A stretch of 64,000 bases of DNA, from positions 270,265-334,264 of the forward strand of contig CAVXYG010000012.1 of assembly GCA_963766005.1 (NCBI GenBank), in the 5' to 3' direction. The translations under genes were made by a program, and so were the position numbers. The notes under the pieces are model-generated. The model made no database searches and was not told the origin of the DNA. It worked only from the letters and a program-made list of their open reading frames with translations. This DNA is from an uncultured Actinomycetota bacterium (GTDB taxonomy: Bacteria > Actinomycetota > Actinomycetes > S36-B12 > GCA-2699445). Positions 1 through 64,000 of the stretch are shown one piece after another. How positions within the stretch are numbered: position 1 is the stretch's first letter; every line of letters begins with the position of its first letter.

Positions 1-460
1 CCAGGTCGGCGAGCCGTGCCCCCGGGCCGCTGGCGTGGGCGATGGGGGTGCCCAGGGCGTCGGCGGTCTCCTGCCACTTCTGGAGCACGGCGCGGTCCCG
101 GGTCCCGGCCGTGACGAGCACCGGTGTCCGCCCGGGGGCGACCCCCGCAGTCTCCTCGACGAGCGCGCGGCCCCACGGTGTCGCCGAGGTCAGCAGCGGT
201 GGTGCCGACATGACCAGCGGAACCGGGGCCTGCGCAACCGCTTCGCCCACATCCACCTGCACGTGGTATCCGGGGCTGAGGAGCAGCGGCACGACGACGC
301 CCGGGCGGTCGGCGACATCTGCCAGTCGGGGCGGGCAGTGGTCGAGGTAGCAGGCGTGCACGTCCTGGCCGAGCGCGGACGACAGCCGCTGCGCGATGCC
401 GTCGACATCGCCTGCGTGCCGCGGGTCCGCGCTGCCGTGCGCCAGCAGGTAGACCGTCAC
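1..460 (-). CDS. sirohydrochlorin ferrochelatase, CbiX/SirB (Che1-like); 3' end runs off the window
   Basis: Absent from the ORF track because it has no stop in the window. The minus frame from GTG at 460 reads VTVYLLAHGSADPRH...PLLLSPGYHVQVD...VLVTAGTRD, the two-lobed CbiX pattern. GC3 is high. GTGA overlap with the cysG stop (457-460). Confidence 0.7.
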   Translation of the reverse strand, partial: MTVYLLAHGSADPRHAGDVDGIAQRLSSALGQDVHACYLDHCPPRLADVADRPGVVVPLLLSPGYHVQVDVGEAVAQAPVPLVMSAPPLLTSATPWGRALVEETAGVAPGRTPVLVTAGTRDRAVLQKWQETADALGTPIAHASGPGARLADL

Positions 461-1755
461 CGCGCCGCCACGGCGGGCACCGTCTCCTCGACGTCGCGCG
501 TGTGCTGGGGCAGCGCGTGTCCGGCCGCGGCGCTGGAGCGCGCCAGATCGCCCAGGGAGCCGCGGAGTGCCACGACGTCGCCGACGACGACGATCGCCGG
601 GGAGGCGACCCCGCTGCGCCGGGCGATGTCGGCGATGTCGGCCAGGGTTCCGACCTCGGTCCGCTGCGCGGGGGTCCACCCGCGCTCGATGATCGCCGCC
701 GGAGTCGTGGCCGGTCTGCCGGAGGCGACCAGGGCCTCGGCGGTGGCGCCGAGCGTGCGCGTTCCCATGAGCAGGACCAGCGTGGCATCGGCGGGGGCCT
801 CGCAGGCCTGCCGCGCGACCTCGTTCGGGCCGCCATGGCCGGACAGGACGACCACGGAAGAGGTGATGCCGCGGTGGGTCACCGGGATACCCGCCGATGC
901 GGGCACCGACAGCGCCGAGGTCACGCCCGGCACGACCTCAACCGGGATCCCTGCCCGGACGCACGCGAGGGCTTCCTCGCCGCCCCGGCCCAGCAGGAAC
1001 GGGTCGCCACCCTTCAGCCGCACCACCCGGTGCCCCTCGCTGGCCCGCTGCACGAGGAACGCGTCGATCTCCTGCTGGGTCCAGCTGTGATGCCCGGGCC
1101 GCTTGCCGGCGTAGCGGATCTCCACATCGGCGTCGAGGTCGGCGAGGACCGCGGCCGGCACGAGGTGGTCGGTGACCACGACGTCGGCCTGGCGCAGCAG
1201 CCGCCGACCCCGGATCGTCAGCAGGTCCGGATCGCCGGGCCCGCCGCCGATGAGGGTGACGCCGCCGCCGGTGGGCGACGGCTTGCGCCGGCGCCGCAGC
1301 GGGATCTCGCCATCGGCGAGGGCCGAGGCGATGCCCCGTCGCACGGCAACGGCCCGTCGCGGGTCCCGACCGCCGTTCACGGCGACGGTCACGCCGTCCT
1401 GGGCGGTCGTCGTGCCGCACCACGCCGGCGAGGCTGCCGCGTCGGAGGCCCGCACCGACCAGATCCGCGCGGCCTCGGCCGCGGCGACGACGGCATCGTC
1501 GACGACGGGGTCGCCGGTCGCCGCGTGGACCAGCCAGGCCTGCTCGACGTCGCCGGGCTCGAACCCGCGGGCGCGCCACGTCAGGCGCTGCTCGCAGGAC
1601 CAGGAGGCCACCGTCGACGTGGCCTGCGGTGCGACGACGTCGACGAGCGCTCCGGAGCCGAGCAGGGACTCGATGCGCCGGGTCGCCACCGGACCCGCGC
1701 CGACGACCAGCACACGTCGACCCTCGAGGTTCACGAACAGGGCGTAGTCGTTCAT
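457..1755 (-). CDS. cysG: siroheme synthase CysG (precorrin-2 dehydrogenase/ferrochelatase N-domain plus uroporphyrinogen-III C-methyltransferase)
   Basis: ORF 457..2040. Start placed at MNDYALFVNLEGRRVLVVGAGPVA (Rossmann GxGxxA). SUMT motifs are present: LIGGGPGDPDLLT, LKGGDPF, VPGVTSA. ATGA overlap with the cysH stop at 1752-1755. Confidence 0.9.
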   Translation of the reverse strand: MNDYALFVNLEGRRVLVVGAGPVATRRIESLLGSGALVDVVAPQATSTVASWSCEQRLTWRARGFEPGDVEQAWLVHAATGDPVVDDAVVAAAEAARIWSVRASDAAASPAWCGTTTAQDGVTVAVNGGRDPRRAVAVRRGIASALADGEIPLRRRRKPSPTGGGVTLIGGGPGDPDLLTIRGRRLLRQADVVVTDHLVPAAVLADLDADVEIRYAGKRPGHHSWTQQEIDAFLVQRASEGHRVVRLKGGDPFLLGRGGEEALACVRAGIPVEVVPGVTSALSVPASAGIPVTHRGITSSVVVLSGHGGPNEVARQACEAPADATLVLLMGTRTLGATAEALVASGRPATTPAAIIERGWTPAQRTEVGTLADIADIARRSGVASPAIVVVGDVVALRGSLGDLARSSAAAGHALPQHTRDVEETVPAVAAR

Positions 1756-2480
1756 AGGTGCAACCCGCATTCCACCTTGGTGCGGCCGCTCCAGCGACCA
1801 GATCGCTCGTCCTCGCCGTCGACCACCGGGCGGGTGCACGGCGAGCAGCCGATGGACCGATACCCCACCTGCCGCAACGGGTTCTCCATGATCGAGTACT
1901 GCTCGATGCAGGCGTCGATATCGGCATCGCTGAACGCCGCAATCGGGTTGATCTTGATCATGGCGTGCTTGGCGTCCCACGCAACCAGCGGAGTCTCCGC
2001 CCGACCGGCATGGTCGCCGCGCCGCAGCCCGGTCGCCCACGCGTCATAGCCGTGCAGCGCCGCATCCATCGGCGCGGTCTTGCGCATCGCGCAGCATGCG
2101 TCCGGATCGCGCTGCCACAGGTGCTCGCCGTGGCGGTGGTCCTGCTCGGCCACGCTGAGGTCCGGCTTCAAGGACCGGACGTTGACCGGGTACATCTGGG
2201 CCACGGCATCGCGCAGGCCGAGGGTCTCGGCGAAGTGGTAGCCCGTCTCGGCGAAGAGCAGGTCGACGCCCGGCACGGCTTTCGCCGCCAGGCACGCCAT
2301 GACGCCGTCGGAGAACGACACCGCCACGGCGAGCCGGTCCACGCCGAGCGTGTCGCCGAACCATTGCAGCAGGGCGACCGGGTCGGCGTCGTCGCCGAAG
2401 ACCGATTCGGCTTCCGAGACGATGGCGCGCAGCTGCGACTCCGGCCGCCGCGGCGGTGCGAGGTCGACGTCGATCGTCAT
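1752..2480 (-). CDS. cysH: adenylyl-/phosphoadenylyl-sulfate reductase (thioredoxin-dependent, Fe-S type)
   Basis: ORF 1752..2513. Start placed at MTIDVDL (2480). Has a C-terminal ECGLH motif plus the CC...CSPC cysteines typical of APS reductases. ATGA overlap with the end of the sulfite reductase. Confidence 0.9.
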   Translation of the reverse strand: MTIDVDLAPPRRPESQLRAIVSEAESVFGDDADPVALLQWFGDTLGVDRLAVAVSFSDGVMACLAAKAVPGVDLLFAETGYHFAETLGLRDAVAQMYPVNVRSLKPDLSVAEQDHRHGEHLWQRDPDACCAMRKTAPMDAALHGYDAWATGLRRGDHAGRAETPLVAWDAKHAMIKINPIAAFSDADIDACIEQYSIMENPLRQVGYRSIGCSPCTRPVVDGEDERSGRWSGRTKVECGLHL

Positions 2481-4133
2481 CGCAGGACCTCCTCGTCGGC
2501 CCGGGCGGTCCACTCGGCGAACGACTCGCTCTCCCGGCGCCCGTGCAGGTAGTGGCGCAGCACGCGCTCGACGTAGTCGGCCAGGTCATCCCCGGCAAGC
2601 CGGTGGCCTCGCAGCGAACTGCCGAACCCGCTGCGCTCGCCCAGCGAGCCGCCGAGGTGCACCTGGAACCCCTCGGCCTGCGTGTCGCCGTCTGGGCACC
2701 AGCACCCCTTTCAGGCCGATATCGGCGACCTGGAAGCGGGCGCAGGAGTTGGGGCAGCCGTTGACGTGGATCGCCAGGGGGGTGTCGAAGTCCGGCAGCC
2801 GCCGCTCCAGCTCTGCCACGAGATCGGCCGTGCGGCCCTTCGTCTCCGAGATCGCCAGCTTGCAGAACTCGATCCCGGTGCAGGCCATGGCCGACTGCCG
2901 AAACGCCGACGGCGCGGTCAGCAGACCCAGGTCCGCCAGCGCCAGCGACAAGGCGGAGGCGTCCGCTGCGGGCACGTCAAGGATGACGAACTTCTGGTAG
3001 GGCGTCAGGCGGATCCGGCCGCTGCCGTAGCGCTCGGCGAGATCGGCCATCTGCGCCAGGACCGTGCCGGAGATGCGCCCTACCGTCGGGGCGGCCCCGA
3101 CGTAGCAGCGGCCGTCGCGCTGCGGATGGATGCCGACGTGGTCGCGTGCGCCTGGTGCCGGCGCTGGCGGCTCCGGGCCGTCGATGAGCGCCCGACCCAG
3201 GTACTCCTCCTGCAGGACCTGCCGGAACTTCTCCGGCCCCCAGTCGGCCACCAGGAACTTCAGCCGCGCCTTCGTCCGCAGCCGCCGATAGCCGTAGTCG
3301 CGGAAGATCTTGATGACGCCCTCCCAGACGTCGGCGACCTCGTCGAGCGGAATCCATGCCCCGAGCCGCACGGCGAGCTTCGGATTGGTCGACAATCCGC
3401 CGCCCACCCAGAGGTCGAAGCCCGGGCCGTGCTCGGGGTGGACGGCCCCGATGAACGACACGTCGTTGACCTCGTGGGCCACGTCCTGGCGCGGGGAGCC
3501 GGAGACGGCCGTCTTGAACTTGCGCGGCAGGTTGGAGTACTCGGGGTTGCCGACGCTGCGCCGCACGATCTCCTCGATCGCCGGCGTGCCGTCGATGATC
3601 TCGTCGGCAGCGACACCGGCCACCGGCGAGCCCAGCACGATGCGGGGCGTGTCGCCGCACGCCTCGGTGCTGCCGAGTTGCACAGCCTCCAGCCGGCGCC
3701 AGATCTCGGGTACGTCCTCCACCCGGATCCAGTGCAGCTGGATGTTCTGACGGTCGGAGATGTCGGCGGTGTTCCGCGCGAACTCGGTGCTGATGCCCGC
3801 GATGACCCGGGCCTGGTCGCTGGACAGCGCCCCGCCGTCGCTGCGGACGCGCAGCATGAAGAACTCGTCGTCGAGTTCCTCCAACGGCAAGGAGGCCGTC
3901 TTGCCCCCGGGAATCCCGGGGCGGCGCTGGGTGTAGAGGCCCCACCAGCGCATCCGGCCGCGCAGGTCGTCGGCCGGGATGCTGGCGAAGCCCTGCTTGC
4001 TGTAGATGTCGATGATGCGCTCGCGGACGTTGAGCCCGTCGTCGGCCGCCTTCAACACCTCGTTGGCGTTGAGCGGCTCACGGCTGCCGAGGGCCCACTG
4101 GCCTTCGTCGCGTGGTCTGCGTGGGGGTGCCAT
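2477..4133 (-). CDS. sirA: ferredoxin-dependent sulfite reductase (SirA/NirA family), reading frame broken by one extra base near 2693
   Basis: Starts at MAPPRRPRDEG (ATG 4133, GAGGAG Shine-Dalgarno upstream). The body is in ORF 2586..4664, with siroheme/Fe-S motifs TGIEFCKLA and VNGCPNSCAR. The conserved C-terminus (EGFQVHLGGSLG...AEWTARADEEVLR) lies in a different frame, ORF 2477..2662. Span is 1657 nt = 3n+1. Confidence 0.85.
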
Positions 4134-4261
4134 GCGTTCGGATCTCCTCGTGCGGATTCCGGACGCGCGGTCGGGGTGGGCCTCCTGGCCAGCACGCAGC
4201 ACGCTGCCGGTCGGGGGCTTGCGCCCTGGCCGCGTGTCCTGTGGGTCGTGGGGACGTGCGG

Positions 4262-4345
4262 TCAGGCGCAACAACACATGTCGGCGCACATGCAGCACGG
4301 CATGCAACGGCTCTCGGCCGGCATATCCATCCCGCGCGACGACAT
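4262..4345 (-). CDS. candidate Cys/Met-rich leader peptide (27 aa) upstream of sirA
   Basis: Reads ATG TCG TCG CGC GGG ATG GAT ATG CCG GCC GAG AGC CGT TGC ATG CCG TGC TGC ATG TGC GCC GAC ATG TGT TGT TGC GCC TGA = MSSRGMDMPAESRCMPCCMCADMCCCA. That is 7 Cys and 6 Met. It is the tail of track ORF 4262..4867. Third codon positions are mostly G/C. The stop lies 128 nt before the sirA ATG. Confidence 0.5.
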   Translation of the reverse strand: MSSRGMDMPAESRCMPCCMCADMCCCA

Positions 4346-4352
4346 GCGTAGG

Positions 4353-4358
4353 ACTGTA
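4353..4358 (-). promoter_or_regulatory. candidate -10 hexamer TACAGT positioned for a leaderless transcript starting at the uORF ATG
   Basis: Minus strand reads ...gcTACAGTcctacgcATG. It fits the TANNNT form, with 7 nt between the hexamer and the A of ATG (4345). There is no Shine-Dalgarno before this ATG. Confidence 0.35.
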
Positions 4359-4949
4359 GCGCATGTCGTCGCGCACGGCGCCACCGATGGTGCTCGCGGC
4401 CGGTTGGATGAGCGGATTGTCCGCGTCCGTCGATGCTCGGTGCTGCGCCCATGGGACTGGCGAGCGATGCGCCGTCGGGCTCCTGCGCCCGGCCGGTCGA
4501 GCGCAGGAGCGGCGGGTTGGCGCACGCCCCCGGGTCGAACCCCCGCGCTGGCCCGGCACAGCGGCGGTGCTGCTGGGGCTGCGGCGATGGCGCAGGACCG
4601 CGCAGCGGCGGCAGCAGCGTCGAGGCGTTGGCCAGCCGGGCGCGTGCCCGTCGGGCCGGAGCAATGACCAACCGGTGTGCCGGTGGTGGAATCGCGGCCG
4701 TCCGCCGGCAGGGGGGACGCCACCCGGCGGTCTCGCGGGTGACAGCGCGCCAGGCGGCGATCGAGCGCTGGCCGCCCCGCGGTTCGAGGACGCCAGGTGC
4801 GCTCGCGGCGGTCGGGATCGCGGGGACAGGCCGGCGTCGTGCGGGTGCAGGCGCGGGACAACCCCACGAGCGAGGTCGCGCCTCGCAGCCTTGCGGACCG
4901 GGCAGCGATGCCGGGTCGGACCTGGGGCGGTCCCGGCGGTACTGCTCCG

Positions 4950-5681
4950 CTAGGCAGCCGGGTAGGCCGCGGTCGCGATGGCGGCGGAGTAGATCCGGTA
5001 GCCGCGGCTGTTCAGGTGCAATCCGTCGCCTGCGTACAGCTCGGGACGGACGCGACCGTCTGCGTCGAGCAGTTCCTTCCACACATCCACGAAGGCCACG
5101 TTCGGATCGTCCGCGGCGAGCGCGGCGAATTGCTCGTTCAGGGACTCGTAGCGGTCGCGCAGGAACCAGCGCTGCAGGCTCGGCTTGGCCGCGATGATCG
5201 CCACCGTCGTGCCGGGATGGTCCCGGGCAATCGCGGCAAGCAGCCGCTCGGTGTCGGCGATGACCTCGGCTGGGGCCCGGCCGCGGGCGACGTCGTTGTC
5301 CCCGGATCCGATGTAGACCTGGTCGGGGGCGAAGCGGCCGATGAGGCCGGGGTAGTGGGCAAGCAGCTGGTCCATCGTGGATCCGCCGAATCCGGTGTTC
5401 ACGACCTGGGCGTCGGGGAAGGCGGTGTCGCTGCTGTCCCACAGCCGGACCGTGGAACTGCCGGTGATGACGACGACTTCGGCGCCCGGCTCGCGCACGA
5501 ACGGTTCGGCTGACAGCGCTGCCGCCTCCGCCGCAACGCCGCCGCCGCGACCGGCCACCACCGTCGAGGCTCCGCAGATGAGTGCCGCCCCTGCCAGCAG
5601 CGCCGTCACCGCGGCGAGGAAGCGGAGCACGTGCGGCACGGCAGCCCCCCTACGGTTCAATAACGAATCGGTAACGGTCAC
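4950..5681 (-). CDS. secreted SGNH/GDSL-family hydrolase
   Basis: ORF 243 aa. Hydrophobic N-terminal segment, then ITGSSTV (block I Ser), NTGFGGST, YIGSGDND and a C-terminal DGLHLN block. Confidence 0.8.
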   Translation of the reverse strand: MTVTDSLLNRRGAAVPHVLRFLAAVTALLAGAALICGASTVVAGRGGGVAAEAAALSAEPFVREPGAEVVVITGSSTVRLWDSSDTAFPDAQVVNTGFGGSTMDQLLAHYPGLIGRFAPDQVYIGSGDNDVARGRAPAEVIADTERLLAAIARDHPGTTVAIIAAKPSLQRWFLRDRYESLNEQFAALAADDPNVAFVDVWKELLDADGRVRPELYAGDGLHLNSRGYRIYSAAIATAAYPAA

Positions 5682-5796
5682 GTTTCGGTAACGGTACTAC
5701 TGCCAGGGATTCCGCCGCCAGCCCCGGCGGGCGGAATTGTGTCTGCCGGATATCCGCGGGTCCCGCGGCCGCGGGTCCGGCATAGACTCCTGCCGC

Positions 5797-8109
<2,313 letters not shown>

Positions 8110-8121
8110 GCGCCCCCGGGC

Positions 8122-9789
8122 TCAGTTCGCCGGTTCTGCCCGCTCGTGGTCCAGGACGATCCGGCCCCGTCCGCTGCGCTTGGCCCGGTACAGCGCGGCA
8201 TCGGCCCGGCGCAGCGCATCGGTGGGGTGAGCCCCGGGCTCGGCGATCGCGACCCCGATGCTCAACCCGATCCGGACGACGCCGGCTTCGGTGGCCACCG
8301 GCCGGGCCGCCTCGGCCCGGAACTTCTCGGCGACCGCCAGCGCGTGCTCGACTCGCGTCACGTCGGACAGGATCGCGACGAACTCATCGCCGCCAAACCG
8401 AGCCACCAGATCGCCGGAGCGGACGTGGCACAGCAGCCGGTCGGCGATCGCGGTGATCACCTGGTCGCCGACCGCATGCCCGAACCCGTCGTTGACGGCT
8501 TTCAGCCCATCGATGTCGAGGAACAGCAGAGCGACCGTGGCGCCGCTTGGTCGATCCTTGCTCAGCAGCAGATCAAGTCGCTCCTCCATGGCTGCTCGCG
8601 TCGCCAGCCGGGTGAGCGCGTCGTGATAGGCGAGGAATCGCAGCTGCTCGCGGACCTCGTGCTCGGACTGGATGTTCCGCAGCGCGTGGATCGCCCCGAC
8701 CCGCCGGCCCTTGGTATCGGACAGCTGCTGTTCGGCGTCGCTCATCCACACGTACCGTCCGTCGACGGTGCGGATCCTGCGCTCCGCCGGCGCCGCGAGC
8801 GGGTGGTCGACGTCGCGGTCCTCGTCGTTGATCAGCTCGCGGAAGGTGCGGCCCACCACATCGGCGGGGAGGCGTCCCAGCACCAGGGTGATCGACGGCG
8901 AGACCCAGTCGATCACCCCGCTGGCGTCGGTCTTGACGATGACGTCGGAAGAGTTCTCCGCCAGGAGCCGGTAGTGCTCCTCGGAGGCGGCGAGCGCCTG
9001 CTCGGCGGCGACTTCCGCCGTGGCGTCCCGCCAGCCTGAGACCCGGCCCAGAACGGCGCCGTGTTCGTCGGTGATCTGACGCGCGTTGACGCCGATCCAC
9101 CGGTAGCTGCCGTCAGCGCAGCGCACCCGGGCGCGGTTGGCGGTCGCCCCGAGGCTGCCGAGTTGGCGGAGCGCTGACCGCGCCTGCTCCAGGTCGTCCG
9201 GGTGGGCGAGACCCAGTCCCGGAGTCCCCACGAGCTCCTCGGGCCGCCAGCCGGTGAGTTCGGTGATGGAGGGCGAGACCCACTGCAGCATGCCATCGGG
9301 GTCGGAGCGGCTGACGACGTCGGAGGCGTTCTCCGCCAGGAGCCGGTAGCGCTCCTCGCTCTCGGCGAGCTCCTGGCGGGCAACCATCGTCTCGGTCACG
9401 TCAAGGATCTGGCTGACGAACAGTCGCACTCCGCCCTCCGGGCTCCGGAGGCAGGCCACGGAGAGGTCGCCCCACACGATGCTGCCGTCGGGCCTGAGGT
9501 AGCGCTTGGTCTTGCGGTAGGAGTCCGCACGACCGCTGACCAGTCGGTCGACCAGGGCGCGGCTGTCGAGGACATCGTCGGGGTGGGTGAGGTCCGGCCA
9601 GGACAGTCCGAGCAGCGACGACTCGTCGCGCCCCATCAAGAGGCACATCGCGGGGTTCACCCAGACGAAGCGCCCCTCGGGGGTGACCAGGCACATACCG
9701 ATTGCTGAATTCTCCGCGACCAGGCGGAAGATCTCGACGGTGTCGATATCGGGACAGCCGGGTAGCCCCGGAGAGATGCGGTCGGTCAT
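8122..9789 (-). CDS. PAS-PAS-PAS-GGDEF diguanylate cyclase
   Basis: ORF 8122..10026. Start placed at MTDRISPG (9789). Three PAS-like repeats (E.RYRLLAEN.SD...). C-terminal GGDEF domain (ARFGGDEFV, LYRAKRSGRGR). Confidence 0.9.
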   Translation of the reverse strand: MTDRISPGLPGCPDIDTVEIFRLVAENSAIGMCLVTPEGRFVWVNPAMCLLMGRDESSLLGLSWPDLTHPDDVLDSRALVDRLVSGRADSYRKTKRYLRPDGSIVWGDLSVACLRSPEGGVRLFVSQILDVTETMVARQELAESEERYRLLAENASDVVSRSDPDGMLQWVSPSITELTGWRPEELVGTPGLGLAHPDDLEQARSALRQLGSLGATANRARVRCADGSYRWIGVNARQITDEHGAVLGRVSGWRDATAEVAAEQALAASEEHYRLLAENSSDVIVKTDASGVIDWVSPSITLVLGRLPADVVGRTFRELINDEDRDVDHPLAAPAERRIRTVDGRYVWMSDAEQQLSDTKGRRVGAIHALRNIQSEHEVREQLRFLAYHDALTRLATRAAMEERLDLLLSKDRPSGATVALLFLDIDGLKAVNDGFGHAVGDQVITAIADRLLCHVRSGDLVARFGGDEFVAILSDVTRVEHALAVAEKFRAEAARPVATEAGVVRIGLSIGVAIAEPGAHPTDALRRADAALYRAKRSGRGRIVLDHERAEPAN

Positions 9790-9834
9790 GCACCGGTTCC
9801 TCTCGGTCACCCTTGCAGCGTACGCGAGGGCGCC

Positions 9835-9950
9835 GACAGCCGTGGCCGGGGACCAGCGGCGGACAACCGTGGCCGGGGCCGAGTCGGCCGGACAACCGTG
9901 GCCGGGGACCAGCGGCGGACAACCGCGGCCGAGGCCGAGTCGGCGCCGCT
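9835..9950. repeat. intergenic tandem repeat: 4 copies of GACAACCGTGGCCGGGG-like core at alternating 27/29-bp spacing (56-bp super-period x2)
   Basis: Cores at 9835-9851, 9862-9878, 9891-9907 and 9918-9934. The second and third are identical, the first has 1 mismatch, and the last is degenerate. Lies between the cyclase start (9789) and the upstream gene's stop (9965). Confidence 0.8.
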
Positions 9951-9964
9951 CCGGAAGCGCCTCG

Positions 9965-11023
9965 CTAGCGCGGCACCGGCTCAGCGACGAGGCGCTGCCG
10001 CGGCGGTACGTGCGAAGCCAACGCATGGCCCTCGACGTCGAGGTGGGACAGCGTGGTGCAGATCTCGTGGATCACCCGGCCGTCGACCGGCAGCGACATG
10101 TGCCCGACCCCGCGGACGAAGACGTTGCGCACGGCGAGGTCCGGATGCTCGATGCGGGCGCTGCGCTTGGGCACGATCATGAGGTCCAGGTCCGACCAGA
10201 TCGAGACGGTGCGCGTGGTGCAGTTCGGCGCTGGCTCGTTGAACTCCTGCACGACATCGCTGTCTGGCCGCATTTGGCGAGCGATGGGATGCGGCACCCA
10301 TGTCGCCGGCAGGGTCCCGGAGTGCGGCGAGCCGAGCGTCACCAGAGTGTGGACGCGGCTGTCGCCGCCCATCCGCTGCACGTAGTAGCGACCGATGAGC
10401 CCGCCCATGGAATGTCCCACGATGTGGACGCGCTCATAGCCGGTGGCGTGGACCACGTCCTCCACGACGCGGTCCAGGCGCTTGGCCACGGCGCGGATGT
10501 CGTCGGAGAGCGGTGAGTAGTTCACCGTGACGATCCGGCCGTAGCCGCGCCGGCGCAGCGCCCGCTGCAACAGGGCGAAGACCGACCGGTTGTCGATGAC
10601 CCCGTGGATGAGGATGATCGGCGTCCCGGCCGCCTCCACGTCGTGGACCAGCAGCCCGCGCTGCTGCAAGGGCAGGTTGGCCACCGAATGCCCGGGACGA
10701 TGCGGTCGGACCTTCTCGTTGGCCAGCCCCAGCGGGTACATCGCCACGTGGGTGGACAGCCACGCGAACTCCACCGCCGTGCCGCGCAGCCCGGAGGGCG
10801 ACAGGACCGTGCGCACCGATCGCCTGCTCGTGCGCCGCAGTCGGTCCAGCGCGGAGATCTGGCTCTGACCCGGGGCTCCGGCAGGAGCGGGCCCGGCCGG
10901 ATCCGTTCCCGTGCGCCCAGCCCCGCTGCCGACGACGCCGCTGCGCCGCGGAAGCGCGCCCGACCCCGCCGGACCCCGCCGGACCGCGCGGTCCGCGGGG
11001 TTCGGTGTCAGTTCCATGGCCAC
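9965..11023 (-). CDS. alpha/beta-hydrolase, esterase/lipase family
   Basis: ORF 352 aa with nucleophile elbow VGHSMGG and a Pro/Gly/Arg-rich N-terminal extension. Confidence 0.8.
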
Positions 11024-11287
11024 CCATGCACGCTAGACCACGGCGACGTTGGAGCCGGCGATCCGGGGCGGCAGATCGTGTCGCAGTTGCCTCCCATTTC
11101 CGTCCTCGCTGACGGGGCGGGGGGCACCGCCGCCGCCGGTCGGTCCGAGCAGCGGCACGGACCGGTGGCGCGGCGCCACGAGGCCGACAGGTACGCTGCA
11201 TTATCGGTTGCGGTGCCGCGGTTCTCGCGTCCTGCCGCAGCGCCAGGCCTGCGTTCGCAGGCGAAGTGCAGCACATGGAGAGCGCAC

Positions 11288-12463
<1,176 letters not shown>

Positions 12464-12475
12464 GAGACGACGATC

Positions 12476-13345
12476 ATGGCTATCTTCCTGGACTCCGACA
12501 GCAAGATTCTCGTGCAGGGCATGACCGGCGCCGAGGGCACCAAGCACACGCGCCGCATGGTGGCGGGCGGTTCCAACGTGGTCGCGGGCGTGACCCCCGG
12601 CAAGGGCGGGCAGGAGCTCGACGGCATCCCGGTGCACAACTACGTGGCCGAAGCAGTGGAGGCGACGGGCGCGAACGTCTCGGTGGTGTTCGTGCCGCCG
12701 AGGTTCGCACGGGCAGCGGTCATCGAGGCCGTCGACGCCGGCGTCCCCCTGGTCGTGGTCATCACCGAGGGCATCCCGGTGCACGACACCGCCCAGTTCT
12801 TCCAGTACGCCGAGAGGGCCGGCACCACCCGGATCATCGGTCCCAACTGCCCCGGCATCATCTCGCCGGGGCAGTCCAACGCCGGGATCATCCCGGCTGA
12901 CATCACCAAGCGGGGTCGGATCGGGCTGGTCAGCAAGTCCGGCACCCTGACCTACCAGATGATGTACGAACTGCGCGATATCGGCTTCACGACCTGCGTG
13001 GGCATCGGCGGCGACCCGATCATCGGGACCACGCATATCGACTGCCTCGAGGCCTTCCAGAACGACCCCGAGACCGAAGCGATCGTCATGATCGGCGAGA
13101 TCGGCGGCGACGCTGAGGAGCGGGCGGCCGCCTACATCGCCGAGCACGTCACCAAGCCGGTGATCGGCTACGTTGCAGGTTTCACCGCGCCCGAAGGCCG
13201 GACGATGGGCCACGCCGGCGCCATCGTGTCCGGCTCGACGGGAACCGCAGCGGCGAAGCAGGAAGCCTTGGAGGCCGCGGGCGTCAGGGTCGGCAAGACG
13301 CCCAGCCAGGCTGCGGCGCTCATGCGCGAAGTCATGAGTGGCTGA
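12476..13345 (+). CDS. sucD: succinate--CoA ligase alpha subunit
   Basis: ORF 289 aa: [24 protein letters not shown]...GHAGAIVSG (phosphohistidine loop). AGGAGA Shine-Dalgarno 8 nt upstream. Confidence 0.95.
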
Positions 13346-13376
13346 CGCGCTCGCGCCGCTGCCGTAGTAGCGGCGC

Positions 13377-15113
13377 ATGAGGTGGCAGGATCGGACAGTG
13401 CGGCAGTTCCCGGCCTCGTGGCTCCCTCGGCGTCGACGCCGGGACGACGTGATCGACCTGTCCGATGCCAGCGCCGAGGCCTGCGATCCGCTCACCGTCG
13501 ACTCGGGGAACCGTGATGAGCTCGACGACATCGCAGCGACCGGCGGCGCACCGGGAGCCGCCCCGGATGCCGCTGCGGCCGATCCGGAGCCGGCAGGAAC
13601 CGATGAAGCGCCGAGCGAGCCGTCGCAGAGCGTTTCGGGCAGGCTTCGCTCGCGTCTGCCGCGGCACCGCCTCGACCGGCTGCTGGGGTTCGCCATGCTG
13701 TCGCGTCGGACAGTCGCAAGCCTGCCGTCGGTCGCAAGTACCGTGATGGCGGCCAGCTGGCTGCTGGCGACCGTGCTGCTGGGGACAGTCCTGACCACGG
13801 TCGCGGTCGGCATGGTTGCCGACCGCTCGCTCATCGACCCCACCACCCTCGTCGGCGTTTGGCGTCTGGCGCACGGCATGCCCGTCGCCACCGCCGACGG
13901 CGCCGTTGCCCTGGTGCCCATGCTTCCGGGCATCCTCGTGTGCGCACTGGTGGTCCGCGCCAGCTCGTGGCTGTGGTCCTCGCTGGAGGGCCTGGGCGAC
14001 GGCCGACCCCTGCGCCAAGCCGGGCTCACGCCGCTGGTCGGGACGGCGCTGCTGGGCGGTGCCTACACCGTTGGGGCGATTCTCATCGCCACCAGCCCGA
14101 CCGCCGCCTCCGTCTCTGCTCAGCAGACCTTGACCCAGGGATGGGCCTCGCTGGTCGGCGTGGTGCTCCTCGGGTTGGCGATCACCGCTGCCCGACGTGC
14201 AGTGCGACCCAGGTCACCCAGGCTGTGGCTGGTGCTCCGCGCCAGCGTCAGTGTGCTCGGTATCCTCCTGGCGCTGTCGTTCGTGACGCTGCTGGTGCGT
14301 CTCGTGCTCTCGTGGTCGCAGTTCCAGGAGATGGCCAACGCCCTGCTCGCCAGCGGGGGGGAGCCCGCCTCGCGCCTGGACGCGGTCGCGCTGGGCGCGC
14401 TGCAGCTGGCCTACCTGCCCAACCTCGTGGTCTGGATCGCGGCCTACCTCGTCGGGGCCGGATTCGCGGTCGGCAGCGACACGATCGTCTCGCCGTTCTC
14501 GGTGACGGTCGGCACGTTGCCGGAAGTGCCGCTGGCGTCGCTCATGCCGGAGCAGGCACTGCGCTGGCCGTGGTTGCCGCTCGTGCTCGTTGCGCTCGCC
14601 TCCGTCCTTGCGGGGTCGATGCTGCGGGCTGCCCGGCTCACCCATCGGATGCGGACCCGTGTGGTCGTCGGAGCTGTCGTCGCGCTGGGGTCTGCCGTCG
14701 GTCTTGCGCTGCTCGCCGGCTTCTCCAACGGCGGGCTCGGCGCCGGACGGTTGGAGTCCATGGGGCCGAGCCCCGGCATCACCTTCTTCTGGACCCTGAT
14801 GATCGTGGGGCTCGGGCAGATGGCTTGGGCCCTCTTGCCCACGCTGATCGCCGACCTGGTGCCGCTGGGTGCCACGGCCCAGCTCTGGTTCGCGCAGGTC
14901 AGGGCGCAGCGGGCTGGGCGGTCCGCCCTCTCCAAGCCACCCGGCAAGGGGGTCCTGCGGCCATTGCGCGATCGGCTGCAGGTACGGCGCACGTCCGGGG
15001 GTGGTATCCGTCGGCGTCGGCGTCGGCGTTCGGGTGCGAGCGCCGAGGCATCATCGGTGGAGACCGGCGACGCCCCGGCCCCCGAGCCGACGGGAGTCGG
15101 GCCTCAGCAGTGA
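13377..15113 (+). CDS. polytopic membrane protein, PerM-like (DUF6350-type) in the conserved sucD-purN slot
   Basis: ORF 578 aa with about 10 hydrophobic spans and charged, low-complexity N- and C-termini. Same position as mycobacterial perM between sucCD and purNH. The family name is recalled, not searched. Confidence 0.7.
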   Translation: MRWQDRTVRQFPASWLPRRRRRDDVIDLSDASAEACDPLTVDSGNRDELDDIAATGGAPGAAPDAAAADPEPAGTDEAPSEPSQSVSGRLRSRLPRHRLDRLLGFAMLSRRTVASLPSVASTVMAASWLLATVLLGTVLTTVAVGMVADRSLIDPTTLVGVWRLAHGMPVATADGAVALVPMLPGILVCALVVRASSWLWSSLEGLGDGRPLRQAGLTPLVGTALLGGAYTVGAILIATSPTAASVSAQQTLTQGWASLVGVVLLGLAITAARRAVRPRSPRLWLVLRASVSVLGILLALSFVTLLVRLVLSWSQFQEMANALLASGGEPASRLDAVALGALQLAYLPNLVVWIAAYLVGAGFAVGSDTIVSPFSVTVGTLPEVPLASLMPEQALRWPWLPLVLVALASVLAGSMLRAARLTHRMRTRVVVGAVVALGSAVGLALLAGFSNGGLGAGRLESMGPSPGITFFWTLMIVGLGQMAWALLPTLIADLVPLGATAQLWFAQVRAQRAGRSALSKPPGKGVLRPLRDRLQVRRTSGGGIRRRRRRRSGASAEASSVETGDAPAPEPTGVGPQQ

Positions 15114-15262
15114 GGCTCGGTGTGTCGTGGGTTCGCGGCACCGACGCGAGGCGTCGTCCTGGCATCGGGGGCGGCCGGAACTTGTGCGTCCGCTCCGGTA
15201 CCGACGCGGGGTCGCCGGGCAGCCGGGCGGTTCTCCGGCCACCTGCTGGCACCTAGCATTGT

Positions 15263-15862
15263 GTGGTGAGCCGTCAACGGATCGTCGCCCTCGCTTCCGG
15301 TAGTGGAACGCTGCTGCAGTCGCTGCTCGATGCACCGGAGAGCCTCGGTGCCGACGTCGTGGCGGTCGGCTCCGATCGGCCCGGGATTCCCGCCCTGGAT
15401 CGGGCGCGGGAGGCGGCGACGTTCGTCGTGCCGGTGGCTGAGCATTCGTCCCGAGCCGATTGGGACCGCGCGCTGAGCGAGGCCGTGGCGTCCCACCGGC
15501 CGGACTGGGTCATCAGCCTGGGCTTCCTGCGACTGCTCGGCCCGGCCTTCCTCGACGCCTTCGCCGGTCGGATCGTGAACAGCCACCCCGCACTGCTGCC
15601 GGCCTTCCCGGGAGCGCATGCCGTGCGCGATGCGCTGGCCTACGGGGTCAAGATCACCGGGTGCACCGTCCACCTCGTCGACGACGGCGTCGACACCGGG
15701 CCGATCATCGCCCAAGAGGCCGTGCCGGTTCTGCCCGGCGACGACGAGGCGAGACTGCACGAACGGATCAAGGTGGTCGAGCGGCGACTCGTCGTGGACG
15801 TTGTCGGGCAGCTCGTTCGCCACGGCTACCGCATCAGCGACAGGAAGGTCACCATCCCGTGA
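15263..15862 (+). CDS. purN: phosphoribosylglycinamide formyltransferase
   Basis: ORF 199 aa: [40 protein letters not shown]. Confidence 0.93.
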
Positions 15863-17409
15863 ACACCGTCCCCATTCGGCGCGCCCTCATCAGCGTCTAC
15901 GACAAGACCGGCGTGGTCGAGCTGGCCCAGGCGCTGCACGGTGCCGGCGTCGAGATCGTCTCCACCGGTTCCACGGCCCGGGTGATCGCCGGATCCGGTG
16001 TGCCGGTGGTGGAGGTGTCATCGGTCACGGGATTCCCGGAGTGCCTCGACGGCCGTGTGAAGACGCTGCATCCCGGTGTGCACGCCGGGCTGCTGGCCGA
16101 CGTCCGCCTCGAGGATCATCGCGCCCAGCTCGACGAGCTGGGCATCGACGCCTTCCAGCTCCTGGTGGTGAATCTGTATCCGTTCGTGGCCACGGTGGCC
16201 AGCGGAGCCGGGCCGCAGGAGTGCGTGGAGCAGATCGACATCGGCGGTCCGGCGATGATCCGGGCCGCGGCGAAGAACCACGCATGCGTCGCCGTGGTCG
16301 TGGATCCCGCGCGCTACGACGAGGTGCGGCAGGCGGCCACCGCCGGCGGATTCGACGAGCAGACCCGGCGCTCGCTGGCGGCCGACGCCTATGCCCACAC
16401 CGCCGAGTACGACATCGCGGTGGCTTCCTGGATGCGCTCGGTGCACGCCGCGACGCCGCAGTCGCCCCGCTTCCCGACGTGGGTCGCCAGCGGGTGGCAC
16501 AAGGCCGCCGACCTGCGCTACGGGGAGAACCCGCACCAGGAGGCGGCGCTGTACCTCTCCGGCGGCGGGCTGGCCGGCGCCGAGCAGTTGCAGGGCAAGG
16601 AGATGTCCTACAACAACTACGTCGACGCCGATGCGGCGTGGCGCACCGCCCACGACTTCGACCAGCCGGCGGTGGCGATCATCAAGCACGCCAACCCGTG
16701 CGGCGTCGCCGTGGGGGACTCGGTGGCCGCCGCCTACCCGAAGGCGCTGCAGACCGATCCGATCAGCGCCTTCGGCGGCGTCGTGGCCTGCAACGGCCTG
16801 GTCGACGAGGCCACCGCGCGCGCGATCAGCGAGGTCTTCACCGAGGTGGTCGTCGCTCCTTCCTTCAGCGACGATGCCCTGGCGGTGCTGGCGGCCAAGA
16901 AGAACCTGCGCCTGCTGCGGGTCACCGACGACGTCCGCTCGCCGGTGGAGATGCGGCCCGTCTCCGGCGGGCTGCTCCTGCAGACGCGGGACCGTATCGA
17001 CGCCGCCGGGGACGACCCGGCGTCCTGGCAGTTGGCGGCCGGTCCGGCCGCCGATGATGCGCTGCTGGCCGACTTGGTCTTCGCCTGGCGCGCCTGCCGC
17101 GGGGTGAAGAGCAACGCGATCCTGCTCGCCAGGCACGGCGCAGCGGTCGGCGTCGGCATGGGCCAGGTCAACCGCGTCGATGCTGCCCGGCTGGCGGTCG
17201 CGCGGGCCGGGGCGGATCGGGCGCGCGGCGCGGTTGCGGCCTCAGACGCGTTCTTCCCGTTCCCCGACGGACTGCAGGTGCTGCTCGACGCCGGGGTGAC
17301 CGCCGTGGTCCAGCCCGGCGGCTCGGTGCGCGATGCGGAGGTGGTCGCGGCCGCGAGGGAGGCCGGCATCACGATGTATCTGACCGGGACGCGGCATTTC
17401 TTCCACTAG
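15859..17409 (+). CDS. purH: bifunctional AICAR formyltransferase / IMP cyclohydrolase
   Basis: In ORF 15460..17409. GTG start overlaps the purN stop (GTGA). N-terminus is [12 protein letters not shown]...VKTLHP; C-terminus is [10 protein letters not shown]. Confidence 0.95.
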
Positions 17410-17467
17410 CGCCCGGCCGGTCGGTGGATCGGGGCCGTCGCTGGTCGCAGCCACGGTCGCCTCGGCC

Positions 17468-18388
17468 GTGGTCGGGCTCGCGGTCAGCCTGCAGTCGCGG
17501 ATCAACGCGTCGCTGGCGCGAGAGCTCATAGCAGGCGGCGAGTCGGCCGCTGCTGCCGGCTTCCACAGCGCGCTCATCAGCTTCGGCAGCGGGTTGGTGC
17601 TGCTGGGCGTGGCTGTGGTGCTCCTGCCGGTGATGCGCAACGCCCTCGGCGGCGTCCGATCGGCGGTCCGCGAGCGGCGGTTGGCGGGATGGCAGCTCCT
17701 CGGCGGGCTCGGCGGCGCATGGCTGGTCACGACGCAGGGGCTGACGGTGCCGACGTTGGGGGTGGCCGTCTTCCTCGTCAGCGTCGTCGCCGGGCAGCTC
17801 GTCGGATCCCTCGCCGTGGACGGCGCTGGGCTGGGACCGGCCGGTCGACTGCGCCCGACTCGCAGCCGCATCGTCGGGGCGCTGCTGGCCTTCGGCGCGG
17901 TCGGCATCGCGGTGGCGCCGCGGCTGGGATCCTCCAGCGGTCCCGGTGCCGCGGCGCTGCTGCTCGGTCTGCTGGCGCTGTCCGCCGGGCTGGGCGTGGC
18001 GGTCCAGCAGGCGCTGAACGCCCATGTCGGACTCGCCGGTGGTTGGGCGCCCGCAGCTGCAGCGGTGAACTTCACGGTCGGAACCGGTGCCCTGCTGACC
18101 ATCGTCATGCTCGGCCAGCTGCTCGGCTGGTGGACGCTGGCCGCGCTGCCGGCCCAGCCGTGGCTGTATCTCGGCGGACCGATCGGCGTGGCCTTCATCG
18201 CCATCGCCGCATGGGTGGTGCCCGTCGTCGGCGTCCTGCGCTTCGCGCTGGCCTCGATCAGCGGCCAGATCGCCGGCGGCGCCGCCCTCGACGCCTTCGC
18301 CCCGCAACCGGGGGTCGAGATCGGTTGGCAGATCTGGACGGGTGCCGCGCTGACGATCGTCGCGGTGGTGGCCGCGAACAGGCGCTGA
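17468..18388 (+). CDS. DMT-superfamily membrane transporter (YdcZ/DUF606-like)
   Basis: ORF 306 aa with about 10 TM segments and an internally duplicated 5-TM pattern. Confidence 0.7.
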   Translation: MVGLAVSLQSRINASLARELIAGGESAAAAGFHSALISFGSGLVLLGVAVVLLPVMRNALGGVRSAVRERRLAGWQLLGGLGGAWLVTTQGLTVPTLGVAVFLVSVVAGQLVGSLAVDGAGLGPAGRLRPTRSRIVGALLAFGAVGIAVAPRLGSSSGPGAAALLLGLLALSAGLGVAVQQALNAHVGLAGGWAPAAAAVNFTVGTGALLTIVMLGQLLGWWTLAALPAQPWLYLGGPIGVAFIAIAAWVVPVVGVLRFALASISGQIAGGAALDAFAPQPGVEIGWQIWTGAALTIVAVVAANRR

Positions 18389-18511
18389 GCGGATGGGCGC
18401 GATCCGGGCCCCCGGTTGCGAGCGCAGTACCGGGCTGGCCCCGGTGGGTACCTCGCCACGACGGGCCCGCTGTGCGCTGACGCCCGCCGGCCGTCATGGA
18501 ACACTGGCCCC

Positions 18512-19364
18512 ATGACGGCGGTTCTGCTCGACGGCAAGGCGACTGCAGCGGCGATCAAGGCCGAACTGGCGCAGCGCGTGGCCAGGCTCGGCGAGGCGAT
18601 GGTGCGACCGGGGCTCGGCACGGTGCTGGTGGGCGATGACCCGGGGAGCCGGGCCTACGTTGCCGGGAAGCACCGCGACTGCGACCGAGGTCGGTATCGC
18701 TTCCATCCGGGAGGACTTGCCCGCCGACGCGACGGCCGACGACGTGGCAGCGGCGATCGGCCGGCTCAATGACGACCCCGGCTGCACCGGCTACATCGTG
18801 CAGTTGCCGCTGCCCGAGGGTATCGACGAGAACACGATGCTGTCGTTGATCGACCCCGCCAAGGACGCCGACGGGCTGCATCCGATGAACCTGGGCCGGC
18901 TGGTCCTCAACGCTGCAGGCCCATTGCCCTGCACGCCGCGCGGCATCGTGGAGTTGCTGCGCCGCTACGACGTCCCGCTGGCCGGAGCGGAGGTCACGAT
19001 CATCGGTCGCGGCGTCACCGTGGGCCGCCCGCTGGGGCTGCTGCTGACCCGGCGCTCCGAGAACGCCACCGTGACGCTGTGCCATACCGGGACCAGGGAT
19101 CTGGCAGCGCACGTCCGGCGCGCCGACATCGTCGTCGCAGCCGCGGGCGTGCCCGGGCTCGTGACCGCCGCGATGGTGAGGCCCGGTGCCGCCGTCCTCG
19201 ACGTCGGCATCACCCGAACCGACCACGGCCTCGTGGGCGACGTCGCTCCCGACGTGCGCGAGGTCGCCGGCTTCGTGGCCCCGATGCCGGGGGGCGTCGG
19301 ACCGATGACGCGGGCGATGCTCCTGGCCAACGTCGTGGAGGCCGCCGAGCGGAGCCTCCGGTGA
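18512..19364 (+). CDS. folD: bifunctional methylenetetrahydrofolate dehydrogenase/cyclohydrolase, frame broken by one extra base near 18684
   Basis: N-terminus [16 protein letters not shown]...YVAGKHRDC is in ORF 18416..18772. The rest ([12 protein letters not shown]...YIVQLPLP...GGVGPMT) is in ORF 18636..19364. Span is 853 nt = 3n+1. Observed tgcgAccgag versus expected tgc gcc gag. Confidence 0.88.
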
Positions 19365-19714
19365 CGGCGCAGCCCGACTCGGCCGGGCTCCCCGACGACG
19401 CCGTCTCGGAGGGTGCCGAGCCGCCGCTGGAACCCAGCGTTGCGTTTGCGCTCACCGTCACCCGCCAGCAGTGGCGGCCGCTGGCCCTGGTCCTGACGAT
19501 CGCCGGCGCCGGACTGCTCCTGGTCTGGATCAACTTCCGCTTCGGCGCGTTGACCCTGGCCGCCGCGGTGGGGACGGCGATGGCGATCCGGGCGTTCGGC
19601 AGCCAGGAGCAGGCGGGTCTGCTGGCCGTGCGCGCGCGGTACATCGACGTCGCCGTGCTGGGAACGCTCACCGTGGGACTGGTGGTGCTGGGCCTGTGGG
19701 TGCCGCTGATCTGA
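19361..19714 (+). CDS. small two-TM membrane protein (DUF3017-like) translationally coupled to folD
   Basis: In the frame of ORF 19079..19714. GTG start in a GTGA overlap with the folD stop. Two hydrophobic helices. The family name is recalled. Confidence 0.65.
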
Positions 19715-19739
19715 CGGCCCGGGCCCAGCAGGTGAGCTG

Positions 19740-20552
19740 ATGCCGGAAGGCGACGAGGTACGTCGGACGGCTCGACGGCTCGACGATGCCCTCGCCGGTC
19801 GACGCCTTGTCCGGGCCGAGCTGCGGGTGCCCCGGTTCGCGACGGTCGACATGACCGGGATGACGGTGGCGGGCACCGCGGTCGCGGGCAAGCATCTGCT
19901 GACTCGCCTGACCGGGAACGGACCAGCCCTCACCCTGCACACCCACCTGCGGATGGAGGGGCGCTGGGCCACCGGCGCCGCGAGCCCTCGGCCGCTGGCG
20001 GGGCCGCACTGGCAGGTCCGTGCCTGGCTGGTCTCGGAGCGGACCCAGGCGGTGGGCATTCGGCTGGGCATGGTGGAGGTGCTCCCGACCGCCTCCGAGC
20101 GGCGGATCATCGACCGGCTCGGACCCGACATCTTGGGGGAGGACTGGTCCCCGGAGCAGGCCGCCCAACGGTTGCGGCAGTGCGGCGCACGCCCGATCGG
20201 GGAGGCACTGCTCGATCAGCACGTCATCAGCGGGCTGGGCACGATCTGGACCTCCGAGACGGCAAGCACCGCCGCAGTGAGCCCGTGGACCGGCTGCGAC
20301 GACGTCCCCGGCCTGGTACCGGCGCTGATCGCCACGCGGGAGGCGATGCAGCGCAGCCTGACCGCCCGCAGCCGCGCTGACCGTCCCCGCTACGCCGTCT
20401 ACGGCCGCGCCGGGCAACCGTGCCGGCGCTGCGGAACCGCGATCCGGACCGGGCGTCTCGGCCGGGCCCCGACCGACCGTGTGGCGTTCTGGTGCCCGCG
20501 GTGCCAGCCCGGTCCCGGCCGGATGAGGACCGACCCGAAGTCGATACCCTGA
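19740..20552 (+). CDS. nei: Fpg/Nei-family DNA glycosylase / AP lyase
   Basis: ORF 270 aa. N-terminal MPEGDEV (catalytic Pro2/Glu3), H2TH region, C-terminal zinc finger CRRCG...CPRCQ. Confidence 0.88.
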   Translation: MPEGDEVRRTARRLDDALAGRRLVRAELRVPRFATVDMTGMTVAGTAVAGKHLLTRLTGNGPALTLHTHLRMEGRWATGAASPRPLAGPHWQVRAWLVSERTQAVGIRLGMVEVLPTASERRIIDRLGPDILGEDWSPEQAAQRLRQCGARPIGEALLDQHVISGLGTIWTSETASTAAVSPWTGCDDVPGLVPALIATREAMQRSLTARSRADRPRYAVYGRAGQPCRRCGTAIRTGRLGRAPTDRVAFWCPRCQPGPGRMRTDPKSIP

Positions 20553-20644
20553 AGCCACGCGCAGGCGTCGCCCGTGATCCGGGCACACATCGCAGCGACC
20601 GGTTCCCTGCGCGCCCGGTCGCGCACGACGGCGGGAGTTGGCGA

Positions 20645-21604
20645 ATGGCACGCGGCGGCAAGGTAACGGTGATCGGGGCAGGGTTCTACGGCTCCACGAC
20701 GGCCCAGCGGCTGGCCGAGTACGACATCTTCGACGAGGTCGTGCTCACCGATGTCATCGAGGGCAAGCCGGAGGGCCTCGCGCTGGACCTCAACCAGTCG
20801 CGCCCCATCGAGGGCTTCGAGACCAAGATCACCGGGCAGACCACCGGCACCGACGGCTCCGGCTACGAGGCGATCGCCGGCTCCGATGTCGTCGTCATCA
20901 CCGCAGGCCTGCCGCGCAAGCCGGGCATGAGCCGGATGGACCTCATCGAGACCAACGCGCGGATCATGCGCTCGGTCGCGGAGAGCGTGGCCGAGCACGC
21001 CCCGGAGGCCGTCATCATCAACGTGGCCAACCCGCTGGACGAGATGACCGCACTGGCACAGATCGTCACCGGCTTCCCCAAGCACCGCATCCTGGGCCAG
21101 GCGGGCATGCTGGACACCGCACGCTTCACCAACTTCGTCGCCGAGAAGCTCGGCGTGCCGGTCGGCTCCGTGACGACGCTGACGTTGGGCTCGCACGGCG
21201 ACACCATGGTCCCGGTGCCCTCGCGCTGCACCGTCGACGGCAAGCCGCTCAGCGAACTGCTGTCCGCCCAGGAGATCGAGGACCTCGTCGTGCGCACCCG
21301 CAACGGCGGCGCGGAGGTGGTCGCCCTGCTGAAGACCGGGTCGGCCTATTACGCACCATCGGCTGCAGCCGCCCGCATGGCGAAGGCGGTCATCGAGGAC
21401 TCCGGCGCGGTGATGCCGGTGTGCGCGTGGGTCGACGGCGAGTACGACGGCATCTCGGGGGTGTACCTCGGCGTCGAAGCCGCGATCGGCAAGGGGGGTG
21501 TGCGGCACATCGTGCGCACCGACCTGACCGCCGATGAGCTGGCCGGTCTGCAGGAAGCAGCCACTGCGGTTGCGGCCAAGCAGGCCGACGTCAAGGATCT
21601 GTGA
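20645..21604 (+). CDS. mdh: malate dehydrogenase (LDH-like type)
   Basis: In ORF 20420..21604. Start placed at MARGGKVTVIGAGFYG. Motifs: ITAGLPRKPGMSRMDL, GSHGDTMVP. Confidence 0.93.
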   Translation: MARGGKVTVIGAGFYGSTTAQRLAEYDIFDEVVLTDVIEGKPEGLALDLNQSRPIEGFETKITGQTTGTDGSGYEAIAGSDVVVITAGLPRKPGMSRMDLIETNARIMRSVAESVAEHAPEAVIINVANPLDEMTALAQIVTGFPKHRILGQAGMLDTARFTNFVAEKLGVPVGSVTTLTLGSHGDTMVPVPSRCTVDGKPLSELLSAQEIEDLVVRTRNGGAEVVALLKTGSAYYAPSAAAARMAKAVIEDSGAVMPVCAWVDGEYDGISGVYLGVEAAIGKGGVRHIVRTDLTADELAGLQEAATAVAAKQADVKDL

Positions 21605-21690
21605 GCAAGCACCACTGAGCGTCGATCGCGCAGACCGCCGGTCCCGTGCCGGGGTCTGCGCGATCGACGACCGGGCAGAGAGGAAGCACC

Positions 21691-22905
21691 GTGGGCAAGA
21701 TCAAGGTCGTCAACCCCGTCGTGGAGCTCGACGGCGATGAGATGACGCGCATCATCTGGGCGTTCATCAAGGAGCAGCTGATCCTGCCCTACCTCGATGT
21801 GGAGCTGAAGTACTTCGACCTCGGGGTGGAGCACCGCGACGAGACCGACGACCAGGTGACCGTCGATGCGGCCAACGCCATCAAGCAGTACGGCGTGGGC
21901 GTCAAGTGCGCCACGATCACCCCCGACGAAGCCCGGGTGGCGGAGTTCGGGCTGAAGAAGATGTGGCGCTCGCCCAACGGCACGATTCGCAACATCCTCG
22001 GCGGTGTGATCTTCCGCGAGCCGATCATCATCAGCAACATCCCACGGCTGGTGCCCGGCTGGACCAAGCCGATCGTGGTCGGTCGTCACGCCTTCGGCGA
22101 CCAGTACCGGGCCACCGATTTCCGGGTGCCCGGACCGGGATCGCTGACCGTGACCTTCACGCCGGCCGACGGCAGCGAGCCGATGGAGTTCGACGTCTAC
22201 GACTTCCCCGGGGGCGGCGTGGCCATGGCCATGTACAACCTCGACGACTCCATCCGCGACTTCGCCCGCGCCTCGTTCCGCTACGGCCTGGCACGCAACT
22301 TCCCCGTCTACATGTCGACGAAGAACACGATCCTGAAGGCCTACGACGGCCGGTTCAAGGATCTGTTCGCCGAGGTCTTCGAGGCGGAGTTCGCCGAGGA
22401 GTTCGCCGCGGCGGACCTCACCTACGAGCACCGACTCATCGACGACATGGTGGCCGCGGCCATGAAGTGGGAGGGCGGCTACGTCTGGGCGTGCAAGAAC
22501 TACGACGGCGATGTGCAGTCCGACACCGTGGCGCAGGGCTTCGGGTCGCTGGGTCTGATGACATCCGTGCTGATGACGCCCGACGGCCAGACCGTGGAGG
22601 CCGAGGCCGCCCATGGCACGGTCACCCGGCACTACCGGCAGCACGAGCAGGGCAAGCCGACCTCGACGAACCCGATCGCCTCGATCTTCGCCTGGACCCG
22701 AGGGCTTGCGCACCGGGGTCGAATGGACGGCACGCCGGAGGTGACGGCCTTCGCGGAGACCTTGGAGCGCGTCTGCATCGAGACGGTCGAGCAGGGCAAG
22801 ATGACCAAGGATCTGGCGCTGCTCGTCGGGCCCGACCAGCCGTTCCTGACCACGAGTGAGTTCCTGGCCGCGATTCAGGAGAACCTGCAGCAGGCGATGG
22901 CCTGA
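21691..22905 (+). CDS. icd: NADP-dependent isocitrate dehydrogenase (homodimeric, about 400-aa type)
   Basis: In ORF 21646..22905. GTG start after AGAGGAAG. Motifs: [35 protein letters not shown]. Confidence 0.93.
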
Positions 22906-23023
22906 GGTCAGCCGTGCCCTCCCGATCCCGTTCGCGTGCTCCGGCGACGTAAGCGGGCTCCGGAATCCGCCCGTCACGGCTGCTGCCTGCCGCGTCCGGC
23001 ATCCCTGACGATCCGAATGATGG

Positions 23024-23812
23024 ATGGTGCGTGTGCGTCTGATCACGGCCAATGTCAACGGGATCCGGGCCGCGGCCCGTCGCGGCGGCCTGGCCTGGCT
23101 GGCAGATCGGAACGCGGACCTGATCACGCTGCAAGAGGTGCGCGCGTCGCGGGAGCAGCTGGACAAGGCGCTGGCCGACGGCGGGCTCGGCGAGTACCAC
23201 GTCGCGCATGCTGAGGCCGATCGGCCGGGTCGGGCCGGCGTCGCCATCCTCTCCCGCGCGCCCGTCGATGATGTTGTGGTCGGACTCGGCGACGGTATCG
23301 ATGACGCCGGTCGCTGGCTGGAGGTGTCCACCGGTGGGTTGACCGTCGTGTCCTGCTACGTCCACACCGGCGAGGCGGGGACCCCGAAGCAGGCGGTGAA
23401 AGAGGCCTTCCTGGAGGCGATGACGCAGCGCCTGGCCGGTTGGCCCGAGCGGGCTGGGCCGTCGATCGTCACCGGGGACCTCAACATCGCCCACCGCGAA
23501 GTGGACATCAAGAACTGGAAGGGCAACCTGCAGCGCGCCGGCTTCCTGCCGCAGGAGCGCGCCGTCGTCGACCGGTGGCTGGAGGCGGGCTGGGTGGACT
23601 TGGGTCGTGAGTTCGGCGGCGAGGGGCCCGGTCCGTACACCTGGTGGTCCTGGCGCGGCAAGGCCTTCGACAACGACGCCGGGTGGCGGATCGACTACGC
23701 CCTGGCCACGCGCGGGTTGGCCGACCGTGTCAGGTCTGTCGCGGTCGGCCGCGCGCCGACCTACGCCCAGCGCTGGAGCGACCACGCCGCGGTGGTCGTG
23801 GACTGGGTCTGA
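23024..23812 (+). CDS. xthA: exodeoxyribonuclease III
   Basis: ORF 262 aa: ITANVNGIRAA, LQEV, GDLNIAH, RIDY, SDHAAV. Coordinates are taken from the ORF track. Confidence 0.92.
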   Translation: MVRVRLITANVNGIRAAARRGGLAWLADRNADLITLQEVRASREQLDKALADGGLGEYHVAHAEADRPGRAGVAILSRAPVDDVVVGLGDGIDDAGRWLEVSTGGLTVVSCYVHTGEAGTPKQAVKEAFLEAMTQRLAGWPERAGPSIVTGDLNIAHREVDIKNWKGNLQRAGFLPQERAVVDRWLEAGWVDLGREFGGEGPGPYTWWSWRGKAFDNDAGWRIDYALATRGLADRVRSVAVGRAPTYAQRWSDHAAVVVDWV

Positions 23813-23815
23813 GCC

Positions 23816-25291
23816 TCAGCCCCGCACCTCGGGCAACGTGCCGAACCACGGGCGCGCGTCGTGCACCTGCTGCGCCAGCCGCAGCAGCAACTCATCGGTA
23901 CCGAACGCCCCGGCGATCTGCACCCCGATCGGAAGGTTTCTGTTGTTCCAGAACAGCGGGAGGCTCATCGCGGGCTGACCGGTGAGGTTGAAGACCTGCG
24001 TGTTGGGCGTCTTCTCCAGCGAGTCGTGGGCCAACTGGTTCAGGGCCTGCCGCAGCACCACGGCGGGTGTGGGCACCCGTTGCAGCACCGACAGCGCCGT
24101 CTTCTCCACCGCACCGATACCCAGCTCGCCGACCTTCACCGGCGGCGCCGCCATCGTCGCGGACAGGTGGACGTCGAAGTCGGCGCCGAAGACGCTGCCG
24201 AGGGTGCGCGCAGTGCCGGCCGCGACCTCCTGCGCCTCGTACAGCTCCCGCGCCGACAGCGCGTCGCCGACCTGCTTGAGGAACCACGTGGGGCGCTCGA
24301 ACATGGCCGGTTTCGGCGTGCGACCGGTCTTGGCCTTGGTGCCGGCGACATCGGCGGCGACGGCCGCGGCCACGATCGTCAGGTAGGCCCGTGCCACGGC
24401 GGTTTCGTGGATGGGGAGGTCGAACTCCACGATGCGGTGACCGAGCGACTCCAGCAGCGCTGCGGCGTCCTCGACCGCAGCCAGGCAGTCCGGGTGCAGC
24501 GGCTCGCCCAGGAAGGACTGCCTGCTCACGGCCACGGTCAGCCGCCGGGGAGCGCGCCGCAGCCGTTTGGAGAAGGGAGCAGGCCGGCGCGGCGCTGCGT
24601 AGCGCGTACCCGAGGACGCGCCGGCCGTGGCATCCAGGATCGCTGCGCTGTCGCGCACCGACCGGGTCAGGACATGGCGCGCCACCAGCCCGAGCCAGGG
24701 GTCGCCCTCGGGGCCGAGCGGTGTCAGCCCGCGGCTGGGTTTGAAGCCGAACAGCCCGCAGGCCGAGGCCGGGATCCGAATCGAGCCGCCGCCGTCGCCG
24801 GCTGAGGCTGTCGGCACGATGCCCGCGGCGACCGCGGCCGCCGATCCGCCGCTGGAACCGCCGGGCACGTACTCGGGGTTCCACGGGTTGCGGGCGGGTC
24901 CATGGAGCTCCGGCTCGGTGATGCCGAGGATGCCGAACTCCGGGCAGTTCGTCTTGCCGATGATGCGCAGGCCGGCCGCCCGGAAGCGTGCCACGTGGTC
25001 GCTGTCCACCTCGGGGGTCCAGTCGGCCAGGGAACGGCTGCCGTAGCTGCACGGATAGCCGGCGAGGTAGCCGTCCATGTCCTTCAACAAGAACGGGACG
25101 CCGGCGAACGGGCCGTCCTCGGCGGCGCTCGGCGGCGGGTCGATCTCCAGCACCACGGCGTTCAGGATCGGGTTGACCCGCGCCATCCGGTCGCGAGCGG
25201 CGGCTTCCACCTCGCCCGCGGTCACCTCGCCGTCCCGGATGAGTGTTGCCAGTCCGGTCGCGTCGTGCGCGACGTACTCGTCGTGTCGCAT
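23816..25291 (-). CDS. amidase (amidase-signature family)
   Basis: ORF 491 aa with GGSSGGSAAAVAAG and an upstream KDM...G..TS block. Confidence 0.88.
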   Translation of the reverse strand: MRHDEYVAHDATGLATLIRDGEVTAGEVEAAARDRMARVNPILNAVVLEIDPPPSAAEDGPFAGVPFLLKDMDGYLAGYPCSYGSRSLADWTPEVDSDHVARFRAAGLRIIGKTNCPEFGILGITEPELHGPARNPWNPEYVPGGSSGGSAAAVAAGIVPTASAGDGGGSIRIPASACGLFGFKPSRGLTPLGPEGDPWLGLVARHVLTRSVRDSAAILDATAGASSGTRYAAPRRPAPFSKRLRRAPRRLTVAVSRQSFLGEPLHPDCLAAVEDAAALLESLGHRIVEFDLPIHETAVARAYLTIVAAAVAADVAGTKAKTGRTPKPAMFERPTWFLKQVGDALSARELYEAQEVAAGTARTLGSVFGADFDVHLSATMAAPPVKVGELGIGAVEKTALSVLQRVPTPAVVLRQALNQLAHDSLEKTPNTQVFNLTGQPAMSLPLFWNNRNLPIGVQIAGAFGTDELLLRLAQQVHDARPWFGTLPEVRG

Positions 25292-25376
25292 TCCCGCCTC
25301 CTCGCCCCGCCGGCCCGCCAGCGGTCAGATCCCTCGCCACGCTAGCCCACGGCGGCCAACCACCACAGCGCGGTCA

Positions 25377-26792
25377 GTGCAGACTGACTACGTGCACCTG
25401 TCAGCAGCGGCGGCAACTGCCGAGTCCGCCGGCCTCGCCGACGCGCTCGGCAACGTCGCCGTCGTGCTCGTCTTCGTCCTGGTCGGCGGATTCTTCGCGG
25501 CCGCCGAGATCGCCCTGATCTCGCTGCGCGAGACCAGGCTTGAGCTGCTCGCCGAGACGAAGCCGAAGCGGGCCGGCACCGTGGCGAGGCTCGTGGCCGA
25601 TCCGAACCGCCTCCTGGCTGCCGTCCAGGTCGGAGTCACCCTGGCCGGATTCCTCTCCGCCGGCTTCGGCGCCGCCCAGATCGCCCCGGCGCTGGAGCCC
25701 GCGCTGCAGTCGGCGGGCTTGTCCCAGGCTGCCGCCGCCGGCGTCGCCTTCGTGTCGGTGACCATCGTCATCGCCTATCTGTCGCTGGTCCTCGGCGAAC
25801 TCGTGCCGAAGCGGATGGCGCTGCAGCGTGCCGACACCATGGCCCTGTGGGTCGCGGGCCCGGTCGATCTCACCGCTCGGTTGCTCACCCCGTTCATCTG
25901 GCTGCTCTCGCGGTCCACCGACCTGCTGGTGCGGGTGCTCGGCGGCGATCCGGAGGTGGGCCGCGAGCAGATGACCACCGAGGAGTTGCGCGGGCTGGTC
26001 GCTTCGCACGAGGACTTCACGGCCACCGAACGGGAACTGATCGACGACGTCATCGCCGCCGGATCGCGGGAGTTGCGGGAAGTGATGATCCCTCGCACCG
26101 AGGTGGAATTCCTGCCGGAGGACATGCCGGTGTTCCGCGCCGTGGAGCACGTCAGCGCGCTGCCCTTCTCCCGCTACCCGGTGGTGGGCGAGTCCCCGGA
26201 CGAGGTGCTGGGCTTCATCCACGTCCGCGATCTGCTGGCCCCGGCCTTGAGCGGCCGCAGCATCCGGCTGGTGGACCTGACGCGGGACGTGGCCCGGCTG
26301 CCCGGCTCGAAGCTCGTGCTGTCCGCGCTGTCGGAGATGCGCGACAGCGGCATCCATCTGGCCATCGTGGAGGACGAGTACGGCGGAACCGACGGCATCG
26401 TCACGCTGGAAGACCTGGTCGAGGAAGTCATCGGAGACATCCGGGACGAGTTCGACGCTGCGAGCGAGGCTGCTCCGCCGGCACATCCGGTGCTGTCGGG
26501 CCCGCGCGAGGTGGACGGGCTGACGAACCTCGACGACTTTGCGGAAGCAACCGGCATCAGGCTGCCCGAGGGACCGTACGAGACGGTGGCGGGATGGCTG
26601 GTGGCCACGTTGGGCGCTCTGCCGTCGGTCGGCGAGGGCGCTGCGTTCGGCGACCACCGGTTCAGCGTTGCACTGATGGACGGACGCAGGGTCGAACGGG
26701 TCCGCGTGGCGCCCCCGACGGGCGCGTTCCCGCAACGTGATCCCGGCGCCGACGATGCGGCCGACGGCAGTGGCGGCTCGAAACCGACCTAG
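25377..26792 (+). CDS. hemolysin-family / CNNM (DUF21-CBS pair-CorC_HlyC) membrane protein
   Basis: In ORF 25077..26792. First in-frame GTG after the divergent amidase (25377; 25392 is also possible). [18 protein letters not shown] pair and C-terminal transporter-associated domain. Confidence 0.85.
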
Positions 26793-27021
26793 GGGGTCGG
26801 ATCCGCCGCGCGGCGCGGTACCGGGACATCGGCGCAGCAGGCAACGGCGTCGGCGCGGCGTGTCGGCAGATGCCGGCTGCCGAGGACCGGCGGGTCGTCC
26901 CTGTCCCGGAAGCGGCGCAACGGGGGCTCGGATGCCGCCCGCTCTGTCGATCCCGGGACACCGTCGCGGCCTGGGCCACCGCACCGGCGCCCGGCCGGGG
27001 GCATTCCGCCACAATGGCCCC

Positions 27022-28035
27022 ATGCCATCCGATGCTGCGCGACCCAGGGTGCTGTCCGGAATCCAGCCCACGGCGGATTCGTTCCAGCTCGGCAACTACC
27101 TCGGCGCGGTGCGCCACTGGGTGCACCTGCAGGAGGACCACGACGCCTACTACTGCGTGGTGGACCTGCACGCGATCACGGTGCCGCACGATCCCGACGA
27201 GCTGCGCCGCCGCACCCGCGTCGCGTACGCGCAGCTGCTCGCGGCCGGGATCGACCCGGAGCGCGCCACGGTGTTCCTGCAGAGCCACGTGCCGGAGCAC
27301 ACCCAGTTGGCATGGCTGCTGCAGTGCATCGCCGGCTTCGGCGAGGCCTCGCGGATGACGCAGTTCAAGGACAAGTCCGTGAAGTCCGGCACCGACCGAG
27401 CCACCGTCGGGCTGTTCACCTACCCGATCCTGCAGGCGGCCGACATCGTCGCCTACTCCGCGCACCATGTGCCGGTGGGGGAGGATCAGCGCCAGCATCT
27501 GGAACTGACCCGCGACCTGGCTCTCCGCTTCAACAGCCGCTTCGGCGAGACCTTCACCGTTCCCCAGCCCTACATCGTCAAGGACACCGCGAAGGTCCTC
27601 GACCTGGCAGACCCGACGGCGAAGATGAGCAAGAGCTCGCCTGCCGGGTGCGTGTTCCTGCTGGATCCTCCGAAGGCGATCGAGAAGAAGTTCAAGCGCG
27701 CGGTCACCGATTCGCAGACCGAGGTCCGCTTCGATCCGGAGCACAAGCCGGGGGTGAGCAACCTGCTGGGCATCTTGTCGGCGTTCTCCGGCAGGAGGAT
27801 TCCGGAACTGGAGGCGGAGTTCGGCTCCGGCGGATACGGCCGGCTCAAGCAGGCGACGGCCGACGCGGTGAATGCGTTCGCAGGCCCGTACGCGGCTCGA
27901 GTCGCCGAGTTGATGCAGGATCGCGCCGAGCTCGACCGGTTGATGGCCGACGGCGCTGCCCGCGCGCGCGCTCAGGCGGCCCCCGTCGCCGAGCGGGCCT
28001 ACGACAACGTGGGACTCGTCCCGTTGGCGCACTAG
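27022..28035 (+). CDS. trpS: tryptophan--tRNA ligase
   Basis: In ORF 26737..28035. Start placed at [21 protein letters not shown]-like GNYLG and KMSKS (AKMSKSS) motifs. Confidence 0.95.
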
Positions 28036-28036
28036 G

Positions 28037-29125
28037 ATGCCGCCCATGGGGCATCGCACGCCGCTGTACGAGGCGCATCTGGCGGCCGGCGCGACGATGG
28101 TGGACTTCGCCGGGTGGGACATGCCGGTGCACTACGGCTCCCAGGTGGCCGAGCACAACGCGGTGCGCTCCGGTGCAGGCATGTTCGACGTGTCCCACAT
28201 GCGGGTGGTCGAGATCGAGGGCCCCGACGCCGAGGCCCTGCTGCGCCGAGTGCTGGCCAACGATGTCGCTCGACTCGGGCCGGGCAGGGCGCTGTACTCC
28301 TGCATGTGCAACGAGCACGGCGGGGTCGTCGACGACGTTATCGTCTATCGCACCGACGGGTATCGGTTGGTCGTCAACTGCGCCACCTCCGAGACCGACC
28401 TGGCATGGCTGGTGAGTCAGGCATCGGGCGATGTCACGATCACGCCGCGGCCCGACCTGGCGATGATCGCCGTCCAGGGCCCCGACGCCCGTGCCCGGGC
28501 ATCGGCCGCGCTGCCGGAGCACGCAGACGTCCTGGGCAACCTCGCCCGCTTCGAAGGCCGGCCCAGCGGCGCCTGGTTCATCGGGCGCACCGGCTACACC
28601 GGCGAGGACGGCGTGGAGGTCATGCTGCCGGCGCAGGATGCACCGGCCGCGTGGGATGCGCTCCTGGCCTCCGGCGTGACACCGGCGGGACTGGGTGCCC
28701 GTGACACGCTGCGGCTGGAGGCCGGCCTCAACCTCTACGGCAACGAGATGGACACCGAGACGACGCCGTTGGAGTGCGGCCTGGCATGGACGGTGGCCTT
28801 CGACCCGCCGGACCGCGACTTCATCGGCCGCGCGGCGCTGGCGCAGCAGCGCCCCGATACCCGCTTCGTCGGCTTGATCCTCAACGGGCGGGGCGTGATG
28901 CGCTCCGGGCAGCGAGTGCGCACCGCCGCAGGTGGGGGAGCGGTGACCAGCGGGAGCTACTCGCCGACTCTGGCCGCGTCGATCGCCATGGCGCGAATTC
29001 CGGTCGGCGAGCAGGCGGCCGCCGAGGTGGAGTTGCGCGGCCGATGGGTCCCAGCCGACATCGTCGCGCTCCCCTTCGTCCGCAATGGCCAGCGCAACAC
29101 CATCAAGGAAGGAGCACGGTCATGA
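28037..29125 (+). CDS. gcvT: glycine cleavage system aminomethyltransferase T
   Basis: ORF 362 aa: [34 protein letters not shown]. Begins 1 nt after the trpS TAG; ATG 28046 is an alternative start. Confidence 0.93.
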
Positions 29126-29510
29126 GCATTGTCCCGGCGGGTCTTCGCTACACCGCCTCGCACGAGTGGATCCGCGACGAGGGCGACGGCACCGCGACCG
29201 TCGGCATCACGGACTTCGCCCAGGCCCAGCTCGGCGACGTCGTGTTCGTGGAGTTGCCGACCGCCGGCACCGAAGTGGCGGCCGGGGACGTCGTCGGTGT
29301 CGTGGAGTCGGTGAAGGCCGCCTCGGACCTCTACGCACCGCTCAGCGGCGTGGTCGAGGACAGCAACGGCGAACTCGAGACCGGCCCGGAGCGGGTCAAC
29401 GACGACGCCTATCAGGCCTGGTTCCTGCGAATCCGGCTGTCCGACCCGGGGCAACTGACGGCGCTGCTGGACGCCGAGGCGTACACGGCGGCCCTGCCTC
29501 AGGGCAGCTG

Positions 29511-29511
<1 letters not shown>
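29122..29511 (+). CDS. gcvH: glycine cleavage system protein H
   Basis: In the frame of ORF 28774..29511. ATGA overlap with gcvT. Motifs: YTASHEWI and [12 protein letters not shown] (lipoyl-Lys). Confidence 0.93.
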
Positions 29512-32339
<2,828 letters not shown>

Positions 32340-32342
32340 GCC

Positions 32343-32861
32343 GTGGACCTCATCGTGACCGTGCTGACGGATGACCGCCCCGGCGTCATCGACCAGGTGT
32401 CCTCGGTGGTCGCCCGCCACGGGGGCAACTGGCAGGACAGCCGGATGGCGCAGCTGGCGGGCAAGTTCGCCGGCATCATCGCCATCGCGGTCCCCGACGC
32501 TTCCGGTGACCAGCTGCGCGCTGATCTGGCCGGGCTGTCCGGCATCGTCGTGCATATCGCGACCGCTGCCGAGTCGGTGCCGGCCACTCGTCGGCACACG
32601 CTGGAGGTCGTGGCGAACGATCGGCCCGGAATCGTGGCGGAGGTCAGCCGTGCGCTGGCCGACATGGGCGTGAACGTGGCCGAGTTGGCGTCGGCGGTGC
32701 AGCCGGCGTCCATGAGCGGCGGTGTCGTCTTCCGCGCGAGGCTGGACATCGGACTCACGCCCGAGCAGTCGCTGGACCGGGTCATCGCCGGACTGGAGCG
32801 GTTGTCCGACGACGTCATGATCGACGTGCCGCAGGAGAAGGGGTCGCCGACCCCGGGGTGA
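32343..32861 (+). CDS. gcvR: tandem ACT-domain protein, GcvR-like glycine cleavage regulator
   Basis: ORF 172 aa with two DRPGI(V/I) ACT motifs. Starts 3 nt after gcvP. Confidence 0.7.
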   Translation: MDLIVTVLTDDRPGVIDQVSSVVARHGGNWQDSRMAQLAGKFAGIIAIAVPDASGDQLRADLAGLSGIVVHIATAAESVPATRRHTLEVVANDRPGIVAEVSRALADMGVNVAELASAVQPASMSGGVVFRARLDIGLTPEQSLDRVIAGLERLSDDVMIDVPQEKGSPTPG

Positions 32862-32932
32862 GATCTCCCCCACTCAAGGGTTCGCGCCTCGGCCGTGCCG
32901 CGGGGGATCGTCGTGGGCCGCCCTCGGCCGCG

Positions 32933-34150
32933 TCACACCCGCACGTCGTCGCGCAGGTCGACCACCCGGGGCCGGCGTACTGCGGGCACGGGGTGGCGCC
33001 GGCGGATGGACCGTCGATACGGCGCTCGCGCCAATCGCCACACCGCCAGACCGGAGGCGACGGTGATGCCGCTGAGGACCAGGGGGGCCCGGCCCGGGGC
33101 GGTCGACGGCAGCGTGACCGCAGGCGCGACGCTGTCATCCCTCGCAGACACGGCTGCCGCGTCAGGTTGGACATCGGCATACTTCGGATCGACCAGGGTT
33201 CCGACGGGCTGCAGCCCGTCGCCTGACTCGAAGGCCCAATCCAGGTAGCGCGCGCCGGTCTGATAGGTGTTCCCGGCGATGCCCATGAGCGTGACCAGAT
33301 AGCGCTGACCATCGCGCTCGGCCGCCGCTGCGAAGGTGCGTCCGGCGTTCGTCGTGAACCCGGACTTCACGCCGATCCCGCCCTCGTAGCCGCCGGTGAC
33401 CAGGGAGTTCTGGTTCCAGATCTCGAAGGTCGGCCGCGACCGGGGGTCGCTGGTCCCCGACATCGGGAACGTCGAGTTCGACAGTGCGGCGAGCTCGGCG
33501 AAGTCCGCTCGCTCCAGCCCGGCGCGCGCGATCAGCGCCAAGTCGTAGGCGGAAGTCACCTGCCCGACCTCGTCGAGCCCGTGCGGGTTGCGCACGACCG
33601 TGTCGTAGGCGTGGAGGCGCCCGGCCTCGGCCTGCATCTGCTCGACGGTGGCATCGATGCCGCCGTTGAGGCTGGCAACGGCGTTCGCGGCGTCGTTGCC
33701 CGAGATGAGGAACATGCCTTCCAGCAGTTGCCGGGCGGTGTAGGTGCTGCCCTCGACGATGCCCACCTTGGACCCCTCGACGAACACGTCCTCCTCGACG
33801 GCGGTGTGGATCGCGTCCTGCTCCACGCGGGGGAGCACGGTCAGCGCGGTGAGCATCTTCAGTGTGCTGGCCGGGGGGAACTGCCCGTGCGCGTCCTGCG
33901 CGGCGATGATCTCGCCGGTGTCGAGGTCGGCCACGATGAAGGATCCCGCGCCGGCCTCGGGCAGCGGCGCGGCCTGCGAATCCAGGAGCAGGCCCGGGCG
34001 GTACAGTCCGTCGCCGCCGACCCGGGGATTGTCCTCGAGGTGATCCGCTGCCGCGGGGCTCGCCACCACCACCGCCAGCAGCACGCCGACGACTGCGGCC
34101 AGGACGCCGTGCGCAGCGCGTCGGCGCAGGGTCGCACTGGTGGTCGGCAC
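32933..34150 (-). CDS. D-alanyl-D-alanine carboxypeptidase (S11 PBP) with C-terminal membrane anchor
   Basis: ORF 405 aa. Signal/TM segment, ASTLK (SxxK), SGND (SxN), KSGFT (KTG-like). Confidence 0.88.
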   Translation of the reverse strand: MPTTSATLRRRAAHGVLAAVVGVLLAVVVASPAAADHLEDNPRVGGDGLYRPGLLLDSQAAPLPEAGAGSFIVADLDTGEIIAAQDAHGQFPPASTLKMLTALTVLPRVEQDAIHTAVEEDVFVEGSKVGIVEGSTYTARQLLEGMFLISGNDAANAVASLNGGIDATVEQMQAEAGRLHAYDTVVRNPHGLDEVGQVTSAYDLALIARAGLERADFAELAALSNSTFPMSGTSDPRSRPTFEIWNQNSLVTGGYEGGIGVKSGFTTNAGRTFAAAAERDGQRYLVTLMGIAGNTYQTGARYLDWAFESGDGLQPVGTLVDPKYADVQPDAAAVSARDDSVAPAVTLPSTAPGRAPLVLSGITVASGLAVWRLARAPYRRSIRRRHPVPAVRRPRVVDLRDDVRV

Positions 34151-34318
34151 GAAGGCGATTATCCCGCCGCAGCTGCCCGAATCTGCGTCATCCGCACCGT
34201 GTCGGGATCTCGAGGCTCGCGGCCTTCCCGGACACCGGGCCCGGTCACGGCTCGTTGCTGTCTCCTCGCGCCGCGCCGGCGGCAGCGCGCCTCGCGATGC
34301 CGGCTGTGGGTGGGTCGG

Positions 34319-34675
34319 TCAGCCGACGCCGAGCAGGTCGATGACGAAGACCAGCGTCTTGCCGGAGAGCCGATGCCCGCCTGCCTCGCCGTAGGCAAGC
34401 GCCGGGGGGATGATCAGTTCGCGACGCCCACCGACTCGCATGCCGGGGATTCCGTCCTGCCAGCCCTGAATCAGGCCGCGCAGCGGGAACTGGATGGACT
34501 CGCCGCGGTTCCACGAGGAGTCGAACTCCTCGCCGGTGTCGAACTCGACGCCGACGTAGTGGACGGTCACCTGGTCGCCGGGCTTGGCCTGCGCCCCGTC
34601 GCCGACGGTGATGTCGCGGATCTGGAGCGCGGTGGGGGCGTCGCCGCCTGGGAAGTCGATCTCTGGCTTCTGCAT
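34319..34675 (-). CDS. FKBP-type peptidyl-prolyl cis-trans isomerase
   Basis: ORF 118 aa: VHYVGVEFDTGEEFDSSW, GLIQGWQDGIPGMRVGGRR, LVFVIDLL. Confidence 0.92.
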   Translation of the reverse strand: MQKPEIDFPGGDAPTALQIRDITVGDGAQAKPGDQVTVHYVGVEFDTGEEFDSSWNRGESIQFPLRGLIQGWQDGIPGMRVGGRRELIIPPALAYGEAGGHRLSGKTLVFVIDLLGVG

Positions 34676-34917
34676 CCGATCAGTCTGCCAGGTCGGGGCG
34701 GCGCGGCGGCAGAGGTGCTTGCCGGTGATCGTCTCGCGCTCGGCTCAGCGGGCTGCGAGGAGCCGCCCGCCCCAGGTGCCGGCAAGCCCGGGGTGCTGCC
34801 GAGGCGGTGGTTGCGGTGCGCTCGCGCAGTCCGCGCCAGGCGGTCTGGTCGCGTCGGCAACGGACCGCCTTGGCCTGCGGCGGGGGACGGCACACCGCCC
34901 CACGACTCGGGCGGCAC

Positions 34918-35868
34918 TCACCCCCGAGGCGTGGAGTCCCGGATCAGCACCTCTTGGGCCGCTGAGGCCGCGAGCACCCCGTCGCGCCGGAAGAACTCTC
35001 CCCGGGCGAAGCCTCGACCGTGCCCTGCCGAGGGGGAGTCAGTGGCGAACAGCAGCCACTCATCGGCCCAGAACCGGTTGTGGAACCACATCGCGTGGTC
35101 CAGTGACGCGATGTCCAGGCCTCTCGCCCCTGCCCGGCCGCCGTGGTGCCCTGTCACGGTGCCCACCATGTTGAGGTCGGAGAAGTAGGTCAGGATGCAG
35201 ACGTTGAGCAGTTGGACGTTCGGCAGATCCTCGCTCGACCGGACCCAGTTCAGACGGTCGAACCGTCCCTGTGACACCTCCAGCGCCCGCGCCGGCTCAA
35301 TGACGCGCAGATCGAACCGCTGGGCGGTGGGGTAGCCGTGCTCGGTCAAGGCGGTGGCCAAGTTCGATTCCGACGGATCCGCAGTCAGCGTGATGTGGTC
35401 GAACACCACTTCCGGCGGGAGGCTGTCGGGCGGCGGGACCGCGCGGAACCATGCCGGCTGGCGGCCCTCGCGCTGGTGCTCGGGCCCGGTCTGGGGCTCG
35501 GCGAACGACACCGACATGGTGAAGATCGTCTTCCCGTACTGGATGGCCCGGACCCGACGGGTGGTGAAGCTGCGGCCGTCGCGGGGCCGATCCACCATGT
35601 AGACGATGTGGTCGGTCGTGTGACCGGGCCGCAGGAAATACGCGTGGAGCGAGTGCACGTCGCGAGACTCGTCGGCCACCGTGGCGCCGGCCGCGACTAG
35701 GGCCTGCGCGGCGACCTGCCCGCCGAATGCCCGCAGCGGGCTTCCGGCGTGGCACCAGCCCGTGAAGACATCACGGTCCACCTGCTTGAGCCGCAAGCGT
35801 GTCAGGAAGTCGTCCTGGGGGCTGGGCGGCCGGTCGTGGTAGGCGGAGATGAGGCCTTCGATCAGCAT
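34918..35868 (-). CDS. tesB: acyl-CoA thioesterase II
   Basis: ORF 34918..35931. Start placed at MLIEGL (35868). Double hot-dog fold: FGGQVAAQAL, HSLHAYFLRPG, SLDHAMWFH. Confidence 0.85.
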   Translation of the reverse strand: MLIEGLISAYHDRPPSPQDDFLTRLRLKQVDRDVFTGWCHAGSPLRAFGGQVAAQALVAAGATVADESRDVHSLHAYFLRPGHTTDHIVYMVDRPRDGRSFTTRRVRAIQYGKTIFTMSVSFAEPQTGPEHQREGRQPAWFRAVPPPDSLPPEVVFDHITLTADPSESNLATALTEHGYPTAQRFDLRVIEPARALEVSQGRFDRLNWVRSSEDLPNVQLLNVCILTYFSDLNMVGTVTGHHGGRAGARGLDIASLDHAMWFHNRFWADEWLLFATDSPSAGHGRGFARGEFFRRDGVLAASAAQEVLIRDSTPRG

Positions 35869-35969
35869 GGCGCCAGTATTGCCGCTCCCGGTCGGCAATG
35901 CGTTTCCATCTATACCCGGGGGGGTATACAATGAGCACTCTCGCCGGATCAGCCTGGAGGATTCCCACG

Positions 35970-36086
35970 ATGTGCAGCCCAGCCCTGTGCCCCCGTTGCC
36001 GCAAGGTCACCTGGACCGGATGCGGCAATCACGTCGAGCAGGCATTGTCCGGATTCCCCGCGGAGCGGCGCTGCGAGTGCCGCTAG
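35970..36086 (+). CDS. small cysteine-rich protein (38 aa), function unknown
   Basis: MCSPALCPRCRKVTWTGCGNHVEQALSGFPAERRCECR has 6 Cys. GGAGGA Shine-Dalgarno 8 nt upstream of ATG 35970. High GC3. The track ORF 35898..36086 starts further upstream. Confidence 0.6.
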   Translation: MCSPALCPRCRKVTWTGCGNHVEQALSGFPAERRCECR

Positions 36087-36422
36087 GGGTGTGCGTTCAG
36101 GCGAGTCGGGCGGAGCATGGACCGATCATCGCCGAGCTGCCCGACATCTGCGACTTCCCCCTCGAGCACGTCCTCCAGCTGCACACCACGAACCCCGAGC
36201 TGCTCGCCCGGTGACCGTAGGCGTCCGGCCCTGAAGCCACCCGTCAGGCCCCGGGCGCTCGTGCGCGGAGGCCGGGCGGCGGGTCTCGGCCGGGTATGGC
36301 GCCGCGACTGCCAGTTGGCCAGACCCCCCCGCACGCGGCGCACGGCGCGGTGGATCTCCCACCTTCGCCGACCCCGTCTGCCCGACGCGCGGAGCGCAGC
36401 GTGCCCACGGTGCGGCCAACTG

Positions 36423-38075
36423 CTACCCCTGGGGGGAGTCGGCCCGATCGAGGCTGCGCAGCACCGATGCCCGCTGGGACTCATCGAACAGCACGACGTC
36501 CCTGCGGCCGCGCCAGACCGGCATCCCCGCCGCGAGGTACCGGTAGGACGAGCGTGCGACGGCTCGCGCTCGGCGGGGCTCGTTCGGCCACCGAAGGGAC
36601 TCGGCGAGCGAGGCCACCGAGGCCGCGTCGCGCGCCAGCCAGCGGCTGGCGAGATCCGCTGTCACGAGGCGGTCGCGCTTGTCGTTGTTGCATCCGCGAT
36701 CGGTCAGCACCAGGTTGCTGAGGTCGTCGTTGGCGTAGTGGCTCCACGGGATCACATGATCGACCTCCACGTTGCGGCCCAGCGCGCGGCGGCACCAGAA
36801 GCAATCCCGGATGCCGAGATCCCGCAGCCCCTCGGCAACCGGCGCCAGGGAGCTGCGCTCGGCGCCGAACATGAAGTCGGACAGATCGGCCCCCTCGAGC
36901 TGGAGCCCGTTGAAGCCGGCGACGCCATCCACCCAGACGTCGTGCGCGGCGATGCGGATCAGCGCCGCGTTCCGGGCCAAGGCCTCGGCTACGCCCGGAT
37001 ACAGCGTGATCACCGGTCTTGGGTCCAGCGCACCCCGCTCCGCCTGGTAGCGGCTGTCGTCGAAGAGGAAGCGGGGGTAGCCGTCTGCGCCGGAAGCGGA
37101 CCCAGGCCGCTGCAAGCGCGGCACCGGCTGCTTGGCCAGGGCCCGCTCGACGGCCCGCCTGCACCGCTGGTACGCAACCGGGAAGCCGCCGCGCACGCGC
37201 CCCAGCGGCGTGCCGGGACCGGCGCCGGACTTCGCCCGAAGCTGGAGCAGCGCGGTGGTGATGCGCAATCGGCTGCGACCCGGCCCCTGCCGCAGGGCAG
37301 GCGCGTCGAGGGCGGGGTAGGGCCGGGTCTGTGGCCAGTACAGCTCCATGACGCGGTCAGCGACATCGGCCAACGGCAGCGTCAGCGGTGCCGCTGGCTG
37401 GCTGCGCTCGACGGCCAACTCGGTGAGCGCCAGTAGCAGGGCAGGCTTGTAGGTAGCGCTGCGACGTCCCTCGTTCAGGACTGCGAGCACGCGCTGCACC
37501 AGGTCCGCCTGTTCCGTTGCCGACGCTGCGGCCTCAGCCGGCGACGCGGCCTCGGCTTGGGCAGCCGCGGACGCCGCAGTCCGGCTCGACGCCTCCTGCA
37601 GTGCCGAGGGTGAGGGCGTCGCCGACGTCTCATCCCGTTGCGCCAACGCCACGAGCGGGTGCGCTGGTTGCCATTGCTGCGCCGGCCCTGCTCGCAGGTA
37701 ATTGCCGCGACCCGGGATGACGTGACGCACGCCACCGCGTGGATCGGTCGCATCGCCCGGGTACCGGGGGATGAGATGGACGTGGGCGTGGAAGATGGTC
37801 TGACCGGCCACGGCGCCGTCGTTGAAGCCGACGTTGTACCCGTGCGGCCGGTACCGATCGTCGAGCAGCGCCTTGCACTGCAGCACGAGCGCATCGACCG
37901 CGGCACGCTGGGCCGCGGTCGTCCCCCACCAGCTCGGCACGTGTCGGCGCGGGACCACCAGGGTGTGGCCGCGGCTGACGGGAAAGGCGTCAAGCACCGC
38001 GACGGCCTCGGCGTTGCTCGCGACGATCCGCGAGGGGGCCACGTCGCAGAACGGGCAGCCGGAGTCACCCTGCAC
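36423..38075 (-). CDS. fusion protein: N-terminal HIT (histidine triad) domain - uncharacterised central region - C-terminal HNH nuclease
   Basis: ORF 36423..38144 (the TTG at 38144 is the outermost start; GTG 38075 was chosen just before CPFC). HIT: CPFC, GHTLVVPRRH, HAHVHLIPR (about 37776-37790). HNH: CFWC...VDHVIPWS...NLVL..CNNDKRD (about 36677-36803). Confidence 0.8.
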   Translation of the reverse strand: MQGDSGCPFCDVAPSRIVASNAEAVAVLDAFPVSRGHTLVVPRRHVPSWWGTTAAQRAAVDALVLQCKALLDDRYRPHGYNVGFNDGAVAGQTIFHAHVHLIPRYPGDATDPRGGVRHVIPGRGNYLRAGPAQQWQPAHPLVALAQRDETSATPSPSALQEASSRTAASAAAQAEAASPAEAAASATEQADLVQRVLAVLNEGRRSATYKPALLLALTELAVERSQPAAPLTLPLADVADRVMELYWPQTRPYPALDAPALRQGPGRSRLRITTALLQLRAKSGAGPGTPLGRVRGGFPVAYQRCRRAVERALAKQPVPRLQRPGSASGADGYPRFLFDDSRYQAERGALDPRPVITLYPGVAEALARNAALIRIAAHDVWVDGVAGFNGLQLEGADLSDFMFGAERSSLAPVAEGLRDLGIRDCFWCRRALGRNVEVDHVIPWSHYANDDLSNLVLTDRGCNNDKRDRLVTADLASRWLARDAASVASLAESLRWPNEPRRARAVARSSYRYLAAGMPVWRGRRDVVLFDESQRASVLRSLDRADSPQG

Positions 38076-38294
38076 GTCGAGCAGCCTGCCAGATCGGAGT
38101 GCCGAGGCGCGCGACGCTGGCGTTCCAGCACGATGCCCGGCCAACTCGACGCGTCGCTTGCGGCGCGCGCTGCTCGTTGCCTACCCGGTCGTTCGGTGCG
38201 CCATGGCAACACGCCGCGCAATCGACGTCACGGATGGTTGTTCGCCGGACGTCCGACCGCCTAGACTGAAGAAGTGACTCAGGGGGAATCCAAG

Positions 38295-38981
38295 ATGCGC
38301 CGCAGTGCACTGGTCTATCTGGCAGGCCTGGCCGCCGCAGCTGTCGTGGTGCTCGCCATCTACTCAGGTGTGGCCGACTCCGGCGCGACATCGACGGCGA
38401 CGAACGGCGACGTGGCGAGCGAGACGCCGGGCGGCGGCGCCGCTGCGACTCAGGACGGCTCCGAGGCGACCGACCCCGATGGTGCAGAGTCGGCGCCGGG
38501 CAAGTCCGGCACCGCCGGTGCGGCTGCTGCCAAGAGTTCGAAGGGCAAGGCGCTCGGCCTTGAGAAGAACGCCCCGATCCCCGCGTACGAGGCGGCCCCG
38601 GTTGACGAGGCCGTGACGATTGAGAACCAGGTCACGGCATCGATCGTGAAGATCGAGAAGACCGAGTCGGACGGTCGCGGTGCGGGCGAGATCGATGGTC
38701 CCGCGCTTGCGGTCACGGTGGAACTGACGAATAACTCCGCCGAGGCGATCGACCTGTCGACCAGCGGTGTCACGATGGCGCTCGGTGCCGACATGATCCC
38801 GGCGTCGCCGCTGCCGACGCAGTCGAAGTCCGACCCCTTCTCCGGCACGCTCGCCAGCGGGAAGAAGGCGACGGCGACCTATGTCTTCCTGGTCCGAGAG
38901 GGATCGCCAGCAGAGCTTCGGATCGAGGTCACGCACGGCGGGACCAACCCGCTCATCGTCTTCACGGGCACTCGCCCGTAG
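38295..38981 (+). CDS. membrane-anchored extracytoplasmic protein with C-terminal beta-sandwich (DUF4352-like)
   Basis: ORF 38274..38981. ATG 38295 lies behind GGGGGA. One TM segment, an Ala/Gly/Ser-rich linker, then VTVELTNNSAEAIDL...ATYVFLV. Confidence 0.7.
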   Translation: MRRSALVYLAGLAAAAVVVLAIYSGVADSGATSTATNGDVASETPGGGAAATQDGSEATDPDGAESAPGKSGTAGAAAAKSSKGKALGLEKNAPIPAYEAAPVDEAVTIENQVTASIVKIEKTESDGRGAGEIDGPALAVTVELTNNSAEAIDLSTSGVTMALGADMIPASPLPTQSKSDPFSGTLASGKKATATYVFLVREGSPAELRIEVTHGGTNPLIVFTGTRP

Positions 38982-39047
38982 GGCCAGGGTCGATTGCGCG
39001 CAGTGCACTTGGGCCGCTGGTACGTCGTGGCGTGGTGACTAGCCTGA

Positions 39048-39091
39048 CTGCGCACCCACTGCGCCTCTGGTCTTCTGCGTGGAGTGCGCAG
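39048..39091 (+). terminator. possible stem-loop downstream of 38295..38981
   Basis: CTGCGCACCCAC (39048-39059) pairs with GTGGAGTGCGCAG (39079-39091), 12 of 13 positions. No U-tract. Confidence 0.25.
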
Positions 39092-39559
39092 AGTCCCGGT
39101 TGAGGTGCCAGCAGCGCGCTGTCCGGCACACGCTGCAGCTGCCAGGTGCTCGTACCTCGCGATTGCGGCTGTGTGCTGCTGCAACTGCTGACACGGTCCG
39201 AGGCCGAATCGGCAGTGCTTCTGCGGCCAGCACGATGCCGGCAGCCGCCGGTCAGGCAGGGGTGTCGCACAGCAACCGGGCGCCGGAGGCCCGACCAGCA
39301 TAGACATCGGCTGTGGCTTCCCAAGCCGGCTCGAACCCTCGGATTCGCTACGAGGGCAACTGCAGACCGCCAGGTCGGCCACCCGGCGAGGCGGTCGGCT
39401 ACGCATCGGCCCCACCACCGATGCCAGGAGATGCACGCCGGAGCGAACCGCAAGGCTCACGGGGATCGAGGGGCTGTCCCGACCCGCAGATGTCGCTCGC
39501 CGACGACAAGTCGGAAGTGGGACCAAGCCGCCGTCACTCCCCTGCAGCGCGCACCGGCC

Positions 39560-40576
39560 CTACCGCTGGGCGGATGCATCCCGACGGCGCTGCACCGCCT
39601 GGTCGTAGACCGCGAGGTGCAACTCCCCGGCCAGGTCCCAGTCGCGACCACTGAGGTCGGGCGCAGCGCTCTGGTCGATCTCGCGCGCCTGCTCCAGCGC
39701 CCGAGCCAGGGCAGCAGCATCCAGCGGTGCTTCGTACTGCAGCACCCAACCGGCCCCGACCTCGTCTGCCAACTCCTGCGCGATCCTGGATGCGGGCACC
39801 AGCACCGGTCGTCCCAACGAGAGCGCAAGCAGCACCGCGCCGGAATTGTGCATCTCGGCGTAGGGCAGCACCACCAGCTCCGCCTGGCCGATCTCGCGCG
39901 CCAGATCGGCATCGCTGACCCGTTCCAGGCGCAGTCCGACGCGCGGATCCCGGGCGGCAAGACCCTCGAGCTCGGCTTGCAGGTCGGCGTCCTTGGCCTT
40001 GCCGCAGACCCTCAGACTTATCGAGTCGCCGCCCAGCTCGGCGAAGGCGGTGAGGAGCCCGGGTACCGCCTTGTACCGGCGGAGCAAGCCGAAGAAGAGC
40101 AGACGTCCGGGCACGCGGTGGCAGACCTCGTGGTCCCGGTACCACGAGATGTAATGGCCGTGCGGGATGAGCGTCGCCTCACCGCCAAGCGGCACGGCCG
40201 TCGCGGGGTTCAGGGCGATCCAGCCGTCGGTCTGGGCGTCCACCAGGTCGAGGATGCGCCGGTCCACCGACGAGGCGACCTCGTGAGGCTGCTCGTTGTG
40301 CAGTGTGCGCACGATGGCGATGCCGTCGCGGCGGCATCGGCGCAGCAGGGCGAGGAGCGCGGCGCGCCGCCGCCAGTTGTAGAGCGCACCGCGGCCCTGC
40401 AGCAGGTTCTCCGGCCAGTGCAGGTGGAGCACGTCGTAGTCGGCGCGCAGCGCCAGCCGCCAGTCGAACGTGCGCACATCGGCCCCCACGGTCGTCAACG
40501 ACCGCACGAGTTGGGCCATGTACGGATTGCGCGGGGCAGCCTGTTCGTCGAACGACTGCAGTACTCGCAGGGTCAC
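39560..40576 (-). CDS. glycosyltransferase (GT-B fold, GT4-like)
   Basis: ORF 338 aa with a C-terminal E...E-type donor-binding region (LPYAEMHNSGAVLLALSLGRPVL). GTGA overlap with the upstream gene. Confidence 0.8.
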   Translation of the reverse strand: MTLRVLQSFDEQAAPRNPYMAQLVRSLTTVGADVRTFDWRLALRADYDVLHLHWPENLLQGRGALYNWRRRAALLALLRRCRRDGIAIVRTLHNEQPHEVASSVDRRILDLVDAQTDGWIALNPATAVPLGGEATLIPHGHYISWYRDHEVCHRVPGRLLFFGLLRRYKAVPGLLTAFAELGGDSISLRVCGKAKDADLQAELEGLAARDPRVGLRLERVSDADLAREIGQAELVVLPYAEMHNSGAVLLALSLGRPVLVPASRIAQELADEVGAGWVLQYEAPLDAAALARALEQAREIDQSAAPDLSGRDWDLAGELHLAVYDQAVQRRRDASAQR

Positions 40577-41754
40577 GAGGCCTCCTTCTTCGCCCGCCGG
40601 TAGCTGCCCCGCAGCTGGCGCAGCGCCTCACGAGGTTCGCCCAGAGCCAGCGAGGCCAAGCCGAAGCCGCGGTATTTCGGCACCGAGCGGCCCGCGAGTC
40701 TCCGGCCGGTGAGCCGCGCCGCGAGGAACCTCCGTCGGCTCACCTGCAGCGGCTGCACGGCATGCAAAGCGCTGATGCTCTGGTCGGCAACGACCAGATG
40801 GCCGCGGGCGACCGCATGTTCCACCAGCGCGCGACCGCGCGGGGTCCTGGCGATGATGACGCTCTGCCCGGGCGCCTCGTCGAAGACCGGGAAGCCCTTC
40901 TCGTCGGATTCCCAGATGTCGCCGGCAGCCACGTCGGCGCTCTCCCCGACGCCGTCCACGCAGATCTTGCACCGAGACTGCAGGCGTTTGCCCAGGTGCT
41001 GGCCCCACGACTCCTCGTAGGTCGTCGCATGGGACGAGCCACCGGGGTCGGTGAAGCTGAAGAAGCCCGGCCAGCCGTTGCCGCGGTAGCGCAGGCCGAC
41101 GACGCTGCCGGGCTGTCCGCCCATCTGCTCGATCAAGTCGTCGGTCGCGGCTTGGCTCGGCACGCCGGCGCAGAAGAAGGACAGGATGTAGGGGGTGCCG
41201 ACCGCGGGCAACCGCCGCAGCGCGGATGCCTCGCACGGTCTGCACACGATCGCCGTGCCCGGCCCGGCGCCGGCGAGCGCCGCAGTCGTGGACGCCGGGG
41301 CGTATCGGGAGGACGCGTACTCGCCCAGCTCGGCGGGATCGGTCACGGCTGCCGTGAGCGTGCGGCTGCCACGTTCGGCGCCACCGGCCACCACGACCCC
41401 GGAGACTTCGTCGAGCTCCAGCGCCGCTCGGGCCAGGGCGCTGAGCGCGCCGCCGCTGCTGCCCTTGAACCGCAGCTCGGGATCGGCGGCGTGGCCCACC
41501 CAGACGTGCAGCGCGTCGCCGAAGTAGGCGTCGCGGGTAGCGCCCGGGGCGGGATCTGGTCGCTGGACCGCGATCGCCGGGCAGTAGTCGGCCAGGGGCG
41601 GACCCTCGCCTGCCGGACTCGCGGCCGGGACGGGTCGCAGGTGGCCGGCCGGATCCAGCGCCATGCCGCTGGCCAGGCCGGTGAGCACGCAGGCGCCGCA
41701 GCCGCTGCAGTTCCCGCTGGCCAGCACGGCCTGCAGATCCAGGCGTTTGGTCAT
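40573..41754 (-). CDS. coenzyme F420 hydrogenase/dehydrogenase beta-subunit-like (FrhB family) Fe-S flavoprotein
   Basis: In ORF 40573..42264. Start placed at MTKRLDLQ (41754, ATGA overlap with wzx). N-terminal CSGCGAC, then RPCE...FFCAG...C.ICVD motifs. Confidence 0.75.
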   Translation of the reverse strand: MTKRLDLQAVLASGNCSGCGACVLTGLASGMALDPAGHLRPVPAASPAGEGPPLADYCPAIAVQRPDPAPGATRDAYFGDALHVWVGHAADPELRFKGSSGGALSALARAALELDEVSGVVVAGGAERGSRTLTAAVTDPAELGEYASSRYAPASTTAALAGAGPGTAIVCRPCEASALRRLPAVGTPYILSFFCAGVPSQAATDDLIEQMGGQPGSVVGLRYRGNGWPGFFSFTDPGGSSHATTYEESWGQHLGKRLQSRCKICVDGVGESADVAAGDIWESDEKGFPVFDEAPGQSVIIARTPRGRALVEHAVARGHLVVADQSISALHAVQPLQVSRRRFLAARLTGRRLAGRSVPKYRGFGLASLALGEPREALRQLRGSYRRAKKEAS

Positions 41755-43241
41755 CGCTTCCCCCGGAGTTTGCCCGATCCCATCGATCGCACGATCTGCA
41801 CCACGGCCAACTCGTCGCGCCGAATGAACGGCAGCAGCGCCCCGAGTGCGTAGACCCCCAGCACGGCCAGCCCGGCCAGCCCGATCGCCACGACCGCCGG
41901 CAGTGCGGCAGCGGCCTGCACCGTGGCGAGGGCGGCCAGTCCGGCCGCAGCCGCCATCCCGAGGATACGCAGCGCGCCGCCGATGATGCGCCGCACCGGG
42001 ATCTCGGTGCGGCGGGAGAGCCACCACAGCGAGGTCGGCCACAGCACCGCCGCCGACAGTGCGACACCGGCCGCCACGCCGATGGAGCCCCACGTGCTGC
42101 CGACGACGATGAACAGCACGCGCACGCCCGCGGAGATGAGCGAGTAGTAGAACAACTGCTTGGTCAGTGCTCGGGAAATGTAGACCCAGTAGCCGACGTA
42201 GGACAGCAACTGCAATCCGCCAGCGATGGCGAGCAGGGCGAGGATCGGGGCGACTTCGGTCCATTGGTCGCCGAGGAACACCTCGACCACCGGCTCATGG
42301 GCCCCGGCAAGCAGGGCCACGAGCGGCACCATCACGTAGCCGATGCCCAACTGGCCAGCGAGCAGGGCCCGGTCGTACCGGGCGCGATCCCCGGCCAGGC
42401 GGGAGAACAGCGGCAGCGCCACGGTCGTGGTGGGCGCGCGCATCTGGGCCAACGGGACCATGACGAGCCGGTAGGCGCGGTCGTACAGTCCGAGCTCCAC
42501 CGGGCCCGCGCGATATCCGATCACGACCGTGTCGGCGTTGCTGGCGCCATAGGAGAGGAGCTGGGATCCCAGCAGTTGCACGCCGAAGCGCCAGAAGGCG
42601 CTCATCTCGGCCGAGCGGTCGATCCAGCGCGGCAGCCAGCGCGAGGCAATGATGAAGAACACCCACGTGGCCAGCGCCTGCGACAGTTGCATGGCGACCA
42701 GCGACCAGTAGCCCCAGCCGGACAGCGCTGCAGCCACTCCCGCGCCGAGGCCGATGAACTGCGCGGCCAGTTCCGAGGCGGTCAGGGCGAAGAAGCGCAT
42801 GTGGCGAGTGAGATGGGCGCGGTACTGGGTCGCGGCGCCGTTGAGGATGAAGACGAAGGCCAGGACCCGGGTGATCTCGACAATCTCCGGCTGGTCGAAG
42901 AACCCGCTGATCGGCACGGCCGCCGCCTGCGCCAGCAGGAACAGCAGTACACCCAGAGCGGTATTGGCCCAGAACAGGTTGTCCTGCTGCCCACGGGTCA
43001 GCGTGGGGGACTGGATCGCCGCCGCGCCGAGGCCGAACTCGCGGAAGATCTCACCCAGGACGACGACGACGCCCACCATCGCGACCAGGCCGTAGTCCTC
43101 GGGCGTCAGCAGCCGGGCCAGAACCACAATGCCGGCGGTCTGCACCAGCAGGCGCACCAACTGGCCCCCGGTGGTCACGAAGGCGCCGCGGGCGGCCTGG
43201 CGCTCCAGGGTGCGGTTCTCGGCGGGGGCCTCGCTACTCAT
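41751..43241 (-). CDS. wzx: polysaccharide flippase (Wzx, MOP/PST family)
   Basis: ORF 496 aa with about 12-14 TM segments. N-terminal LARLLTPEDYG motif typical of PST-family exporters. Confidence 0.85.
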   Translation of the reverse strand: MSSEAPAENRTLERQAARGAFVTTGGQLVRLLVQTAGIVVLARLLTPEDYGLVAMVGVVVVLGEIFREFGLGAAAIQSPTLTRGQQDNLFWANTALGVLLFLLAQAAAVPISGFFDQPEIVEITRVLAFVFILNGAATQYRAHLTRHMRFFALTASELAAQFIGLGAGVAAALSGWGYWSLVAMQLSQALATWVFFIIASRWLPRWIDRSAEMSAFWRFGVQLLGSQLLSYGASNADTVVIGYRAGPVELGLYDRAYRLVMVPLAQMRAPTTTVALPLFSRLAGDRARYDRALLAGQLGIGYVMVPLVALLAGAHEPVVEVFLGDQWTEVAPILALLAIAGGLQLLSYVGYWVYISRALTKQLFYYSLISAGVRVLFIVVGSTWGSIGVAAGVALSAAVLWPTSLWWLSRRTEIPVRRIIGGALRILGMAAAAGLAALATVQAAAALPAVVAIGLAGLAVLGVYALGALLPFIRRDELAVVQIVRSMGSGKLRGKR

Positions 43242-44338
43242 CGGGCCCGGTGGTCGGCCTGGGGAGTCAGCGATCGCAACGCCTCGCGCGCCTCGTCGAT
43301 GCCGCGGTCGGCCGCGGTCCGGACCGCGGCGGCCCGGTCTGACAGCGACGGATCGGCCGCGTACTCCAGCACCGCCGCGGCCGAGCCGCTGGAGGCGCGC
43401 AGATCCACGACGTCGTGCCAGCCGATGTCGGCGAGCAGCGGTGTGAACTTGTCCGAGTAGGCCATCGGGATGGCGGGAACGCCGGTGGAGAGGCTGTTCA
43501 GGCAGGCGTGCATGCGTGACCCGATCGTCAACCGGGCACCCGCAACGATCGAGCGGGCGTCCGCCAACGACGTGGGCACGACGACGTCCAGCGGGGTGCC
43601 CACCGCCGCAATCACATCGGGCAGCACCGCTTCGTCGTTGTCGCGCGGATCGCCGGCCAGCACGTGGGGCATCAGCGTCACCGCACGGCCGGACTCCTGC
43701 AGTCCGCGGATGACCTGCACGACGGTGCGCCGGTAGTCCTCGCTTCGACCGTGGGCATCGGTGCTCCAGAGCAGCCCGGAGACGTTCATGATCACATCGC
43801 GTCGTACGCCGATGCCCGGCTGGGGCAGCGCGAAGACGACGTCGGTCACCACGCGGTCGACGGGACGGCCCAGAGCAGCGGCGCGGGCCGCGCTGTCGGA
43901 GTCGCGGGCGAAGACGATCTGAGCCATCCCCAGCGCCCGCTTGGCCAAGATCCGCCCGCGCCGGGTCGTGAAGGGGCCGATCGTTTGGGGGGCGATGACC
44001 ATCGGTGTGCCGGAGCGGCGCACCGCCTCGGCCATGAGGTGCATGATCGTCAAGCGGCGCAGGCCGTAGATGTCGGCGAAGCTGTCGCCGGACCGGGTGT
44101 CCAGGACGAGGTCGAAATCCGCCAGCCAGTCGACGACGCCGCCGCTGCCGGTGGCCAGCTCTTTGGCGGCCGCTCGCACGCTCCCCATCGGCACCGGTGT
44201 CACCCGAGAACCGAAGTTGTGGTTGACGACGTCGGCCTCGGGCCAGACCGAGGCGATGAGGGCCCTGCTCCCGGCGCCCAGGGCGCGGACGCCGAGGTTT
44301 GGGGAGCGGTCGTCGGCCCAGAGAACAAGAACCCTCAC
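43238..44338 (-). CDS. polysaccharide pyruvyl transferase family protein
   Basis: ORF 43238..44365. GTG 44338 was chosen (VRVLVLW...). Motifs: NLGVRALG, GDSFADIYG, GSRMHACL. ATGA overlap with the wzx start. Confidence 0.8.
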   Translation of the reverse strand: MRVLVLWADDRSPNLGVRALGAGSRALIASVWPEADVVNHNFGSRVTPVPMGSVRAAAKELATGSGGVVDWLADFDLVLDTRSGDSFADIYGLRRLTIMHLMAEAVRRSGTPMVIAPQTIGPFTTRRGRILAKRALGMAQIVFARDSDSAARAAALGRPVDRVVTDVVFALPQPGIGVRRDVIMNVSGLLWSTDAHGRSEDYRRTVVQVIRGLQESGRAVTLMPHVLAGDPRDNDEAVLPDVIAAVGTPLDVVVPTSLADARSIVAGARLTIGSRMHACLNSLSTGVPAIPMAYSDKFTPLLADIGWHDVVDLRASSGSAAAVLEYAADPSLSDRAAAVRTAADRGIDEAREALRSLTPQADHRAR

Positions 44339-44483
44339 GCTACCCCCATAACTGTCAGTGACCATTCAAGAATGCCACGTCCCGGTCGGGAGTCGAGACC
44401 GCGAAGGGGAGAGCCGCCGCGGGGCGCCGACATCCTGCCGTGCGGCTGGTGGCGCCGGGCGCGCGTGCTCGCGCGCCGTGCGC

Positions 44484-45587
44484 TCAGAGGCCGGATGCCT
44501 GCGATGCGTGGTGCTGCGGCGTCGCTGGCGTGCCCACCTGCGCCAGGGTCTTGCGGTACTCCCGGTACCGGAGGCCGAGGCTGCCGGAGATCATCCCGAT
44601 GCCGCGGGCCTGCGTGCGCAGCCCCTGGCCGCTGAGCGCCGGCCTGCGCAGGACCAGCCCAAGCACGGCCTGCAGCGAGCCGCCGGCAGCGCGTACCACG
44701 CCGCGAGCCACTCCGGCGACGCGCACCCCGGTCCGCCGCCCGCTCGAGGCGGCCAGCGCGACGTCGGTCCTGGTCCAGGTCAACCCGCTGCGCATGGAGC
44801 GCTTCCAGACCCAGCCCAGGGAGAGCCGCGATGCGGGGACGAACTCGGTTGCCCCCGCTTCCTGGCACCACACGATCTCGCCGCCGCACTCGACCAGGCG
44901 TCGGGTGAACATGGTGTCCGAACCGCCGGTGGCGCTGAAGCGCGGATCGAAGCGCAACCCCATCTCCCGCACCGACGCGACATCGAGCAGCAGGTTGTTC
45001 GTGGCAGCGGCCGGCATGCGGGTGCCGGTCGGGTACTCCGGTCGGTCGAACGGCCTCGCCGCGGCCACTAGCGGAGTCGGCTCGACCTCGTAGCGGCGGA
45101 ACTGCGGCCCGGACACGGCCGTCGGCCGGTGCTGCCGATAGATGTCCACCAGGGACCGCAGCCAGGTCGGATCGGGCACTTCGTCGTCGTCGATGAGCAC
45201 GACGCAGTCGTAGTCGGCCGCCTCGTCGAGAATCCGGTTGCGCCCCTCGGCGATGCCCTTGGCGCCGTGCAGCACGTACCGGGCATCCGTGCCGAGGCCG
45301 GCGACCACTGCGCGTGCAGTGCCGGCCGGATCGTTGTCGACCACGAGGACATCGGCAGCCGGGTGCAGGTCCTCGGCCTGGTGCATCGCCTGGGCCAGCA
45401 GTGCGGGGAGGTAGTCGGCCCGGCCGAACGTGAGGATCGCCACCAGCGTGCGGGGATCCTCCCCCTTCGAGGCACCGTCGGAATCCGTCGCCGCGGCGTG
45501 GATCGGATCGGCTCGGGAATCCTGTACGGCCGCGGTCGTTGCCGGCCTTGGTCGTGCGGGGTCCTGTGCCGGCGGTTGAGGCTCCAT
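44484..45587 (-). CDS. glycosyltransferase family 2
   Basis: ORF 44484..45641. Start uncertain: MEPQPP at 45587 was chosen, behind a weak GAGAG Shine-Dalgarno. Motifs: VAILTFGR, VVDND, LIDDDE (DxD). Confidence 0.8.
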   Translation of the reverse strand: MEPQPPAQDPARPRPATTAAVQDSRADPIHAAATDSDGASKGEDPRTLVAILTFGRADYLPALLAQAMHQAEDLHPAADVLVVDNDPAGTARAVVAGLGTDARYVLHGAKGIAEGRNRILDEAADYDCVVLIDDDEVPDPTWLRSLVDIYRQHRPTAVSGPQFRRYEVEPTPLVAAARPFDRPEYPTGTRMPAAATNNLLLDVASVREMGLRFDPRFSATGGSDTMFTRRLVECGGEIVWCQEAGATEFVPASRLSLGWVWKRSMRSGLTWTRTDVALAASSGRRTGVRVAGVARGVVRAAGGSLQAVLGLVLRRPALSGQGLRTQARGIGMISGSLGLRYREYRKTLAQVGTPATPQHHASQASGL

Positions 45588-45688
45588 CGCTCTCATTGTG
45601 GCACTGACGGCGGCCGCCATCGCATCGCAGCGCAGCGTCACATCGTGTGCTGAGAGTATCGGTACTGGGCGAGTGTGAGGTACCGTGG

Positions 45689-46792
45689 ATGCTTCATGGA
45701 GGTCTCGGCCTGAGTCTGATGCGGGGGTATGGCGTGGCAGCCGTATCGAGTACGGCGCGCAGCCGGATGGTCTGGATGGACTTCCTGCGCGGCGTGGCGA
45801 TCTTTCTTGTGGTGTGCTGGCATTCGGCAGCGATCCTCGTGCTCGAGGGTCAGACCGTGCCCGACTGGCTCATGATCGCCAACGACATGTTCGCCCCGTT
45901 CCGCATCCCGATGCTCATGTTCCTGTCGGGCATGCTGCTCGACCGGGCCCTGCAAAAACCGCTGTGGACCTACTACGAGGGCAAGCTGCGCAATATCGCC
46001 TGGCCGTGGGTCGTGTGGACGCTGGTGCACTTCGCCGTGATGGGCACCTACGCCTCGATCACCCAGCACGGGCTGTGGTTGTTCTCCTACCTCTGGTTCT
46101 TGGTCTACCTGCTGGTGTTCTACGCCGTGGCCCCGCCCCTGCGCCGGATCCCGACGTGGCTCCTGGTGGTGGCGCCTTACGTGGTGGGACTCACCACCCA
46201 GGAGGAGCACGTTCGGCGCTTCTTCTTCCTGGCCGTGTTCTTCTTCCTGGGGAAGTGGGCCAGCGAGCACGCCGGTCTCATGCGGCGGGTCGCTGAGTCG
46301 CGGTGGACGCTGCTGCTCACCCCGGTCGTCGTCGGCTACGCCGTGGTCTTCGCGACGGTGGGTCCGTGGCGCTACCAGCTGCCTCACATCCCCATGTCCT
46401 TCCTGGGCATCGTGCTGGCGGTGGCGCTGGTGTGGCACATGCGGCCGGGCCGGCTCATGGGCGTGTGGAGCTTCGTGGGGCGGAACTCGATCGTGTACTA
46501 CGCATCCCACTTCCCGGTCATCGTGCTCGCCGTCCGGGTGGGCATCGAGCTGGGCTGGTCCGCCACGCTCAGCGTCGCGGTCGGACTCGTCCTCGCGCTG
46601 GCTGTCGGCACGGGCTTCGCGATCAGCCGCGACACCCCGCTGGGCTGGCTGTTCGCCTTCCCCAAGATCCGTCGACCGGCGGCAGTCCAACGCCCCGCGG
46701 CCCGCGAGGTCGCGCCGTCGGCAGCGACCTCCGGTGAGGGGTCCGCGCCTGCGGACCTCCAAACGCAGCCCGCTGCTGCTGCCGTGCGATAG
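45689..46792 (+). CDS. membrane acyltransferase family 3 (O-acyl/acetyltransferase)
   Basis: ORF 45647..46792. Start uncertain (45689, 45719 or 45767). WMDFLRGVAIFLVV..H motif and about 10 TM segments. Confidence 0.8.
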   Translation: MLHGGLGLSLMRGYGVAAVSSTARSRMVWMDFLRGVAIFLVVCWHSAAILVLEGQTVPDWLMIANDMFAPFRIPMLMFLSGMLLDRALQKPLWTYYEGKLRNIAWPWVVWTLVHFAVMGTYASITQHGLWLFSYLWFLVYLLVFYAVAPPLRRIPTWLLVVAPYVVGLTTQEEHVRRFFFLAVFFFLGKWASEHAGLMRRVAESRWTLLLTPVVVGYAVVFATVGPWRYQLPHIPMSFLGIVLAVALVWHMRPGRLMGVWSFVGRNSIVYYASHFPVIVLAVRVGIELGWSATLSVAVGLVLALAVGTGFAISRDTPLGWLFAFPKIRRPAAVQRPAAREVAPSAATSGEGSAPADLQTQPAAAAVR

Positions 46793-46953
46793 ACGCCAGG
46801 CGAGAACCGGGCTGGGCAGCGCAGCCGGCACCGAAGAGGCAGATCCGGGTCCCCGTCTTCGCGAGCACCGGCCGAGCGGCGACGACCGACCTGTGTGCCC
46901 CGGGTCCTGGGTCTGTGACGGGCCCCGCGTGAAGTGCGCGTCGATCGGCCCCC

Positions 46954-48021
46954 TCAGGGCCAGCTGCCAGCAGGAACCTGGTCGATCGCCTCGCGCATGC
47001 GCTCCACGATGCCGAGCCAGGGATCCGATGGCGGAGGGCTCGGCGCGCCACGACCGGCGGCGAGGACGTCGCGGATCGCCTGAGCGGCGCCGGTCACGTC
47101 GTCGGGATCCACGAAGACGGCACCGTCGCGGCACACCTCGCGCATCACCGGCAGATCCGACACGATCACGGGGCAGCCGAAGGTTTGCGCCTCCAGCGGC
47201 GGCAGCCCGAACCCCTCCCCCCGGGTCAGGAAGAGCAAGCAGTCGGCGTGGCCGTACAGCCAGGCCACCTCGGCATCGGAGAGCGCGCCCAGGAACCGGA
47301 TGGCTCCCCGCTCGATCGCAGCGCTGACCTGTGGTCCGAACGATTCGGCGGGGCCGTCCGGGGCGCCGACGACCAGCATCGGCCGGGTCGGGCTGATGGC
47401 TCCGGAAGCGACGGCTGCGGCCAGTGCGGTGCGGAGGTTCTTGCGGACGTTCAGCCGGCCAACCGACAGCAGGAACGCATCGATCCCCGGCCCGAGGTCG
47501 GGGCGGACGGGATCGCTCTGGAGCAGAGGCGACTTCACCGCCAGGCCGATGGGCACCACCCGGGTCAGTCGCGGATTGTATGCGGCGATCCGATCCGCTT
47601 CGGATTGGGAGGACGTGAACACCACCGATGCCCTACGGGCCATGGCCGGGATCGGCTTCAGGTAGGCGCGCTCCAGGCTGGAGAACCACTCGGGGTTCGA
47701 TTGGAAGAGGACATCGTGGATGAAGACGGCACACCGACCCCAGGCGGGGGTGAAATTCTGCGCGATCGTGACGTCCACGCGGTGCCGGGCGGCGACCCGC
47801 GGCAACCAGGCCATCGCCGAGATCCCGTGCGGGGAGAGCCTGGTGCGCACTGAGGCGACGCCGGCCGGCAATGGCGGATCAGGCGGAGCTGCTCCCGGGA
47901 TCGCGACGAGCACCTCGTCCTGATCGAATCTCTGACGCCAGGCGCGCACGAGCTCCTGGACGACCGCTCGATTCGAGGGCGGGCCCTCGTTCCACCAGTA
48001 CGCGTCGAACAGGATTCGGAT
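46954..48021 (-). CDS. glycosyltransferase family 4; apparently no canonical start codon (ATC behind GAGGAGA)
   Basis: ORF 46954..48309. High GC3 and family-typical (M)RILFDAYWW only begin at 48021. The upstream in-frame part is A/T3-rich. C-terminal EGFGLPPLEA motif. Confidence 0.75.
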   Translation of the reverse strand: MRILFDAYWWNEGPPSNRAVVQELVRAWRQRFDQDEVLVAIPGAAPPDPPLPAGVASVRTRLSPHGISAMAWLPRVAARHRVDVTIAQNFTPAWGRCAVFIHDVLFQSNPEWFSSLERAYLKPIPAMARRASVVFTSSQSEADRIAAYNPRLTRVVPIGLAVKSPLLQSDPVRPDLGPGIDAFLLSVGRLNVRKNLRTALAAAVASGAISPTRPMLVVGAPDGPAESFGPQVSAAIERGAIRFLGALSDAEVAWLYGHADCLLFLTRGEGFGLPPLEAQTFGCPVIVSDLPVMREVCRDGAVFVDPDDVTGAAQAIRDVLAAGRGAPSPPPSDPWLGIVERMREAIDQVPAGSWP

Positions 48022-48239
48022 GATCGTCTCCTCTGTTCTGCGATTCCCTGAGTGTAGTGAAGCGGCCTGCCCGTCTCGCGCAGCGGACTGGGCTGATCGC
48101 ACCGACCCTGAGGATGGTCGGGTGGGCATCGGCACTTTGGCTGGGGGACGATGTTCCGCTACTCTCTGTAACGGGGCTCGGTGTTGCTGCGCTGGCAGTC
48201 TGGCGCCATGCGAAACTGGCTCAACGAGGGGGTACTGCA

Positions 48240-49758
48240 ATGGGTTTCCGGGACTACTTCGCCGTCCTGCGCCGCTATTGGCTCGTGATTGTGCTCGTGA
48301 CCGGGTCAATCGTCGGCGTCACGGCATACGTCTCTGCGAACGCCGAGCCGCTGTACCGTTCCTCCGCGGCAATCTACCTGATACCCAACGGGGAGACTCC
48401 CAACGAGTTGAGCCAGGGGTCGCAGTTCGTCGAGGACCAGTTGGACTCCTACGCCCAGTTGGCGGCGACCTCGACCGTGCTCGATCCGGTCATCGAGGAA
48501 CTCGGGCTGAACACCACGGCGCGAGCCCTCGCCGGCAGCGTCGACGCGTCGGTGAAGAGCGGCAGCGTCATCGTCACGCTCACGGCGGTGTCCGCCGATC
48601 CCGCGCTCGCGGCACAAGTCGCCGACGCAACAGCTGCGAGTTTGTCGGTCCAGATCACCGAGCTTGCCCCGGTCCGCCCGGACGGCACCTCATCGGTGAC
48701 GGTTTCGCCGGTCGAGCAGGCCACCGTGCCGACGAGTCCGTTCGCCCCGAACACGTCGCGCAACGTCACAGCTGCTTTGGTCTCTGGACTGATCATCGGC
48801 TATCTTCTCGCGCTGGCATGGAGCCTGCTGGACACGCGGCTGCGCACCAGTGGTCAGGTGCGCGACGTGGTGGGCGCGTCGGTGCTCTCCGAGGTCCCGT
48901 TGACGCGAAGCACGAAGATCGGTGCCAATCAGGCGAACTGGGCCTATGTGGAGTCCTTCCGGAGGCTGCAGGCCAACCTCGACTTCGTGGACGTCGGGGA
49001 GCGGCCGCTGCAACTGGTCGTCACATCCTCGGTTGCGGGTGAGGGCAAGTCGACAACGTCGCTGAACCTGGCCCTGGTCTGCGCGGAGGCTGGCCAGAAG
49101 GTGCTGTTGGTTGACGGAGATCTGCGGCGACCCAACGTGCACAAGACTGCTTGGTCTGGAGCCGAGCGTGGGCCTGTCCACGGTCCTGGCGGGCAAGTCG
49201 TCGCTGGACGATGCAGTCATCTCTGTGGGCCGGGGTACCACGATCGACGTGCTGTGCAGCGGCCTGCTGCCACCGAACCCGACGGAACTGCTGGCGTCCA
49301 GCGCGATGGACGACATGCTCGCCGAGGCAAAGCGGAAGTTCGATATCGTGGTGATCGACATGCCTCCGGTTGTTCCGGTGGTGGAAGGCCTGGTGGTGGC
49401 GCGCAAGGTGAACGGGGCACTGCTGGTCTCTCGGCTGGGCAAGGGGCGCCGAGACCAGTTGAAGGCCGCTGCGGACCGGTTCCACGATGCCAACGCCGCA
49501 ATCCTCGGCATTGTGGTGAATGGCACCGACCATGCCGCGCGCTCGTCCTACTACTACGGCAGCGATGTTGGGAGCAACGGCAAGCCCAAGGGCAAGCCCA
49601 AGCGTGGCCGCTCCCAGCGCGGCAAGGCAAAGAAGTCGGCGGCGCAGACCAGTTCTGCTGTGCAGGGCAATTCGGCGAAGACTGCGCCGCAGGGGGCAGG
49701 CCTCGCTCGTCACACCTCGGCGAGGCCGCCCACATCGCCTCAGAGCAAGTTGTCCTAG
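48240..49758 (+). CDS. polysaccharide co-polymerase (Wzz) fused to BY-type tyrosine autokinase, frame broken by one extra base near 49146
   Basis: Start at MGFRDYFAVLRRYW (GAGGGGG Shine-Dalgarno) in ORF 48057..50018, running up to DGDLRRPNVHK. It continues as LLGLEPSVGLSTVL...VVIDMPP...SSYYYGS in ORF 49111..49758. Walker A is GEGKST. Span is 1519 nt = 3n+1. Confidence 0.85.
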
Positions 49759-50007
49759 CTGGCCCCGTCCCTGACCGGGGGCGATCGGATCCGCTCACTG
49801 CTGTCGTGGTCTCAGCAAGGGTCAGGAGTCTCGGCGAGCGACGCGCTGCGTCGCTCAGTTCGGGCCCGGGCCGAATCCGGAGTCCGGTTCCGGGGCGTTG
49901 GGTCCCGGCAGATCCGCTGCGGATCTTGCTGGAGCAGTGGGGGTCACCAACGCACTGGGAGGGTCGAGCCCCCGGGAAACGGTATGGCGCTGGTGATCCG
50001 GGCGGGT

Positions 50008-50700
50008 TCAGGCGGTGAGCTCTGGCATGGTGTCAGCACCGATCTTGCTGTGTTGGTGGTGGTGACCTTGACGCGGCAGCGGGCGAGGACTTCGAGTCCG
50101 ACGTGGCGACAGCCTTCGGCCATTGGTCGGCCTGCCGGGCGAGGACCACGCGACGAGGCGCACGATGACCTCGCGGTTCGGGAGGATGCCGACCGCGCCG
50201 GCCCGGCGCCGCTCGTCGGAGTGCACCACCGCGATCACCGCGGGCCTCATCGACCTCGGTGCCGGCGATGTCAGGTTCGCAGCGGAGCGCGTCCTGCAGC
50301 GCTGCGCTGGCCAGGGTCAGCCGCCACGGCTTCGACCGGCTCCGGCGGGAGCGTCGCTGGTGACGAGCAGGACTCCGCCCAGCCCACGAACTGCGAGGCC
50401 GATGAAGAAGTCGGTCCCGGTAGCACCGGTCCCTGACGTGGCGCCGCGCCGGCCGGGACCTCGCGGCGACCTTCGCCGTTGACGCCGGTTGCCACGAGCA
50501 CCACCGCGTTGATCATGCGGCCGCTGTCCAGACCGTCCACGTCAGCGTCCCAGCGGCGACCAACGTGGACGGCCCTGCCGCGTCGAGGGTGCGGTGCCGG
50601 GACTGCTCGACGTGCTCGTGGGCGGCCCAGCTGTCCCCAGTGCCCCCGTGGTGGCCGTTCGGCGCCGGTGCCATGATCATCCGCCTGACCCTTGCTCGAC
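50008..50700 (-). mobile_element. degraded IS256-family (mutator-type) transposase remnant
   Basis: Fragments lie in different minus frames: AAHEHVEQSRHRTLDAAGPSTLVAA (about 50540-50632), GRMINAVVLVATGVNGEGRREV (50457-50522), ERRRAGAVGILPNREVIVRLV and the terminal ...MPELTA* (stop at 50008). The catalytic core is far too short. No intact ORF and no recognisable inverted repeats. Confidence 0.65.
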
Positions 50701-50743
50701 CTCACGTGGGGGCGCAGCGCGGCACCAGCGGTCCCCTGTCGCA

Positions 50744-51737
50744 TCAGGCCGATGCTGTTCCCGTCGCTCTGGTCTCCGGCGCTTCGCGGCCCGCCCGTGC
50801 CCCGTCACGGATACCGCGCAGGGAGGCTTGCCAGGCATCGCCAGATCGCAGGAGTGCATCCCGCCGCCCCCGTGCCCGTCGGATGATGAACCAGGCCGCG
50901 GCACCGCTCGTTTCGGCGCCAATCGCGCTGCACCTGCCGCGTGAGGTTCCGTTCAGCGAAGAGCAGCCGATTGCGCGCCCAGTAGTAGAAGAACGTCGGC
51001 GTCTTGGGATCTGGTCTGCCGGTCGACGCATCGGCAGCCCGTTGGGTCCCGCCTTGATCGTGGACGCACCGTGCCCCCTCGACGATGACGAGCCGGCCGC
51101 CCTCCTGCCATGCGCGGAAGGAGAACTCGACGTCCTCCCAATACAGGAAGTAGTCCTCGCACATGCCGCCGATGCGCAGCCAGAACTCGGCGCTCACCAT
51201 GAGGCAAGCCGCCGACAGCCAGGGGAGAAGGCCCGCACTCGGCCGGAGTTCGCCGGAGAGCTGCGGCTCGGTCATCAGTCCGTCGCTGAGTCGCAGATGC
51301 CGAGCGGGGGCTTTGCGGGTGCCGGTGATGTCGAAGAGTGAGGGGGACGCAAGAGCGCTTGCATCCTGGGAAACTGCCGCGGCCAGCGCTTCGGCGTCCT
51401 TGGAAGTAATCCTGGCGTCGGGGTTCAGCAGGAGCAGATGTGTGGCGCCGAGAGCCAGCGCTGCAGCAGCTGCGCGGTTCGTTCCGGCCGCGAAGCCGTC
51501 GTTCGCGGCCGACTCGATGAGTACCCATCCGTGCTCCTCGACAAGGCTCCGCAAGTGTGCGCGCTCGCCGTCGGAGGTGAAGTTGTCGCATACGACAACT
51601 TCCATGTCCGGCGCCGAGGCCGACAGCGGCGCCAGGTTCTCCGCTAGCAGGCGGTGGGAACCGTAGTTGACGGTGAGCACCGCCACGCTGGCGAGGGGCG
51701 CATCCCTGCCGCCGGCCGCTTCGGCGCTGCTCTTCAC
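50744..51737 (-). CDS. glycosyltransferase family 2 (rhamnosyltransferase-like), frame broken near 50911-50913
   Basis: ORF 50805..51737 (VAVLTVNYG, DNFTSDG, YWEDVEFS, YYWARNRLLF). The family-typical C-terminus (TSGAAAWFIIRRARGRRDALLRSG...) continues in ORF 50744..51031. Observed cgAAAcgag versus expected cga acg agc. GTGA overlap with the sulfotransferase stop. Confidence 0.8.
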
Positions 51738-52378
51738 GACCCGGGGAGGCGCAGCCGTTGCTGGGCCGCCTTCGCCTTGCGCTTGATCCGCTGCGCCACG
51801 TTCGGGGCCTTGTTCTTGTGCGGGAACGGCTCATCCGGCTTCGGCACACCGAGGAACGGGCAGAGGACGTCCCAGCCGTCCCCGGCGGATATGTCCATCT
51901 CCAGCAGGTCGTCGGGTCGGTCGGCGAAGTACTCGCGAACAGCCTGCTGGTGCTCGTAGTACTCCTTGGTCCAGGCATCGTGGTCGACGGTGAGCCAGTC
52001 GCCGGTGTACCCCGGCTTCTCCTGGTTGGCGCGCACGTGCGACTCGCGGCTGCGCAGGAAGCCGTCCAGGCTGCGAGTGGTCATGATGAACTTGCTGCCC
52101 GGGTACTGCCGATCCAGCTCGCGGAACAGGTGGTTGGTCTCCGGCTTGTTCCAGTCGCTGATTGCCCGGTATTGCTCCAAGCCGTCGAGCAGGGGTCGAC
52201 CGGACTCGCTGTTGGCCGCGATGATGTCCTTCACGTTGCCCTCGCGGCACAGGTAGTGGGCGCTGGGGATGTCGAGGACGCCGAAGGCGAGGTGCAGGGA
52301 CCCGGTGCCGGTCTTGTTGACACCGATGCACAGGATTCGGGGCGCCTCGCTCGGCGCGGGGTGAGGGCTCGCAGTCAT
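51734..52378 (-). CDS. sulfotransferase family protein (Sulfotransfer_4-like)
   Basis: ORF 214 aa. PAPS-loop-like GVNKTGTGSL, then KFIMTTRS, GWDVLCPFLGVPKPDEPFPHKN. Confidence 0.75.
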   Translation of the reverse strand: MTASPHPAPSEAPRILCIGVNKTGTGSLHLAFGVLDIPSAHYLCREGNVKDIIAANSESGRPLLDGLEQYRAISDWNKPETNHLFRELDRQYPGSKFIMTTRSLDGFLRSRESHVRANQEKPGYTGDWLTVDHDAWTKEYYEHQQAVREYFADRPDDLLEMDISAGDGWDVLCPFLGVPKPDEPFPHKNKAPNVAQRIKRKAKAAQQRLRLPGS

Positions 52379-52457
52379 GCAGCAATTGTCGCATGGGGAA
52401 GCGCTGTCGCAGAATGCGCTTCGGGTGCCGCCTGCGGTCCCTGCGGCACCCGACGGT

Positions 52458-53750
52458 CATTCGTACCAGCCCATGAGGTCGACCACGACGTGGGTGTCTG
52501 CAGAGCCCGAGACACACACCTCGCCGCCGGTGCCGATGCCGGTCAGGACCGCGTTGGGGATCGTCTGCCCGGCGGTGAAGTTCAGGTTCGAGGTGGCCGG
52601 GGTGTTGCCACCGCAGGGGTAGACCCGCAGCCATCCGGTCCTGCGCGGGACCGGTCACGGTGACGTTCAACGACGCAGCCGAGGCGTCGGCGGGCACACC
52701 GGCGGCGCCGGCCACCTTGACCCGCTGGACCTGTCCTGCGGGCAGGATGCCGCCCGCGACGCGGGTGTCGGCCAGGCGGGCCGGGGTGATGGGCGTGAAG
52801 CTGGAGCTCTTCGGGAACCAGCCCATGAGGTCGACCACGACGTGGGTGTCGGTGGAGCCGGCGATGCAGACCTCGCCGCCGGTGCCGATGCCGGTCAGGA
52901 CCGCGTTGGGGATCGTCAGTCCGGCGGTGAAGTTCAGGTTCGAGGTGGCCGGCGTCGTGCCGCCGCAGGGGTAGACCCGCAGCCATCCGGCGCTGCGCGG
53001 GACCGGTCACGGTGACGTTCAACGACGCCGCCGAGGCGTCGGCGGGCACACCGGCGGCGCCGGCCACCTTGACCCGCTGGACCTGTCCTGCGGGCAGGAT
53101 GCCGCCCGCGACGCGGGTGTCGGCCATGCGGGCCGGGGTGATGGGCGTGAAGCTGGAGCTCTTCGGGAACCAGCCCATGAGGTCGACCACGACGTGGGTG
53201 TCGGTGGAGCCGGCGATGCAGACCTCGCCGCCGGTGCCGATGCCGGTCAGGACCGCGTTGGGGATCGTGAGTCCGGCGGTGAAGTTCAGGTTCGAGGTGG
53301 CCGGCGTCGTGCCGCCGCAGGGGTAGACCCGCAGCCATCCGGCGCTGCGCGGACCGGTCACGGTCACGTTCAACGACGCAGCCGTTGCGTCGGGCGCAAC
53401 CCCGTTGCTGCCCGCGACCTTGACGCGGAGCACCTGTCCTGCTGGCAGGACACCGACCCGTGGAGCGGGTGTCGGCCAGGCGCGCTGGCTCGACCGGCGC
53501 GAAGTCGCCGGAACGCCCCGCCGAAGTCCGTGAGACCGTGGCTGCCGTCGGGGTCACGGTGAGCCCAGGAGCTCGTCGAACGCTGCGGCGGACCCGGACC
53601 GCTGGCCGTGCCGAAGTCTGCGGTGCGAGGTCTGTCGGCACGGATGCAGACCGTCGACGGCTGCTAGGCCGACGCCCGGATCCACGTTCGGCGGCGACCG
53701 TGACGCTGTGACGGTGGCGCCGTCGCGAACGGTCGTGGCTGGACAGCTGG
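52458..53750 (-). pseudogene. disrupted coding region: PKD-like remnants followed by three tandem copies of a ~117-aa domain (..TPARLADTR..LNVTVTGP..GWLRVYPCGG..SNLNF..VVVDLMGW), probably the C-terminal continuation of 53751..56303
   Basis: Domain copies are spread over three minus frames (ORFs 52934..53911, 52582..53433, 51831..52838). Frame changes occur near 53452, 52999-53001 and 52647-52649. With those corrected, the frame ends ...DLMGWYE-TGA at 52458. No start codon or signal peptide is visible in 53460-53750. Confidence 0.6.
52461..53460. repeat. tandem direct repeat, period 352 bp, about 2.8 copies
   Basis: 52619-52970 and 52971-53322 differ at about five positions by eye. The plus-strand shadow ORFs 52660..52974 and 53012..53326 are identical except for one residue. 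More diverged partial copies flank both sides. Confidence 0.9.
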
Positions 53751-56303
53751 CTAGGGTGCCGAGCTCGTGCCGTCGCCGAAGTCCCAACGGTAGTCCTTGA
53801 TGCTGCCGTCGGGGTCGTAGGAACCCGTTGCGTCGAAGGACACCGTCCGATCCTGGACGCTGGGCGTGAAGCTCGGCACCGGTGCCAGGTTGGCGCCACC
53901 ACCGCCGCCACCCACTTGGCTTCCGCTGGCCGCGACGTGATCGCGGACCTCGCTAGCGGTGAGAGCGCGCGGGTACACGGCCACTTCGTCGATGGAGCCG
54001 ACGAACGCTCCGCTCGCCGCTCCCTTCGGCCATCCGCTCAGCGAATCGGTGCCGATCCGCCAGGAGCCGGTCATCCGTCGGCCCTCCGTGACCGACGGGT
54101 TCTGGCCGACCTTCTCGCCGTCCACGTACAGGACCATGCCGTCGCCGGACAGGCTTGCGGCGACGTGGTGCCACTTGCCGTCGTCGTAGCCGGTGCTCGA
54201 GGCGAGCGTGACCTTGCTACTACTGCGGTCGTCGACGCCGAAGCGGATCCGGCCGTCGGTGTCGAGGTACAGGTGCCGGTCGGTCCAGTCGGAGCCCTCC
54301 TGGCCGCTCTCATCCTTGTAGTGCGTGCTGTAGCCGGCGATGCGGCCGCCGCTGCCGTCGGTGGATTGGAACCACGCCTCGATCGTGAAGTCGTTCGGCG
54401 CCGGGCTCTGGATCTGCGTCGCGGTGTAGGAGGCGGCGCCGCTGAACTTGCCGACCTTGTCGCCGGAGTCGCGCAGCAGGGGACTCCCCGCGCCCAGCGA
54501 GACGCCCTGCGAGGCGGCAGCCGCACCCGCGGCGGTGTCGGAGATGATGTCCGGCCCGTCGGAGAATCGGATGTAGTGGGCCGGAAGGTCGCCCAGCACG
54601 GCGTTGCCGTACTCCTGGTCGGTCGTCGCGGCGATCGTCACCTTCGCGCGGCCGCTGGCCCGCCGATTGCCGTCAGGGTCGGTGGCGACGATCAAGTAGT
54701 CGTGGGTGGCGCCCGGCTGCAGCCCGCGGTCGATGAACGACAGCGACCGCCGAGACGCCCAACTGGAGTCGGCAACAACCTCGTGGACTGGCGTGGAGGC
54801 CTGCACGCTGACGTAGTCCCGGTAGACGCGGTAGGTGAGGCGCTCGTTGTCGTGGTCGTAGGTCGTCTGCCAACCCACATGCGCCTGGCCGCGCGCGTAG
54901 GAGACAACCGTCGGCGTGAACTCTGCCGGGCTGACGGGACGAACGGCGTTCGGATTCCCCGCGACACCCACCCGCGCCATGCGCGTCAGACCCTGCTGCT
55001 TGATCCCGTTGAGTCCGATGAACTCGCCGCCGTAGACCAGATACTGGTCGTTTCCTGTGACGTGCCAGGCGCCCTGGTCGGAGGTGGTGTAGGTGCCGAA
55101 GTACCAGTTGGGCCAGAAGTGCAGCGTCTGCGGAGCAGGCTCTCCCGCCCGCTCCACCCAGCCGTGGACATCGGTGTTGAGCTCGCCGCGCGCTTCGTCG
55201 GTGTAGGCGCCGCCCCCCGGACTCACCCTGGGCCAGCGCTCCTCGAATCCGCCCGGCACGTTGGAGCAGCGGTGCGGGTGCCCCACGGTGTAGACGACGC
55301 CGGCCTGCGCGAAGGCGGAATGGTGGTCGCCGCGGCAGTCGATGATCCAGGTGACCTTCCCCGTCTTGCCGTCGAGCCTCGCCGCAGCCTCGAAGTTCCC
55401 GCCGCCGCCGTTGAACGTGTACGCGGTCACGAGGATGCCGTTGGCGTCGGAGGTCAGGGAAGTGATGGCCGCATTGGGTCCGGAGTTCTTGATGGAGTTC
55501 TTCGCCGCCCACGGCTTGGTGGCGCCCGACGCGGGGTCCAGGGCAGCCATGCCGTACCAGGCCTCGCCGTTCACCTTCGCGAAGTGGCCTCCGACGACCA
55601 CCAGGGACCGGTCCTGGTTCAGTGCGAGGGCGCGCACGTTCTGGTCCGTGCTGGGAGCCCACGGCGCGAGCGTGCCGTCAGCGGCGTCGAACGCTGCGAG
55701 GTGGGCCCGGGCCTCAGTAGGCAGTCCGGTCCGGCCCGAGGCAGCGGCAAAGTCGCCGCCGGCGTAGACGGTCGTCGGGGACACGGCGATGGCTCGTACC
55801 GACGCGCCGAGGACCGGCTTGAAGTTCTGGTTCAGGGTGCCGGTGGCGGCGTCGAACGCGGCAATGCGGGTGCGGGGCTTGCCGTCGATCATCGTGAAGG
55901 TTCCGCCGGCGTACACTGTTCTGCCGTCCGGCGAGACAGCGAGCGAGAGCACGGGTGCGTTGAGGACCGGCGCGAAGGAATCGATGAGTACGCCGGAACG
56001 GATGTCGTAGGCCAGCAGATACGTGCGCGGCACTTCGTTGGTTCCGGGAGCGTCCCCGAACGGCCGGGCGGTGGTGAAGTCCCCGCCGACGTAGACGCGG
56101 TTGCCCACAACGGCCTGGGTCCAGACCACGCCGTTGATCTGCGGTGTCGGCAACACATCGGCGCTGGCAGTGGTCGGCAGGGAGGGATCCGACGGTGCGG
56201 TGTCCGCCGATGCCGCACCGGGCACGGCGACCAACAGCGCCGCGACGAGCGCCACGACAACGACGAGCGCGACGGAAGCGTGCCGCCGCAACCGATACGA
56301 CAT
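53751..56303 (-). CDS. secreted multidomain protein: signal peptide, beta-propeller (V(Y/V)xGG.F repeats), FN3-like, LamG/concanavalin-like, Gly linker, truncated PKD
   Basis: ORF 53751..56372. Start placed at MSYRLRRHASVALVVVVALVAALLVAVPGAASA (56303). Repeats VYVGGDFT, VYAGGTFT, VYAGGDFA, VVVGGHFA. LamG: FTIEAWF..KWHHVA..LYVDGEKV..IDEVAVY. Ends at YDPDGSIKDYRWDFGDGTSSAP-TAG in the middle of a PKD fold. Confidence 0.85.
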   Translation of the reverse strand: MSYRLRRHASVALVVVVALVAALLVAVPGAASADTAPSDPSLPTTASADVLPTPQINGVVWTQAVVGNRVYVGGDFTTARPFGDAPGTNEVPRTYLLAYDIRSGVLIDSFAPVLNAPVLSLAVSPDGRTVYAGGTFTMIDGKPRTRIAAFDAATGTLNQNFKPVLGASVRAIAVSPTTVYAGGDFAAASGRTGLPTEARAHLAAFDAADGTLAPWAPSTDQNVRALALNQDRSLVVVGGHFAKVNGEAWYGMAALDPASGATKPWAAKNSIKNSGPNAAITSLTSDANGILVTAYTFNGGGGNFEAAARLDGKTGKVTWIIDCRGDHHSAFAQAGVVYTVGHPHRCSNVPGGFEERWPRVSPGGGAYTDEARGELNTDVHGWVERAGEPAPQTLHFWPNWYFGTYTTSDQGAWHVTGNDQYLVYGGEFIGLNGIKQQGLTRMARVGVAGNPNAVRPVSPAEFTPTVVSYARGQAHVGWQTTYDHDNERLTYRVYRDYVSVQASTPVHEVVADSSWASRRSLSFIDRGLQPGATHDYLIVATDPDGNRRASGRAKVTIAATTDQEYGNAVLGDLPAHYIRFSDGPDIISDTAAGAAAASQGVSLGAGSPLLRDSGDKVGKFSGAASYTATQIQSPAPNDFTIEAWFQSTDGSGGRIAGYSTHYKDESGQEGSDWTDRHLYLDTDGRIRFGVDDRSSSKVTLASSTGYDDGKWHHVAASLSGDGMVLYVDGEKVGQNPSVTEGRRMTGSWRIGTDSLSGWPKGAASGAFVGSIDEVAVYPRALTASEVRDHVAASGSQVGGGGGGANLAPVPSFTPSVQDRTVSFDATGSYDPDGSIKDYRWDFGDGTSSAP

Positions 56304-56519
56304 GGAGTCCCCCTGATGTGCCAGCATTTCCTGACTGTGCGAAGACACACCCTTCGGTGTGCCAACTCTCACAACGATGCAGATTACACGCCGTCGCCGG
56401 CCCGCCCGATTTGGGGCGATATCCAGCTAACGTTGTGTGACCTCCATCATGCACTGCGGGTGGGTCATCTGCGGAATCGGTCACTTCCCAGAGGCAGCCG
56501 TTGCCACGACCTGCACCGG

Positions 56520-56825
56520 TTAGGCGGGGAAGTCGTCCCCGGGTCGGTACACGCGGACGCGGGCGCTCAGCAGATCGAACTCGGGGCGCCGCGCGACGAA
56601 CCGCTCGCACTGCTCGGCGGTGGCGCGGGCGGCAGCAGCATCGTTGCTCACTGAAGCCACGCCGATCACTGCCCGCCGGAGCAGATCTGCCTCGCCCACC
56701 TCGCCGCACGCCACACCGAAGCGGCGCTGCAGCTCGGCCACGAGCGGTCGGACCAGGCTGCGCTTCGCCTTCAGCGAGGGCACCGCGCCGAGGAGCAGAT
56801 CGAACTCCCCGGTGGCGACGAACAT
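56520..56825 (-). CDS. DUF503 (YlxP-like) small protein
   Basis: In the frame of ORF 56520..57413. MFVATGEFDLLLG..SLKAKRS..RRFGVA. Starts 8 nt after the sdhB stop. Confidence 0.7.
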   Translation of the reverse strand: MFVATGEFDLLLGAVPSLKAKRSLVRPLVAELQRRFGVACGEVGEADLLRRAVIGVASVSNDAAAARATAEQCERFVARRPEFDLLSARVRVYRPGDDFPA

Positions 56826-56833
56826 CTGCTTGC

Positions 56834-57621
56834 CTACTTGGCGAAGATGAGCGCGCGCTTGACTTCCTGGATCGCCTTGGTGACCTCGATGCCCCGCGGG
56901 CAGGCTTCGGTGCAGTTGTAGGCGGTCCGGCAGCGCCAGACGCCCTCCTTGTCGTTGAGGATCTCCAGGCGGTCCGGTGCCCCGGCGTCGCGGGAGTCGA
57001 AGATGAAACGATGGGCGTTCACGATCGCGGCCGGACCGAAGTACTGCTCGTCGTTCCAGAACACGGGGCAGCTCGTCGTGCAGGCGGCGCACAGGATGCA
57101 CTTGGTGGTGTCGTCGAAGCGCGCCCGATCCTCTGCGGACTGGATGCGCTCCTTGCTCGGCTCGTGGCCGTCGGTGATCAGGAAGGGCTTGACCTCGCGG
57201 TAGGCCGCGAAGAACGGCTCCATGTCCACGACGAGGTCCTTCTCCAAGGGCAGGCCCTTGATCGCCTCGATCGTGATCGGCTTCTTCAGCGGCAGGTCCT
57301 TCACCAGCGTCTTGCAGGCAAGCCGGTTGCGCCCGTTGATCCGCATCGCATCCGAGCCGCAGATGCCGTGGCCGCAGGAGCGGCGGAAGGTCAGCGACCC
57401 GTCCTGCTCCCATTTGATCTGGTGCAGCACGTCGAGGATTCGGTCGGTGGGGTAGGCCTGGACCGTGAACTCCTGCCAGAACGGCTCGGAGTCCTCCTCG
57501 GGGTCGTAACGGCGGACCTTCACCCGCACCGTGAGCGTCTCGTGCTTGGGGGCCTCCGGATCGGCCTGCTCACCGGCCGATCCGGACGCCACGGACTCCT
57601 CGGCAACCGTCGTGTCGGTCA

Positions 57622-57622
<1 letters not shown>
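56834..57622 (-). CDS. sdhB: succinate dehydrogenase iron-sulfur subunit
   Basis: ORF 262 aa: CGHGICGSDAMRING, CILCAACTTSC, CRTAYNCTEACP. Confidence 0.95.
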
Positions 57623-59364
<1,742 letters not shown>

Positions 59365-59380
59365 CAGTGCTCCCGTGCCA

Positions 59381-59794
59381 TCAGGTGAGGTTGGGGTCGA
59401 ATGTGAAGATGACCAGCGTGCCGAGCACGACCGTGAAGGCGGTCGCCACCATGAGCAGCGTCTTCAGCACGAAGCGCGTGCGATCCCTGCCCGCGTAGTC
59501 GTTGATCACCACGCGCAGGCCGTTGGCGCCGTGCAGCATTGCCAGCCACAGCTGCAGCAGGTCCCAGACCTGCCAGAACGGCGAGCTCCACCGGCCGGCG
59601 ACGAAGGCGAAGTTGATGCGCTGGACGCCTCCGTCGAGGACGTTCATGATCAGCAGGTGGCCGAGCACGAGGAAGACCAGCACGATGCCCGAGATCCGCA
59701 TGAAGATCCACGAGTACATCTCGAAGTTGCCGCGGCTACCGATGCGCTGCGGGCTGCGGGGCTTGCTGATGCCGAGGTCGGGCTGAACGGTCAC
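59381..59794 (-). CDS. sdhD: succinate dehydrogenase hydrophobic membrane anchor subunit
   Basis: ORF 137 aa with 3 TM segments and His ligands. GTGA overlap with the sdhC stop. Confidence 0.85.
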
Positions 59795-60189
59795 GGTGTG
59801 CTCCCGAAGAGGCTCTCGACGGTGTGCTGGAGCATGAAGTAGGTGCCGGGCACCATGAGGAGCAGCCAGAAGACCATGATCCCCCAGAACATCTGCTTCT
59901 GGTATCGCGGTCCCGAACTCCAGAAGTCGATGGCCACGATCCGCAGGCCGTTGAGCGCGTGGTAGAGCACGGCGCCGACCAGGCCGACCTCCATCGCGTT
60001 CACGATCGGCGTCTTGTATGTCGCGATCACCAGGTCATAGGCCTCGGGGGACACCCGTACCAGGGCGGTGTCCAGGACGTGGACCAGGAGGAAGAAGAAG
60101 ACCGCCACACCGGTGATCCGGTGGGCGACCCAGGACCACATGCCTTCCCGGCCCCGGTACAGCGTCCCGCTGGCGGTTGCCGTTGCCAC
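59791..60189 (-). CDS. sdhC: succinate dehydrogenase cytochrome b subunit
   Basis: In ORF 59791..60414. GTG 60189 lies behind GGAGG. WSWVAHRITGVAVFFFLLVH. Confidence 0.85.
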   Translation of the reverse strand: MATATASGTLYRGREGMWSWVAHRITGVAVFFFLLVHVLDTALVRVSPEAYDLVIATYKTPIVNAMEVGLVGAVLYHALNGLRIVAIDFWSSGPRYQKQMFWGIMVFWLLLMVPGTYFMLQHTVESLFGSTP

Positions 60190-60468
60190 AGCGCCTCCGC
60201 GTTCGATGGAAAGGCCCGGCACGTGCGCCGGGTCGGTATGACCCAATCCTAGTCCCGCCCGTCCCGGAGCGACGCTCGGGACCTGCCGCGGGGCAGGGGC
60301 GCCGCTCGCGGTACTCCCGCCCGGTCGTGTCGCTGCGGCTGCGACTGCGCCTGGTGCTCGGTCCGGACGTCGAAGGGCCGGTGGCGAAAGTTCCCGAAAA
60401 GAAGATGCATCCAAGCGGCGGCCAACCGGGGAATCTGTTGCATCACGTCAATCACGAGGAGAACCACC

Positions 60469-61152
60469 ATGCATCTGAAGAAGGCCATCGCCGCCGTTGC
60501 CGCCTCGGCGGCCGTTGCTGCCGGAGCCCTGGTCACTGCGCCGGCCGCCCAGGCCGCCCCCGACAGCCTTGCCGGCGTGCTGGGCGTCGGCAACGATTCC
60601 CTCGGCTACGACGGGGACCGCTACGACTTCGATATCCTCCGCGAGGCCGCGGAAGCGGTCCTGGCCGCCAAGCCGGACTCCGCGGTCGGCGTGCTCGCCC
60701 AGGGTGGAACCCCCGTGACCGCCTTCATTCCCAACGACCGGGCCTTCCAACTGCTGGAGTGGAGCCTCACCGGCTCCTGGGAGCGCTCCGAGCAAGCAGT
60801 CTTCGACGGCATCGTGGCCGCCGCCGGCACACTGGGCAATCCCATCGACGTCGTTGAGGAGATCCTGCTCTATCACGTACTGCCGGACGGCGCGGTTCAG
60901 AGCAGCACGGTGCTCGGGCTGAAGGGTGCGGCCAAGGCCGACCGGACGTTCACTATGGCCAACGGCGGCGACATCCGCCTGAACGTCTACAGCAGCAGCC
61001 CGCGGTTTCCGTTCGTGACCATCACCGACCAGGACCCCGACGCCTTCAATGCCACGCTCGTGCGGTCGAAGCTGGACATCCGCGCCGGCGAGCAGATCGC
61101 TCACGGCATCTCCGCCGTGCTGCGTCCGCTGGACCTGCCGCGAGCCGGCTGA
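60469..61152 (+). CDS. secreted fasciclin (FAS1) domain protein
   Basis: ORF 227 aa. Signal peptide ..APAAQA-AP, then TAFIPNDRAF, LLYHVL, AHGISAVL. GAGGAGAA Shine-Dalgarno. Confidence 0.85.
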   Translation: MHLKKAIAAVAASAAVAAGALVTAPAAQAAPDSLAGVLGVGNDSLGYDGDRYDFDILREAAEAVLAAKPDSAVGVLAQGGTPVTAFIPNDRAFQLLEWSLTGSWERSEQAVFDGIVAAAGTLGNPIDVVEEILLYHVLPDGAVQSSTVLGLKGAAKADRTFTMANGGDIRLNVYSSSPRFPFVTITDQDPDAFNATLVRSKLDIRAGEQIAHGISAVLRPLDLPRAG

Positions 61153-61335
61153 CGACACCACGCACACCGCGGGGCCCGGCTGTCACAGCGGGCCCCGCGT
61201 GAGCGTGCGGCCCGCGCCACCGCGGGGGGTCTGGGCGTCGCTTGGCGATCAGTGCTGCCAGACAGCGCGTCTTTTGTCTCTGCACGTGAGCGGCAGCGCA
61301 CTAGGGTTGCGGGGGCTAGGCCGGATGGAGGCGCG

Positions 61336-62346
61336 ATGGGTCGTTGCAGGTCGCTGATCGCGGGGCTGTGCATCGGCGGGGTGCTGATCGCCGGCTGCAC
61401 GACTCCGCAGGAGCCGACCAGCGACGTCGTCGTCGGCGTGGCCTACGACGTCGGCGGGCGCGGCGACGGGTCGTTCAACTCTGCTGCAGCGGCCGGTTTG
61501 GACCGCGCGGTCCTGGGTCTGGGCGTCTCGACGGTGGAGCGGGCGGCCGAGCCCGGAGAAGCGCCCTCGGCCAAGACCCAGCGGCTGAGGGACCTCGCCG
61601 GGCAGGTCGGGGACCTCGTCGTCGCCATCGGTTCGGACTACGCCGACCAGGTGCAGGCCGTCGCGGCCGAGTTCCCCGACACCGTCTTCGCCGTCGTGGA
61701 CGGGGTCGCCGAGGGCGGCAACGTCGCGAGTCTGCTGTTCGCCGAGGAGGAGGGTTCCTTCCTCGTCGGCACGATCGCGGCGCAGGCCCGCCCCACCCAG
61801 CCGTTCGGGTTTCTCGGCGGCGCCGACAACGAGATCGTGCGCAGGTTCGAGGCCGGCTACGAAGCCGGTGTGCGAGCGGTCCTGCCGCAGGCGCGCGTCG
61901 ATGCACGCTTCCTGGCCGGCGACGGCAGCGGATTCACCGACACGGCTGGTGCCCGCGATGCCGCGGCGGCGATGTTCGACGCGGGCGTCGGCATCATCTA
62001 CCACGCCGCCGGGGCGGCCGGCGCGGGCGTGTTCGAGGCTGCCCGTGACGCCGGCGCCCTGGCCATCGGGGTCGATAGCGACCAGTACCTCGGCGCACCG
62101 GACGACCTCAAGCCCGTGATCCTCACGTCGATGCTGAAGCGCGTCGATCTCGCCGTCTACCAGATGGTCGAGTCGGTGGTCGACGCCGAGCCCTTGAGCG
62201 GAGTGCAGACGCTGGATCTGGCGTCCGACGGTGTGGGGTACGCCACGTCCAACCCGGCCGTGACCCGCTACGTCGCGGTGGCGGAGGACTACCGGGGGCG
62301 GATCGCCTCCGGGAGCATTACGGTGCCGACGACGCCGAGTCCGTAG
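61336..62346 (+). CDS. BMP-family (PnrA/Med-like) ABC transporter substrate-binding lipoprotein
   Basis: In ORF 61252..62346. MGRCRSLIAGLCIGGVLIAGC lipobox, then DVGGRGDGSFN, VDSDQY. Confidence 0.88.
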   Translation: MGRCRSLIAGLCIGGVLIAGCTTPQEPTSDVVVGVAYDVGGRGDGSFNSAAAAGLDRAVLGLGVSTVERAAEPGEAPSAKTQRLRDLAGQVGDLVVAIGSDYADQVQAVAAEFPDTVFAVVDGVAEGGNVASLLFAEEEGSFLVGTIAAQARPTQPFGFLGGADNEIVRRFEAGYEAGVRAVLPQARVDARFLAGDGSGFTDTAGARDAAAAMFDAGVGIIYHAAGAAGAGVFEAARDAGALAIGVDSDQYLGAPDDLKPVILTSMLKRVDLAVYQMVESVVDAEPLSGVQTLDLASDGVGYATSNPAVTRYVAVAEDYRGRIASGSITVPTTPSP

Positions 62347-62356
62347 CGGAGGCGAT

Positions 62357-62755
62357 GTGGACGAGCAGTGGGACGCCCTTGCCCGGCACGCCGCGGCGAT
62401 GGTCGAGCAGGCCTACGCACCGTACTCCGGGTTCCCCGTCGGAGCAGCCGGTCAGGTGGACGACGGTCGCGTGCTGGCGTCGTGCAACGTAGAGAATGCG
62501 TCCTACGGCCTCGGGTTGTGCGCCGAATGCGGGCTCGTTGCGTCCCTGCACGCGACTGGCGGCGGGCAGTTGGAGCGGGTCGTCGTCCTGGGCCCGGGGG
62601 GCCTGCTCCTCACCCCGTGCGGGCGGTGCCGGCAGTTGCTCTACGAGCACGGCGGGCCGGACTGCCTCATCCTCACCGACCTCGGCCCCACCAGGCTCGC
62701 CGAACTGTTGCCCAGCGCTTTCGGCCCGGACGACCTCGGCGAGATCGCTCGGTGA
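62357..62755 (+). CDS. cdd: cytidine deaminase
   Basis: ORF 132 aa: YSGFPVGAA, CAECG, PCGRCRQ. Confidence 0.92.
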   Translation: MDEQWDALARHAAAMVEQAYAPYSGFPVGAAGQVDDGRVLASCNVENASYGLGLCAECGLVASLHATGGGQLERVVVLGPGGLLLTPCGRCRQLLYEHGGPDCLILTDLGPTRLAELLPSAFGPDDLGEIAR

Positions 62756-62910
62756 CCGCGCCGCCGGTTCGGCGCAGCGGCCGTAGGAGCAGCCAACGCG
62801 GTCTGCGCGAAGCGCGACCGCGGCGTCCGCCAGCCCGATTGCCATGTCCGGTCGTGCCGCCGCCGGTAGCCGCGGTCGGGCCTGCGGGCGTCCGCTCGTG
62901 CCTGTCGGGA

Positions 62911-62960
62911 AACATCCGAAGCGAGACGCTGGCGAGCCTGGGCGTGGCGCTTCGGATGTT
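62911..62960. terminator. perfect 13-bp inverted repeat AACATCCGAAGCG-N24-CGCTTCGGATGTT between convergent genes (terminator or operator)
   Basis: Arms at 62911-62923 and 62948-62960. Conspicuously less GC-rich than the surroundings. Confidence 0.35.
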
Positions 62961-63043
62961 CGGCTGCCCCGACGCAGTCAGATCGCCACCGGGCATTCCT
63001 GGCACGCCGACGCGCCGTCGTCGCCGCTGCCCCTGACGCGCCA

Positions 63044-63132
63044 GACGCTCGGCGGCGGCGCTCTGCCCTGCGCTGGACGCTCGGCGGCGGCCGGCCTGCC
63101 CTGCGCTGGACGCTCGGCGGCGGCCGGCCTGG
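63044..63132. repeat. 32/33-bp tandem repeat, about 2.7 copies (GACGCTCGGCGGCGGCCGGCCTGCCCTGCGCTG)
   Basis: Units at 63044-63075, 63076-63108 and 63109-63132 (partial). Ends 1 nt before the stop of the convergent DJ-1/PfpI gene. Confidence 0.85.
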
Positions 63133-63133
63133 C

Positions 63134-63809
63134 TCACCGGCCGGTCAGCAGCGCCAGCATCTCCTCGCCGACTCTCCTCGCCGACTGCGGGTTCTGGCCC
63201 GTGACGAGGCGACCTGCTACTGCGACCTGCTCCGTCCAGTTCGCCGCGGGGCTGTGGTGCGCGCCCCGTGCGGCAAGCGCGTCGGCCAACAGGAACGGCA
63301 CCACCTCGGTGAGCCCGACGGCGGCCTCCTCATCGTTGGTGAACGCCGCGACTGCCTTGCCCGCCACGAGCGGCTCTCCGTCGGACAACGTGAGATTCAC
63401 CAGGGCTGAGGGCCCGTGGCAGACAGCAGCCACGACCCCGCCGGACTCCTAGATCCGTCGGCCCACTCGGGCGACATCCGGATCGCCGGGGAAATCCCAC
63501 ATCGTCCCGTGGCCGCCGACGTAGAGCACCGCGTCGTACCCCGTTGGGTCGATGTCTGCCAGGCGAGGCGTGTCGTGGAGCTGAGCACTCATCTGCGGAT
63601 CGGAGAGGAACGCGTTCTGCTCCGCGTCTGAGGGGTCGCGACCGTCTTGCGGGGGCGATCCCCCTGCGATGGATGCCAGATCGACCTCCACACCCGCGTC
63701 GTCGCAGCACGCGCCAGGGATGGGCAGCCTCGCCGACGGAGAAGCCGGTGCTGCGCACACCGCCGAGATGGCCGTTGCTGGTCAGGACGAAGAGCACGCG
63801 CTTGGCCAT
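63134..63809 (-). pseudogene. DJ-1/PfpI-type (type 1 glutamine amidotransferase-like) protein, disrupted by a frameshift (about 63714) and an in-frame TAG (63449-63451)
   Basis: MAKRVLFVLTSNGHLGG..EAAHPWRVL is in ORF 63330..63968. DDAGVEVDLASIAGG...VGGHGTMWDF..RRI-TAG is in ORF 63449..63760. ESGGVVAAVCHGPSAL...VTGQNP is in ORF 63134..63433. Span is 676 nt = 3n+1. Confidence 0.8.
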
Positions 63810-63858
63810 GGCCCAGGGTACGTTCCCGCGCACGGGCGCCGGGGTGGCAGCGCGGGCG

Positions 63859-64000
63859 TCACCCGGCACGCGAGAATGCCGTTGCCATCCGGAGCTGCTC
63901 GTCGGTTGGTCGCACCCCCGTGTACAGGACGAATTGCTCGGCCGCCTGCAGGGCGAGCACCTCGGCACCGTGGATGATCCGCTTGCCGTACGTCCGAGCC
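63859..64000 (-). CDS. C-terminal end of a shikimate/quinate dehydrogenase-like protein (5' part outside the window)
   Basis: Not in the ORF track. The minus frame reads ...YGKRIIHGAEVLALQAAEQFVLYTGVRPTDEQLRMATAFSRAG-TGA, resembling the AroE C-terminal (G..ML..QA...F..WTG) motif. High GC3. Confidence 0.5.
   Translation of the reverse strand, partial: ARTYGKRIIHGAEVLALQAAEQFVLYTGVRPTDEQLRMATAFSRAG

Follow-up and report, generated by a model that had tools for sequence, protein, structure and literature searches.

A putative cysteine-sensing leader peptide gene upstream of the sirA–cysH–cysG–cbiX operon of an uncultured actinomycete

The locus of interest lies within a 64,000-nucleotide stretch of DNA from an uncultured Actinomycetota bacterium (the whole stretch is referred to below as the window). 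Four genes follow one another on the minus strand: (i) sirA (2477–4133; Pfam NIR_SIR and NIR_SIR_ferr), which encodes a ferredoxin-type sulfite reductase and is the first gene of the proposed regulated operon, (ii) cysH (1752–2513; PAPS_reduct, E = 1.8e-37), encoding a PAPS/APS reductase, (iii) a cysG-like siroheme synthase gene (457–1770, with the start at 1770 or 1755; NAD_binding_7 and TP_methylase), whose product combines precorrin-2 dehydrogenase and uroporphyrinogen-III methyltransferase, and (iv) a cbiX/sirB-like sirohydrochlorin ferrochelatase gene, read from its translation and partial at the window edge (1–456; CbiX, E = 2.8e-10). The four-gene unit named in an earlier sequence-only reading of this DNA is borne out by Pfam domains for all four genes and by their shared strand. 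The sirA reading frame is broken near position 2694 in the assembly; in a tblastn comparison of the window with the SirA protein of L081, a related locus, residues 1–481 align in one frame and residues 476–551 in the next.

Immediately upstream of sirA, on the same strand, lies a short open reading frame (sORF) of 27 codons (4262–4345, stop codon included) that translates as MSSRGMDMPAESRCMPCCMCADMCCCA, followed by the stop. Its last nucleotide is separated from the sirA ATG (at 4133) by 128 nt, and sirA has a Shine-Dalgarno sequence (SD), GAGGAG, at 4144–4149, both as first read. No purine-rich SD precedes the sORF ATG (at 4345). A −10-like hexamer, TACAGT (4353–4358, minus strand), is found 5' of it across a 7-nt spacer, CCTACGC, again in agreement with the earlier reading. 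This spacing puts the inferred transcription start on or beside the ATG, so that the mRNA would be leaderless. Of 15 homologous loci, 14 have a [T/C]AnnnT hexamer 6–8 nt upstream of the sORF start codon (background 3.3% for ATG/GTG codons), and several of these loci carry a −35-like hexamer 17 nt further upstream. A sigma-70 promoter consensus scan found nothing, a result that is weakly informative for a 70% GC actinomycete, and a run search with the window sequence matched low-depth metagenomic DNA runs and no RNA run.

The sORF product contains seven Cys and six Met residues, together 13 of 27 (48%), the same numbers on retranslation as had been reported. The Cys residues include a CC pair at codons 17–18 and a CCC run at codons 24–26, one codon before the stop. 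The proposed sensing codons make up a Met/Cys block (4268–4303, minus strand) of three 12-nt units: ATGCCGTGCTGC (4303–4292; MPCC), ATGTGCGCCGAC (4291–4280; MCAD) and ATGTGTTGTTGC (4279–4268; MCCC). Cys codons are indeed rare in the four neighbouring genes (1.3% of codons, 19 of 19 being TGC). Among 127,840 27-codon windows, covering all six frames of the whole stretch, a Cys+Met count of at least nine is reached only by those that overlap the sORF, and a CCC run stands at the segment end in just two of 1,586 stop-to-stop segments. Seven Cys alone would not be unique, since a few off-frame stretches elsewhere in the window reach 7–8 Cys; the uniqueness of the sORF therefore rests on the combination of Cys with Met. 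A second Cys-ending ORF (39084–39191, plus strand; ..AVCCCNC before the stop) lies between convergent genes and has no downstream gene.

The frame of the sORF is open upstream as far as 4867, which would make it the Cys-rich tail of a 201-codon ORF (4262–4867). This longer ORF was rejected: the extended frame shows no GC signal at the third codon position upstream of the ATG and has no Pfam match, so the 27-codon ORF is taken as the unit.

The sirA loci closest to the window (SirA identity 74–83%) were found to carry a Cys/Met-rich sORF at the same place, and with like promoter geometry, in nine of nine cases, with a Cys run that ends one or two codons before the stop in each. An sORF at the orthologous position is present at L081, L082, L001–L004, L083 and L084, and also at more distant loci; the best genome matches for SirA are Nanopelagicales and Micrococcales MAGs (75–79% identity). 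Aligned with L081, the window sORF keeps its Cys and Met codons, apart from two synonymous substitutions at Cys (TGT/TGC), and the intervening codons differ. Met15, Met19 and Met23 are among those retained; neither the two Met codons near the N-terminus nor the N-terminal half of the peptide as a whole is conserved, even between these two closest relatives. In L001–L003 and L082 the Met-Cys units form a MCCCMCCCA repeat. Across the homologous loci, sORF length ranges from 16 to 30 codons, Cys spacing varies too, and TGT:TGC usage is 44:44, compared with 8:76 in the adjacent sirA genes. Both the kept codons and this usage are taken as signs of selection on the identity of the codons.

These comparisons bear directly on the idea that the sORF is a functionless open frame in GC-rich intergenic DNA. 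High-GC DNA does yield long open frames, and off-frame stretches with 7–8 Cys occur elsewhere in the window, as mentioned above. However, a comparable Cys+Met density is found nowhere else in the window, and every close relative keeps the ORF together with its start geometry and stop context, but not the upstream flanking DNA: similarity between the window and L081 begins only about 20 nt upstream of the sORF ATG, and the genes further upstream differ. As far as sequence comparison goes, the chance reading is contradicted by this conservation, and we regard it as scarcely credible. The claim that the Cys/Met density exceeds chance is upheld both by this count and by the similar sORFs at all nine loci, the peptide having been expected to recur upstream of sirA in relatives.

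Leader peptides of this general kind have been described. In M. smegmatis, polycysteine leaderless sORFs act as Cys-responsive attenuators (10.1101/834739); the literature thus agrees with the precedent invoked in the sequence-only reading, and includes a case at sirA itself, Ms4527A/Rv2391A. Ms4527A lies upstream of MSMEG_4527/Rv2391 (Table S1 of 10.1101/834739), and low Cys raises the level of the Ms4527 (SirA) protein behind it (10.1101/834739). At Rv2391A, depletion of tRNA-Cys causes ribosomes to stall at the Cys codons (PMC13096801). The window sORF shares several features of the class described by Canestrari et al. 2020: it has at least two consecutive Cys codons near the C-terminus, it is the first cistron of a sulfur-metabolism operon (sirA, cysH, the cysG-like gene and cbiX follow on the same strand), and it is conserved at the orthologous position in related genomes. 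Like Ms4527A, it sits directly upstream of the orthologue of Rv2391/MSMEG_4527.

The resemblance to Ms4527A/Rv2391A (family NF042936) extends further. Both sORFs are directly upstream of, and co-oriented with, orthologous sirA–cysH genes; they are of similar length (27 codons in the window, 29 in Ms4527A), lack an SD, have a start inferred at the mRNA 5' end, carry a three-Cys run one or two codons before the stop, and are followed by a leader of roughly 100–200 nt to sirA. The window peptide differs in that it lacks the LVARRHVD motif of that family, has seven Cys and five internal Met (Ms4527A has four Cys and zero internal Met), and is encoded by an uncultured, non-mycobacterial actinomycete. 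Its tie to the motif-bearing family is positional; L086 (..LVTRRHVDLGRLASAMCCCA), a motif-bearing member, has an AMCCCA tail in common with it.

Three NCBI-curated families cover Cys-rich leader peptides (NF042936, NF042933 and NF042934), and the window peptide matches none of them; with NF042936 and NF042934, the peptides of the window, L081 and L002 gave no match at E up to 10. NF042934 ('cis_reg_atten'; LVxRRHVDLxR...C..C) represents an RRHVDL-type peptide found upstream of sirA in Streptomyces and in many metagenomic actinobacteria. Its cut-off is passed by L086, L005 and a Streptomyces peptide, while L110 falls below it (21.3 bits). This type shares with the window the locus, a length of 27 codons in many lineages, C-terminal Cys codons and the leaderless −10 geometry (e.g., CACGCT-6-ATG in Streptomyces); unlike the window clade, it keeps an RRHVDL core under amino-acid-level selection and often has only two Cys. 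Direct homology between the peptides of the window clade and the RRHVDL type was tried and set aside, being undetected by NCBIfam and given a probability of 2% by hhalign. The window clade appears to carry a derived sirA leader peptide, in which the RRHVDL core was lost and the Met-Cys unit multiplied.

A different reading is that the peptide product is itself functional, for example metal- or redox-active, with its position beside sirA being incidental. Cys and Met are soft-metal ligands, and a Cys/Met-rich composition is conserved in the clade; in RRHVDL-type sORFs, moreover, residues are kept while codons change synonymously, which indicates that peptide sequence matters in that type. Set against this are the unconserved N-terminal half and the variable length and Cys spacing, together with the hallmarks of a cis-acting leader: the sirA-adjacent position, the Cys run at the stop and a conserved leader RNA. 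Cys-rich leader peptides are, in addition, considered unstable (PMC13096801). A functional peptide is thus, in our judgement, very unlikely. A cis-acting role is the better fit: by comparison with relatives, the sORF very probably senses cysteine supply through ribosome stalling.

The RNA between the Cys codons and sirA contains several elements that could connect such a sensor to the operon. Firstly, a hairpin, P1 (4219–4271, minus strand; predicted −25.0 kcal/mol), spans the 3' end of the sORF and its stop. In the predicted fold, UUGCGCCUG (the sORF 3' end and stop) and CCGC..GUCC pair with GGAC..GCGG and CAGGGCGCAA. A stop-spanning hairpin is likewise predicted in the close homologues, with z-scores of −1.6 to −2.9 in eight of nine (−0.4 in L004), and its arm sequences differ among them. 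The 5' arm of upper P1 is a C-rich, G-poor tract (element A) directly 3' of the stop (4240–4261; 59% C, 14% G). Secondly, element B (GGACACGCGG; 4230–4239), the partner of this tract, can alternatively pair with the distant element C (CCGCGCGUCC; 4161–4170) at a predicted −18.2 kcal/mol. B:C is the RNAalifold consensus helix of 11 leaders and, in the nine closest, has energies of −14.6 to −19.8 kcal/mol (z −1.6 to −3.6). Pair counts provide almost no covariation for it, because B and C are nearly invariant. Thirdly, element C can serve instead as the 5' arm of a hairpin, P3 (4130–4170; predicted −19.6 kcal/mol), in which the SD core, the spacer and the last two nucleotides (UG) of the sirA AUG are base-paired. 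Local folds of 15 of 15 leaders have half or more of the SD core in base pairs; A:B and P3 energies are no better than those of shuffled sequences. Because element C is shared between B:C and the 5' arm of P3, the two structures are mutually exclusive.

The conserved elements are thus the stop-codon hairpin, the long-range B:C helix and the SD hairpin, and alternative leader structures are predicted as the sequence-only reading supposed, with pairings that differ from those it proposed. Its GGCCAG (4231–4226) and CTGGCC (4192–4187) are both present, but pair with each other in no predicted fold; the GGGC-GCAA-GCCC hairpin is predicted only when the P1 5' arm is masked, and is not among the conserved elements. 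Base pairing between the Met/Cys block and the 5' end of the mRNA has z-scores of −1.3 to −3.0 in the close clade, which is suggestive, and is absent in distant members. An Rfam scan of 3800–5000 (E up to 10) returned chance-level matches far below gathering scores, with no covariance-model match to a SAM or other sulfur-metabolite riboswitch.

Taken together, these features fit a four-segment translational switch, and we consider the sORF to be probably the leader-peptide gene of the sirA–cysH–cysG–cbiX operon, acting as a Cys-sensing translational switch. In this scheme, transcription would start at or next to the ATG, and ribosomes on the leaderless mRNA would meet Cys codons interleaved with Met codons in the last 14 codons of the sORF. 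When charged tRNA-Cys is plentiful, the ribosome would complete the sORF and depart, and P1 would close across the stop codon; element C, left free, would allow P3 to close, burying the sirA SD and AUG so that sirA is poorly translated. With charged tRNA-Cys in short supply, the ribosome would instead halt at the terminal Cys codons and occupy the 5' arm of P1. Element B would then be free once C is transcribed, B:C would replace P3, the SD would be exposed, and sulfite reduction and siroheme synthesis would rise. The Cys and Met codons at positions 14–20 are too distant from P1 to act via P1.

Equilibrium folding does not reproduce the switch in the window's own leader. When the whole P1 5' arm is masked, B:C forms in five of eight close homologues and not in the window, where P3 stays closed and SD accessibility is 0.34, little above the unmasked 0.29; for 15 leaders the corresponding means are 0.46 and 0.38. 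Masking a ribosome footprint over each Cys codon, over the stop or progressively further past it has a small and inconsistent effect on SD opening, and none for the window. With the last Cys codon in its A site, a ribosome would extend about 6 nt beyond the first base of the stop, covering the lower P1 stem and only part of element A. In view of the footprint results, we do not claim the SD-opening switch as demonstrated. The failure of the peptide to match curated models and the broken sirA frame in this assembly also count against the scheme.

The principle itself has a precedent in Ms5788A (NF042933), where a ribosome stalled in the Cys run prevents formation of an SD-hiding RNA duplex, giving translational attenuation (10.1101/834739). 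Like Ms5788A, the window has an sORF that ends in a Cys run, a predicted SD-burying hairpin and no terminator; it differs in that Ms5788A carries eight consecutive Cys at the very end and belongs to the cysA2 locus. With the sORF stop 128 nt from sirA, an effect on the SD would, unlike at Ms5788A, require a relay, here the predicted P1, B:C and P3. The arrangement also recalls trpL and hisL of E. coli and the actinobacterial trp and ilvB leaders, likewise short ORFs rich in codons for the end product, with four RNA segments that can pair either 1:2 and 3:4, or 2:3. Unlike in those systems, the leader ORF here has no SD, 3:4 is an SD/AUG hairpin rather than a GC hairpin with a U run, and no intrinsic terminator was found between the leader ORF and sirA or elsewhere on either strand of 4050–5000.

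Both the missing terminator and the weak SD-opening result count in favour of a different output from the same sensor: Rho-dependent premature termination rather than control of sirA translation initiation. Normal termination at the sORF stop would expose C-rich, G-poor RNA on which Rho loads, while a ribosome stalled on the terminal Cys codons would cover or abut the site and let RNA polymerase enter sirA, as at tnaC in E. coli. Rho could load on the tract after the sORF stop. In 15 of 15 leaders, C-rich, G-poor sequence comes immediately after the stop (pooled, 61% C and 13% G; remainder of the leader, 39% C and 34% G), a composition that permits, but does not demonstrate, Rho loading. The window leader is like tnaC in this respect and in having its regulatory codons at the ORF end. 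tnaC responds to free tryptophan through the nascent peptide rather than to the charging of a tRNA, whereas the signal proposed here is the charging of tRNA-Cys. Rho was earlier proposed, on similar grounds, for actinobacterial Cys leader peptides by Seliverstov et al. 2005 (PMC1262725), and Canestrari et al. dissected the mechanism at Ms5788A only, leaving it undetermined at other loci. Yet the tract is short (11–30 nt) and forms the 5' arm of the stable predicted P1, which would conceal it from Rho; the conserved B:C and C:SD alternatives would have no role; and Ms5788A, the sole class member dissected so far, is translational. We therefore consider a Rho-dependent output unlikely, but well worth keeping in view. 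Translation of the sORF, stalling on it and either form of output are all read from the features of the locus. The broader proposal, a Cys-responsive leaderless attenuator of the sirA operon, is well supported by comparison (a conserved sORF, −10 hexamer and leader) and by the literature on Ms4527A/Rv2391A at the equivalent locus.

The Met codons raise a further question. A leader that senses both Cys and Met would also derepress the operon when ribosomes stall at the interleaved AUG codons for want of Met-tRNA, as would be fitting because sulfide feeds the synthesis of both amino acids; one stalling sensor would then report the charging of tRNA-Cys and of elongator tRNA-Met, with sulfide output tuned to both. 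Non-start Met makes up 9.6% of sORF codons but 0.8% of SirA, nearly all the non-mycobacterial members seen have a Met codon immediately before their terminal Cys run, and L081 shares Met15, Met19 and Met23 with the window while neighbouring codons change. Several observations weaken this case. Met is part of a duplicated 12-nt Met-Cys-Cys-Cys unit, so that extra Met codons may simply accompany extra Cys codons. The equivalent position alternates between Met and Ile in Streptomyces, Ms4527A of M. smegmatis has no internal Met, and the two N-terminal Met codons of the window are among those not conserved. A ribosome stalled at Met15 or Met19 would be too far upstream to contact P1. Finally, AUG beside UGC yields GCAU, which is able to pair with a 5' AUGC mRNA end, and since AUG has no synonymous codon, selection on the Met codon is inseparable from selection on the RNA or the peptide. 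We are aware of no leader peptide described as sensing methionine or a pair of amino acids from one pathway branch point, and the literature searched yielded no relevant paper on leader peptides with Met codons in sulfur regulation. The clade-wide Met codons beside Cys runs make Met co-sensing possible, and we put it forward tentatively, as an idea with a modest chance of being correct. Should the Met codons prove functional, the window would, to our knowledge, provide the first leader peptide that responds to methionine.

The Cys-sensing reading introduces no new principle: the window sORF is conserved, and its kind is already described in mycobacteria, the shared principle having been demonstrated for Ms5788A, and a Cys-responsive SirA protein level behind Ms4527A, both in M. 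smegmatis. What the four-segment model (P1, B:C and P3) offers is a testable scheme for the sirA-type attenuator. The sORF would escape gene callers, and NF042934 and NF042936 miss it. On this comparative evidence, cysteine sensing by the ribosome at the first step of sulfite reduction would extend beyond mycobacteria to uncultured actinomycetes of freshwater and sediment, in a form that current curated models overlook.

The sirA gene (start at 4133, minus strand; NIR_SIR and NIR_SIR_ferr domains) is followed on the same strand by cysH (PAPS_reduct), a cysG-like siroheme synthase gene (NAD_binding_7 and TP_methylase) and, last of the four co-oriented genes, a CbiX-type chelatase gene truncated by the window edge. 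The sequence-only reading had identified this operon correctly from the DNA, and its description of the short open reading frame (sORF) in front of sirA is confirmed too: positions 4262–4345 (minus strand) translate to MSSRGMDMPAESRCMPCCMCADMCCCA followed by a stop codon; of the 27 codons, 7 specify Cys and 6 Met. Upstream of the ATG at 4345 stands GCGC-TACAGT-CCTACGC, in which a TANNNT hexamer ends 7 nt before the start codon, and inspection of the sequence found no purine-rich Shine-Dalgarno (SD) before this ATG. The last base of the sORF stop is 4262; a gap of 128 nt separates it from the sirA start, which lies behind GAGGAG.

Across all six frames of the window (64 kb, 70% GC), every instance of at least nine Cys plus Met per 27 codons overlaps the sORF, and of the 1,586 stop-to-stop segments, only 2 have a CCC run at their end. 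A count of 7 Cys is not by itself unique, as off-frame stretches of real genes reach 7–8; the argument therefore rests on the Cys-Met combination and, above all, on conservation. The sole other ORF with a CCC ending (39084–39191, plus strand; ..IAAVCCCNC*) lies in lower-GC DNA between convergent genes, has no same-strand gene downstream, and is probably a chance occurrence.

The sORF frame is open as far as 4867. A longer ORF reaching that position was rejected: the extended frame shows no third-position GC signal and no Pfam match, and hence the short ORF is taken as the unit. The next gene upstream, encoding a GDSL lipase, ends at 4950, leaving an unusually long spacer of ~600 nt and about 78% GC (4346–4950). 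The two long minus-strand frames of this spacer carry no codon-position signal or Pfam match, and it shows no similarity to the DNA upstream of the sORF in the closest homologous locus, metagenome contig L081.

Conservation was examined by scanning the 400–450 nt that precede sirA at 160 related loci (labelled L), with no prior assumption about an ORF. The best SirA matches are to MAGs labelled Nanopelagicales, Micrococcales or Actinomycetota (75–79%) and to L081 (83%); near-identical fragments turn up, at very low depth, in metagenomes from sediment and freshwater. A Cys/Met-rich ORF is present in all nine closest relatives, ending 100–136 nt short of the inferred start of sirA. The peptides include MSVHVTAAKAECRRMRCCMCMAMCCCA (L081), VHSATITSVMPMAGSAMCCCMCCCA (L082), MRSATTT(A/S)PVMCCCMCCSA (L001 and L003), MHSATVTSPVMPMAPVVMCCCMCCCA (L002), ..VACAMCCRCCA (L004), ..RCCMCCCS (L083) and MPNTMRCMCMCSCCRA (L084). 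With the start assigned as the in-frame ATG or GTG yielding an ORF of 16–30 codons, a [T/C]AnnnT hexamer ends 6–8 nt before the sORF start in 14 of 15 sORF-bearing loci, against a background of 3.3% of ATG/GTG triplets in these loci; several also have TGGACA- or TTGACG-like hexamers 17 nt further upstream.

Similarity between the window and L081 begins abruptly ~20 nt before the ATG and continues through the sORF and leader into sirA, while the DNA farther upstream and the upstream gene are unrelated. In the N-terminal halves of the two peptides almost every codon differs. In the last 14 codons, all Met and nearly all Cys codons are kept, the exception being Cys14, for which L081 has Arg. Two of the kept Cys codons show synonymous TGT/TGC changes, and the two peptides share just one of the five other codons. 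Such conservation is what one would expect if the identity of the codons is what counts. The sirA frame is broken at 2690–2710 (minus strand): L081 SirA aligns with 4133..2694 and then with 2710..2480 in the next frame. An extra A in GTGCCC-A-GACGGC accounts for the break, and an 86% identical metagenome contig has one base missing at 2690; the break may reflect misassembly, or the regulated gene may truly be frameshifted.

TGT, the Cys codon read by wobble, is enriched in the presumed sensing run. TGT and TGC occur 44:44 times over the 15 sORFs and 8:76 times in the adjacent sirA genes (i.e., TGT makes up half versus 10%), counts that are descriptive only because the loci are related; the four neighbouring genes of the window use TGC 19 times and TGT not once. 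Throughout the clade, the string ATGTGTTGTTGCGCCTGA (4268–4279 in the window) hardly changes.

The sequence-only reading had further proposed that the leader responds to Met as well as Cys supply. The 15 sORFs use internal Met codons at 12 times the SirA frequency, nearly all non-mycobacterial members have a Met codon immediately before the terminal Cys run, and the three Met codons of the Met/Cys block are common to the window and L081. However, this block consists of three 12-nt units (ATG-CCG-TGC-TGC, ATG-TGC-GCC-GAC and ATG-TGT-TGT-TGC), and relatives carry two clean unit copies (MCCCMCCCA), so Met may have multiplied along with Cys. Moreover, the ancestral position is Met or Ile in Streptomyces and is not Met in Ms4527A of M. 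smegmatis, and UGC-AUG junctions also yield sequence complementary to the mRNA 5' end. We regard dual sensing as rather doubtful. In the presumed leaderless mRNA, nucleotides 1–18, which include the start codon, could base-pair with the Met/Cys block (4345–4280, minus strand; predicted at −15.6 to −20.9 kcal/mol, z −1.3 to −3.0, in the window, L081, L082, L001–L003 and L084). The pairing uses different sequences in different homologues, is not seen in distant members, and could modulate leaderless initiation.

The leader contains no terminator-like site and matches no Rfam family. Three predicted structures recur, and they are not the particular helices suggested earlier. The first, hairpin P1 (4271–4219, minus strand; −25.0 kcal/mol), pairs UUGCGCCUG and CCGC..GUCC with GGAC..GCGG and CAGGGCGCAA, spanning the stop codon; its arms vary in sequence among homologues. 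Of the nine closest leaders, eight have a local z between −1.6 and −2.9, and L004 has −0.4. The second is a long-range helix between elements B (4239–4230, GGACACGCGG) and C (4170–4161, CCGCGCGUCC), both on the minus strand; B:C is the sole consensus helix chosen by RNAalifold (11 leaders), with duplex energies of −14.6 to −19.8 kcal/mol in the nine closest. The third is hairpin P3 (4170–4130, minus strand; −19.6 kcal/mol), in which the SD core and spacer and part of the sirA AUG are base-paired and whose 5' arm overlaps C. B is predicted to pair with either the post-stop tract (segment A) or C, and C with either B or the SD region.

These alternatives would follow a four-segment attenuator logic in which the last hairpin, P3, hides the sirA SD rather than terminating transcription: a ribosome stalled on the sORF would mask the P1 5' arm, and B:C would form. 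With that arm masked, B:C appears in the predicted folds of L081, L082, L001, L002 and L083, and does not appear in those of the window, L004 and L084. Predicted SD accessibility rises only from a mean of 0.38 to 0.46 over 15 leaders (0.29 to 0.34 in the window), and A:B and P3 energies are not stronger than those of shuffles. B and C vary too little for covariation to be scored. When the last Cys codon is in the A site, the ribosome would extend only a few bases beyond the stop, which would open the lower stem of P1 but leave part of the hairpin paired. The switch is plausible if folding is decided co-transcriptionally, since RNA polymerase would produce B first, then C and then the SD. Alternatively, the Cys sensor could act through Rho-dependent termination, as earlier proposed for such leaders (Seliverstov et al. 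2005, PMC1262725); the leader lacks a terminator, and a fourth recurring feature is a C-rich, G-poor tract directly after the sORF stop (over 15 leaders, 61% C and 13% G, versus 39% and 34% elsewhere in the leader). We consider this output possible, though less likely than the switch.

Cys-run leader peptides without terminators have been predicted before cys operons in Mycobacterium and Propionibacterium (Seliverstov et al. 2005, PMC1262725), and are translated from leaderless mRNAs (Shell et al. 2015, PMC4633059). One of them, Ms5788A, is a Cys-responsive translational attenuator, and among these loci the mechanism is established for it only (Canestrari et al. 2020, 10.1101/834739). In the same study, Ms4527A (VTSARNSITGSLVARRHVDKRVCSCCCLP) is listed as preceding sirA (MSMEG_4527/Rv2391), whose protein product, Ms4527, could be detected in low cysteine only; the sORF is kept in nearly all of 41 mycobacterial species examined (10.1101/834739). 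The M. tuberculosis copy is now Rv2391A, and tRNA-Cys depletion leads to ribosome stalling on its Cys codons (PMC13096801). The assignment to mycobacterial-type Cys attenuators, and the account of where these were described, was right; the locus is that of Ms4527A.

A more lenient scan of the DNA upstream of sirA revealed a wide family of ~27-codon leaderless sORFs across Actinomycetota, with C-terminal Cys codons and an LVxRRHVDLxR core that is shared with Ms4527A (e.g., M..G.ALVSRRHVDLGRMSSA[I/M]CPAC). Members lie about 95–290 nt upstream of the sirA alignment start in Streptomyces (L016, L033, L038, L047, L057, L060, L073, L078, L096 and L147) and many other actinobacterial loci (L110, L119, L135, L136, L143, L145, L086, L005 and L120). 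Synonymous third-position variation in the core codons indicates selection on the peptide itself and hints at a nascent-peptide role. In six of the Streptomyces loci (L016, L033, L038, L047, L073 and L096), repeated GTCCAC/TGGAC motifs (e.g., GTCCACATTTTGGATGAAGGTGGAC) lie ~40–65 nt upstream of the sORF ATG, overlapping the promoter −35 region; they may be a transcription-factor operator acting on top of the leader peptide.

Three NCBIfam models cover such peptides: NF042936 (Ms4527A family), NF042933 (Ms5788A family) and NF042934 ('cis_reg_atten', putative leader peptide). LVxRRHVDLxR-type peptides match the last of these, three of the four tested scoring above the cut-off. The window, L081 and L002 peptides have no NCBIfam match at E up to 10, and a profile-profile comparison between window-type and LVxRRHVDLxR-type peptides was null, so the link between the two is positional: both have sirA downstream, a length of 27 codons (in many lineages) and leaderless geometry. 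L086 (..LVTRRHVDLGRLASAMCCCA) combines the core motif with the AMCCCA tail of the window's clade, which has itself lost the core. We file the window sORF under a functional class, polycysteine leaderless leaders, rather than under the curated sequence families. It adds a new, hitherto unrecognized member to a known type of element, from a lineage in which such an element had not been noted.

Follow-up and report, generated by a model that had tools for sequence, protein, structure and literature searches.

The gene at positions 36423 to 38144 (minus strand) of the window, by which we mean the whole 64,000-nucleotide stretch of DNA analyzed, encodes a real fusion of a HIT domain, a middle domain, and an HNH nuclease domain. 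It appears to be the single-chain form of a widespread two-component module consisting of a HIT protein and an HNH endonuclease. Judging by sequence, the HIT component would be a catalytically active nucleotide hydrolase/transferase of the Fhit/bacterial Hit type, and the nuclease component an HNH DNA endonuclease that brings along a novel helical domain at its N-terminus and a tail at its C-terminus. On balance, we lean toward reading the gene as a solitary restriction-like defense nuclease placed under nucleotide-dependent control by its HIT partner, a controlling role that we infer for HIT. HIT enzymes are known from nucleotide housekeeping, tumor suppression (Fhit), and DNA-end repair (aprataxin); to our knowledge, no partnership with restriction-type nucleases has been described for them. 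The first-pass annotation of this DNA knew of no characterized system coupling HIT to HNH. In agreement with it, we found none in full-text literature searches, and PADLOC has no model for a pair of HIT and middle-HNH proteins beyond generic HIT or HNH matches.

Gene structure

The reading frame is single and uninterrupted, with its stop codon at 36423 to 36425, and it has full-length homologues. It comprises 573 amino acids counted from a TTG codon. Its GC content at the three codon positions (0.75/0.56/0.86) is that of a coding sequence in this 70% GC genome. Since the database gene call and the N-termini of homologues point to the GTG at 38075, this is probably the true start, giving 550 amino acids; the 550 to 573 residues first estimated span both. 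The gene is monocistronic, as was first proposed, because its neighbors on either side lie on the opposite strand. Downstream, a small convergent ORF (35898 to 36086, plus strand) lies 336 nt beyond the stop codon; since the syntenic locus L081 carries a version of it with 95% identity, this ORF is real. Upstream, a gap of 129 to 198 nt extends up to the divergent neighbor already noticed in the first reading, a DUF4352 gene at 38274. These lengths agree with the noncoding flanks first described, and an Rfam scan of the flanks gave no match. The neighbors in the window are a thioesterase, the small ORF, the DUF4352 gene, and glycosyltransferases; no methyltransferase is found among them.

Could the HIT and HNH parts be two genes merged by an assembly indel, as the first-pass annotation had cautioned? 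Homologues in about 45 clusters, drawn from independent assemblies, have the HIT-middle-HNH order in common at 41 to 63% identity over 90 to 96% of the length, which rules this out.

The HIT domain

The HIT core (37758 to 38039, minus strand; aa 36 to 129 of the 573-aa ORF) matches Pfam HIT (PF01230) with an E value of 1.6e-19 and 70.8 bits against a cutoff of 21.5 bits. Sequence matches in the PDB were 3l7x, 6af2, 3imi, and 3wo5. Foldseek gave a probability of 1.0 to HIT/Fhit/Ap4A-phosphorylase structures, with target TM scores of 0.6 to 0.75 against 3imi, 6af2, 1y23, and Fhit. The HxHxH triad (HAHVH, within HAHVHLI) occupies 37776 to 37790, with a GHTLV motif upstream. The Pfam score, the fold, the triad, and the GHxL histidine together place the domain in the HIT superfamily, and the complete HIT signature reported earlier is therefore borne out. 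The nucleophile is predicted to be the middle histidine, H121 in the 573-residue numbering (H98 in the 550-residue numbering). Among 97 sequences of the clade, the triad is 100% conserved, and H96, H98, H100, and H37 (550 numbering) are kept in 95 to 100% of members.

The best matches to the domain are Fhit, bacterial Hit, and mycobacterial Ap4A phosphorylase (Rv2613c; 3ano/3wo5, 6af2) at 30 to 39% identity, with HxHxH, GHxL, and AGQT motifs in common. In contrast to these enzymes, the window HIT has its own DPRGGVRHVIPxxxNY tail and a nuclease link, and it scores 51.5 bits against the 290-bit NCBIfam cutoff of the ATP adenylyltransferase/Ap4A phosphorylase equivalog NF052622. The full clade-specific signature, GDxxDPRGGVRHVIPxxxNY, lies at 37698 to 37757 (minus strand; aa 130 to 149) and forms the C-terminus of the HIT protein in split systems. 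Its residues P112, G114, G115, R117, P121, and Y126 (550 numbering) are at least about 90% conserved, and this conservation spans fused, split, and other-nuclease-fused HITs. In PADLOC, the best match to the domain is ThsC of Thoeris type II (E value 1.1e-11), at generic HIT level only. ThsC is a HIT protein in a defense locus whose own role is only hypothesized (PMC8565338). Thoeris type II as such gave only a HIT-level match, to ThsC2, and no ThsA/ThsB, TIR, or SIR2 was present among the annotated neighbors.

The nuclease module

An Ala/Ser-rich linker that leads into the first part of a long helix (37506 to 37694, minus strand; aa 151 to 213) joins the HIT domain to the rest of the protein. 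The linker seen in the first reading is confirmed and is predicted to be disordered (pLDDT below 50 at residues 112 to 154 of the 550-aa model). Its length differs between homologues, and it marks the place where the stop/start junction falls in split operons.

The middle domain (36804 to 37505, minus strand; about 235 aa) is mainly alpha-helical in the AF2 model and carries the motifs TYKPALLLAL, YWPQ(T)RP, LRQ, PRLQRPG, and FLFG..R. Since a Foldseek search with the whole protein gave HIT matches only, this domain was modeled (pLDDT 90.6, pTM 0.86) and searched alone. Pfam left the middle 250 aa or so unmatched at E ≤ 10, a PDB sequence-profile search found nothing, and Foldseek found no match in the PDB (best E value 2.1) or in the viral BFVD. 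Thus, the structural search that had been suggested for this region named no relative in either database. The earlier description of a helical or winged-helix DNA reader holds as to its helical nature; a winged helix or a known reader is not supported. Pfam, the PDB profile, and Foldseek also detected none of the type IV readers (PUA/SRA/EVE/YTH, SBD, winged helix, DUF3427, iEndoIII) in the domain. The same negatives led us to reject the idea that the stretch around TYKPALLLAL forms a ScoMcrA sulfur-binding domain. The middle domain is presumed to be a DNA-recognition module.

The HNH (beta-beta-alpha-Me) domain, which is Cas9/McrA-like, lies at 36666 to 36803 (minus strand; aa 448 to 493) and is matched by Pfam HNH_4, HNH, and HNH_5. 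The HNH_4 match (PF13395) covers aa 457 to 493 (E value 1.4e-9, 38.2 bits against 22) and the HNH match (PF01844) aa 451 to 492 (E value 3.7e-6, 27.4 bits against 21.4). The CFWC...CNNDKRD stretch occupies about 36675 to 36803, so that Pfam and coordinates agree with the canonical CFWC..VDH..CNNDKRD nuclease first described. In the 573-residue numbering, the domain contains CFWC, VDH with the catalytic histidine H463 (H440 in the 550 numbering), N477, and C485-N486. C425, C428, D439, H440, N454, C462, N463, and K466 (550 numbering) are at least 85 to 90% conserved in the family. Membership among HNH nucleases thus follows from above-threshold Pfam scores and the D-H...N...N residues.

A conserved C-terminal tail (36426 to 36665, minus strand), recognized from homologue conservation and modeled as helices and a beta-hairpin, is part of the nuclease module. 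Its conserved residues include R482, W496, R502, Y511, and W521 (550 numbering), and Pfam gave nothing for these C-terminal 80 aa of the protein at E ≤ 10. As far as residue conservation can tell, both catalytic centers, HIT and HNH, are shown to be intact.

Fused, split, and HIT-free forms

The first-pass annotation regarded the gene as a stand-alone fusion of uncertain spread. It is solitary, but not an isolated oddity: the three-domain form, seen in the roughly 45 clusters, is confined to the window's actinobacterial clade, whereas the two-gene operon of which it is the fused form is widespread. In 33 of the 38 HIT-linked loci, HIT is encoded by a gene of its own that is translationally coupled to a middle-HNH gene, with ATGA/GTGA junctions. 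These split loci span at least seven phyla and two plasmids, with hosts in Acidobacteriota, Myxococcota, Planctomycetota, Omnitrophota, Proteobacteria, Gemmatimonadota, and Solirubrobacterales. The plasmids, annotated in RefSeq, belong to Aromatoleum and Polaromonas; cultured carriers include Polaromonas naphthalenivorans CJ2 and Aromatoleum aromaticum EbN1.

The middle-domain family has 2005 representatives, nearly all followed by HNH. About half of the middle-HNH family lacks any HIT and still has the same conserved core. Therefore, to the extent that family sequences report on it, the nuclease is shown to be autonomous from HIT, and HIT is an accessory partner to a nuclease core. We sought residues that tell HIT-linked from HIT-free nucleases and found none; hence no docking or ligand site is visible. 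Across 82 loci, there was neither a universal partner gene nor a recurrent methyltransferase.

A small upstream gene with a translationally coupled downstream nuclease recalls type II toxin-antitoxin operons. A toxic HNH might accordingly be restrained by the upstream HIT, in cis in the fusion, until infection frees it onto the cell's own DNA in abortive infection. The variable upstream slot, which holds HIT, NYN, an ARH-phosphatase, or nothing, and the PemK, DarG, and SoFic genes adjoining the family in some loci are in keeping with this idea. However, the partnerless half of the family implies that the nuclease is not obligatorily toxic, an antitoxin has no need of a perfectly conserved catalytic triad, and fusions of this HIT to several unrelated nucleases exist. 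We consider this explanation very improbable.

The HIT clade is fused to PLD (NgoFVII-like), PLD-ResIII-helicase (P0066, P0072, and P0074), ResIII-McrC-like, and second-family HNH proteins, all of which keep the triad and the signature tail. By fusion or operon, it is joined to at least five nuclease scaffolds, often near defense genes. HIT clade members also occur alone. Two sampled stand-alone HITs of the clade had no middle-HNH within 5 kb; therefore, the HIT enzyme has a life of its own too, and the notion that every clade member is nuclease-linked was ruled out.

Genomic context

The window copy sits on a conserved housekeeping backbone syntenic with L081. In these two genomes, the gene lies between a thioesterase-FKBP-gcvP block and the sdh operon, and at 62% identity between the copies (68 to 94% for the syntenic neighbors), it is the fastest-evolving gene of the block. 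The local surroundings thus do not have the character of single-gene defense that was first ascribed to them. As to the proposed boundary between core genes and an accessory, IS-scarred island, the adjoining island is an exopolysaccharide (EPS) cluster inserted relative to L081, and no transposase was found at 45 to 60 kb of the window. The L081 and L082 copies likewise stand among housekeeping genes, and all three copies are outside defense islands, an observation that runs against a defense reading. The lack of flanking repeats and of phage matches, together with the conserved synteny, gave no support to the idea that the window copy arose from a mobile element or a homing endonuclease.

These surroundings would suit a housekeeping protein of DNA repair or nucleotide metabolism in this actinobacterial lineage rather than an immune one; an end-processing nuclease combined with a deadenylase would be one example. 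The syntenic position kept in two genomes, the housekeeping neighbors in L082, and the absence of mobile-element repeats or transposases at the locus point that way. Against it stand the rapid divergence of the gene within its block and the rarity and patchiness of the family, which has about 2000 representatives among 1.84 billion sequences and occurs in at least 512 of 185,579 species genomes and on 16 plasmids, with no phage carrier matched. The repeated adjacency of the family to BREX, McrBC, type I/IV R-M, GmrSD, and Wadjet also speaks against it, and we regard a housekeeping role as improbable.

Defense co-localization is given here as raw neighbor occurrences in sampled loci. Family members adjoin BREX-1 and a WYL-McrBC-type I R-M locus, EVE- or SRA-like HNH_2 enzymes are near the family in about 12 of 82 loci, and SauUSI-like PLD-helicase-DUF3427 and NERD genes are further neighbors; the PLD-helicase-DUF3427 genes that adjoin the family in four loci are HIT-less. 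Beside other HIT-nuclease fusions lie GmrSD, Wadjet-like, Schlafen ATPase, and ScoMcrA_N-HNH_2 genes. Among 189 neighboring ORFs, PADLOC recognized mREase_IV (twice), JetABC, DarG, SoFic (twice), PD-T4-6 (twice), PDC-S01/S02, and ZorD/DpdE-like helicases. A defense-type role would fit these family-wide contexts.

Discussion

The single-chain McrA/ScoMcrA type, with an N-terminal noncatalytic module followed by HNH, resembles the window protein. Neither has a cognate methyltransferase, a feature of solitary type IV nucleases: the window gene has none adjacent, and none recurs across the 82 loci. Furthermore, members of our family often lie near defense genes, and JGI labels some relatives "McrA". 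In contrast, the N-terminal module of the window nuclease matches no reader (Pfam including ScoMcrA_N, or Foldseek against the PDB), its HNH is of the HNH_4 and not the HNH_2 type, and it has a HIT partner. A direct check for a ScoMcrA-like SBD-HNH enzyme gave no PF26345 (ScoMcrA_N) or PF13391 (HNH_2) match and no Foldseek match in the PDB, among whose entries the solved ScoMcrA domains should be. Matches to PtuB of Septu were weak (E value 1.6e-4 or worse) and limited to the HNH motif, with no adjacent ATPase. SauUSI-type PLD-helicase-DUF3427 enzymes recall the fusion of the HIT clade to PLD-ResIII-helicase proteins; the window protein, however, has HNH and no PLD or helicase, and no DUF3427 was detected in HIT-fused versions. 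END nucleases are a different family from the HIT-HNH protein (PMC12191111).

In the solitary-nuclease reading that we favor, the enzyme would act against incoming DNA, with the middle domain and tail placing the HNH center on it. HIT would be an accessory subunit working physically with the nuclease, since the two are fused here and translationally coupled elsewhere. In the type IV enzymes GmrSD, BrxU, and SspE, a nucleotide-hydrolyzing DUF262 domain controls a DUF1524 HNH-like nuclease. By analogy, the proposed logic is alike, a solitary restriction enzyme in which a domain that binds and hydrolyzes nucleotides is joined to a nuclease of the HNH type, and GmrSD genes adjoin relatives of our family, although there is no sequence or fold relationship. 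HIT enzymes form a covalent nucleotidyl-His intermediate, and their substrates are NMP-X or ApnA, not NTP as in the GmrSD type. We therefore advance such a mechanism only tentatively: HIT, normally dimeric, might bind and turn over a 5′-nucleotidyl compound, such as a dinucleoside polyphosphate, and this turnover might license or time the nuclease. The HIT dimer could possibly also pair two nuclease units for double-strand cleavage.

Alternatively, HIT might be a DNA- or modification-directed co-enzyme of a type IV system, a catalytic reader that cleaves a nucleotidyl-phosphate linkage on the target before HNH cuts. Candidates for such a linkage are 5′-adenylylated ends, DNA carrying ADP-ribose or another nucleotidyl group, and a group related to phosphorothioate. 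Aprataxin, the HIT enzyme behind the earlier suggestion of DNA-end processing, is a deadenylase acting on DNA 5′-AMP, and HIT enzymes desulfurize nucleoside phosphorothioates; both facts, like the invariant triad, lend this idea some support. It also gains from a Kineococcus arrangement in which an ADP-ribosylglycohydrolase-phosphatase gene fills the upstream slot, 13 nt before the nuclease, but this link is seen in a single genus and might reflect nothing more than synteny. Moreover, the HNH, PLD, PLD-helicase, and McrC-like scaffolds on which HIT sits match the listed nuclease folds of MDREs (PMC12191111). On the other hand, the window HIT resembles Fhit, bacterial Hit, and Ap4A phosphorylase and not aprataxin, which is absent from its sequence and structure matches, and it has no zinc finger or FHA module. 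The split HIT proteins of about 130 aa show no evident DNA-binding element. We know of no nucleotidylated phage DNA modification. Taken together, a co-enzyme role seems unlikely.

In its broadest form, our proposal is that HIT and the novel-domain HNH constitute a new and widespread anti-mobile-element immune module, that the HIT clade is a general plug-in for restriction-type nucleases, and that the middle domain is a new DNA-recognition fold; we hold this as a possibility on the doubtful side. If true, it would mean an unrecognized nucleotide layer in restriction. That layer could be an ApnA-type alarmone licensing nucleases, or it could be a nucleotidylated modification of DNA or of its backbone that HIT reads and cleaves. 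If functional, the HIT-nuclease pairing would bring new biochemistry to bacterial immunity. A middle domain of about 235 aa with no structural relative in the PDB or BFVD may offer a new DNA-recognition fold for enzyme engineering. The one- or two-gene module and its cultured carriers make these proposals directly testable. As to the HIT active site itself, a triad so strictly conserved is no less in keeping with a catalytic co-enzyme than with a regulatory sensor.

The HIT-HNH gene and its domains

The window has a GC content of about 70%, of actinobacterial type. The HIT-HNH gene occupies 36423-38144 (-) as one unbroken frame of 573 aa from TTG, with a codon-position GC (0.75/0.56/0.86) usual for the genuine genes of the window. 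The public gene call and the homologue N-termini favour a GTG start at 38075, giving 550 aa. Because both neighbours lie on the opposite strand, the gene is monocistronic, as the first-pass annotation had proposed, with spacers of 336 nt downstream and 129-198 nt upstream. The divergent neighbour, at 38274, encodes a DUF4352 membrane protein. The convergent one is a small Cys-rich ORF (35898-36086 (+), containing …CPRCRKVTWTGCGNHVEQAL…) without a Pfam match. In L081, a locus from another genome, a 38-aa gene in the equivalent position is 95% identical to it over 39 aa, so the ORF encodes a conserved small protein.

In Pfam, aa 36-129 match the HIT domain (E 1.6e-19), and aa 448-493 match HNH_4 (E 1.4e-9) and HNH (E 3.7e-6; 573-aa numbering). 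Together with the uninterrupted frame, this confirms the two signatures that had been read in one ORF, and the motif coordinates were also correct. The HNH motif is of the Cas9/McrA type, with C425, C428, D439, H440, N454, C462, N463, and K466 conserved across the family (550-aa numbering, used hereafter). Even with a threshold of E <= 10, Pfam matched neither the approximately 250 aa between HIT and HNH nor the last 80 aa. An AlphaFold2 model of the whole protein (59 homologues as input; mean pLDDT 85.7) comprises the HIT domain (1-110), a disordered Ala/Ser linker (112-154), a mainly helical domain from the linker to about residue 424, the HNH beta-beta-alpha unit (425-470), and a structured tail (473-546). 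Foldseek matched the whole model to HIT structures only (Bacillus anthracis and B. subtilis Hit, mycobacterial Ap4A phosphorylase, and Fhit), in agreement with the sequence matches of the HIT domain.

The middle domain was modelled confidently on its own (pLDDT 90.6, pTM 0.86). Nevertheless, Foldseek matched it to nothing significant in either the PDB (best E 2.1) or BFVD, and a sequence profile found nothing in the PDB. The helical or winged-helix DNA-reader module suggested earlier is mainly helical in the model, and these searches matched it to no known reader. The ScoMcrA sulfur-binding domain, considered as a candidate, was rejected on the same blank searches.

A fused form of a conserved gene pair

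The three-domain architecture, whose spread the first-pass annotation had proposed to check, recurs in about 45 clusters (41-63% identity), with the HIT-middle-HNH order kept over 90-96% of the length; the named sources are Actinobacteria and Nanopelagicales. Since these clusters come from independent metagenome and genome assemblies, fusion by an assembly indel is excluded. At least 512 relatives were found when one genome per species was scanned. Where HIT lies beside the nuclease, the two are separate genes at 33 of 38 loci and fused at the other five, all from the window's own clade; the fused form is therefore the minority form of the pair.

At the split loci, HIT has about 125-135 aa and middle-HNH about 350-380 aa, and the junctions show translational coupling: 14 are of the ATGA/GTGA type, others being TAGATG, TAAATG, and similar. 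These loci span Acidobacteriota, Myxococcota, Planctomycetota, Omnitrophota, Gemmatimonadota, Alpha-, Beta-, and Gammaproteobacteria, and Solirubrobacterales. For plasmids of Aromatoleum aromaticum EbN1 and Polaromonas naphthalenivorans CJ2, the independent RefSeq annotation likewise has a 'HIT family protein' followed by an 'HNH endonuclease'. In a sample of the approximately 359-aa branch, an adjacent HIT gene was present in 3 of 3 cases; two of these genes run 4 nt into the nuclease start, and the third is convergent. The window protein is thus the fused counterpart of a conserved gene pair, and this argues strongly that its HIT and nuclease parts work together. Where HIT is present, a genetic link exists by fusion or coupled operon; a HIT-free half of the family also exists.

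The nuclease without HIT

Searched against 1.84 billion clusters, a profile of the middle domain matched 2005 representatives, of which 1237 reached E <= 1e-10. Nearly all matches have 340-390 aa, with the domain N-terminal and HNH following. No HIT was found within 10 kb at 51 of 90 loci, including those of Gordonia, Kineococcus, Williamsia, Rhodococcus, and Vicinamibacterales. The same held for the HIT-less proteins most closely related to the nuclease part of the window protein, and no alignment position separated HIT-linked from HIT-free nucleases. The nuclease is the core and HIT the accessory, the nuclease being autonomous in half of the family. A housekeeping-repair role and a toxin-antitoxin pair are both less consistent readings, each fitting the distribution and this HIT-free half more poorly.

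The slot upstream of the nuclease sometimes holds another gene. At five Kineococcus loci (L057, L008, L013, L022, and L042), a 559-aa ADP-ribosylglycohydrolase and dual-specificity-phosphatase fusion gene (L057:8334-10013 (+)) precedes the HIT-less middle-HNH gene by 13 nt in the same orientation. This gene could stand in for HIT as a partner, or the arrangement could simply reflect synteny within the genus. An NYN-domain (RNase-like) gene (L100:5440-5997 (+)) ending 3 nt before a HIT-less middle-HNH gene is another possible occupant. Protein P0301 (560 aa) apparently carries a Peptidase_S24 (LexA-like) domain C-terminal to middle-HNH. Locus L045 (CAMBZJ010000011.1) is labelled as a Klebsiella pneumoniae MAG, yet has 70% GC, and is probably mis-binned or mislabelled.

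Genomic context

Relatives occur on 16 plasmids and in no phages. On a plasmid of Acinetobacter baumannii, the family member immediately precedes WYL/BrxR-BrxA-BrxB-BrxC-PglX, and a Marinomonas plasmid copy is flanked by a WYL gene and by McrB-McrC-type I R-M. EVE-like/SRA-like HNH_2 enzymes adjoin about 12 of 82 loci, and NERD proteins and PLD-helicase-DUF3427 proteins (SauUSI architecture) recur as neighbours; PLD type IV enzymes have been discussed previously (PMC12191111). Other HIT-nuclease fusions adjoin GmrSD with MukFEB-like genes, Schlafen ATPases, and ScoMcrA_N-HNH_2 with NOV_C. A PADLOC scan (E <= 1e-10) of the 189 ORFs lying no more than 4 kb from 35 HIT-linked loci matched two type IV REases (~1e-245), JetA/B/C, DarG, two SoFic, two PD-T4-6, PDC-S01/S02, ZorD/DpdE/DrmD-like helicases, and four HNH enzymes. 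These raw counts, not corrected for background, are suggestive of a defence flavour.

Unlike these relatives, the window copy sits on a conserved backbone. L081 (HIT-HNH protein 62% identical) has the same thioesterase-FKBP-peptidase-ACT-gcvP block on one side and the sdh operon about 2 kb off on the other, where the window has its sdh genes at 56.8-59.8 kb. Since the DUF4352 gene and the following exopolysaccharide cluster (~38274-56400), which lie between HIT-HNH and sdh in the window, are missing from L081, they constitute an insertion relative to it. The orthologues on its flanks share 68-94% identity; the nuclease gene is accordingly orthologous too, yet the fastest-evolving in the block. 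No transposase was found at 45-60 kb, and the locus gave no element-like repeats and no Rfam match. The claimed edge of an accessory region was correct, but neither the 'IS-scarred' description nor a typical defence context found support for this copy.

The cluster encodes GT1, a Wzx-like flippase, a pyruvyl transferase, GT2, an acyltransferase, GT4 (also matching the 'GT4-conflict' model PF20706), a Wzz/P-loop protein, a sulfotransferase, and an 873-aa laminin-G/PKD protein. Tandem 104-aa ORFs in this region (52660-52974, without a Pfam match, and 53012-53326; both +) have an extreme third-position GC (0.95-0.96) and look like paralogous small genes.

The HIT clade and a model for its action

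We compared 97 HIT domains, 41 fused to middle-HNH, 33 split, and 23 fused to other proteins. H96, H98, and H100 are conserved in 97 of 97; D29, P32, H37, N81, N85, and AGQT are near-invariant, and the signature tail GDxxDPRGGVRHVIPxxxNY is common to all. Such conservation indicates selection for catalysis, beyond a scaffold role, and both predicted active sites of the fusion are intact. The other partners, namely PLD (NgoFVII-like), PLD-ResIII-helicase, ResIII-McrC-like, and a second HNH family with HIT C-terminal, are restriction-type by their domains, the same clade having been recruited to several nuclease scaffolds.

In GmrSD, BrxU, and SspE, a nucleotide-turnover domain governs an HNH-type nuclease. 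We prefer a model of the same logic, in which HIT, in complex with the nuclease, would control it. The middle domain and tail would bind DNA and position HNH, and the enzyme, having no methyltransferase, would tell foreign DNA apart by a DNA feature or via gating. HIT proteins usually form homodimers, which may in addition bring two nuclease units together. In the main rival, HIT would act catalytically on a nucleotidyl-type group carried by DNA, reading or processing it, and the perfect triad conservation fits this at least as well as nucleotide-controlled gating.

The protein belongs to the HIT and HNH superfamilies. By analogy, it would work like a solitary type IV-style restriction nuclease, not assignable to any defined type IV family because no reader domain was recognized. 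It is no equivalog of ThsC, PtuB, ScoMcrA, or Ap4A phosphorylase; NCBIfam gave the HIT domain no equivalog placement (ATP adenylyltransferase, 51.5 bits against a 290-bit cutoff). In line with the earlier statement that no characterised system is known to couple the two chemistries, neither the full-text literature, as partially covered, nor PADLOC-DB 2.0 describes the HIT and HNH pair or the middle domain. What appears new is that a restriction-like HNH nuclease, of a familiar kind, has this enzyme as its partner, together with a domain lacking a fold assignment. The module is a good, small, directly testable candidate for defence.

The HIT clade is not exclusively nuclease-linked, as its best profile matches are stand-alone proteins of about 130 aa, and both of the two sampled lack middle-HNH within 5 kb. 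Protein P0063 (563 aa; Sorangium, labelled RHS-core protein by NCBI) has a clade HIT N-terminal to about 460 aa without assignment. One of the two sampled stand-alone HITs, from Archangium lipolyticum (L101, JANKBZ010000016.1), carries the clade signature and adjoins two Uma2-family (PD-(D/E)XK-like) genes and an AAA_15/AAA_21 ATPase with an uncharacterised partner, which may be another nuclease association of the clade.
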